In this document: positions 1 through 33,864 of the stretch, one piece after another
Numbering within the stretch: the stretch's first letter is position 1
How the letters are laid out: each line of letters starts with the position of its first letter
Assembly: GCA_000708835.1 (NCBI GenBank)
Contig: DF237619.1
Span: 13,623 to 47,486, forward strand
DNA length: 33,864 bases
Source of the DNA: Klebsormidium nitens
Lineage: Eukaryota; Plantae; Klebsormidiophyceae
Reading direction: 5' to 3'
The notes under the pieces: generated by a model
The model's input: the letters and a program-made list of their open reading frames with translations, nothing else
Database searches by the model: none
What the model was told of the DNA's origin: nothing
Made by a program: the position numbers and the translations under genes

Positions 1-249
1 TATAAAATAAATTGATTGATTGATTGAGGTGCATTGCTGTGAATCATTGCTGGACAAAATCAGACACCTATTATCTGGATTGCTCAGAAGTCGCGGCGAA
101 ACCACAAAGATCAGACCCAGTATACTGCATGTTCCATTGGACTTGGGGCGCCGCAATACATTTTCAAATTCGGTCTTATACCAAGCTGCTTCATTGCCAA
201 CCTGGTCGCCAGCAGTGCCCATTCTCTGTAACTGGTCTTTCTTCACAAG

Positions 250-3200
250 ATGGCAGAATGCTCCGACATTGAGTAGGACGGCAGCGAGGACGGCAGCGAG
301 GAGAGCTTCCAAGAGACTACTGAGGACGAGACTAATGAGGAGGTGCAAGAAGAGGAAGACGAGAAAGACTATAGAAGGGCAATTCTAGCTGCAGTGAACA
401 GCGTTGAGAGGCCGGGGAGCTTTGTGGTAAAAGGCAGTCTGGAACTTTACGCGCCTCCAGGACTTGTGCTTCCAGAGCTTGGTCTGGTCAGCTTGCCCCT
501 CATCTCTCAGCAGGCAGAAGCGATTGCCAAGCTGTGTTTCCAAGCACCTTTTGGTCGGAGGTAAGCTACTGTACTCCTATAGACTTTATTTGTGGGTGAA
601 TTGCATTGGTGACAAGCCTTTCTTTTAAACTGAAGTTGGTTGCAAAGTGGTCACAGCTCTTTCATTTCTTTCAGTGAGCTGTAATCACTCCTGCGCTCAT
701 CTTGCACCCAGGCTGAGGTTGGTCAAATAACTGCACCTACAGGAATACAAGCTTCGGCGTAGTGGTTCGGCCACTTCCTAAACTAGTTTACACCTCAGCT
801 CAATCTTTGTGGTTCCCATCAAAGTCTAAGGCAGTCAACATGCTCTTCTTGCAACAAGTCAAAAGGGAGTGTTATCCTCTCTGCAGAGAAGCCACAGTCT
901 ATGATCCTGAGGTCCGCAAGTGCCTGCAGCTTTCTCCAGACCAGTTCCAGCTCACAAATTTCCGCTGGGATGCCCAAGTCCGGAGCATTGCTGGAGGAGA
1001 CATCAGGCGGGATTTAGGACTACCTGAAAAGGTGTCCGTCGTACCTGAGCTGTACAAGCTACTCTTGTATGAAGTTGGAAGCCACTTCGTGCCTCATCGA
1101 GATACGGAGAAGAGCGAAGGGATGTTTGGCACACTGGTTGTTGTGTTGCCGTCAGCACATTCTGGAGGTGAGGTTCACTAGCATACACTGGACACGACAA
1201 TGGGGACTGTATAGGAAGCTGTGGCTCTTCCTTGCTCTTCATAAACAAGCACAAAAAGCCTGCCTGATCAGGAAAAGTGGTGCACTGCTTGCAAAGTAGT
1301 CTCTAAAAAGCTTTCCTTAGTAGAAAGGAACAAGCTGGGTCACACACCCAATTCTTGTGCCTGCAGTGCTCGCTTATCATTGGCTTGATGATCACAGACA
1401 GTTGTAAAAGCTCATGTCTAGGAGAAATCAGGTTAGGAAGATAAGATGCCAGCTGCCCAGTCTTTCTGCCTCTTGAAGTTTTAGCTCCTCAATTCTGCAG
1501 GGGAGTTGATCGTCCGCCATGCCGACAAGGAGAGCATGTTTGATTCGGGCAAGCAGAGCCTGCACTGCGTCCACTACTGCGCCTTCTTCGCCGACTGCGA
1601 GCACGAGATCCGTCCCTTGAATGAGGGCTACCGCCTGGCCCTTGTGTACGATCTGGTAGCACAGAATACGGCACAGATACTGACGCCTGCAGACAATCGC
1701 ACAGCGGTCCAGCATATTCTGGGGGCGGTCGAGGCTTGGGGCGAAGACGAGGAAGGCCCTGATAAGCTGGTGATGCCCTTGGCACACAAGTACTGCACAA
1801 AGAGCCTCGCCTTCGGAAGCCTCAAGGGCACTGACATTGTCACAGTTGAAACGATACTGCAAGCACTTGATGCCAGTGTGAGTGCATCCCCTCAGGCAGG
1901 TTGCCTTTCTTACTTGCCACCCCTTAGGCAGGTTGCCTTCCTCACTTGCCAAGACAGAGAGTGCTTTTAAGTTGGTTCTGTTTACTCTTCTCACTGTTTC
2001 CTATCTTCAATGACAAAAATCACCTGATTTGCGTGCTGCTTGTGGCTTCTTTAAGACTGCAAAAGTCCACGTTCAGCATGTTGGTGCCCCCTTCTCCAGA
2101 GTATCTAAAAACCGAGGGACTTGTCTTCATTGCTGCATTTAACCCATCAAGCTGGTCTCTGTACTGTGGTGACCCTGAAACTTCATTGCAGGTGGGGTCG
2201 ACCGAAACGAGCTTCCAAGTGTCTCTTGGTATGCTGAAGAAGCGAGAGTACGGGTATGGATCTGACGGCGGCCACATTGGGGTCGAAGAGTCCACTCTGC
2301 AGCTTCACAGACATAATTGTTGACGAGACAGGTAAGCTGTGCTTTGCTTTTGACTGACCCGTTTTAGGCCCATCTTGAAGCTATTAACGAAACCGTTAGA
2401 CTCGTTCCGTAAAGCACTATCGCTGTGGTGAGTCCCTTCAACGCGGTTTGTGTGACCCGCTTCTCAAAGCACATGCAATGGATGGACTTTTTTCTTTCAA
2501 AGGTTCAATGCTTTCTATAGAAGAAAAGAGTCAAGCATGTTGTCGACCACCTTCAAGGAGAAACGGGTGCTCTGTTCAATTGTCCCTCGATTGAGACGAC
2601 ATCTGCCTTTCTTAACCATTTTTTCGGGCCTGCAAAGGATACGGCCATGAGGTAACTACCACATTCAAATGTTGACCTGAAAAAATTGCAACTATTCCAA
2701 AGCTGGCTGCAGCACTCGAATAGGACTCCCTGCAGTAGTGATATTCCAGAACTACAGAGAAAAAGTAAAAGCCCGACGGTCTTTTGCCACGTGGGTACCA
2801 CACACTCACACCAATCAATCCTGCAGAATACTGGCCTCGAATTCATGTTGTTGAAGGGCATGTTGACTGCAGGAAAGCACCGGGGGGACGGGAATGGTTT
2901 TTTTAAGGGTTAGGGTGGGGACGGTGCGGAGCGTGTGTCACTGTTCGGTTCGTGTAGTCAAGTTTGGTCGTGGCCCCGAGCACTACCCTTGGTTAAAATG
3001 CGCTCATTAAATATGAATTCGAGATTATTTGCAGAAGTGCTCCCTGAAGACGCGCTGCGGCACTATGCGTGGGACCATTACGACGTCGAAGAAGCCACCG
3101 GGAACGAGGGGGCTTCGATGGACCGATGGTACCACCACGCAGCGCTCGTTCTTTGGCCCCATGCCAAATACTGGAAGGTCAAATGCGCCAACGACCTGGA

Positions 3201-6026
3201 GGGCGCGGTTGAGGTAGGTAGGCGTTCTTGCGTTTTAGTAACCTCCAGCCAAGCTTGCTAGCAGCCGTTGATCGGGGTATGAAGCTTGCTTGCACGCTCG
3301 ACTCCGTGACAAACAGCAGCCGTCCCTTGTGACTGACCGACGTTGACGTCTCAAGCCTCCGTCACTTGCTTGAGCCTTTGAACAGAGTTCCATCAACCTC
3401 TTTATCACCAAGCAGCCGACCAATCTGGATCTGATGGTCCCTGCAGAAAGCCGTTCGTTTAGCGGGGGACATCAAAGATCTGCCGCCTGAATCGGAGGAG
3501 ACAAAGGACATGGAGCGCGCGCTTGACGCCCTATGCCAGGCTGGGGCAGACCTTGGTCCAAGCCAGGCAACTGATGTGGCCAGGTTTATCATCGAGCATG
3601 GAGTTGCTGAGATGGCGGAGGTAAGGCAGCAGGGCAGCGGTGCAGCCTGCTTTTGTTTTTTCTGCGATTAAGGGTGCGCGTCGACCGAAAAGCTGCAAAC
3701 AGCTTTCCTGGTTTTCTAGCCAACCGGATGGCTTTTCAGATCCACGTGGTAACCCAAGGTACATACCAGAAATGTAACATGCCTTGAAAAGTACCGTACC
3801 TCCTACTTGTCGGTACTATACAAAGGTAACACTGGAGGCCAGGTTTTCGGTCGACGCGCAACCTAACGATCTAGACGGACCCCCTCGGTTGGTGTGCTCC
3901 AGAAAGTCAGTTGCTGTAATAGGTGGATATTTCGGGACAACTCCGTAATATTGATCGTCGTTTCAAGACCAGAGTGGTGCACTTTGGACTCCCCGTTCTG
4001 ACATACTTGGGACCTAGGTCAGGCTTACGTTGAACTTCGTAAGCTTCTTTGAGGGAACAACAGACTGTCGCCAGAGCAGCCGTACGTTAATATAGAAGCT
4101 ATCCTTCGACTCTGCAGATTCTGATGGGTACGCTCCCCATCTCCTCCGCGGCTGACGTCACCGTGTTCCTCGGAAGCCACTTCGGCTGGGCGTCTCTCGA
4201 GGCCGCTGTTACGGGCGTTTTCGAGCGAGCGTGCACTCCCTCAAGCCTGGCACTTTGCTTCGACCTGCTTCTCCGGATCGCCCCGTCAACCGGCAGTGCC
4301 GCCGACGTCGTAACGGGGGAGCACTCGGACCAAGCCCCTGTGAACCCCAAAGCTGGTCAACCGCTCAAACCGCGCAGCCCCTCAGAGCTTGGAGCCACTC
4401 CACGTGAACCGGTCTACCAACAACCGGTCGGGGCCACTGTTTTGCAGCCTCCTGGGGGCGAAGCAGCCGTTGAGGACGCGAGCGACAGCTGCGTGGAGAG
4501 TGCTGACGACGAGGGGAGCGCGCGCGAGCGGGCAGACATGTGCGCGCGCATCGTGCCCCTGCTGGTCGCCACGATCTGCAAGGGCCTACCCCGGGCAACC
4601 GCGCGGCCGTACTCCTACTCCGCGCCTACCAAGTTCTGCCTTACGGACGTCGCAACGGCGTCCGCATATGCCCGGGTCTTGGATCGTTTCGGAGCTGACG
4701 CGTGGCAGCCTGCCACCCCCATCTTGATAAAAGAGCAGATCGGGTTTGCTTTCGCGGCGGTTCCCGAGATGCTCTCTCAGTTGGTCGGCGTAGAGAGCCG
4801 GGGCCCATCGCAAGCGGAGCTGACAGCGCCCGGTAAAATGTCCCCCGGGGCGACCATCCTGTGCCAGAATCTGGCGAGCGCGTTCGTGGCAGAGCTGCTG
4901 GCCGATCTCCCTGCGTTTCCTAATCCGTCGGGTTACGGCGGCTACGGATACATCCATAGCGCGGATCGCTCCTCCACCTTCGTCACCGCTTCGCTGAAGG
5001 CTCTGCACTGTCTTGCCGTTGAACCATCCGTTCTCGACCAGGTTGCAGCCCACTTTGTCGCCAACCCCAAGTCTTACTGCATAGACAACGCACTTCTGCC
5101 GGCGATCAGGCAGCTCTCCGACTGGCTGGGACACGCGGCGCCGCACACGTCCTGGTTCGTCACCCTCTGGCGGGCGTGTGTGAATGCGCTCGAGGCGAGG
5201 GCGGCGGCGCGGCCGGCTGAGCCGCGCACTTGGGCGCTCCCCGCACTTTGTGGCTGCCCGTGTAGCCAATGCCGACAGCTGACGGAATTCTGTCGCAATC
5301 CTGTTCGCACAACCATAAAGCTGCCCGTCGCGAAGCCCATCAAGAAGCACGTGCAAAACTCTATTGAAAGGTGAGGACGCAGCATACCGCAACAGGATCT
5401 TTGAACCTACCAGCGGTTTTAATCTGTTCAACAGCGACGAGCGTGTTAGAGAAGAGCAATCAGCTGCTCAACTCCTTGAAAACTCCTTCAGCTGATTGAG
5501 AGGTGTCGTGAGGTTCAAACCCGTGTTACTTGTGTGTACAAATGCGGCGAGAAAGTGGGCTCAAATCTAATAAGCGTTCTCGTTCAGATAGCATTTTCTC
5601 GAGCAACAGGCTTCTTAACTTGCTTGGATGCGCGTGGGCCGCTGATGAGTTTCGGATCAGGGTGTTCTTCGGCGCCCTGCTAGTCATCTTGGCGCTTAGC
5701 ATTCCTCGTTGACGTCTTCATGCAGTCACAAGCTGCCCCTTCAGATCGTCGGGGGCTTCGATGGGGGGTTCGGCAACCCCTTGGTGGTCCAAAAGAACGG
5801 CTCCAGAGGTGCCCCGGACGAGGAGGCGCTGGAAAAGTATCCAGCGCAGAAGGCAGCCTACGAGCGGGATGTCAAGACTCTATTGGAGCTGAGAGCGCTG
5901 AGCGGGGCCGTAATGCAAGAGCGAACACCAAACACGCTGCTGCAGAGCAAGAATCTGAATGGGCAGAAGAACGAACAGCATGTAGATAAGCGAGCAAGGG
6001 TTGTAATTGATCTAGGTGACGAGTGA
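250..6026 (+). CDS. Spliced 2OG-Fe(II) oxygenase superfamily gene (prolyl-4-hydroxylase-like domain plus long C-terminal region); possibly pseudogenised
   Basis: Exons read with GT/AG boundaries: 250-560, 887-1167, 1501-1877, 2192-2331, 3035-3213, 3447-3620, 4118-5370, 5726-6026. Motifs: LYKLLLYEVGSHFVPHRDTEK (HxD), ADCEHEI (distal His), GYRLALVYDL (2OG-binding Arg), ATGNEGASMDRWYHHAALVLWP. There is an in-frame TAG at 274-276, and exon 2192-2331 is one base out of phase. Confidence 0.8.
1891..1951. repeat. Two-copy tandem duplication, period 32 bp, in intron
   Basis: ctcaggcaggttgcctttcttacttgcca (1891) and cttaggcaggttgccttcctcacttgcca (1923); 3 mismatches in 29 bp. Confidence 0.8.
3672..3863. 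mobile_element. Tourist/PIF-Harbinger-like MITE, 192 bp, in an intron of the oxygenase gene
   Basis: TIR GGGTGCGCGTCGACCGAAAA (3672-3691) matches the reverse complement of 3844-3863 (GGTTGCGCGTCGACCGAAAA) at 19/20. Flanked by TAA at 3669-3671 and 3864-3866; a 3-bp TAA/TTA TSD is typical of PIF/Harbinger. Confidence 0.8.
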
Positions 6027-6372
6027 ATGCGAGAGGGTTTAGTGCTCCATATTTGAACTCTTTAGAGTTCCTTTGCATTCCAACATACCGCCACAGCCTC
6101 GAGGGGTGACCTGAGGCGGGTTGTCTGTACAGTAAGTCTCGCTGATGTAATTGTGCAGAACGCCATCACCTTCAAGATCACGGAAGACCGTTCGACATGA
6201 GATCCCCTTTGTACGATTATTGTGTATCTACAAAGGAGGTCTTGGAAGCGAAACCTGTTAGGCTGTACTGAGCGATGTTGCGATTGGACGCCCGAAAAGA
6301 TGTTAAAACAGTGAAAGCACGTTGATTTTAGAAGTTTGCTAGCCGGTACGTACAATATGTCAAAGAGGGGAA

Positions 6373-6422
6373 CCAGGTCACCTGATGTCATCTTGCCAGG
6401 TCACCTGATGCCATCATGCCAG
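6373..6422. repeat. Tandem duplication, period 23 bp, with internal palindrome CAGGTcACCTG
   Basis: ccaggtcacctgatgtcatcttg (6373) then ccaggtcacctgatgccatcatg (6396), then ccag. Confidence 0.75.
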
Positions 6423-9400
6423 TGTGAAACTGTGATGGGTAAACATGACAAACTTCCGTACCGAACATTAAGTTGGTCAACACAGATTTCATAAGATGGT
6501 GTGCATTGTTTCAGTGCGGTTCCTTGAACTACCAGCTTCTGAGGGCGGTGAATTTCGTGATTTTCCGATGCGAAACTTGTGATGGGTTCGGCTCGAGCCC
6601 CACATTCCTAATGCAATCAAAGTGGGGTTCTTCAACATGAAGTTCCTTGCATGATTGGTGCACAAGTACAGCGCGGCCGCTTACTTGGGTACACAGCTTT
6701 CTGGGATCCCCGTTCACCAGCATGGCCCTGTCTGCAAAGTAGCATATGTACTTAAAGTACGTGGTTATGCCAGGCCGACGATCATTGAGGCGGCCTGCAT
6801 GCACGGTGACTGCACTGATACAATATATAGGTAATGACACAATACAGCACTAATTCTAGAGAGATTGCGGCCGTATATATATCCCAAATGTCAACGTCAC
6901 GACGGCTTGAAACGCTTTGGAGAGTGCAGGAAATGAACACGTACAGAACTCGGAAGGGCCATATGTAAGTCTCTCTTTGCCGGCGGCCTTCCGGCCAGTC
7001 ATGACAAAATTGACAACCATGATTTTGCGCTGCGTATAATGTATTTGATTCCAAAGAGATCATGACAGCCATGATCGAGGAGATCCACCTCCGCATCCGG
7101 ATGCGGAGGCCGAACCTCTCCAACTCGCGGCAAGCACTATGCTGCATGCCGGCCATGTGCAGGTGCGGTGGCAGCGAACTCCGTGTGCATACGAGCGGCG
7201 CCGGGCGCCCAGCTAGCATTCACAATTTCATGTATATACGTGTCTCGTCATCGGCGCTGGCACTAGCCGGTGGCATTGTATCCACTTATATTTCAAGTTT
7301 GCATGAGATATAGGAACCCCTATACTTTTGAATGAGAAGAAAGAAACATCAATCAATCGGGCCCGACCTATTGTGATCGGATTCCCTGGACTGAGAGCGG
7401 TTGCACCATAAGCATCCGCATCGCGCAATAGCTCAGCATGACATGCATGCACATCAACACAAGGTTCTGGCCATGAAGTCCTCTACCATTAAGAACCGTC
7501 AATTGCGCCATCAGAAGCCTATGGCCCATGGGTGGCTACGGCGTGTATAAAAAGAGCATTTAAGACCTGCCCCCTGGGGCCAACCTGGCCCTAGACATGA
7601 ACATATAAATTGTGAGTAGGCCATGCAACTTGTGAATGTATCTAGCTGACACATAAACTCTCCTGAAAGCGGATTTGCAACCTGCAACCTTATAAGATGT
7701 CGCAACCTGCCACAAGAAAGTTGTACCAAGAAACCGTGATTACATCACGGGCCCCATTGGAAGCACATGACGACGCCCCTTTCCACAGTAAACACTGATG
7801 TTCGAACTTCCGTTCTCAAAGAGCGAAACCTCGTCAACTTCGTATCAAAAACAAGCGAGTAAGCTTTCGACGCTCAAAAACTTTAGCTTAGGCGCCCTTT
7901 CTATATGCATACAGCTTCCCAAATACATGGAGAAGTGTGACGAACCCAATGAATGCTACACTCATTACCAGAACCACAGTGGGGCTGATCTTCAGTCCAG
8001 GTGCATCATCTGTGTAAAAGCGCATCAAACTGCTGCTGACTGCCCCTCCATAACCTGACCGCCTCCGCGGACCCTTAGCACCTGAACAAGATATACGTAA
8101 AACAAACTAACCATTGATGGCTTTCTTCTCTTGCACGATTGAAATCCATAGAACTAGAGGAGATTCCGCCAACACCGACAGCACTCAAAACGCTTGGTCT
8201 GCTTCCGTAGTTTTACCTCGTAATGAAAGCGATCAGAGACCAGTAGAGTCTACTACCATGGCAAAACCGTGGTTGTCTTTTGCTCATGTATAACAAGGGC
8301 ACATGTCTCCCTACATAGCATCTGTTGGCTGCAACCAGCCATGCATCATCAAAGGACAGCCCTGAGTAGTCACAGCTTTGATCTCTCGTGAACTATTCTC
8401 CACCCTTCCAAATGAACCGGGCAGGATAAACCATTCCTAGCATCAGAGGTCAGTCTTGATTGTCCGCTTCCACTGTGATTTTAACCAGAATGCGCAATTG
8501 GTATTACTGAACCAACTCTTCCCGTCGCTTTATGCACGCCAACTTGATCCGAATCATGAAAATGGGAGACAAAGTTCGTTCGTCAAGATGGAAAACGCTG
8601 GGCACTTTCACCACCGAGAGTTACGATGTGTTTTCAACGGAACAGGATGGACACCAAAGAACTGTAGTAATAATCTGACCCCGCACAATGAAAGAGCGCT
8701 ATGCACTCAAGAATGTCCAATGGATTGCCTCAAAAACCCTAATTTACAAGGATGCATACGCGGTTGCCAGAGGCTGCCAGATCAAAGATACCCTCACCAA
8801 TGAGAATCTTCTGACCTACCTGCACTGCTGAAGATGATCTAAGGATTGTTGCTCGATGATGGCGCAGTTGCATCTACTGGCAGCTTATTGCAGCTCAGAA
8901 GACATTACGATCCACCTCAAAATCGCACGCGAATAAAGGAAGCAGCATACCTTGCACCAAGTCGAATATAGAAAACTGTGCCACCCTGGTTTCTAGATTA
9001 TGGTGACTCTGAGCTACACAGCTCCAGCACATTCAATTGTCAGAGTTTACCTGAGGCGGTTGAGTCAGATCCAATCAGGTCGAATCCCTGATAAATTCCT
9101 GCCAGCCTCCACCAAACCAATCAAAGACCACCTGTGCCCACTCACCTCCCGATGGTCTGCTTGCAAGCGTCCCCGCTGGCGGCGCAGCGGTCGCTGCTCC
9201 GCTCCCCCTTCGGACCAAAGACGATGCCTGGCTGCTGGAACCCTTCGGAGGCATGATGGCTTTGCTGGCAGAAACACACTGTCTCGTTCTATAACAGAAT
9301 CGGAGACAATCAAAGCCCTTGCGCCACCGAAACAATTCAAACAAGCACCTAGCTACTAGTACAAGCGCCTGCTGTGCGTTGACCTGAGCAGCTGTTTGTC

Positions 9401-9771
9401 AAATGAGGCTTGGCAGTTGAACTTGAAAGCAGGAGCTGGAGATGGCTGGAGAACAACAAATTTGCTATACCGGTACGCTGTTGTTCCGATGAAGTACCCA
9501 AACCAACTTCCGGTCTGATCCCGCCCTAAGGAGGGGAATGAAAGCGCTTGGGTACTTGATCCTCTAGGATTGAAACTAGGGTTTGGAGAGTGGTGTGTCC
9601 CCCAGCTCGCCCACCACTGCAGCGTACTGAGCTTGCTTTGTGATCTGCTTTGTAAACAGCTCGAAGTGCTTTTGGCCAACTTGCTTCTCAGGTGCCTTCA
9701 GGAGCTCTGGGACATTGAGAAGATTACGCTTTTCAAGATCAGAGGATCATTGAATATCCTGGTGTAAAGAC

Positions 9772-12700
9772 ATGGCAGGCCTTGATAGCAATCCGGCTAA
9801 GCGGAGGCGAAAAGGCAAGAATGCACCCCCTGAGGAAAAAGAGGCCGAGCGATTAGAAGCGGAGAGGAGTGCTGCAGAGGCGGCTCACCTTGAGAAAGAG
9901 CTCTTTGGTGGCACAGAGGAAGATTTTGATGCATTCGGGCAGGAGGAACGAGTGGAAGAGACGCCTGTTGAAGGGGTGTTAGGGTTTGAAGATCGGCGGG
10001 GGGCGAAGGGGGATGCTGATGAGGTACAAATTCATGATTTTCCGCCTCGACACGTCAAAAGCTTTTCAAAACGCTCCGCAACAAGTGTCACTGGCTCTTA
10101 TCATCAAGCAAGCGGTAATGGTTTGTTTTCAGCTTCTGCATGAGTTTGGAGCTCAAGGGTAAACTCTGGAACACCGTTTTGATTTGGTGGTGCTTTTGTA
10201 GCGCAGGTTTGTCTCTGAAATTCTGGGTGTCTGCAGCTTTCCTCGGCTGGTGTTTACGTCAAGCTGCACCCACCACAACCACTAATGTGTCAAGGCTTAC
10301 AAGAGGATGGGCACTAGTTATTAAATCGTCTTGAGCACCACCACATGGGTTGGCCACTGGTCCCGCCCGACAGTGCCCTCGTATTGGCTCCTTGCTATGT
10401 CATTGCTCTGATGGGTTCTTTATGTCCTCTTGATTTGGCAAGGCTACATTGGTCCAATTGAGTCAGCATTGTACAATACCGCACCACTTGCCTGCGGCCA
10501 GTGAACCAAGTCTTTCTGGTTTTTTACTGGCAACAAGCTGAAACAAGAGGTCTGTTTGACTTTGAACAGTGACTTTGCAAGTTGTATGCAGGCGATTCTG
10601 ATATGCTGGTGCTCCTTAAATCAGGGCTTGAGCTGGACGTTTTGTGATTTCGATTCAACTCTATCAACTCGGCGCATTAGAACACCAGCTGAGTCACATC
10701 AATTAACGAAGCTTCAGATATTTTTCTGACAATCTCAGCAGATCACTATAGGCATGTCTCATGTTGAGGAAATGATGCACCACCGTACTGCAGACTTCAA
10801 CTGCCGCACCTTGACATTGACAGTGACTTAATTATGAAAAAGTATGACGGTGACTAAAGTAGACAAAGTCTATTCTTGTCTTTGCAGGATGAAAGGGCAG
10901 GCCCCCGGCCGGCCTGGGTGGACGACGAAGACGAGGAGGTCACAGTAAACATAGCCAGGGTGAATAGGCTCCGGAAGCTGCGAGCAGAGGAGGAAGAGGT
11001 GGTGTTAACAGGCGCCCAGTATGCTGAGCGGTTGAGGACACAGCATGTAAAGCTTAACAGGGGGACGGAGTGGGCGAAACTAGAAACCAGGGGGAAGCGA
11101 AGGCTGCTGCACGAGGGGGGGTGGGAGGAGGAAGGCGAGGAGGAGGAGCGGGGGGAGATCTTGAGGGAGGCGGGGGACCTGGTGGTGAGTTACGGTTCGT
11201 TGGGCTCCCTGCATTCTGGTTAATGTTAACCACGCATCAGCGATTGGGCTCACCACCTTTCAGTGCCCATTGCCCTAAGCCCGGCCTGCAGTTGAGCGCA
11301 GCGACTGCGTCGTCTGGGCGACACCGTGGCATCCCCTTGAAGGGCGATATGTGCTGTCAGAATTGTCTAGGCGGAGCGCTGTTGTGTACCAAGAAACTCA
11401 AGAAAAGCTTTGGGTTTTCTTGAATTGAACTCAAGAAAAGCTTTGGGTTTTCTTGAATTGAACCGCCACTTCATTGTGCATATGGTGTTGCCAACGAGCT
11501 GTTTCCCTTTTGGCTTTCAATCCCAAGCTGTGATGCCTTCACCTCCGTATTAGGGAATCACCAGGAGGTTGGAGCTTGACTTCTGCAATGTGTTGTTTCT
11601 TTGATCTATCGTTGTGATAATCTTGGGGCATGCCTGCTCAACACTCCCTTGGGGACCAGAAATTTGATGGCGGACTGAAAGTGGAAAATACTGGCTGGTG
11701 GCGGCAGTCCTGGCTGACGTCAACATTGTCAGATATCCCCCGCCCAAACTTGCATACTCACTTCTCGATTGCTTTGGTCTCTCGTTGAAATAGACACGAA
11801 AGCATCGTCCTATAAAGTGTTCAGCAATGACAAGTAACAGAAGCCTTTCAACACTCTGTCTAAGTACTGGTCTGAAAGTCTTGACCCTAATGTAAGACCT
11901 AGCGTGCTCCATGAAAGGGACTCCATGCGATATCTGCTTTCTGGTCCAGGTGCGAAGCCGGACGAAGCTGCCTCAGACCGTGCTGGAGGCCACCAGGATG
12001 CGAGACGCCAACCAGGAAGAGCCCACAAAGGTGAGGGGGAATACTCAGGCCTATGGAAAGTCATGAAGGCACTAGTTGACATGCCCTTCCTGAAACATTC
12101 CACGGGTCTTTGGTTGAAGTCCTGACTGCTGCCTTCCAAGTGGGAGTAATTCCTTATCGGTTTTCAGTTCTCGGCCGCAGCAATTGCTGTGCGAAACTTT
12201 GCGGAGTACAAAAGAGTGGCTTTTCATTTTCAGACTGGGCAGATTGTGAGATAAAGTTGACCTCGAAAACATCTTCGGCTGGAGTGTGTTGCATTTCGAA
12301 AGGCAATTGCAGCAGATTCAAGTTGTGACCCTAGCCTAGGTGCTTTGCTGGAAAGTGTGCTTCATTGAAGGCGTTTGATTCCATGTCAAGTGACGTATAG
12401 TGCCTCCCTGGTACATTGGATGTATGGGCTCTGATGGACAGCACGCTCTGATCTTGCATCCGACGCAACTGACGCGAGGTGCGATAGCCTGAGCCAGAAC
12501 TGCTTCGCTGAATCACTCAGGTGGAAGTGTGCTCTTGTTGGGGGGCTGGCCTGAATGGTGTACGTGCAGGAAAAAACATTTTGAGCAGGAGCACTGAAAG
12601 CGCGCACTTTTGTCACGTTTTCAGGCCACCACATTGTCCTGTCAATCCATGTCTAAGGTCTTCCCAATTTGACCGACCTGGGACTGCTTATGACAGGCGA

Positions 12701-15700
12701 GAGTGATTTAGTTATCTGTTCTGCTTGTCAAGGACTGTTGTTATCATATCCAGGACGTGGACGAGGGCTGGTCAGTGTGACAAATCTTGGCCCTGAGTCT
12801 GTTACTGGCAACTGCACCTCGATCTGTCAGATTTGCTCTTGGAAGGTTGCACCTTTTTGGGTTTGAAAATTGCATCAGCACCTGGTTGGGCATCAAGTGC
12901 CGTTAAGGGGGCCATTACTGGAGACTTCAATCGATGCACTGTTGATCGCTTACTGATCAGCTATCCTTTTATGAGGTCTGTGAGCTGTCGCACGGACATG
13001 GCAAATATGGGCCAGTTGCCATTGACGTTGTGCCAGACAATACTGCGCGACTCTGAGCCTGTGATACGAGACTGCATATTAACAATGAAAGAGAAAAATT
13101 TGGTTGCAACAGAGTTGGCACTTCTTTCTTGTTTTCCAAGTGTGGCGCCACCTGAATTCTTGGTTGTGACCTACCCTGGTCATGAGTGTGAGGTGCACCA
13201 GAATCAGGTTTTTCAAGGGCAGCCTGCCTTTCCGTCGACCATGACGACTTGGACTGCTACTACTAGCCTTGTGGACGCACGCTCGTTTTCTGGGCTCTCG
13301 CCTCGGAAAAGGATCATGAAGACTGCGAGGTGTATAGTTTAGTTTCCGCTTTTTTGCTGCTTGGCTGAAGCTACCGTGCTGCATCATCCGGGTGCTTTTT
13401 AGAAAGGATGCGGTCCTCTTTACCCAAAGATCCGAGCAGCGTTTGAGACGGAACATTTTATAGTCGTGGCTCCAGTCAATCGCTTCAAATTTTGTTCCTT
13501 ATATTGGCCATGTTGATCTGACTGGCTGACTCAACGTCAATTTCGGTCGGAGTTTCTGAGCCTTCATTTCTCAACAAGTGACTAGGTTGCCTATTTGTCA
13601 AGAGACGAATCAAGATGCACTTGGCGGAAGCTAGAAATACATGGTCTAGGCAAGGATTTACTTGGGAGTCGTATTCTTTCAAGTTCCTAGTCAAGCTCAC
13701 CTGCAAGGTCCTTGAGGTCACTGCACCCCCCCCAGGCGGTCCCGTTTCTCCGCTGGCAGACTGCACCCGTGGGGCTTTTTCAGAATTGACGCATTAGGGG
13801 CCATCGTAACCAAGCAATGTTCGAAGAGTAAACTTTCTTTAATGCTGTCCATTTGCCTCCGCTGTAATTCTGGCTTTTTTGTAGCCTTTGTTGTTACTCT
13901 ACATGAGGCTGTGGCAGCACTCTGCTCCCGCCAGGATTATTGGTGCCTCTTCGTGACGGTCTCTTTCGGTGGTCGATTGTCTCAGAAAAGTCTATGCGAC
14001 TCTTGGACGTAGGGATGAACTTGCGTGGTGGCTTCTAGGTAAAGGCCATGATGACTTAAATCCTGACATACGTCATGGACATGTCGGTAGTCTCCGAAGC
14101 CTTGCAGTAACGATAGGAACGGTGCTTGTCTCAGGCTCTTGCAATACTTAAAGCAAGTACAGAGCATTGCAAATCGTCAACCAGTTAGCTGAAGTCCAAC
14201 GCTATCAACAAATTCGACTCGGGGCCAAAGCCCTTTCTGCCCAGGATACATTTGTCACCGCCAGCAGACCGCAATTTTTTTGTTCTTTGACTGCCGTTCG
14301 TCTTCTTTGTTTGGCATCAGCCCATGAAGATAGTTGCGTGGTACCTTTTGGACTGCCTTTTCTATCGAGCCTCGCTTGCAAACAACAAAAGGCGGTGTCA
14401 GAACTACCTGTGCCTCTTTTTAAGAGTCCAATCTGTGGTTTAATATCTGGAGTCCTGGTCAGGCTGTGAAGAAGGGCATTGGCAAATTTGTCAGTGGCTT
14501 CCTGCTAGCATTCTTGAGCCGCAGCACCGACTACAACGCTTGCAGACATTGTCACCTTTGCTTTGTCAGAGCAATCATTGATAAGCCCACATGTCATCAC
14601 CATGCCTTTCTTTCCGGCTTGACAGACGGTTCCTCAACTGGCAAAGATTCTCTCCTTTTGCCGTTGCGTCGTCAAGGCGAAACCCTAGATACCGCCCCTG
14701 TTCGTCCGGAAGCTCTCCTTTAAAACCATTGAGAGATTGCCGATAGCACCGTCAAATGTGACAGGTATCATCCCCCCTTTTTGCGCTTCTTGCGAACCAG
14801 AATCCCAGGCTGAAAGCTTACTCGATTGTCGCTCCTTACAGGGTTTGGTGTGCAGCTTGTGCTTCCAGCGCATTGGCAGCTACTGCTCTGATTCCCCTGC
14901 CAATGACCACATTTTTCTGTCTTCTCCCTCCCGGGCCTTTATGTTCAGCACAAGTTCCCCAAAGGAATCATGCCGAAACTTTGGCTCGAATCTTGAGCTC
15001 GCTTCTTTTCGGAGCGTGGTGCGCAGTGTGTTTTCGACTCAACGTGCAGCTACGACACTGTTTGCTTTCAAACCTCTCTCCGGCGGAGATCTTCTCCTTG
15101 CCGCCAGCCAGCACGAGGGAGCCAAAATAACTTTGTTAAATACTTGGCTGATATTTGTAGCTCATTTTATCCACTCCTCTCGCAGGGCGTGGTGCGCAGC
15201 GTGTGCTTCCACCCCAACGCGCAGCTGCTCCTGACGGCGGGCCTGGACAAGACGGTGCGCTTCTTCAACGTGGACGGCAAGAAGAACCCGCGCGTGCAGA
15301 GCTTGTTCCTGGAGGACATGCCCGTCGCGAAAGCCGGGTTTACCGGGGATGGTCGCAAGGTGGTAGCTGCGGGGCGACGGAAGTGGTTCTACGTCGTGGA
15401 TCTCGCGTCGGCGCGGGTCGAAAGGGTAAGTATTGAGATGTGGGTAGATCCCCTGTTGGATTCCTCTTTCTTGTTTCGTTCTTTTTTTGAATCGTAATCT
15501 CTTTAGTTTTGGAGGTTGCATACCGCAAGTGGTTTTGCGATATAAGACACGTCCCGGCGCGGGTTGAAAGGGTGAGTGCTCTGTTTCACCGTAGTTTCGA
15601 TTGCTGTTTTCTCTCTTTCTGGGCTTGTTTTCTTCCGGGGTGTCATTCCTGCAATTCTGGTGGCCGGACGTCGCACACAGGTTTGCGTCATGGATTTTGC

Positions 15701-17062
15701 CTCAGCGCGGGTGGCAACGTTGCATCATCAGGTTCGTAGACTTTTCCTTGTTAGTTTCTTCCTCTGGATTGTCTTCCTTTGAAGTAGTTGCCAGACGCAA
15801 CGAGTGGCCAAGTCATGGCTGTTGACGGGTCAAATCGGTGAAGCAGGCAAATGTATACCCTCCCACTCTGTCGCGAAGTCAGATACCACTTCAGCTCTTC
15901 TGTACTCCTTGACCTGGACAAGTGCATTTGTAATTTTGGACCAGGATGTGTTCAAGGAGCCTGTTAGGTCTTCGCAGTGACTGTTCCCAATCCGCTCGCG
16001 AATCCCAGAAGCTTGATAAGAACGATATAGAGTTGCTCTGAGCGGGGAATACTTGCAATACCCTGCTTTCAACGGGGCCCCTTCCTGGTTGAGAAAGGCA
16101 CCTATTCCGAGAACAAGGGTTGCGGAAACTCGTTGGCCCCAGCAAAATTTGGGGTCTTATCAGGAAAGGCGTCAGGTACCTATTCTCCGAGTCAGCTTCA
16201 AAGGACTTTCAGGAATCCTATCTCGACAACGTGCACGGAGCAGCCTTGGTGGACGGAGAGCTTCCAACATCGTATTTGGTGCCTTCTCTGCCTTCTCCTT
16301 ACTTTGTTCCGGTTGGACCTCGCTTCTGACACCCAGCTTCTCCTCCTCCATCAGATTGGCGGCATCGTTGGGCGTGAAGAGAAGAGCCTCGAAAGCTTTG
16401 CGCTCTCGCCCCTCGGCGACCAGGCCGCGTTTCTCGGAAACGAAGGCCACGTCAGTCTGGTTTCCCTCCACTCCAAGCAATGGATCGGCACGCTCAAAAT
16501 GAACGGCTCCGCTCGCGCGGCGGCGTACGCCCCCGATGGGAATACCCTGCTGACGTCTGGAGGAGACGGAGAGATCTACCACTGGGACGTGCGCACCCGG
16601 CGGTGCATGTACCGCACTCGCGACGAGGGCTGTGTGAAAAGCTCCGCGTTAGATGTGTCATCGGACGGCCGGTATTTCGCCACGGGGTCGGACAGCGGGG
16701 TGGTTAACGTCTATAACCGAGCGCGGTTAGGGGTGGACGATGAACCCGTGAACGAGCCACGTGGGTTGTTCTCCACGAGCCCATCGCCGTTGAAAACGGT
16801 CATGAACCTGACGACAGTAGCGGACACGGTCAGGTTCAATCCGGACGGGCAGATTCTGGCGATTGCATCGCGGATGAAGAAAGACTCGCTGCGGTTGGTG
16901 CACCTGCCGAGCGGGACCGTGTTTCAGAATTGGCCCACGGCGCGGTCGCCGTTGCAGTTTGTGCACTCGTTGGACTTCAGCCCGGGGGGCGGGTTCATGG
17001 CGGTCGGGAATGCGAAAGGGAAGGTACTACTGTACAGATTGCATCATTACGAGCACGCATAG
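9772..17062 (+). CDS. UTP18: U3 snoRNA-associated protein 18 homolog (WD40, SSU processome)
   Basis: Exons 9772-10023, 10888-11184, 11950-12030, 15186-15425, 16355-17062, all phase 0 with GT/AG ends; 1578 bp, 525 aa. Motifs: LEKELFG, PAWVDDEDEEVTVNIARVNRLRKLR, RMRDANQEEP, SVCFHPNAQLLLTAGLDK, GTLKMNG, KDSLRLVHLPSGTVFQNWP, GKVLLYRLHHY. Confidence 0.95.
11395..11463. repeat. Perfect two-copy 33-bp tandem repeat with internal hairpin (intronic)
   Basis: aactcaagaaaagctttgggttttcttgaattg twice (11395-11427, 11428-11460) plus aac. Each unit contains the stem tcaagaaaa/ttttcttga. Confidence 0.9.
15013..15715 (+). repeat. Degenerate partial copies of UTP18 exon 4 in both flanking introns
   Basis: About 15013-15130 echoes the exon 5' half (SVVRSVF...LLLAASQHEGAKITLLN vs GVVRSVCF...LLLTAGLDKTVRFFN). 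About 15509-15577 (YRKWFCDIRHVPARVER plus gtgagt donor) and about 15655-15715 (AGRRTQVCVMDFASARVA) echo the 3' half AGRRKWFYVVDLASARVER. Confidence 0.7.
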
Positions 17063-18074
17063 TCAATGAGCGGGAAAGTTTCATGGAAGATCGGGCCAGC
17101 GGGTAGACGAACAGGCCTAAATGATTTCATAGGTCAAACTAGGGCCAATGCTACCATTTAGCTTGACATTGATCAAGTCGATCAAAGTAGCGTGTATGAA
17201 TCAACTTGACACAAGATTCTAGAGCATGTTCTTGATGAATATCGTGGCTGTGGATCTAGCTGTTTCGTTCATTAGTACGTCATCAACTTTGCTTGTCACA
17301 TTGCAGTCTATATGTAAGTTACTTGGCCGATATGGGCTTTGCTAATATCCCATCGTATGGCTGGACATGCTTGGACCCGAACAATGGCGGCCAGATGGGA
17401 TCGTGTTCTGGCCGATATGAGCCTATGCTTCATGCTTATATCAACTGGCAAAGTTGCAGAAGATGATTGATTGAATCGCGTGTGACCGTCTCAGTTTGGT
17501 GGGGCGTTTGTCGGAAAATCATGTACGATCAAAGCGACTGCACATGTAGACTTTTTAACTTGGTCAAGCAACCATGCATTTGCTCGATCGGCGCACTGAC
17601 ACCTAGGCACTGATGGCCCTCCGACAGGCCTTTCAATCCTAGTGAATCCAAATCATTATCCTAATGTATCCGGCTGGTCCTTTGGCATACAGAATTGCCG
17701 AAGTTTAAGCTGAGCTTGACCTCAATCTGATGTACCTGCCACTATCACAATTTTAGGTACTTACTGATTGATAACGTAGTTCACTGAGAATTTCGATACC
17801 CACCTGGCAAGGTAGACGAATTACTTTGTCCAGTGCATCCAACCATCCAACCATCCAACCAATTTTGCAGGAGGCGAAGGGTACTAGATCCTAAGTATCG
17901 GCCGTGCTCGGCCTACCGTAAGTCTGATAAGGGATGCAAAGTAAGCTTGGTGCCACAGAACACCTCGGCATCTCATGCAAGTTCTAAATGACGGCCAGAA
18001 CCGCAACGCGTTCCATATATAGGGCCACCCAGCTACAAGGTGTCGCTCAATCTCCGCGAAAGACGGCCGCATGA

Positions 18075-21000
18075 CTAGAGGTCGCCTTCACCATTCACTT
18101 TCCACGCCTGTAAGGTTTCCTCTTCCGCAGGCTGCGCATCTTGATCGCCTTCCTCGACATCCTTCACCTTCATCTCGCTGCCACCTGTCCTCATTCGTTG
18201 CAGCTTCTAACGTACTCTGGACTTTAAACTCAGCCGGTGCTTCTTCGTGAAGCGGATGTGGAGGTCAGGCGCCGGCTCCTCTTCGCTCTTATCCTGAGAT
18301 TCAAAAGGAGATTCTTTTCAATCGCAATTGCAATACCCGTACGATTCAGGTCGCAAGGTGGATAATCTGAGAACGGGCTAAGAACACGGGCACGAAACGA
18401 GTGACCTGCTATCAACTCTCGCGTGACCAAACGGGCTTGTGACCTAGGATACGAGTAACCCGGGCATTTAAACCAGGAAATACAATCTTGAATGTCTACC
18501 CGCTCCGCACCGGAACCCACCCTAACCACCCAACTAACTTCACCCGTCTCCCGGGTGCCCTTCTTGAGTCACACGCGTATTAAGTCACACGGGAGTTATC
18601 AGACCACGGGCGGGTGCGTAATGGCTAGCTTTCTGGTTCATGGATCCAGCACTGCGAGTATGGCTGCCCTAGGCATACACTTCTTTTAGATATGCTCAAA
18701 GGCTGAGCTTCCCGTGCAAGTGAGGACTCTTACCTTGACGGCGACAAACGCAAGCATGAGCAGACTGGGGACGATGACCCACACGCCCGCCCACTGACTC
18801 AGCAACGTGGTGTACTGCAACGTGTTGATCTCCGCAAGGTAGATGACGCCTTCCTGGTCGAACGTGTAGCCAATCTGGAGGAGGCTGAAAAGGCGAAGAG
18901 TGAAAGGGAAGCTCAAATCAACTAACAGAATACGAGGGGGCCTGGCAAATCATATGGAAGTCGAGTGGATTGGTCCATTGTCTCACGCATGATAGCCTGC
19001 TCTCGTTCCTCAGATGACGTCAGGTGGCGATCAAGCTTAGTGTCAACCGTGCAGACAATAGGAATAGTGACGATTCAGGTCGTGATATATCCAGTGGTAC
19101 CTCTAGGTTTACAGCTCGGACGTGTCAGTTCTGTTAGATGCTCTTTTTCTCGAGGAGCAGAATGAATGACGAAAATCAGGTTCGAAAAACGCAGAGCGTG
19201 TCCAACGGACGAAAGGAGTGCAGGTAAAGAGATGCGGCTCACTTCTTCTCTGCGAGTTGGTCAGCTGAAAAAGCGAACGTCTGAAGGTTGGTTGTTCGGT
19301 ACCAGACTTCGTTGCGGTTCCACAGCTTGTCTTTGTACACAGCCGCGAGAACCATTTGCGTAAATGTCTGCAAAACCAGAGGCCAAGCCTGTAAGCTTCT
19401 GTCCTCTTTGCTGTCCGGTTTTTTGAGAGACCTTTGTGGAAGGAATGAAGACGCCCCAGATCTTCACCCGGCTTCGACTTCTGGTGTGTCTGAAAAGCAG
19501 AAGAACAACTAAGCAAGACCGGTCCCCTGATTGCTGGCCTCACGCAACGTAGACTCGAACATTCCATGGGTTCCGTCGAAGAAGCTGCACAGTTCAACGT
19601 TACAAAGTACGCTGCCAAAGCGAGCTACTTTCATCAAGGAATCCCACATCCATATACCCTAAAACGATTTTTGATTGAGCCAAAACTTCGAGCCCACTTT
19701 AAATCAGAAAGAATCCGACGCGGCCTCGAGCTCGATCGTCTGAGTTTGGTTTTTTGACCAGGGCAACAAGTGACGGCATTCGTCTTGCACTAAGGAGCAG
19801 TTCTCTGACTCGTAGATTGCTATGTATGTAGATTGCTTTGCAAGTATTCATGTGGACTAGCAATTTGCGGAGTTACGGAATTGGAAAATGGGAATCTGGG
19901 GAACTCGGGAATTGTGAATCGAACCTGGGTGGGAAGGTCGAACTCCGTTGCTTTGTAGTCGGCGTCGTAAGGAGTGAGGATTTCCGCTCCGTGATAAAGT
20001 GTCGTCCATACAAAGGAAGGAGGTAGGGGCTCGGAGTGATTACTACTGTTGAAGCTGTTGAAACGCAGCACTGCATAGAAGACAAACCGGTTATGGCTGC
20101 GTTCTACTCAAGTTTGGATTTTGTACGTTTCGAGAAGTGACTCTGTTAAGTGACGGTGGGGAGCCTATGCTTGAGTCAAAGTACGGAGGCAACGTGAAGT
20201 ACTCTGTCCAAGCGCATGGCAAGATATATTCCGAACTTCCACGAGTCAATTCTAGTCCAAATGGGCAGCTCAAAGAAGGCATATACTTCTCAGGAGCGAA
20301 TGTGTCTGGACATGTGGCTTGTGAGATTCTGGATCTAGGGCTGATTTCGAGAAAGAAAGCTGATTTCGAGAAAGAAAGCTTTAGAAAATGCGATTGGAAG
20401 AGACACTCACGTATGTCCAGGTAATACGAATTGTTCCCCTCATAGCCACTGGAAGCGAAGTCCCAGCAAATCGTTCTCAGGTAGTCCTGCACAGAGTTGG
20501 ATAAATTTGTTAAGTATTCTGGAAGCTCGACTTTCATACCTAGACACCACGGAGAGTACTGGTCCACTAGAGGGCCGAGGGTCCCACCAATCAGGTGTGA
20601 ATAGTATTGGCCAACCTTCCTTCCGGTTCGCAAGGGCCCAACAATCCAATTCACACGTTGGTCGAGAAGAATGCTTTTAAAATCCCTATCTTCAAAATCA
20701 GAATGTTCCGTGTGCAAGGTATGAAAGGTCGAAAGCAGGGATGCTGGGTTTTGAGGAGCAACAACACCTGTAGGTCCATGGCAATAACGCCCCTTGGATA
20801 TATATTAGGGAACACTTTGGCGCTCCAATCGACTTGTCAACTTGTCAAGGCTGGGACCAGGGACAACCTCGACACATTCCGGATCCATTTCAATCTTGCA
20901 GCAGCCAGACTGAAGTGAAGAAGAAGAATCTGTTGTTTAGCGAAACCGGTCCCCCGCTGCTCCACCTCCAGCCTCAGCCGCTCGGCTTCCGCCGTTTCCC

Positions 21001-22811
21001 TCGGCTCCTGCCACGACTGCCCGCCCTGCATCCTAGCATCCTTCTTCCGTTCTCGTGCCTCCTTCCGAGACGTCTCTCATCTGCCTTCCGAGCCCTGTCT
21101 TCTTCTTTCTCTCGCTCTTGTCCGGCCCTCAGAAAACAAACGTCACTAGCTTACTACGAGAAACTTGCACTGAAATCAATGCAATGCAAGGTCGAGTATC
21201 TCACAGCGGGAGCACGAGCGGGAAGCCGACTTTACATGGCCTTGAAAAGTTAGGGGGAAGTATCACAAAACTTCCTATGTTGGTTCATGTTCTGCTGCAG
21301 GAGAACACTTGGGATTCAACGACGAAGAAAGTTGAGTATGAGGTGCGCATTGTGCCAATCAAGAGAGTGGATAGACCCTGTCGTCTTCCATTCCAAGGAA
21401 CATTCTCCTCATCGGCAACGAAGCTTCCCATAGTGCAGATACAGGAAATGAAAAGCTGCACATATAGTACATGTAGCAAAAACTCGTTTTATGAAAAACA
21501 GCAAAGAAAGCAGCCACTACCGTCGCAATGAAGAAAGCCGGCAAAACACCGTCCCCAATAAAAAGTAAACTAAAGAAGATACAAACACGGAATTTGAAAT
21601 GCATTGAAATGGACTCGGAAGAAAATGCCGCTTCTGATTTCGGCCAGGGAAGATGTCTCTACAGTTTGTATTAGGACTCGTGAAGAGTTGGCAAGAATGG
21701 TTACAGACAATGGTTGTTCAACAAGTTTGTGACAGTGGACCAAGTAATTGAACTATCATGATTTGAAAATTAATTAGTTGATTATTACTAACTGTGTCAC
21801 AGTGATGATAAGACCCGCTGATGAGCCACTATCAAAGACAAGGTATTCGATGAATGATACAAGGGTAAATTAGCTGATACAAATGTTGCAAGTGTCTAGA
21901 ATGTACTCAATTAGCTTTCCTGTGTCTTCTGTACTGATCATATTGTACTTTCGTATCCAGCAGCAATAACACCAGGATCCTCAAAGACTTGGTACCTTTT
22001 CTTGGGACCCCCTTGAGATTTTAACAGGGTCAGCTCCCCCCTTCAGAGTTGCACCCTCCCAGGTTGCACAGCTGCTTGTGGAGAGTAAGGGACGTACTGG
22101 ACGTAATGGTAATAGCAATCAAGGGTAAGGATTGATCGATTTGAGGAGATGTTGGTAATCCTCTGCCTGAACCCATGCTACAGCCCCTCTTTCTGACTCT
22201 TCCTCTGCAAACCAGTATAGATAGATTCCTGTGGTTCCCTTAAGATAACCCTGTGGGATTGCACTGAAGCTATGTATTTCTCCGGTGTCGCTAATGGCAA
22301 CGTTGTCTGATACACTCCTGATGGCGGTCTCTCGAGCCGCATATCCATCCTGAGAGAGCGAAAGATTTGCGAACAGGGGGATGGTGAAATCCATAGGGCT
22401 ATTAAAAGTCCTCATATAGGTGGCGTAAGGAAGGCTCGCGAACACATTACCATGGAGCTTCAAACTTTGCCAGGCGGTAGTTCTCGCAAACTCACGAAGC
22501 CTCTTGGAGTTCTCTGTTTCTAAGACCTCAAGCGGAAGAGAGCCATCCTCCCCAAGCTGAGGGACAAGATAAGCCAGTTGGTTGCGGGATTCCGACATAC
22601 CGTACTTACGAAAGAAAGTCCGTCGTGAGAAACGAAAAGGGATGCATGAGCAGGGAGGAAGACTGTGGATGGAACCTTGTGTCTGCATGCCATTTCTGTT
22701 TGCGTGCCTGTCAGCGCGAAAATTCGCGACGTAAGGCATTTTGGAAAGCGCGCGGGTGACCGATTCTGTTAAGGTCTCTGACCGCTTGCCCCCGCTACCC
22801 AACGTCCTCAT
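18075..22811 (-). CDS. Unidentified multi-exon gene, probably a single-pass membrane protein; exon structure and both ends only partly resolved
   Basis: Splice-consistent minus-strand exons: 18874-18734 (IGYTFDQEGVIYLAEINTLQYTTLLSQWAGVWVIVPSLLMLAFVAVK, hydrophobic helix), 20029-19925, 20305 to about 20128, about 20640-20411 (GTGAGT donor at 20410). There is also a long open frame at about 22811-22119. No family recognised. Confidence 0.45.
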
Positions 22812-23039
22812 GAGCCACCCATGGCTCCTACGGGACAAAAAAAAACTGATCGATTGAGGTTTGATTGACCCGGTTCCTCGAACCGCCGTATTGGCCAGAA
22901 CGCCATTCGGCGAAATCTCGGTCGGGGGGACACGTGGCACGCTAGGGTGGCTCCTTTTTAGGCCAACAATCCCCAAATCTCCGGACTGATATAACCAGGT
23001 GCCGCGCAAATATTTATGTCACTTTAGATTTGATGGGTA

Positions 23040-23339
23040 CCGTACCGCCACACTCAATTCGCAGACCCCCGTTGCGAAAAAGTTATTTTCGAAGATTTTT
23101 CCATTTCGCACTGGGATATTGACAATTATTTAAGCAATTGCCAGTTTTTAGCACTTGCTGGTTAACAGCGGTAAACCCACGCTAACAGAGCTTGTTTACC
23201 AGTATAACCGCCCTATTTTCGCAACCCATAAGTATTTTGAGCGTATACGTTTTCGCACCAGCTCTTGTACAAGTAATATTTTTTTCCGCATGAACTTCAC
23301 AATAATTATTTACAGTGCGAATTGCGTGTAGCGGTACGG
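23040..23339. mobile_element. Tc1/mariner-type (Stowaway-like) MITE, 300 bp, near the host/virus-like junction
   Basis: TIR CCGTACCGCCACACTCAATTCGCA (23040-23063) matches the reverse complement of 23316-23339 at 22/24. TA on both sides (23038-39, 23340-41). AT-rich interior with repeated TTTCGCA/TGCGAA motifs. Confidence 0.85.
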
Positions 23340-23718
23340 TAGGCTCGCCGCAGGCTTAGGAACCAGTGCAGCAAACAGGTCGCCGCGAAAACAACACTAA
23401 TACTTTCTAGCAAAACTCTCGCAGTTGACGCAGTATGTTTTAGTGCCGCCGGCGGTCGAGAAATTGGGCGAACTTGTCCGAGTGAAACCAAATAGACTAC
23501 AACTAGCCGAGTGTTGTCCAATCGACCCAACTACCTCGGATCTCATCAGACCTTTCTGAAAGTCCTGGGTGGCGGTTGTACGTTGCCTCAGTGAAGACAT
23601 GTGGCATCCGATTCCCATGCCTTTTCGAGGCACAGGTGAAAAACACCGGTGTTAGCACCTTTTCATAGCATACTTTCATTCCTCCAATTCACCCAGACAC
23701 CCATGTAATTCTCTCTAC

Positions 23719-24018
23719 ATGAGAAATTTTGGAAGGATCCATCTTTTGTCAGAGATCGATCGATCGCCGCACATCTCAGACCTTTCGGAAGGAAGTGGGT
23801 GTCTGGGTGACGCGGTTATGAGCGCCATGGACGCCATGTACACTGCCTCTATGAACACTACGTGGTTGATAAAGTTTCTTTTTCGCGCTCATCTCAAGAA
23901 GATCGGCGGTGGGATCCTCATGCAAAGTTTAGCTCGTCTTCTGGAAGAGGTCGAACGTGTGTATCGATCGAAAAGATCTTCCGAGAATGGTAACAAAAGC
24001 GAACGAACATGCCGGTGA
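23719..24018 (+). CDS. Small hypothetical protein (virus-like region)
   Basis: 99-aa ATG-started ORF with helical, protein-like composition (TWLIKFLFRAHLKKIGGGILMQSLARLLEEVERVY); no motif recognised. Confidence 0.4.
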   Translation: MRNFGRIHLLSEIDRSPHISDLSEGSGCLGDAVMSAMDAMYTASMNTTWLIKFLFRAHLKKIGGGILMQSLARLLEEVERVYRSKRSSENGNKSERTCR

Positions 24019-24067
24019 CCACACGTTCCAGTACGACGAAGCATTGCGGGCGGCGGCATCCCCGAGG

Positions 24068-25407
24068 CTACCGGCGAGGAGAGCGCAAGCGATGTATTTT
24101 CTGACGATACGCGCGGTGTGAGACATTAGACCGGCGTGGGAGGGGCAGAGCTTCGCGCATGAGTGCAATCATGTACGTGATGATTGCCGGTCCGCATGAT
24201 ATAGAGTCCGTTTGTCCCGGCACATCTGTTCCGAAAACGTGCTGTACTGGCCCCTGAATGACATGCGCGTCCCTAAGAATCCGCTCGACGTTCATGAGCT
24301 CATCTGGCATGGTCTTCATCAACGGATCTTAACTGTTGAGGCGGCTGTTGAGCACGTCATAAGCGACGAGCACCCAGTGGTAGTTTGCGAGATTGATGGA
24401 CATGAACACGTACCGCACCCCTCGCATGTTCGGCTGCGAAACCAATTCTGCGATGCTCCGAAAGTTGTAGGGGGCTAGTTTCCTGGTCCTCGTCCGGTCG
24501 TCGTTGCCGTCCTTCCACACGCTCTCATGGTTGCGATTCAGGAGGGGGCCGATCTGCCCGTGAGTCGCCATCGTATACACGATGCTTGGGTATGCGATGC
24601 AGTCGTCCTTGTTGTTAATTAGCTTGCACATGCCGTCCACGATCGCATCACTGATGATCTCGCCGTTGTGCAAGGTTTGTAGATCGTTGAATTCGACTGG
24701 AACTCCATTCGGATAAACACCGACCGTGATCTGCGGAGGGACGTCCCCTGGATCATCCAGTGTCTCCACGAATGTCCGCGCCTGCTCGTAAACCCGGTTG
24801 TCGAAACCCGTCAGAGAGAAGGGAAGCGGTCTACTCGGGTCCGAGGTCCCTTTCTTCCTCATTTGTAATCGTTTTCGTACGCCGGGAGCCCTCTTGAACG
24901 CGTACATATCCACTGGAGGGCTGATCTTTTTCCGTCGTGTTCTGGTGGCCATCGGTGGTGGCCTTTTTTCTGAAGTCGCGCCGTGCTTGTTTGGGATCAC
25001 TCGGTTCGGACTTTTAGTCGGCAGGCCTCCCGTTTTCACCGCGACTCCAATTGAATGTTTTATTCGACCCGCCTCCTGTCTTCAGCCCGACTTGATCCTG
25101 CGTGGCATTGCCGCTGGTGCGATTCGCACTCCCCTTCCGCTTCTTCCTCTTTGTTCCTGTGGGAGGACGCTTGCGTGTAACTGATGGTGCACCCTGGCGT
25201 GCCAGCGCCCAATCGCACATCGACAGCGTACTTTCTCCAAAAATGGGACGCCCTGTGGAATTGAGCTGCCGGTATAAGGACGCCCGCTCTCTGATCGCTC
25301 TCGGGATCGCCGCATCCTCTAAGGCATAAGCCAAAAACTCGATCCAGCCGTGGGCCTTTGGCACATTGGCCCTGAGCTGACACTCTGAAACACATATTCT
25401 CCAGCAT
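24068..25407 (-). pseudogene. Ulp1/SENP-like (C48) cysteine protease pseudogene
   Basis: Motifs LQTLHNGEIISDAIVD, SINLANYHWVLVAYD (catalytic His), NS*DPL (Asp; TAA at 24329-24331 replaces the expected aromatic residue), QTDSISCG (Gln and Cys). ORFs 24329-25039 and 24068-24322 share one frame. The N-terminal part (25014-25415) is in other frames. Confidence 0.8.
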
Positions 25408-25473
25408 CTCGACAATGATACGCCCCTCGAGTCAGTGTTGCAGGTACACGGGGCATTTCTTTATACGTTATTA

Positions 25474-25640
25474 CCGTTTTCGCCCAAACTGTCGCCCGAA
25501 CCGGGCGCTATTCGAGCGAATAAACGATAACAATACCGGATTAGGCCCATACAAGTACGGACTGGTACCGGCTATCTGCGAACCGCCGGGTTATGAAGCC
25601 CGGTATTCGCGAACAATCCTCATATACTGGCCGACCGGCA
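25474..25640 (-). ncRNA. Putative Fanzor omegaRNA/fRNA scaffold
   Basis: Lies between the Fanzor stop and the element 3' end, where TnpB/Fanzor guide RNAs are encoded. Hairpins: GCGAA-ccg-CCGGG-ttatgaag-CCCGG-ta-TTCGC (25578-25610), CGCCCG-aac-CGGGCG (25493-25507), TATTCG-ag-CGAATA (25509-25522). The 5' boundary is a guess. Confidence 0.55.
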
Positions 25641-27455
25641 AAACTCTGCCAGCCTGGCACGGCCTTCGAGCCGCAACCTGAGCAGCCTCAGGATGTTGCG
25701 GGCAGCGTTCACGTCGCGGATCACCGTCATGCCATGACAGCCACTGTTTCTGCAGTGGAGCACACTGTGAACTTTGACGGTCTTCACCGCCCCATCCTTG
25801 CACCGCTTCTCCGAATACTGGTTGTGCAGCTGCGTCTTGCAGTCGAAGTGCAGCTTGCTGGTCCTGAACTTCGTCCATCGAGACCACCCTGCAATGCTTG
25901 CGAAGCTCCCGCTCCAGTCGCTTCACTGGCCCGGACGGAGATCCCTTGATGATGCCTCCGGAGTCCTTGTTCGACCAGTCTCCGAAGCCCACCACCGTCT
26001 TGCACCCTACTCGCCTGGTGATAGCTTTGCAGAGCGAATGAAGCTTCTTCTGAGCCGAGATATACCGTTTGAACTTGAGCCCCCTAAAGCCCTGCCTCAT
26101 GTGGTAGACGAGGAGCATGTCGAGCCTGGGCAGCATATAGTGCACGTAAGCTAGGAATTTGGTGCTCTCCGAGGTCTTCTTGGTGGGCATGTTGCGGATG
26201 GCCTCGAGCACCTCCGGGCTCTTATCGTACCACCGCTTGATCTTGGCGTTGCTGTACTTGTATTTGGCGTCACCATAGAATTCTCGAGTTGAGCACTTCA
26301 GTTTCTCTCCTTCCTCGTTGACCATGACGAAGAGGTCTCGCCTGCCCGGGTCTAGGCCCCATAGCTCCTCTTCGCCCGTAAGCTCGGGGAGCGTTGCTTC
26401 TCCTGAAGCTTGCTTGGGTTTGGGCTTCCTCAGTAAGATGCACACGGCCTTTCCGTCCGTGATTATCTCTCCTGCGAATTTGCGTTGCATGTCTCGAACT
26501 TTGCGATGTCGAAGAGGTCCCGCCAGTAGTCGTCAGCCACCTTCCTGAACTCCGCTCCCGAGGCTGGAAGCTTGACCCCTCCCCTCTTGAGAAGCCCATA
26601 GAGTCCGTTGGTGCACATCTTGAGGTGATTGCACTCGATGCCCCTCTTCGTGGGCAGGAGGCTGAAGAGCCTCAGCTGCTTGCCTTTCTTCAGTTCTTCT
26701 TCTGTCAGGGGGTGATGCAACTCTATGTAGCGCAGGAACATGTATTGCATCGGCATGAGTATGTGAGGGGTGGAGTCTGCCCTGCCAGTAGTGGCTTTCG
26801 GAAGTATGGCTCGGTACCTCAAAACCAGTGGGTCGTTGCCTTCGTACTCATCGGCGAACATGTCCCGCATCTTGGCATAGCATGAAGGGCCATCGAGCGA
26901 GTACGTGTGCTTCAGGTAGCGCTTGAAGCGCTTGTAGAAGTTCGTGGCGATGGAGTTCTTGATGCACGTGGCCATCTGAAGGCTCGCATTCTGGTACCAG
27001 CCGGAAGAGAGATGCTTGCAGTCCGGAGGCCGATAGCCTGCAAGGCGTGATGCCAGGTAGAGCTCTACGGTCTCCCTGAGGTAGAGGTCTTTGACGGAGC
27101 TCTTCTGCCTACCAGCCATGCTGACGGCAGAGAGGCAGTTGTAGAAGAAAGGCTGATCCAGAGGTGGAACTTCGCAACCCAACTCACACATCCGTAGTAT
27201 ATGCAGGTTAGCAAGAATGTAGGCTTCACAGATGGCCTTATTCACTTCCTTGAGCACACTCTCTAGAGGAAGGGCCCTGGCAGCCTCCTTGCAGAAGCTG
27301 TTTAGGCTGGTCTTGACCACGGTGCATTCGGTCTCTTTGTTCCTCAGGGCCCGGAGCTTGACGTCCTCTCGGGTCCTAGGCTCTTTGAAGAGCTTGCTCA
27401 CGTAGGCCAGGCATTCGTGGTGGAGAGCGACGTCGGGGGGTTTCTTGGGTGGCAT
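25620..27455 (-). pseudogene. Fanzor: Fanzor (eukaryotic TnpB-like RuvC RNA-guided nuclease, Fanzor1-like), about 611 aa when repaired, with two frameshifts
   Basis: RuvC-I LWGLDPGRRDLF; VVGFGDWS; RuvC-II VSMDE[FRTSKLH]; Zn-binding HFDC...CRNSGC; RuvC-III RDVNAARNI; stop TGA at 25620-25622. A -1 shift lies near 26484 (FETCN/RKFAGEIITDG) and a +1 shift near 25870 (GAC GA[A]G TTC). Confidence 0.9.
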
Positions 27456-27539
27456 CAGACCACCCCTATGAGGCTCCTTAGGAAATTAGTTCTTGGAAAT
27501 TTTACGCACGGCCCAGGTTATGGTAAACGAGCCGAGCGC

Positions 27540-28736
27540 TTATAATATCGGGCTGTCGTATACAGTACTCAAGCGGGTAAATATATACGACAATCGTATG
27601 AAATAGGTCCAACCGGGCGGTTTCGCGCGACACTTTCGACGAAAACGGTAATAACCGATACTTGCAATTGATTCGTACTCGAAGCAGAATTCTTCCTCGT
27701 CGTTGAGCTCTCTGATCCTATCCTTTGGGTAGCCGACGATATGCACATATACTCCTGCAGTGTTCTCTGCACTCCTGCAGTCCCTGAAGAGGCGTTTTAG
27801 AATGTCTTTGAGGAGTCCATAGCGTCTCTCGGCCGGGTTGAAGCGCACGAAGTGAAGGGGGAGCCGCACGAGGTCCTTGATCTTGCCCATGCGGTCCACC
27901 TCGCACGAGACGTTGTAGTAGCGGTGATGATCCTCATCGACTTCTAGGACGACTGCATGTGTGTCGAAGATGAACGCGTAATCAGGGCGTTTGATACACG
28001 AAACGTCCCTGGTAGACATCTCGCGGGCACACGGGAGTGTCTCGTCCGAGTAAGACCACGGCCAGCCCTGCTTGCGAAGCCATCCAGTGGTGAAAGTCTC
28101 CCATCGCTTGAGAGACGTTCCCGACCGGCATGAGTAACAAGCTCTGCCCTTGTAGCGAACGGATACTTCTGAGCATACACAACACCTGGCCCCTCCGCCA
28201 TGCTTGATGCAGTGAGTGCCATGTGCCGCCTGGCCGCACCCCTCCGTCCGGCACAGCCGTCCACCTCCGTGCCCGGTGCAGAAGTTCCCAGGTCTCCGAG
28301 CCGTCTTGATGCATTCTTCTCTTTGACACTTCTTTCCCCCTCCGTGTCGGATGCAGTGGTCGCTTTTCCCATTACCATATGCTGCAGTTGTGCACCCGAA
28401 CGTCTGGCACTTCTTCCCTCCCCCATGAGTGGTGCAGTGTTTGCTCGGTTTTCTAGCCGGTTTGTTGCAGCCCTCTGTCTGGCATCGAGATCCCCCACCA
28501 TGTCGGGTGCAATGATTTGTAGCACCCTCCGCTGAAGTCTTACATCCTTGAGTCTGACGCCTTCTTCCACCACCATGTGTGAGACAATGCTTGTTAGGAC
28601 CAGGCGCCGAATGAGGACACCCCACACTCTTACACCGATACCCTCCACCGTGGGTGATGCAGTGTCTGCCCCCTTTCCCCTGTGCTATCCGATTGCACCC
28701 ATCTACAGCACAGATACGCCGGGGCTTACGTGCCAT
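27540..28736 (-). CDS. Protein with seven C-x4-C...C-x2-HGGG zinc-binding repeats (WRKY19-like repeat type) and a C-terminal PD-(D/E)XK-type endonuclease domain
   Basis: Seven HGGG repeats, then CCVC...CYSC, then RPDYAFIFDTHAVVLEVDEDHHRYYNVSCEVDRM...FVRFNP, a nuclease signature seen in large DNA virus proteins. The last 36 aa are read from the transposon end; the native end is inferred at about 27649. Confidence 0.8.
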   Translation of the reverse strand: MARKPRRICAVDGCNRIAQGKGGRHCITHGGGYRCKSVGCPHSAPGPNKHCLTHGGGRRRQTQGCKTSAEGATNHCTRHGGGSRCQTEGCNKPARKPSKHCTTHGGGKKCQTFGCTTAAYGNGKSDHCIRHGGGKKCQREECIKTARRPGNFCTGHGGGRLCRTEGCGQAAHGTHCIKHGGGARCCVCSEVSVRYKGRACYSCRSGTSLKRWETFTTGWLRKQGWPWSYSDETLPCAREMSTRDVSCIKRPDYAFIFDTHAVVLEVDEDHHRYYNVSCEVDRMGKIKDLVRLPLHFVRFNPAERRYGLLKDILKRLFRDCRSAENTAGVYVHIVGYPKDRIRELNDEEEFCFEYESIASIGYYRFRRKCRAKPPGWTYFIRLSYIFTRLSTVYDSPIL

Positions 28737-28834
28737 AGTTACTCGTAGAACAACGCACGAGTTCCGAGAGTTTCCCTATATCAACGCAGTTCAAACTCTC
28801 TGAAGGTATCGCCGTCATAAGAGGAACTGCGAGC

Positions 28835-29322
28835 TCACCACGCTCTCCTGACTCGGGCCATCCCACTTTTCCACGCTTCGTAGCGCAGGCGGTTCACGAG
28901 CGTTCGTTCTCCGGGGAGAACCCACTTCAAGTACGTCGCCAGCATCTTTCCATCTGCGTTGTAGTTCTGGATGTACCCATGCGTCAGGTGGTCTATGGTG
29001 CGTGCGAAGATCTCCGGCCCCGAGTATCTGGCCGGGTCGAAGCTCCTGACGGCGTCCCGGATGGCGAACGGAAGCAGGAGACTCATCCCAACGTCTATGC
29101 AAGTAGGCTTATCGTTCTTGACGTCGTACAAGATGTTATTCGCGTGGGAGTCTCCGTGAACGAATCCTAGCGACCACAGGGAGACGAAAGTCTTCTCCAC
29201 GGCGACGTACTGCGTGGCGGTCAGTCCGTTCTGCCTGACGGCGATCGCGTGCAAGGTGTCACCGGGTGCCCTCGTCATGACCTGTATGCTGATAGCCATT
29301 CCTCCGCCAAAGAGTATGCCGG
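28835..29322 (-). CDS. Ser/Thr protein kinase, C-terminal part (5' end in assembly gap)
   Basis: Catalytic loop GFVHGDSHANNILYD and activation-segment start PTCIDVG. Confidence 0.8.
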
Positions 29323-30209
29323 NNNNNNNNNNNNNNNNNNNNNNNNNNNNNNNNNNNNNNNNNNNNNNNNNNNNNNNNNNNNNNNNNNNNNNNNNNNNNN
29401 NNNNNNNNNNNNNNNNNNNNNNNNNNNNNNNNNNNNNNNNNNNNNNNNNNNNNNNNNNNNNNNNNNNNNNNNNNNNNNNNNNNNNNNNNNNNNNNNNNNN
29501 NNNNNNNNNNNNNNNNNNNNNNNNNNNNNNNNNNNNNNNNNNNNNNNNNNNNNNNNNNNNNNNNNNNNNNNNNNNNNNNNNNNNNNNNNNNNNNNNNNNN
29601 NNNNNNNNNNNNNNNNNNNNNNNNNNNNNNNNNNNNNNNNNNNNNNNNNNNNNNNNNNNNNNNNNNNNNNNNNNNNNNNNNNNNNNNNNNNNNNNNNNNN
29701 NNNNNNNNNNNNNNNNNNNNNNNNNNNNNNNNNNNNNNNNNNNNNNNNNNNNNNNNNNNNNNNNNNNNNNNNNNNNNNNNNNNNNNNNNNNNNNNNNNNN
29801 NNNNNNNNNNNNNNNNNNNNNNNNNNNNNNNNNNNNNNNNNNNNNNNNNNNNNNNNNNNNNNNNNNNNNNNNNNNNNNNNNNNNNNNNNNNNNNNNNNNN
29901 NNNNNNNNNNNNNNNNNNNNNNNNNNNNNNNNNNNNNNNNNNNNNNNNNNNNNNNNNNNNNNNNNNNNNNNNNNNNNNNNNNNNNNNNNNNNNNNNNNNN
30001 NNNNNNNNNNNNNNNNNNNNNNNNNNNNNNNNNNNNNNNNNNNNNNNNNNNNNNNNNNNNNNNNNNNNNNNNNNNNNNNNNNNNNNNNNNNNNNNNNNNN
30101 NNNNNNNNNNNNNNNNNNNNNNNNNNNNNNNNNNNNNNNNNNNNNNNNNNNNNNNNNNNNNNNNNNNNNNNNNNNNNNNNNNNNNNNNNNNNNNNNNNNN
30201 NNNNNNNNN
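29323..30209. other. Assembly gap (887 N)
   Basis: Run of N. Confidence 1.
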
Positions 30210-30333
30210 TTGGGAACGAGTTCACTCCGGCGCTGAGGACCTTCCCAGAATCGTTCACGATCAAACACCCGACTTTCGTTTGCGGGTCCTTACTCTTCTG
30301 CTGCGCGAGCCTCTTCGCTTGCTCCATCGTCAT
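30210..30333 (-). CDS. dCMP deaminase, N-terminal fragment (rest in gap)
   Basis: MTMEQAKRLAQQKSKDPQTKVGCLIVNDSGKVLSAGVNSFP matches the SxDPxTKVGxxIV...GxNxFP N-terminus of deoxycytidylate deaminases. Confidence 0.85.
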
Positions 30334-30359
30334 GACAGCACCGAGACACCTAACCAGCC

Positions 30360-31061
30360 CTAAACCGCATCTTCGGCGGGCCCTTCCGGCCCAAACAGAC
30401 GCCAGGCACCGTACGCGCACGCCAACCCCGTCAGCCCGAAGAACGCGTACGTCGTGTACTTTGCTGCCGCCACGGGTTCTTTCGTTCTCTTCGCGGTCTT
30501 CTCGAAGCTGACCACCGCTCTTGGTGCAGGGGGTATCGGCTCGTACTTGGCCGGTGGAGGGGGGTCCGTGGGCAAGCGCAACCTCTTCCCCAGCGTCTTG
30601 AACTCGAAGACGAGCGAGTGGTCCGCGCCACCGGTATCGTATAGTGCCCCCGCGTCGTCCAGCAAGATGACGCTCAGCCTAGATATAGAGACGGGGTCGC
30701 AGAGGTTGTCCCCTATCTCGGTGATCGCGGGCCTGTAATACTTGACCTTTCCGAGCGGTGAGTCCATCGGTAAGCGTGCCAATATCGACCGGCCTTGCGT
30801 CTCGTTCTCGCTGAAGGCCTCGTCTCTGTACACGGCCGTCTGACAGGAGGGCTTTGGCGCCTCGTCCACCGCGACGTCCAGGTAGAGCGTCTCGGCCGTG
30901 TTTGGTATTATAGCAGATATGAGGCGCAGGGAGACGCAATTGTGTATCGAGTACGGAAGGCGTATGCTGTAAGAGTTAGAAGAAGGGTACGTCGCGAGGT
31001 TCCTGCTCGAGCTATTCAAGCAGACGTGGAATCGGAAGAAGCAAGGGACGCTCTGATCCAT
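30360..31061 (-). CDS. NCLDV-type conserved protein, possible single jelly-roll (penton/minor-capsid-like) domain, Pro-rich linker and C-terminal transmembrane helix
   Basis: CLNSSSRNLATYPSSNSYSIRLPYSIHNCVSLRLISAIIP at the start and LSVILLDDAGALYDTGGADHSLVFEF later resemble beta-rich virion proteins of large algal viruses. Hydrophobic tail YAFFGLTGLACAYGAW. Confidence 0.55.
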   Translation of the reverse strand: MDQSVPCFFRFHVCLNSSSRNLATYPSSNSYSIRLPYSIHNCVSLRLISAIIPNTAETLYLDVAVDEAPKPSCQTAVYRDEAFSENETQGRSILARLPMDSPLGKVKYYRPAITEIGDNLCDPVSISRLSVILLDDAGALYDTGGADHSLVFEFKTLGKRLRLPTDPPPPAKYEPIPPAPRAVVSFEKTAKRTKEPVAAAKYTTYAFFGLTGLACAYGAWRLFGPEGPAEDAV

Positions 31062-31103
31062 GAGGACCGCATAAGTTCACGCAGGAGAATTCTCGCGTGA
31101 GAG

Positions 31104-31400
31104 CTACGCATACTGCGCCCTGCCCCACGACTTCTTCTTGAGATGAGTACACGCCTTCATCAGATCCTGATCCACCGTGTCTTTGCTCTCCATCAACTTT
31201 GCAAATTCTGCCTCTAGGACCTCCGTCGAGACGTCTCCGTCTCGACGCTGCAGTGGGCACACATCCAGGAGGATCTCGAGCAACAGGGCGAACGTCTGCG
31301 TAGGATCGTTCAGCATGAAGATAAGAGCCTTTCCCTCGTGCGAGCCCAGCTTGACGAATTGCCTCCCCCTCTTCCCAAAGGGATAATCGTATACTTCCAT
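31104..31400 (-). CDS. Hypothetical protein
   Basis: 98-aa ATG-started ORF packed between neighbours, protein-like composition; no motif. Confidence 0.55.
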   Translation of the reverse strand: MEVYDYPFGKRGRQFVKLGSHEGKALIFMLNDPTQTFALLLEILLDVCPLQRRDGDVSTEVLEAEFAKLMESKDTVDQDLMKACTHLKKKSWGRAQYA

Positions 31401-31482
31401 GACTACACGTACTCCGTATATTTGTCGGGGGTGCCAGAACGCGGCAGCGAGGCCAAGTACATTTGCATTGAGGTCTCATAGC

Positions 31483-31926
31483 ATGGACAAGATCTCATCC
31501 GACCAACTCACGTGGGTGCTGTCCAAGGCAAGATCCTACGCGCTCGCCGTGTGTTCGTTCAGGGAACCGAAAGACGTCATGATCACGCTGGACACGTGGG
31601 GCTGGGGGCTCCTCCCGCGTAACAAAGCATGGTTGTGCGAGATACCAAGCGAGCACGTGTGTTCCATGCCAGTGAAGGGTGAGTGGAGATGCTACGTGCA
31701 CGAAGGAGCATTCAACTACTACAGGGGCGATATCGCCAAGGCTGCACGTTATACATTGTACGTACACGCAACTAAGAACCACGGCGCCTTCTGTGTGCTC
31801 AGAGATAATGAAGACCGGCCCTTGAAGAGACAAACGTTGCACTTTTTGGACATCACGAACGCCGACGAGCTGAAAACGAGAATGGGAGCTCTGCCACCAC
31901 TCAACGACACGATAGCGTTGGTTTGA
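31483..31926 (+). CDS. Hypothetical protein
   Basis: ORF 31399-31926. The ATG at 31483 (MDKISSDQ) is preferred because the ATG at 31399 overlaps the ATG of the divergent ORF. No motif. Confidence 0.55.
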   Translation: MDKISSDQLTWVLSKARSYALAVCSFREPKDVMITLDTWGWGLLPRNKAWLCEIPSEHVCSMPVKGEWRCYVHEGAFNYYRGDIAKAARYTLYVHATKNHGAFCVLRDNEDRPLKRQTLHFLDITNADELKTRMGALPPLNDTIALV

Positions 31927-31934
31927 ACGCACTC

Positions 31935-32861
31935 TCAGACGTCTCTCGACATGTCCAGCAAGATGTCATCTACCGACTTACACCATTCCTTTTCTTCTTC
32001 AGGCTCGTTGAATGTCTCCCAAGCCCGCAATGACACCTGCCCCTTCTCCCTGCTGTTGCACGATAGCTTATGCTCCTTCCAGTCGCTAACCGAGCATTTC
32101 TTGGAGCAGTACGCCCTACCCTTGCAACGACTACAGACATGCAGTCTCTGCCACTCCGGGCCCGCCCTCCCTTCCGGCCTGGTCGCGAAGCAAAAAGCGC
32201 ACATCAGTTTGACGTCGACCGCCACGTCGATGTGCACCCTGGTGATCGGCCGGTCGTAGTTGCTCGTATCGAAGAAGACGCTCCCCGTGTTCAGGAGGTT
32301 GAGCATGTTCCTCGCTCCCTTTCGAAAGTTCCGAGACTCCTCTCCGGTAGAGCGGATCCTCGGTCTGTCCAAGAGCCGCATGTAGTGGACCAGGGAAGTC
32401 GAAGCATCAGGGGCACCCATCACCTTCAATGTATCTTCCAAGGTCGAGAGGTACTTCAGACTACGGAGAAGTTTGAGCACCATGAAAGCTATGTCGGTGA
32501 TGTACTCTCCCTGCCACCACTCCAGCCTCTTCGGGCCGCATGTCCCGTCGTCGTTGAGCTCGAGAAACCAGGTCGGTATGTCGTGGAGCAGCAGGTGGTG
32601 ATTGCTGGCCAACAGGCTCGTCAGAGACTTGATGTCGCCGTCCGTCAGCTGCCTTTTCATGGCGTTGTGGTTCAACTCCTCGCTCGCCTTCTTGACCATC
32701 TCGCAAACCCTGTGCTTACTCTGCAGAGACATGTCGCTAGGAGCATGCTTCTTGACGGCCTTGATAGCCACACACAGAGCCCTCCTCCCCTGCTGCGCAT
32801 TCACCAGATCATGGACGGCTATCTCTGCTCTATCAAGGGCCTTTTCGAAAGAGGGCGCCAT
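31935..32861 (-). CDS. MYND zinc-finger protein
   Basis: C-terminal CAFC...CSRCKGRAYCSKKCSVSDWKEHKLSC fits zf-MYND; 308-aa intronless ORF. Confidence 0.85.
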   Translation of the reverse strand: MAPSFEKALDRAEIAVHDLVNAQQGRRALCVAIKAVKKHAPSDMSLQSKHRVCEMVKKASEELNHNAMKRQLTDGDIKSLTSLLASNHHLLLHDIPTWFLELNDDGTCGPKRLEWWQGEYITDIAFMVLKLLRSLKYLSTLEDTLKVMGAPDASTSLVHYMRLLDRPRIRSTGEESRNFRKGARNMLNLLNTGSVFFDTSNYDRPITRVHIDVAVDVKLMCAFCFATRPEGRAGPEWQRLHVCSRCKGRAYCSKKCSVSDWKEHKLSCNSREKGQVSLRAWETFNEPEEEKEWCKSVDDILLDMSRDV

Positions 32862-32919
32862 CTTCCACCGCGAGTCTGAAAAGAATGTGTTGCCTTCTCA
32901 GTGATTTTATATGTGTGAA

Positions 32920-32966
32920 AATGGCGTCCGAGAGCTCGCCCCATTGAATGGTGTCCGAGAGCTCGC
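32920..32966. repeat. 20-bp direct repeat, period 27, in a divergent intergenic region
   Basis: aatggcgtccgagagctcgc (32920) and aatggtgtccgagagctcgc (32947), one mismatch. Confidence 0.8.
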
Positions 32967-33088
32967 GTAAGCTACTAGCGCACGTGCGAATGCCGTCCGA
33001 AACACGCATGTCGGACGCCAGTCTCGATATGAGGAAATTTCAGCGTCGATATAGGGCCGTCGACTCTCCGTAACCGACGTCAGGCACC

Positions 33089-33864
33089 ATGGAGCGTACC
33101 GAGCGTGCACCGACCTCGCCCATCGAGTCCGTCGACGCGGACGTGCTGCTGGAACTGCTCGAGAGACATTCGGACATGAGGGCCTCTTCCGTCGCTTCCC
33201 TGGCATGCACCTCGAGGAGCTTCAGAGACGCCGCTGGAAGGGCTTGGCCGTTGATGATGGCAGCATACGAACGAAGGTGTGACGAAACGTCCAGAGCGAG
33301 GCCTTCCATAGACCTGGGCCGATGCGTCGATCCACTGGCGTGCGAGGAAGACTGCGAGTATGAGGCGGACACCACGCCCTCGGGAAAACCATACGTGAGC
33401 TTCTCCGTCCGGAATCTCATGACGGAGGCGGACAAAGAAGCCGCGTTGATGCCCGTGTCAACCGCCAGGAAGACATTCTTCCTAGCGACAGAGGATTTGA
33501 GGTCTCTACGAGCATACAAAGACGTGCACGCGAGGAAGTTCTTCCGCTTCCGCGACGTCATCGAGGCGACGATGCTACGCTTCGGGCGGAGAGAGGCCAT
33601 GAAGAAGATGCTGGCGTACGCGAGGAAGCGAGACAGGGCTCAGGATGCTCGAGCTTCGAGGTGGCGGGAAGTGGAGGAGATCTCACGCTCCACCGTCCAA
33701 GAGAGCGATTGGCCGTGCTGTCACGACCTCCTGGAGATAGCGGGGGACTACCATGGAGCTGGCCAGAACCCTACTTCCTGATGCCTAACGAGAAGGGAAT
33801 CGTGCAGCACCTGCACGTGGGTTACTGCCTGACGGGAGACAGGCGTTTCGTCCAGGACGCGATC
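33089..33864 (+). pseudogene. F-box-like plus XPA C-terminal-like protein, apparently frameshifted near 33700, running past the window end
   Basis: F-box-like N-terminus IESVDADVLLELLERH...ASLACTSRSFRDAA. XPA_C-like VSTARKTFFLATEDLRSL...FFRFRDVIEATMLRFG. After about 33700 another frame stays open to the end (ERLAVLSRPPGDSGGLPWSWPEPYFLMPNEKGIVQHLHVGYCL). Confidence 0.55.

Follow-up and report, generated by a model that had tools for sequence, protein, structure and literature searches.

The window analysed here is a stretch of 33,864 nucleotides of Klebsormidium nitens DNA (contig DF237619.1, 47,486 bases in total). Its left part carries host genes, and its right end cuts through a viral-type element. 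The last exons of a WD40-repeat gene (15184..17062, plus strand; Pfam WD40) include a GT..AG joint at 15424-16354 that is found in contigs of X5 and X13. One or more spliced host transcripts with CT..AC joints follow on the minus strand (17546..22791) and are covered by contigs to 22760 (X5) and 22791 (X13). X5, X13 and X10 are sequencing runs that we guess to be RNA. The ORFs at 22119-22811 and 20091-20804 in this flank showed no family match. That the spliced contigs of X5 and X13 stop at 22,760-22,791 is a weak hint of a transcript end. Next to the host transcripts lies a short high-copy repeat with an A-run (22807..22843), at which contigs break. It is followed by a non-coding spacer (22852..24039) that contains a MITE-like inverted-repeat element of 304 bp (23038-23341) and an ORF at 23719-24018. 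Codon periodicity is nearly absent across 17,100-23,900 and present from about 24,000 onwards.

Ten gene units (genes or remnants), closely spaced and intronless, fill the region 24,040-33,864. About 86% of its non-N DNA is coding (7,659 of 8,938 bases, with hand-picked segments), and spliced joints occur on the host side only. The genes are packed head to tail with intergenic gaps of tens of bases. The base composition differs modestly from that of the host, with a GC content of 0.56 vs 0.51, and the third-position GC of the viral-type genes is 0.59-0.80. The observed/expected ratio of CpG is 1.02 in the viral-type part vs 0.80 in the host part, so CpG is not depleted; the corresponding CWG ratios are 0.96-0.97 and 1.16-1.34. 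No tRNA was found in the window, and no Rfam family matched there. An earlier note on this DNA, made from the sequence alone, had described at least 10 kb of compact intronless ORFs starting at 23,719 and joined to spliced host genes. The array itself is confirmed from about 24,040. The ORF at 23,719, however, is probably spurious, with neither a family match nor codon periodicity. Spliced transcripts do lie to the left, but the join to them is seen only in the window assembly, and no assembled contig bridges 22,807-22,843.

The first gene unit is a pseudogene of an Ulp1/C48 cysteine protease (24040..24952, minus strand; Pfam Peptidase_C48, 21.3 bits at a cut-off of 20.7 with the stop read as X). 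It contains a stop at 24329-24331 and a frame change near 24130, and its 3' end is lost at about 24040. These breaks are present in the reads, as an X1 contig is identical over 22807-25497 (2,691 bases). The only full-length relative is the K. nitens protein P0282 (67%), whose C-terminal 150 residues found no match in 22,800-24,040. A PDB sequence search with Ulp1 gave no match. The pseudogene possibly reaches further in the 5' direction, beyond another break near 25049.

A Fanzor1 element (25462..27660, minus strand) follows. Its terminal inverted repeats (25462-25500 and 27622-27660) have arms of 39 bases that are 85% complementary, and the target duplication is TA or TAT, depending on the placement of the ends. 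The element belongs to a multi-copy family with related copies in X1 and X6; single copies in X1 have depths of 12-17. The nuclease gene (25620..27455, minus strand) encodes a TnpB-derived RuvC nuclease akin to Fanzor1 (NCBIfam guided_TnpB, E 5.7e-6; Pfam TnpB zinc ribbon), and its only PDB match was the Spizellomyces Fanzor1 (E 0.038). Two breaks, near 26490 and near 25870, disrupt its frame. Apart from the nuclease, no gene and thus no transposase lies in the 2.2 kb between the arms. Consequently, this is not an autonomous active element with an intact nuclease frame and its own transposase. At the right end a structured RNA is predicted (25445..25640, minus strand; z = -3.72, with 0 of 200 shuffles folding as well), a putative guide-RNA scaffold. 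Multi-copy, intronless Fanzor1 genes are known from PMC10530073, which describes KnFNuc of K. nitens and the clusters Fanzor50_0626 and Fanzor50_1426 ('family4'). Compared by eye with Fanzor50_0626 (Data S1 of that paper), the N-terminal part in the window shows about 20 differences over its first 140 residues. Unlike the Fanzor1 entries consulted there, the present copy has two frame breaks.

The neighbouring gene (27540..28736, minus strand) encodes WRKY19-type zinc-finger repeats (Pfam Zf_WRKY19) and a C-terminal domain which we take to be nuclease-like. This domain had no library match, and the PDB sequence search was empty. The gene is not strictly intact: the Fanzor end supplies its last 40 residues in place of the natural end, and its relatives end at 27657-27663. 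Among the 120 matches listed, the first and the third are K. nitens proteins named 'hypothetical virus protein' (59% and 62%), and those below the top dozen are mostly land-plant WRKY19-like proteins that match in the repeat part only. In the relative P0007 the annotation fuses the zinc-finger protein to VLTF3 (Pfam E 2.7e-46). The VLTF3 half matches, at 43%, an MCP-adjacent gene on the IMG/VR contig L001. This giant-virus contig has a low GC content, encodes VLTF3 and MCP and shares no gene with the window. P0282 and P0007 each lie on a K. nitens contig of 47,014 bases. Because of this equal size P0282 was placed on the VLTF3 scaffold, and the relatives of the Ulp1 and zinc-finger genes thus appear to share one K. 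nitens scaffold with VLTF3.

An atypical protein kinase is represented by its C-terminal part (28835..29322, minus strand; Pfam ABC1/APH below the cut-off, a weak Bud32-like match in NCBIfam), and a dCMP deaminase by its start (30210..30333, minus strand; Pfam E 3.1e-5, PHROG 174 E 6e-7). Both genes are interrupted by a run of 887 N (29,323-30,209) that is likely an assembly gap; the public model P0074 begins at 29299, and all of it falls on non-N sequence. Two hypothetical proteins lie at 31104..31400 on the minus strand (to 31475 in the copy comparison, with the second copy described below carrying it at the same position) and at 31483..31926 on the plus strand. The latter has no family but a coding-like GC pattern; an Atlas search with it yielded no usable match. 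A MYND zinc-finger protein (31935..32861, minus strand; Pfam zf-MYND E 3.1e-8) has an open frame and 62% identity to KFL_001880170, and its gene appears as one copy in X1 and X3. The last unit is an F-box-like gene (33089..33864, plus strand) with a stop at 33779-33781, after which a coding-like frame continues to the window end. The gene is likely frame-broken at this stop, which is present in the reads (X1 and X3 contigs identical over 33655-33817). The F-box lead comes from Atlas only (0.93-0.94 to F-box clusters), and the label "XPA-like" given earlier to this gene found no support in any search.

The open frame at 30360..31061 (minus strand; Pfam DUF5901, E 5.8e-6) encodes what is predicted to be a capsid protein of the penton fold, with one jelly roll and a Pro-rich tail; a helix is predicted at its C-terminus. 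The structure was modelled with AF2 from an alignment of 5 sequences (pLDDT 59); a single-sequence fold was discarded (pLDDT 41.5). Foldseek returned 58 BFVD matches with E<=1e-3. Nearly all named proteins among the top 30 are from giant viruses, such as a minor capsid protein of a Klosneuvirus and a protein with DUF5901; an asfarvirus H240R homologue stands at rank 38. The best PDB structure match was 6ncl_a6, a 167-residue capsid chain of PBCV-1 (E 3.5e-6; Z 11.6, rmsd 3.6, 141 aligned residues), which would be the penton protein P1. The mavirus penton reached Z 8.2, so the protein is not nearer to the virophage/Polinton pentons, and non-viral folds reached at most 7.1. A PDB sequence search with the penton-fold alignment gave no match. 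The eight-stranded jelly roll described for P1 and related minor capsid proteins of PBCV-1 (PMC6344570) recurs in the predicted protein at 18-20% identity. Unlike P1, as described there, the protein has an extra 70-residue Pro-rich tail, and its predicted helix is only mildly hydrophobic. No mention of DUF5901 was found in the literature consulted. At a model pLDDT of 59, the predicted single jelly roll points to a giant-virus-type virion structural gene in the window.

Profile searches detected no MCP, polB, A32, D5 or VLTF3 within the window. The closest sequences to its genes are K. nitens models (two of them named 'hypothetical virus protein') and environmental proteins that are 57-78% identical to genes of the segment. 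The search for relatives on free-virus contigs was negative: the scans of viral contigs gave only L001, those of metagenome contigs gave none, and a phage scan for related loci was also empty. A 27-residue match in a bacterial MAG from the genome-contig scan was judged to be chance.

Taken together, we consider the right part of the window, from about 24,040 onwards, to be a decaying fragment of a giant virus (Nucleocytoviricota, probably phycodnavirus-like) integrated in K. nitens, with a probability of about 0.8. The earlier note had proposed the same origin from the gene content. The penton-type fold and the VLTF3-linked relatives support it, although the window itself holds no hallmark gene. 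Its claim of ongoing decay is borne out by stops and frame breaks, those of Ulp1 and the stop of the F-box-like gene being confirmed in the reads. Among the ORFs that it listed as damaged, a stop, a frame change and a lost 3' end are found in Ulp1 and two frame breaks in Fanzor, while the F-box break is likely; the frames that it called intact (MYND, jelly-roll-like, two hypotheticals) are indeed open. A "fairly recent" date is plausible insofar as CpG is not depleted and most genes are open, but its left edge is already eroded mid-gene, and pieces 95-99% alike to the left part occur in a separate sample. Nor is it one isolated event, as a copy 93-98% alike and relatives at 59-67% exist in the same genome.

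An alternative to integration at this site is an unlikely but concrete one, namely that a viral segment residing elsewhere, in some cells only, or extrachromosomally was mis-joined to the host flank via the repeat at 22,807-22,843. The X1 contigs stop at this repeat and none bridges it. The X1 depth is 23 on the host side, 13.4 past the repeat and 12.6-15.5 on unique viral-type contigs; contig depth is not copy number. Moreover, PMC5294986, as far as consulted, found a host-virus junction on one K. flaccidum contig only. However, the repeat is about 40 bases long and can presumably be spanned by ordinary reads, and single Fanzor copies in X1 stand at 12-17, so it may be the host contig that deviates. 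Depths are similar on both sides in X6, a separate sample (3.7-8.4 on the host side, 7.1-9.7 in the spacer). The broken genes also speak against a replicating free virus. X6 contains pieces that are 95-99% alike to the left part of the segment, the spacer included; it has no cover of 28,284-29,322 and only three distant pieces of 30,210-33,864, which is not read as absence. A different source of the insert is also conceivable. Polinton-like viruses and virophages also encode a single jelly-roll penton and a cysteine protease. A small integrating DNA virus of this or another type could therefore account for both genes (mavirus penton Z 8.2), and the element passes the window end. Such a source is nevertheless very improbable: the fold has its nearer matches in the PBCV-1 chain (Z 11.6) and in BFVD proteins from giant viruses, the dCMP deaminase, kinase, MYND and F-box cargo together with the VLTF3-linked relative suits giant viruses, and the window contains no protein-primed polymerase, integrase or adenain-type protease. 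TVpol, recombinase, packaging ATPase and double jelly-roll capsid genes were likewise not detected in it. Finally, the segment might consist of host retrogenes and transposon cargo without any viral origin, given that the MYND, F-box, Ulp1 and WRKY19-type finger domains are eukaryotic and that every closest relative with a name is a K. nitens model. The capsid-type fold largely refutes this reading, and the head-to-tail packing without introns, the gaps of tens of bases and the VLTF3-adjacent relatives leave it with hardly any credit.

The segment has a second copy in the same genome that is 93-98% alike (13/730, 15/571, 16/242 and 14/651 differences), and KFL_007780110 matches the window in gene order. 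A further contig joins at 33,042, where its left neighbour is different. Of the 24 changes listed for the penton-fold and deaminase genes, 16 are synonymous and clustered (p about 3e-5 against 0.26 and 8e-4 against 0.33), compared with an expected share of about 24%; the synonymous test took in 40 of the 93 differences between the copies. A conservative count gives a dN/dS of about 0.2. Because the copies thus diverged while the genes were under purifying selection, the comparison favours separate integrations, and the second copy most likely represents another integration of a closely related virus. A duplication of one old insertion within the host genome, followed by drift of the copies and with no second infection, is less probable but a serious contender. 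It would preserve the gene order, as observed, and the hypothetical gene 31104-31475 fits it with evenly spread differences (6 of 15 synonymous). PMC5294986, in the part consulted, leaves duplication and separate acquisition both possible. Against duplication stand the clustered, largely synonymous changes of the penton-fold and deaminase genes, and the other left neighbour at 33,042 and the single MYND gene look like a difference in viral gene content. These differences provide a testable handle on the point left by PMC5294986 and favour repeated infection.

The preferred reading of an integrated giant-virus fragment suggests the following course. Viral DNA would have been captured during an infection, with no integrase or viral terminus visible in the window. 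The host may then have silenced the insert by methylation, as the literature on K. nitens suggests by analogy. With selection gone, genes would have broken, and deletions would have eaten into the left end as far as the Ulp1 gene. A transposase encoded elsewhere presumably mobilised a non-autonomous Fanzor1 into the end of the zinc-finger gene, and this element was itself broken later. Regarding expression, X5 and X13 have next to no cover of 23,500-29,322 and X10 has none of 30,210-33,864, which is not read as silence. A speculative extension, to which we give little weight, is repeated invasion by an undescribed, circulating giant virus of streptophyte algae. The copies would then be separate, recent integrations of recombining strains, and the half depth would arise because only some cells of the culture carry the present copy. 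The resident Fanzor1 family, with guides from viral flanks as in the window, would serve as a sequence memory against incoming relatives.

The names Klebsormidium flaccidum and K. nitens, as used around the 2017 survey of this alga, presumably refer to one strain. The kind of insert is already known: many Nucleocytoviricota inserts have been reported from K. nitens (PMC5294986, PMC12344493), and giant-virus DNA endogenous to the species has been documented since 2017 (PMC5294986). The survey lists 5 DNA polymerase, 6 ATPase, 6 MCP and 5 VLTF3 genes of phycodnavirus type, and its NCLDV-like contigs represent several distinct phycodnavirus-type inserts in the same species, like the window. It began from five core genes, which are absent from the window, and the part consulted reports one host-virus junction; the present locus adds a candidate for another. 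It also states that streptophyte algae, which are related to land plants, had at that time no reported giant virus. The virus-like gene clusters of K. nitens in PMC12344493 resemble the present one and are described there as CHG-methylated. In Chlamydomonas reinhardtii the 617 kb Punuivirus (bioRxiv 10.1101/2024.09.03.611062) is likewise a green-algal insert with Fanzor1 elements, some of them transposase-less, and deleted relics of related viruses occur elsewhere in that genome, as relatives do here. The complete Punuivirus, as described there, produces particles and carries terminal repeats along with 6-bp target duplications. The present element, in contrast, stops within a gene at its visible end, shows no terminus and contains several broken genes. 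It is thus no complete latent provirus of the Punuivirus or phaeovirus type, as coding ends inside the truncated Ulp1 near 24,040. A term search of the main text of the genome paper (PMC4052687) found no mention of viral DNA. The literature covered, essentially main texts, yielded no published description of the locus, nor any of a K. nitens assembly from long reads. The environmental relatives (57-78%) mark a lineage worth seeking.

Four public K. nitens gene models at the locus are chimeras that fuse viral and transposon ORFs. A similar fusion of viral ORFs into a false spliced model is the cyclin-MCP case in PMC5294986. Such chimeric models can mislead work on early plant gene families. A 14-base motif upstream of the zinc-finger gene (28774-28787, minus strand) recurs before the F-box-like gene (33043-33056, plus strand). 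The pair was noticed post hoc, and shuffling nine upstream regions 100 times produced such a pair once; the motif is possibly a viral promoter.

Ten genes or gene remnants occupy 7,659 of the 8,938 non-N bases between about 24,040 and the window end. They comprise a Ulp1-type protease, a Fanzor, WRKY19-type zinc fingers with a tail domain which we take to be nuclease-like, a kinase, a dCMP deaminase, a DUF5901-like protein, two hypotheticals, a MYND protein and an F-box-like protein. An 887-base N run interrupts both kinase and deaminase; it is likely an assembly gap, since a public model begins just past this run and lies entirely on non-N sequence. The segment differs from the host part in GC content (0.56 versus 0.51) and in CpG observed/expected ratio (1.02 versus 0.80). 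We regard it as a giant-virus remnant in K. nitens, with a probability of about 0.8. Inserts of this kind are already described for this species in the accessible parts of three papers (PMC5294986; PMC12344493; PMC11244446). The literature searched yielded no description of this locus, on which PMC5294986 Figure S5, PMC12344493 Figure 3 and the KnFNuc sequence table may bear. Added here are a candidate second host-virus junction, a capsid-type gene concealed within a chimeric gene model, and a sign that an undescribed virus lineage infected repeatedly.

None of the hallmark genes (MCP, polB, A32, D5, VLTF3) was found in the window. The strongest viral sign is the predicted structure of the DUF5901-like protein encoded by ORF 30360-31061 on the minus strand, of which residues 1-166 were modelled from five sequences (pLDDT 59). 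At E<=1e-3 this penton-fold model gave 58 matches in BFVD, topped by giant-virus proteins, algal and other. They include a minor capsid protein of a Klosneuvirus, a DUF5901 protein and an asfarvirus homologue of H240R, which is presumably a penton. The best PDB match was the PBCV-1 capsid chain a6 (E 3.5e-6; Z 11.6 and rmsd 3.6 with 141 residues aligned), followed by a second PBCV-1 chain (Z 10.3), EhV-201 (8.5) and the mavirus penton (8.2). According to the accessible text of PMC6344570, the PBCV-1 penton is a canonical jelly roll of eight strands; we infer that chain a6 is this protein.

Guilt by association, through the neighbourhood of relatives, is the second viral sign. The zinc-finger gene best matches K. 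nitens models named 'hypothetical virus protein' (59% and 62%) and also unnamed environmental proteins (57–61%); matches to plant WRKY19-like proteins are confined to its repeats. In P0007, a K. nitens relative, the annotation joins the zinc-finger gene to a VLTF3 with 43% identity to a gene adjoining MCP on a viral contig. Among 336 candidates the Ulp1 search gave three matches, namely the self model, the K. nitens model P0282 (67%) and one ENA protein. P0282 lies on a contig equal in size to that of P0007, so that protease, zinc-finger gene and VLTF3 probably stand together on another K. nitens scaffold. Against the viral reading count the scans of viral-contig and metagenome-contig collections, in which no relative was found on free-virus contigs, and the MYND protein, whose full-length relatives occur only in K. 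nitens and among a few unnamed environmental proteins. Its 62% relative P0129 (KFL_001880170) lies on a 159,814-base contig and is annotation-fused to a stretch that we assume to be homing-endonuclease-like; this may be a further viral insert.

The left 22.8 kb are host DNA. They carry a WD40 gene (Pfam) and transcripts whose joints read GT..AG or CT..AC (contigs of two runs guessed to be RNA). One spliced transcript (17546-22791, minus strand) stops no more than about 50 bases short of the junction repeat. Its 2.4-kb unspliced block holds two orphan ORFs (22119-22811 and 20091-20804), for which a family search gave no match. A host transcript intron contains a short very high-copy repeat at 18495-18548 (X1 bin depth about 1,000). 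Another spliced host gene (717-5374) carries what we take to be a 2OG-Fe(II) oxygenase-like motif; three pieces of it had no Pfam match at E 0.1.

At the junction, contigs of the sample X1 end in a short repeat of high copy number (22,807-22,843), which none of them spans. Depth was 23 for the contig at 13,500-22,836, 13.4 for that at 22,807-25,497 and 12.6–15.5 for unique contigs further right. Contig depth is not copy number and single Fanzor copies in X1 likewise have 12–17, so the step may stem from a mosaic insert, from a host-flank duplicate that was collapsed, from library bias or from a mis-join. The separate sample X6, which is labelled as another organism, contains pieces of spacer and Ulp1 that are 95–99% alike, and its spacer is about as deep as its host-flank pieces. 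This mildly favours a real join not private to one strain, and speaks against the left part being very recent. The spacer region contains a MITE-like element (23038-23341, 26-base arms 92% complementary) and further short inverted and direct repeats (23,540-23,970). The earlier note had begun the viral segment with an ORF at 23,719; this ORF, which looks spurious, found no match and lacks codon periodicity. Ulp1 homology ends at 24,040, while P0282 extends 150 residues more, so that the left edge is an eroded end within a gene and not a viral terminus.

Decay is also visible inside the segment. Ulp1 changes frame near 24,130 and has a stop at 24,329-24,331, through which its relatives continue. 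These breaks are not assembly errors, because one contig of X1 agrees with the window at every base of 22,807-25,497; X1 may be the assembly's own strain. The F-box-like gene has a stop at 33,781, seen in X1 and in sample X3, beyond which a coding-like frame runs on. The penton-fold, MYND and both hypothetical frames are open. The Fanzor gene loses its frame near 26,490 and near 25,870; as no exact contig is listed across either site, these breaks may be sequence error.

The Fanzor element (25,462-27,660) is bounded by inverted arms and contains no transposase. It begins where the proteins related to the zinc-finger gene end, which explains the 40-residue run-on tail that this gene takes from the Fanzor end. 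The right end has a strong predicted RNA fold (z -3.72). Spizellomyces Fanzor1 was the sole PDB match, and related copies occupy other sites in X1 and X6. The element is close to Fanzor50_0626 in PMC10530073 (Data S1), and the accessible part of that paper describes KnFNuc as a tested five-copy K. nitens Fanzor1. An endogenous virus of Chlamydomonas likewise has such elements, with and without transposase, as far as the available text states (bioRxiv 10.1101/2024.09.03.611062).

A second version of 30,212-31,818 and of 33,042 onwards, 93–98% alike, is present in X1, unlike the MYND stretch between, which was seen once. The order of the genes recurs in KFL_007780110, which lies on another contig. 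Of the 93 copy differences 40 are listed, and 22 of these are synonymous. This holds for 16 of the 24 listed in the deaminase and penton-fold genes, versus about 24% expected, but for only 6 of 15 in the hypothetical gene. All 10 amino-acid differences to KFL_007780110, set against 14 listed synonymous changes, give a dN/dS near 0.23. Duplicates made after silencing should drift neutrally; most likely, the two copies thus grew apart while their genes still worked in viruses, and were integrated independently. The accessible text of PMC5294986 reports several distinct inserts in K. nitens and leaves duplication versus separate entry undecided.

Four K. nitens models on one 47,486-base contig match the window at 99–100%, and all are chimeras when mapped onto 24332-33600: KFL_006700050 (Fanzor and Ulp1), KFL_006700060 (kinase, nuclease-like domain and Fanzor), KFL_006700070 (hypothetical and penton-fold) and KFL_006700080 (antisense of the F-box gene and MYND). 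A 14-base motif, a possible viral promoter, lies 33–38 bases upstream of two start codons (28774-28787 and 33043-33056); it was picked after the fact, and 1 of 100 shuffles gave an equal result. At 31400-31483 two gene starts stand head to head about 80 bases apart, leaving small promoter space, and their open frames extend further towards one another.

What the first reader, a model, noticed from the sequence alone, without database searches (positions are those of the whole stretch)
25462..27660. Element appears inserted into the stop codon of the viral nuclease gene; empty site predicts TAM and guide
Seen: removing 25474-27648 and one TA gives, on the minus strand, ...GCA AGT ATC GGT TAT TAA TAA CGT ATA. 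The HGGG nuclease would then end ASIGY** at 362 aa instead of reading 36 aa into the TIR. The rebuilt site has a perfect 12-bp palindrome, GTTATTAATAAC, centred on the insertion point. Inference: the target was the TA of the TAA stop. By TnpB/Fanzor logic the TAM is the 5' flank ending ...TATTA (TTA) and the guide is the 3' flank (TA)ATAACGTATAAAGAAATG, so the nuclease would cut element-free copies of this viral gene. That would be homing in, or targeting of, the virus. From memory, AT-rich TAMs ending in TA are reported for some Fanzors; this needs verifying.
Basis: partly seen in the sequence, partly recalled or inferred. Interest (0 to 1): 0.8.

Follow-up and report, generated by a model that had tools for sequence, protein, structure and literature searches.

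The report
Fanzor transposon at viral gene end

Summary
The window is a Klebsormidium nitens scaffold in which host DNA meets giant-virus-derived DNA. The inverted repeats, the TA at each end and the viral ORF that runs 36-37 codons into the repeat are all real. Close relatives of that ORF stop within one residue of the junction, so the element does sit at the gene's end.

The element is a transposase-less Tc1/mariner-type transposon. It carries a Fanzor1 gene broken by two frame changes. Fourteen further ends, from eight other copies, carry the same hexamer (TTATTA / TAATAA) outside C(C/G). This holds even where the inner repeat has diverged completely. Its seventh base pair is chance.

The most likely bounds are 25471-27651, with the outer TA duplicated and a T-TA-A target.

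A TTA TAM is published for a K. nitens Fanzor1. The 3' end folds into a conserved hairpin that includes the hexamer, so the guide probably starts at or just after it. Cutting of element-free copies is generic TnpB/Fanzor logic and was not tested. This is a new member of a known kind, of modest interest.

The parts
25471..27651 (-). Transposase-less Tc1/mariner-type element carrying a Fanzor1 gene, at its most likely bounds.
   Evidence: Inverted repeat. Eight further copies have the same end structure. Published relatives have ends starting TTAC/TTAT and TA duplications.
25469..25470 (.). TA, the candidate target-site duplication on the side distal to the Fanzor gene. The conserved neighbour T is at 25468.
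   Evidence: T-TA lies outside TTAC at all 15 ends. TA duplication is the hallmark of Tc1/mariner (PMC3627910). The reading is inferred; no empty site was found.
27652..27653 (.). TA, the candidate target-site duplication on the nuclease-gene side. The conserved neighbour A is at 27654. Together, on the minus strand, they form the TTA that matches the published TAM.
   Evidence: TAM TTA for KnFNuc.
27622..27651 (-). Left-end terminal inverted repeat, 5' of the Fanzor gene.
25471..25500 (-). Right-end terminal inverted repeat, 3' of the Fanzor gene.
25620..27455 (-). Fanzor1 (TnpB-like) gene, broken by two frame changes and with no internal stop inside the matching pieces. It is 88% identical to the intact K. 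nitens paralogue P0133.
   Evidence: Three tblastn pieces in two frames against intact P0132 and P0133. Motifs GLDPG, TSK..C4 finger and RDVNAARN are seen in the translations. The relatives' profile hits SpuFz1 8gkh (E 1.6e-4) and GtFz1 9cer (E 0.016). The intact relative P0132 passes Pfam Cas12f1-like_TNB.
25468..25619 (-). 3' non-coding region conserved among copies; the presumed guide-RNA (fRNA/reRNA) scaffold.
   Evidence: Alignment of 8 copies. Consensus fold of 55 pairs, only 1 with a compensatory change. No Rfam family matches.
25468..25533 (-). Terminal hairpin of the right end. The sub-terminal UUGUUAUCG.. (UUAUUA in the other copies) pairs with the terminal ..CGGUAAUAA.
   Evidence: Fold energy -34.4 kcal/mol, z -5.2. 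The same architecture is found in L002, L003, L013 and in the divergent L009 (z -4.3) and L010. It is also found in the more distant groups L030, L005, L033 and L035. It is absent at the left end.
25448..25467 (-). Flank just beyond the right end; the candidate guide template. Its length is assumed, and the start may include the fixed A at 25468.
   Evidence: Position follows TnpB/Fanzor logic (PMC10530073, PMC10711439). It is unique in the window at up to 3 mismatches. The 16-mer hits in IMG/VR are unrelated contexts.
27540..28736 (-). Viral ORF as it stands (398 aa). It holds WRKY19-type zinc-finger repeats (HGGG) and a C-terminal nuclease-like domain. Its end is displaced by one insertion, so its last 36-37 codons are transposon sequence.
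   Evidence: Pfam Zf_WRKY19 E 7e-17. Relatives are named 'hypothetical virus protein' in K. nitens and stop at the junction.
27655..28160 (-). C-terminal domain of that ORF, with invariant D, E, D, E, H and an RFNP motif. It is probably a PD-(D/E)xK-type nuclease, but the evidence is weak.
   Evidence: No Pfam hit. It matches a DUF559 domain in L003 at 28% identity, E 8e-4. The model has pLDDT 73.5. The best fold matches have E 0.014-0.1 and are nearly all PD-(D/E)xK endonucleases.
25060..25407 (-). Next ORF downstream on the same strand (115 aa from ATG; 133 aa from TTG at 25415). The element lies in the roughly 55-nt spacer before it.
   Evidence: no family hit.
29324..30210 (.). Assembly gap (N run) inside a kinase-like ORF. 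It is not part of the element.

Best explanation
The feature is a non-autonomous Tc1/mariner (IS630-type, DDE_3) transposon that carries a Fanzor1 RNA-guided nuclease gene. It lies in giant-virus-derived DNA of Klebsormidium nitens.

Shown:
- It has about 30-nt inverted repeats.
- It has no transposase gene. A sister copy (L003) has one.
- Its Fanzor1 gene has two frame changes.
- It sits at the very end of a zinc-finger / nuclease-like viral ORF, whose relatives stop at that point.
- Every copy of the family has TTATTA / TAATAA at its ends.
- The last roughly 66 nt on the 3' side fold into a conserved hairpin closed by that hexamer.

Inferred:
- The element proper is 25471-27651, with repeats that start TTAC.
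- A transposase supplied in trans inserted it into a T-TA-A site and duplicated the TA. Such sites are rare in this GC-rich DNA and tend to lie at gene ends, because they contain a stop triplet. The duplicated TA falls in what was the stop triplet of the ORF.
- The T plus TA left on the 5' side is the TTA TAM.
- Transcription through the 3' end gives a guide RNA. Its scaffold includes the repeat, the TA and probably the fixed A. Its guide is the next 15-20 nt of flank.
- A Fanzor1 protein from an intact paralogue could then recognise an element-free copy of this same site, as for any TnpB/Fanzor element. This copy cannot make the protein itself.
For: - Identity of the window: P0070 (KFL_006700060) is 100% identical.
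- Fanzor1 membership.
- Mariner-type transposase in the sister copy L003: DDE_3 E 5e-19, HTH_33, HTH_Tnp_Tc3_2. A remnant lies upstream of the intact gene in L013.
- End structure: all 15 ends carry the hexamer while the inner repeats differ. There is no conservation and no excess palindromy beyond it.
- Published relatives (PUl-1/2/4; the PUl-2 protein is clearly the same family) have ends TTA(C/T)G..C(G/A)TAA and TA duplications.
- The longer palindromic target is absent from 129 kb that holds 9 insertions. T-TA-A sites occur about once per kb.
- TAM TTA is published for the K. nitens Fanzor1.
- TIR and TSD form part of the Fanzor1 guide-RNA scaffold, and the RNA extends about 15 nt beyond the TSD (PMC10711439). 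A conserved right-end hairpin is seen here.
- Relatives of the viral ORF end at the junction.
- Two frame changes relative to intact P0132 and P0133.
Against: - No natural element-free allele of any of the nine sites was found. The choice among the three end readings is therefore indirect.
- The published bounds of the PUl families were drawn under the same ambiguity.
- In the most distant group (L030, L005: T-TA-CACCC) only the TA next to C can be the duplication.
- The hairpin has almost no compensatory changes (1 of 55 pairs), because the hexamer never varies.
- Whether KnFNuc is this family could not be checked, because the supplement is not held.
- The frame changes could be assembly errors.
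Confidence: 0.6

Rival explanations
1. The repeats start at CC (25474-27648), the inner TA is the duplication, and the transposase (or selection through the TAM and the RNA hairpin) demands a 10-bp AT-only palindrome as target.
For: The distant relatives L030 and L005 have T-TA directly before CACCC, with no other TA available. Group G2 (L033-L038) shares the same CACCC start, so an inner-TA rule keeps repeat starts homologous in all three groups. Tc1/mariner repeats classically start right after TA with C. Sleeping-Beauty-like elements are known (my own knowledge) to prefer AT-rich palindromes around the TA.
Against: The required 10-mer is found unoccupied 0 times in 129 kb of the same DNA (0.055 expected; one-mismatch sites 1 against 1.8 expected). 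Nine independent insertions lie there, so there is no sign such sites are enriched. The first repeat bases would be the variable ones (CC, CG, and TG in published PUl-1/4), while the invariant ones would be 'target'. The published TAM has information in only 3 positions.
Confidence: 0.2
2. The whole hexamer belongs to the terminal repeat (element 25468-27654) and insertion leaves no duplication. The TTA TAM is then read from the element's own left end or is unrelated.
For: Conservation stops sharply at the hexamer edge at all 15 ends. An internal copy of the hexamer pairs with the terminal one. Jiang et al. note TAM-like motifs at the start of some Fanzor and TnpB elements.
Against: DDE_3 / Tc1-mariner transposases are known to duplicate TA, and relatives are described with TA duplications. 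With no TA or T in the flank, the 5' flanks of the copies end in unrelated triplets, so no TAM would adjoin an empty site.
Confidence: 0.15
3. The site was chosen by RNA-guided homing or anti-viral targeting rather than by a transposase. That is, the element is aimed at this viral nuclease gene.
For: Two of seven left-end flanks are ends of nuclease-like genes (the window; L003 DUF559). Five of seven left ends lie at or in the end of a co-directional ORF.
Against: The insertion points lie at different distances from the conserved RFNP motif, and the flanks share no sequence beyond the hexamer. The guide-like flank matches nothing else. AT-only sites in GC-rich, gene-dense DNA are expected at stop codons and spacers anyway. 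This copy's Fanzor gene is broken.
Confidence: 0.07
4. The two frame changes are assembly errors, and the window copy encodes an intact Fanzor1.
For: The scaffold is a draft with an N gap nearby. Five metagenomic and genomic copies each show one frame change at a different place, some on low-coverage contigs. There are no stops inside the matching pieces, and the catalytic motifs are retained.
Against: Two changes lie in one 1.8-kb gene, while the K. nitens paralogue in L011 from the same assembly is intact.
Confidence: 0.3

Closest known systems
KnFNuc, the Fanzor1 of Klebsormidium nitens (Jiang et al. 2023, Sci Adv, PMC10530073)
   Same: Same species. It is a Fanzor1, intron-less and multi-copy (5 copies reported; at least 3 loci seen here). 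Its guide RNA comes from the 3' non-coding region abutting the right end. Its TAM TTA matches the T-TA on the 5' side of every copy here.
   Different: Sequence identity to KnFNuc could not be checked, because the supplement is not held. The window copy is broken and lies in virus-derived DNA, a context that paper does not discuss.
PUl-1, PUl-2, PUl-4 and PGv-1: Fanzor1 genes in Tc/mariner elements (Bao & Jurka 2013, PMC3627910)
   Same: The PUl-2 protein is plainly homologous (shared N-terminal and C-terminal motifs). The L010 repeat resembles the PUl-2 repeat. Ends are TTA(C/T)G..C(G/A)TAA with a TA duplication. Some copies carry a mariner transposase and some do not. PGv-1 sits in a giant virus.
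   Different: The hosts differ (oomycete, haptophyte virus). The extra conserved T/A outside the TA and the right-end hairpin are not described there.
Fanzor1 guide RNAs of insect-virus elements (SfAV; Yoon et al. 2023, NAR, PMC10711439)
   Same: TIR and TSD are part of the guide-RNA scaffold, and the RNA extends about 15 nt beyond the TSD. The same logic fits the hairpin closed by the hexamer here.
   Different: Those elements have 4-bp TTAN duplications and 13-bp repeats, and an unclassified transposon family. Here the structure is only predicted.
IS200/IS605 TnpB transposon retention by cutting the empty donor site (Meers et al. 2023; my own knowledge, not read here)
   Same: The TAM is on the 5' side and the guide equals the 3' flank, so the nuclease recognises the element-free site.
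   Different: Those elements move as single strands without duplication. Here a cut-and-paste DDE transposon leaves a duplicated TA that must be absorbed into the scaffold. No evidence of such activity was obtained here.

Membership tests
Fanzor1 (eukaryotic TnpB-like RNA-guided nuclease) | Motif D ... [TS][TS]xx-C4 zinc finger ... RD, with the DPG signature in RuvC-I | tested here: met
   GLDPG, RTSK followed by four Cys, and RDVNAARN are visible in the translations. They are spread over pieces in two frames.
Fanzor1 (eukaryotic TnpB-like RNA-guided nuclease) | Sequence relationship to proven Fanzor1 proteins | tested here: met
   The profile of relatives hits SpuFz1 8gkh (E 1.6e-4) and GtFz1 9cer (E 0.016). 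The intact relative P0132 scores 29.3 bits on Cas12f1-like_TNB (cut-off 26.3). The window pieces alone give no Pfam hit.
Fanzor1 (eukaryotic TnpB-like RNA-guided nuclease) | One uninterrupted reading frame of about 600-650 aa | tested here: not met
   The window copy has two frame changes. Relatives P0132 (L013) and P0133 (L011) are intact.
Fanzor1 (eukaryotic TnpB-like RNA-guided nuclease) | Structured non-coding RNA overlapping the right end, followed by a guide | tested here: inconclusive
   The 152-nt region is conserved and the terminal hairpin is significant. Only 1 of 55 pairs is compensatory, no expression data exist, and no Rfam family matches.
Fanzor1 (eukaryotic TnpB-like RNA-guided nuclease) | TAM-dependent RNA-guided DNA cleavage | not testable with these tools
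   Published for KnFNuc of the same species (TAM TTA).
Tc1/mariner (IS630-type) DNA transposon | Terminal inverted repeats | tested here: met
Tc1/mariner (IS630-type) DNA transposon | DDE_3-type transposase gene | tested here: not met
   None is present in the window copy (2.2 kb: repeats plus the Fanzor gene). It is present in the sister copy L003 (DDE_3 E 5e-19), with a remnant in L013. The window copy is thus a non-autonomous member.
Tc1/mariner (IS630-type) DNA transposon | TA target-site duplication | tested here: inconclusive
   TA is present at both ends in two possible registers at all 15 ends. TA is its own reverse complement, and no empty site was found. Duplication therefore cannot be told from repeat sequence.
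PD-(D/E)xK (DUF559/Vsr-like) nuclease, for the interrupted viral ORF | Recognisable nuclease fold and catalytic acidic residues | tested here: inconclusive
   Invariant D, E, D, E, H. Pairwise E 8e-4 to a DUF559 domain. No Pfam hit and no profile match to any solved structure. Fold hits have E >= 0.014 but are almost all PD-(D/E)xK enzymes.

The most novel reading that the evidence does not exclude
Fanzor1-mariner elements of this family live mainly in giant viruses of green algae and oomycetes. Their fixed T-TA-A target, their TTA TAM and a scaffold that absorbs the duplicated TA would together mean that every new insertion automatically encodes a guide against its own empty site. During co-replication of many viral genomes the element would then convert element-free genomes, acting as a gene drive inside giant-virus populations. 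This would explain its presence in nine different viral loci and its habit of sitting at gene ends.
Probability: 0.12. Interest if true: 0.7.

Novelty: new member of a known kind. Interest (0 to 1): 0.3.

Why it matters
It gives a worked natural example of how a Fanzor1 element's ends, duplicated TA, TAM and guide-RNA scaffold fit together, in a species whose Fanzor1 has been shown to be active. It also shows that this family is common in giant-virus DNA, both free (metagenomic) and endogenised. For annotation, it explains two chimeric public gene models and a false 36-37-residue tail on a viral protein. It does not reveal a new mechanism. The supposed long palindromic target and the 'aimed at the virus' reading do not hold up.

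Tried and rejected
1. Empty sites. Neighbours' proteins were looked up through the listing of cluster members and the look-up of encoding contigs. L015 is a contig that breaks inside the element. L016 carries the element. In L018 the whole segment is replaced by other genes. No empty allele was found, and all 12 look-ups are used.

2. The paralogue locus L001 has a different gene end and is not informative.

3. The repeat pattern and protein patterns in IMG/VR gave nothing for the close family. Metagenome contigs gave only four distant loci. Genome contigs gave two distant loci.

4. Idea: flanks are palindromic beyond the hexamer, that is, insertion into terminator-like hairpins. Rejected: same-copy equals cross-copy identity.

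5. Idea: T-TA-A sites are specifically avoided by these viruses. Rejected under a Markov expectation, except in L009.

6. Idea: the element homes to homologous nuclease genes. Rejected: the positions differ and the flanks are unrelated.

7. Excision footprints: one AT-only 9-mer in L012 is at chance level and lies next to a degenerate right-end-like stretch.

8. Guide-like flank elsewhere: none in the window. The IMG/VR 16-mer hits are unrelated.

9. Rfam: no family.

10. Steps not run: the exhaustive protein search was not needed, because the family was already clear. The closed-up site and a joined Fanzor reading frame were not built, by rule.
Full report
WHAT THE WINDOW IS. The best protein hits identify it as a Klebsormidium nitens scaffold. 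The public model KFL_006700060 (P0070) is 100% identical. The left 21 kb looks like host DNA: few long ORFs and a WD40 gene. From about 22 kb on, the ORFs are dense. Their relatives are K. nitens 'hypothetical virus proteins' or lie on giant-virus-like metagenome contigs. Examples are DUF5901 at 30360-31061 and a MYND finger at 31935-32861. NCLDV inserts in this alga are already described (PMC5294986). The virus is therefore one of an alga, not of animals, people or crops. An N gap lies at 29324-30210.

THE OBSERVATION. The inverted repeat is real. Its arms lie at 25462-25500 and 27622-27660 (39 nt, 85%). Both ends share 16 identical bases, and the pattern occurs nowhere else in the window. 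The minus-strand ORF 27540-28736 encodes eight or so WRKY19-type zinc-finger repeats (Pfam E 7e-17) and a C-terminal domain. It then runs on into the repeat. Its five closest relatives (58-63% identity) all end between four residues before and one residue after the window's ...SIGY. The tail is therefore transposon sequence, and the insertion is at the gene's end.

THE ELEMENT. Three pieces on the minus strand, in two frames, match intact 614-650-aa proteins of a large family. The family occurs in K. nitens (P0133, P0134), Coccomyxa, Asterochloris, Phytophthora, Globisporangium and many metagenome contigs.
- The pieces carry the Fanzor/TnpB motifs GLDPG, TSK plus a four-Cys finger, and RD.
- A profile of relatives hits the solved Fanzor1 proteins SpuFz1 and GtFz1.
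- An intact relative passes Pfam's Cas12f1-like_TNB.
- The window gene (25620-27455) has two frame changes and no stops within the pieces. It is 88% identical to the intact K. nitens paralogue.

I searched the pieces apart and did not join the frames. The element has no transposase gene. The sister copy L003 has a DDE_3 / HTH_Tc3-type one just upstream of its Fanzor gene, and L013 has a remnant. This is the Fanzor1-in-mariner arrangement of Bao & Jurka 2013, whose PUl-2 protein is plainly the same family.

WHERE THE ENDS ARE. I fetched eight further copies: L002, L003, L004, L009, L010, L011, L012 and L013. They lie on giant-virus-like contigs or other K. nitens scaffolds.
- At all 15 ends the hexamer TTATTA (mirror TAATAA) lies just outside C(C/G). 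This holds although the inner repeats of the subfamilies are unrelated: CCGTTTTCG, CCATTTGCG, CCAAAACCAC, CGGGTTCACA.
- Outside the hexamer nothing is conserved. Left and right flanks of one copy are no more complementary (6/24) than flanks of different copies (6.3/24).

Three readings remain:
(a) The repeat starts at TTAC, the outer TA is duplicated, and the target is T-TA-A.
(c) The whole hexamer is repeat and there is no duplication.

For (a):
- The published ends of PUl-1/2/4 are TTA(C/T)G..C(G/A)TAA with TA outside.
- The invariant bases become repeat termini.
- The TAM of the K. nitens Fanzor1 is just TTA.
- The 10-mer that (b) requires is unoccupied nowhere in 129 kb that holds nine insertions (0.055 expected). 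T-TA-A sites occur about once per kb.

For (b):
- In more distant relatives (L030, L005: T-TA-CACCC; GVMAG loci L033-L038: TAT-TA-CACCC) only the TA next to C works for L030.
- An inner-TA rule keeps repeat starts homologous across groups.

Against (c): mariner-type transposases are known to duplicate TA.

I put (a) at about 0.55-0.6, (b) at 0.2 and (c) at 0.15. No natural empty allele was found. Under both TA readings the duplicated TA falls in the triplet that must have ended the ORF, one codon apart between the two readings. 'Inserted at the stop' therefore survives. I did not build the closed-up site.

RNA AND GUIDE. The 152 nt between the Fanzor stop and the hexamer are highly conserved among the close copies. 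The last roughly 66 nt fold into a long hairpin. An internal UUAUUA(U/C)C (UUGUUA in the window) pairs with the terminal GGUAAUAA. The z-score is -5.2 in the window. The same architecture, with different inner sequence, is seen in L009 (z -4.3), in L010, and in the distant groups. There is no such partner at the left end. This fits an RNA role, and it fits Yoon et al. 2023, who found that in Fanzor1 the TIR and TSD are part of the scaffold and that the RNA runs about 15 nt beyond the TSD. The guide therefore most likely starts at, or one base after, 25468 and runs downwards on the minus strand. Covariation support is weak (1 of 55 pairs), because the hexamer never varies. No Rfam family matches.

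FUNCTIONAL READING. The claim that a Fanzor loaded with this RNA would recognise an element-free copy of this site is the generic logic of TnpB/Fanzor elements. It is not a sign that the virus is being targeted.
- The flank matches nothing else in the window.
- The insertion sites of the nine copies lie in unrelated contexts. Two abut nuclease-like genes, but at different positions.
- This copy cannot make the protein.
- AT-only sites in GC-rich, gene-dense DNA are expected at stops and spacers, which is enough to explain the position.

THE VIRAL ORF. The C-terminal domain (27655-28160) has invariant D, E, D, E, H and RFNP. It resembles a DUF559 domain weakly. Its model (pLDDT 73.5) gives only weak fold matches, nearly all to PD-(D/E)xK endonucleases. 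'Nuclease' is therefore likely but not shown.

RULES AND SLIP. I left out the closing of the insertion site and the joining of the Fanzor frames. Early on, in my reasoning only, I once read across the junction for one alternative reading. Break places are not listed, only counts: the Fanzor gene has two frame changes, and the viral ORF has one insertion at its end.

VERDICT. This is a real and well-defined feature. It is a new, decayed member of a known Fanzor1-mariner family in endogenised giant-virus DNA. The long palindromic target, the exact bounds, the start of the guide and the virus-targeting idea are not.

Noticed in passing
window 24332-29299: The public K. nitens gene models KFL_006700060 (maps to 26466-29299) and KFL_006700050 (24332-26325) are chimeras. 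They splice across the element's ends, fusing parts of the kinase-like gene, the viral zinc-finger ORF, the Fanzor pieces and the downstream ORF.
   Followed up: partly
L030:2603-4789; L005:~2100-4460; L033-L038 (e.g. L033:964-3749): Two more distant groups of Fanzor-carrying elements have ends T-TA-CACCC (L030, L005) and TAT-TA-CACCC (six ends in GVMAG contigs). With the window family (TTAT-TA-CC) they form a nested series of conserved AT bases outside C. All have a right-end hairpin whose closing stem includes ..UAA.
   Followed up: partly
L003:3629-3877 and window 27655-28160: In L003 the element's left end also abuts the 3' end of a PD-(D/E)xK-type (DUF559, E 4.5e-9) nuclease gene, as in the window. 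It does so at a different distance from the shared RFNP motif. In five of seven copies a co-directional ORF reads into the left end.
   Followed up: partly
L009:7085-7093, L010:3020-3028, L011:2139-2147: A shared (C/T)GAGCTTT(A/C) motif lies 11-14 nt beyond the right end in three independent copies. It is unexplained: it could be a viral signal or chance.
   Followed up: no
L009 (whole locus, 11.3 kb): TTAA occurs 2 times against 18 expected under a Markov model. The other loci show no such depletion.
   Followed up: partly
L002, L003, L009, L010, L012 (Fanzor genes): Each of these copies has one frame change, at a different place in each. L004 has an internal deletion plus one frame change. 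L011 and L013 are intact. Some contigs are low-coverage assemblies, so part of this may be sequencing error.
   Followed up: partly
L012:5723-5732: An AT-only 9-mer lies next to a stretch weakly resembling a right end, 2.4 kb past the Fanzor gene of this K. nitens copy, whose normal right end is missing. It could be a degenerate right end of a 5.3-kb composite or chance (0.5 expected).
   Followed up: no
L004:1983-2846: Three tandem units of about 420 bp each contain the same 24-mer with a TTATTA. They are unrelated to the element's ends.
   Followed up: no
window 29324-30210: An assembly gap of 887 N lies inside a kinase-like (aminoglycoside/choline-kinase-like HGD..N motif) ORF next to the viral ORF.
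   Followed up: no
L012:1-456: The K. nitens copy in L012 is flanked by an ORF made of Cys-rich repeats (C..EGC...P.FG..GG.PT.C..HK) like the EsV-1-7 repeats of phaeovirus-type viruses. This K. nitens copy therefore also lies in virus-like DNA.
   Followed up: no

Follow-up and report, generated by a model that had tools for sequence, protein, structure and literature searches.

A stretch of 33,864 nucleotides from Klebsormidium nitens (GCA_000708835.1, contig DF237619.1, positions 13,623 to 47,486; referred to here as the window) contains a Fanzor gene enclosed by inverted repeats, which raises the question of what kind of element carries this gene, where exactly it ends, and whether it belongs to a virus or to the alga. 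The locus is very probably a decayed, transposase-less K. nitens Fanzor1 cut-and-paste transposon, likely inserted by a related IS630/Tc1/mariner transposase, with a TTAA site bordering a giant-virus-like block as its target. The kind of element is already known: Fanzor-only units bounded by mariner terminal inverted repeats (TIRs) have been published from viruses and from endogenous giant viruses. The contribution is a small one: the ends are placed exactly, at TA within TTAA, a candidate for the cognate transposase is named, and there are signs of ghost-like mini-copies.

In the window sequence, arms at 25474-27648 match at 23 of 27 positions with TA on both sides, and this pair, the first listed of 163 inverted-repeat pairs in the window, had been taken as the element's ends in a sequence-only reading. 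The arms and the TA are real, but the boundaries fall 3 bp short on each side, as judged by where other copies diverge. Contigs of other copies from eight runs were compared with the window, and among the loose ends listed at least 14 contigs leave it at 25468 (5/8 runs: X1, X6, X7, X8 and X11, four studies) and at least 10 at 27654 (3/8 runs: X1, X5 and X8, three studies), with none leaving at 25474 or 27648. The other-copy contigs track the window for six bases past each of the ends first reported. On these points of divergence the element is placed at 25471-27651 (Table 1), where the arms match at 26/30 positions and the initial 12 are identical. With these ends the leader and the structured trailer, previously estimated at about 190 and 145 bp, measure 196 and 149 bp. 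The simplest reading is that the TIRs start with TTACCG and that the element entered a TTAA target, the TA of which was duplicated. We infer the TA target site duplication (TSD) from the conserved flanks because no empty allele or site was seen among the joints of the eight runs. The insertion site is the would-be TAA stop codon of the upstream gene; five paralogs of this gene terminate 5-10 residues past an FC[YF]E motif, and the window gene would end after 8. A direct duplication of 3 bp (TWA) or 4 bp (TTAA) is the hallmark of PIF/Harbinger or piggyBac elements. Both were considered and rejected, as the flanks read GTTA and TAAC and only TA is directly repeated, which rules out a TSD of 3 or 4 bp; the piggyBac duplication is described as TTAA (PMC13565253).

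Table 1. Coordinates of the Fanzor1 element, its parts and neighbouring genes within the window
Feature	Position	Strand	Length	Description
Whole element	25471..27651	(-)	2,181 bp	Ends set by divergence of other copies (25468, 27654)
5' (left-end) TIR	27622..27651	(-)	30 bp	26/30 against other arm
3' (right-end) TIR	25471..25500	(-)	30 bp	3' arm of predicted RNA hairpin
5' flank TTA	27652..27654	(-)		Conserved T and duplicated TA; predicted TAM, from sequence, KnFNuc TAM and relatives
3' flank TAA	25468..25470	(-)		Duplicated TA and conserved A; predicted to pair within RNA scaffold
Leader	27456..27651	(-)	196 bp	
Fanzor1 piece 1	26484..27455	(-)		Residues 1-324; 305/324 identical to P0001
Fanzor1 piece 2	25870..26484	(-)		Residues 325-529, RuvC-I DPG, RuvC-II E; after first frameshift; 196/205 identical to P0001
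Fanzor1 piece 3	25620..25868	(-)		Residues 530-611, Zn site, RuvC-III D, TGA stop; after second frameshift; 74/82 identical to P0001
Predicted omega-RNA scaffold	25468..25625	(-)		149 bp trailer plus flank bases; z -4.48 and -5.26
Predicted guide	25448..25468	(-)		From flanking DNA, first base 25468 or 25467; by analogy with known Fanzor1
Upstream gene	27654..28736	(-)		WRKY19-type zinc repeats (PF24906) and C-terminal domain without Pfam match; element in its would-be TAA stop
DUF5901-like gene	30360..31061	(-)		PF19254, E 6.6e-6; marker of giant-virus-like block, outside element

The gene inside the element comprises 611 codons on the minus strand, as had been estimated; it is not the single ORF that was described, but is split over three frames (27455-26484, 26484-25870 and 25868-25623) by two frameshifts near 26484 and 25870. 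Together the three pieces share 575/611 residues with P0001, an intact protein of K. nitens. The three RuvC motifs of the original description are found as GLDPG (26358), MDE (25878) and RDVNA (25718), and its zinc site as HxxC...CxxxxC. The catalytic residues D369, E529 and D581 are invariant in 45/45 aligned homologs. Six residues lie between E529 and H536, which fits the published definition of Fanzors by a rearranged RuvC-II glutamate placed about six residues ahead of their zinc finger (PMC13565253). The published Fanzor motif D-X(125,275)-[TS][TS]-X-X-C4 zinc finger-X(5,50)-RD (PMC3627910) agrees with the window family in its spacing, but at the first zinc ligand 38/45 homologs have H and 7/45 have C; the other three are invariant Cys. 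Piece 3 matches PF07282 at E 0.0024, too weak to pass the cut-off. Against PDB sequences at E<=1, P0001 has a single match, SpuFz1 (E 7.6e-11). Its predicted structure (pLDDT 86) places seven Fanzor1 chains on top, among them SpuFz1, PpFz1 and GtFz1 (TM 0.62-0.68, E<=2e-20), whereas TM stays at or below 0.34 for Cas12f, TnpB and Fanzor2, with ApmFz2 and TnpB at 0.23; in a viral library the top matches are Fanzor-like proteins from large DNA viruses, giant viruses among them. Grouping with Fanzor, which the sequence-only reading had set as a check, is borne out by the SpuFz1 sequence match and by the structure ranking, and on the predicted fold of its intact sibling the window protein is Fanzor1 and not Fanzor2 or TnpB. 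The window copy itself is most likely dead, because in addition to the two frameshifts it carries substitutions at otherwise fixed columns: F273I, where 45/45 homologs have F, and N579I adjoining the catalytic D, where 45/45 have N or D.

The element belongs to a family with several members in K. nitens. Piece 1 has 44 longer relatives, and these, their clusters and P0066 together yield eight K. nitens gene models in the Fanzor family. One gene model, KFL_006700060, includes piece 1 and terminates at the same frameshift. Every sibling gene model seen comes from a short contig (2.8-47 kb), and one sibling is annotated as a fusion with ThyX, which is a giant-virus gene. Intact siblings exist in GenBank and therefore no repair of the protein is needed. 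Summed depth in run X1 rises from 13-14 in the flanks to 89-207 within the element; such depth is not a copy number, and the excess fits a multi-copy family. Single contigs that join both ends of the element skip 1,977 or 1,856 bases (X1) or 2,129 bases (X8), with sides of just 28-49 bases each, which suggests ORF-less mini-copies, two of them retaining the RNA region.

That the element holds no transposase had been claimed from the outset, and a search of the window with the DDE part of a sister transposase found no match. In the K. nitens gene model P0056, a DDE_3 domain (E 4.5e-18) is joined to a sister Fanzor, which makes this locus, as annotated, a candidate source of the cognate transposase. 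Viral relatives display both designs. Neither piece 1 nor the TIR pattern found anything in IMG/VR, and P0001 found nothing in metagenomes; with alignment A1 as query, 30 and 79 loci were found. The ORFs tested within the TIRs of IMG/VR relatives all encode DDE_3 (4/4) together with an HTH, and no transposase match falls inside the relatives L001, L034, L035, L041 and L056, which measure 2.05-2.27 kb. Relatives of the same design as the window element are located in giant-virus contigs. Upon scanning relative loci for TIRs, 12/24 score >=24; TTA is found on the 5' side of 12/12 of these and TAA on the 3' side of 11/12, a count that leaves out the 12/24 loci without a strong TIR, several of which are cut by contig ends and one of which, L031, has a weak TIR. 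The 12 TIR-bounded relatives do not amount to 12 independent lineages, because several are members of the same family. On these sequence comparisons the element is likely of IS630/Tc1/mariner type, lacks its own transposase and would be moved in trans by a related DDE_3 transposase. The original assignment to a Fanzor1, mariner-type element that is likely mobilised in trans is supported, given the fold ranking, the TIRs with TA, and DDE_3 in both the sister gene model and the viral relatives.

The trailer is predicted to fold far better than its shuffles (z -4.48; 0/200 as good), as the earlier description of a structured trailer implied, and the tile over it is the lowest of 42 across 22000-29200 (-4.81, the next being -2.7); it has no match in Rfam. 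Its last predicted stem takes in the TIR end, the duplicated TA and the A that follows. A change at 25531, carried by most other copies, would convert a G-U pair of this stem to A-U, and relative L043 has the same predicted pairing; unlike in L043, the predicted terminal stem of L031 stops at the first base of the TA. For Fanzor1 systems the published rule is that the 5' TSD lies in the TAM and the 3' TSD in the scaffold (PMC13565253). The predicted stem over the duplicated TA matches the scaffold part of this rule.

The element had been described as lying inside viral DNA, which is supported for the side from 27654 onwards with its virus-like genes, but not for the other side. Long ORFs cover 94% of 27654-33864, counting the N run as covered, and 11% of positions 1-17100; the window has one N run, at 29323-30209. 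A paralog of the interrupted upstream gene bears the name 'hypothetical virus protein'. The three best Atlas clusters for the DUF5901-like protein are 99-100% viral, most commonly Nucleocytoviricota (scores 0.95-0.96), which is moderate evidence because recognition is below the usual threshold, and its 44 representatives carry no informative names. Over 86% of its length, this gene (30360-31061) matches K. nitens KFL_006700070 at 100% identity. The block 27654-33864 also holds a dCMP deaminase fragment, a kinase-like ORF and a MYND protein. No capsid, PolB or packaging ATPase was recognised among the 23 window ORFs and pieces scanned, in a block that extends beyond the window. Two alignment scans detected no IMG/VR relatives of the flank proteins, and ten flank proteins compared with the relative loci gave just two short matches. 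In the other flank (<25468) there is a Ulp1-like ORF; its Atlas look-alikes come mostly from streptophytes (scores 0.87-0.90, treated as leads), and spliced host genes are present in the window. K. flaccidum is listed with four NCLDV core markers (PMC5294986), and Klebsormidium has been cited for giant-virus endogenisations (PMC11244446). On this gene content, the element may border a giant-virus-like block. Exchange of Fanzors between host and virus, which had been suggested for the element, is not demonstrated by this setting.

This mixed setting allows for another reading, a rather unlikely one, in which the transposon belongs to the host instead of being carried by a virus, and landed beside or within viral DNA inserted long ago. 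It would account for the streptophyte-like Ulp1 ORF on the left and for the spliced host genes within the same window. It sits less well with the ThyX fusion of a sibling, with the short contigs that carry all of the sibling gene models seen, with the same-design relatives in giant-virus contigs, and with the designation of such elements in Chlamydomonas reinhardtii as virus-specific (10.1101/2024.09.03.611062).

Two further alternatives concern the sequence itself. Both frameshifts could be assembly errors and the window copy an intact, active nuclease gene, given that each frameshift is a single-base length difference in a two-letter run and that the read tables lack the window copy's own letters at the first break. 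The reading is improbable, as the changes F273I and N579I are also present and as a residual depth of 13 in run X1 at 25720, equal to the flank depth, carries the window's letter; the latter evidence is not independent, because X1 may be the source sample. It is very unlikely that the ends first reported (CCG...CGG, 2,175 bp) are correct and that a strict 10-bp palindrome centred on TA is the sole insertion target. Such a palindrome would likewise explain why other copies stop matching at 25468 and 27654 and would likewise give the upstream gene a stop codon back. However, conservation in the relatives is limited to TTA|...|TAA, the weak TIR of L031 comes into register when both ends begin TTA after TA, and L043 terminates in an identical GGTAA-TA-A. 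In addition, one X9 contig departs from the window at 27649, differs at 27650-27651 and regains TAA at 27652-27654. A decayed element with ends at 25471 and 27651 is the reading retained.

It is proposed that a related IS630/Tc1/mariner transposase, acting in trans on a TTAA site, would insert the element. In intact copies the transcript would exit through the right end, so that trailer, TIR and duplicated TA form the scaffold and the flank bases that follow form the guide. The protein of an intact sibling would then recognise TTA next to a guide match, that is, a site emptied by precise excision or one on an element-free sister genome. Once this empty site was cut, repair templated by a filled copy would bring the element back (restorative homing). 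The window copy could not make a full protein, and its trailer may still supply guide RNA to intact siblings. For eukaryotic systems, Fanzor cutting is listed as shown, whereas restoration of the empty site is listed for TnpB and IscB only (PMC13565253). A bolder proposal, quite doubtful at present, is that the Fanzor1 family is confined to viruses, that its preference for TTAA directs it to viral TAA stops where it does little harm, and that ORF-less mini-copies feed guides to their siblings. If the family is indeed confined to viral DNA, it would give a handle on what Fanzors do natively, an open question, and would provide a native streptophyte system for direct tests of Fanzor-driven homing between endogenous viruses and the genomes of incoming ones.

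The closest known system is KnFNuc, a K. nitens Fanzor1 with a measured TAM of TTA and RNA-guided cleavage (Jiang et al. 2023, PMC10530073), for which editing in human cells of up to 2% is reported (PMC10530073). Like the window element it is an intronless Fanzor1 from the same species with a 3'-region RNA abutting the right end, it occurs in several copies (5 according to PMC10530073, 8 K. nitens gene models here), and its TAM is the 5' flank of the window element (PMC10530073); unlike KnFNuc, the window copy is frameshifted. The TA-in-TTAA ends would account for this published TAM. Two rows of Data S1 of PMC10530073, Fanzor50_0626 and _1426, are about 80% alike by eye and stand without organism names. 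KnFNuc probably belongs to the exact family of the window element. The suggestion of a new nuclease is not upheld, since KnFNuc has been characterised in K. nitens (PMC10530073), GenBank holds intact siblings and the architecture is in print. A search of the literature for Fanzor and Klebsormidium found PMC10530073 alone, and the main text of PMC10711439 makes no mention of Klebsormidium. No print on the ends of the K. nitens family was found, though the supplement of PMC10530073 may describe them.

Spu-1, the locus of SpuFz1, spans about 2.1 kb with one ORF, 30-nt inverted repeats and ghost loci (Saito et al. 2023, PMC10432273). It resembles the K. nitens element in locus size, single ORF, 30-nt repeats, lack of a transposase, ORF-less derivatives and fold. 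SpuFz1 differs in its fungal host, its TAM (CATA) and its sequence, with 17-18% identity in structural alignment, and no transposase was found for Spu-1, whereas the K. nitens element has a DDE_3 candidate. Among the elements described by Bao and Jurka (2013, PMC3627910), PUl-4 is Fanzor1-only with mariner TIRs and TA TSDs, PGv-1 combines Fanzor1 with a mariner transposase in a virus, and ESv-1 is a TA-flanked Fanzor in EsV-1 (PMC3627910); these are likened to the K. nitens element by description, and their hosts differ. In an endogenous giant virus of C. reinhardtii, Fanzor families A-C combine Fanzor1 with an IS630-Tc1-mariner transposase, have Fanzor-only and empty derivatives, and have been used to argue for sharing between host and virus (10.1101/2024.09.03.611062). 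Those families reside in a chlorophyte, with copies >99% identical and an active virus, whereas the K. nitens family resides in a streptophyte, with copies that are 80-95% alike and decaying.

A contig from another study (sequencing run X5) spans 25190-25497, starting in the left flank of the Fanzor1 element and ending within its 3' TIR, with 25 differences over approximately 308 bases, and because it crosses this junction the insertion may be common to strains. The X5 differences are biased towards G>A, with 219 cases, and C>T, with 95, a skew that methylation-driven decay would be expected to give. In two further runs the ends of the element are joined to one another, each joint being represented by a single contig: 25628->27606 and 25759->27616 in X1, and 25497->27627 in X8. 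These joints suggest the existence of mini-copies of the element that lack the ORF.

Among the neighbouring genes, the one directly upstream of the element carries a C-terminal domain without a match in Pfam, for which five relatives were found (64-76% across the domain). The public gene model P0066 (26463-29299) splices a kinase, this zinc-repeat gene and the first of the three frameshift-split Fanzor pieces into a single gene. The sibling models P0047, P0051 and P0056 likewise splice adjacent intronless ORFs, joining Fanzor with ThyX or DDE_3 with Fanzor, and the multi-ORF splicing in all four models is probably an artefact of annotation. The window also contains small inverted-repeat units, of which the 304-bp element looks like a separate mariner-type MITE and the unit of about 194 bp resembles a PIF/Harbinger-type MITE, going by the family rule.

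Genes and small repeat units around the Fanzor1 element (window coordinates)
Position	Feature	Remarks
3671-3864	Inverted-repeat unit, ~194 bp	TAA as direct repeat on both sides
11395-11463	33-nt near-palindrome	Exact tandem duplication
23038-23341	304-bp element	26-nt arms (92%); TA at start and end
24329-24952	Ulp1/peptidase C48-like candidate ORF	Assignment at lead level only
27654-28736	WRKY19-type zinc repeats fused to conserved C-terminal domain	
29275-30333	dCMP deaminase-like gene	Broken by assembly gap of 887 N

Outside Klebsormidium, the Fanzor1 protein P0010 (51% identical) is annotated as a transposase and assigned to a Thermoplasmata MAG, and its 3.3 kb contig is likely to be misbinned viral or eukaryotic sequence. 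Five Fanzor-transposase elements of giant viruses (L010, L011, L012, L016 and L019) hold additional ORFs of 127-373 aa between their TIRs, and in this they resemble the published composite element PGv-1. The putative ORF-less mini-copies indicated by the X1 and X8 joints are in turn reminiscent of the ghost loci of Spu-1, another published Fanzor element.
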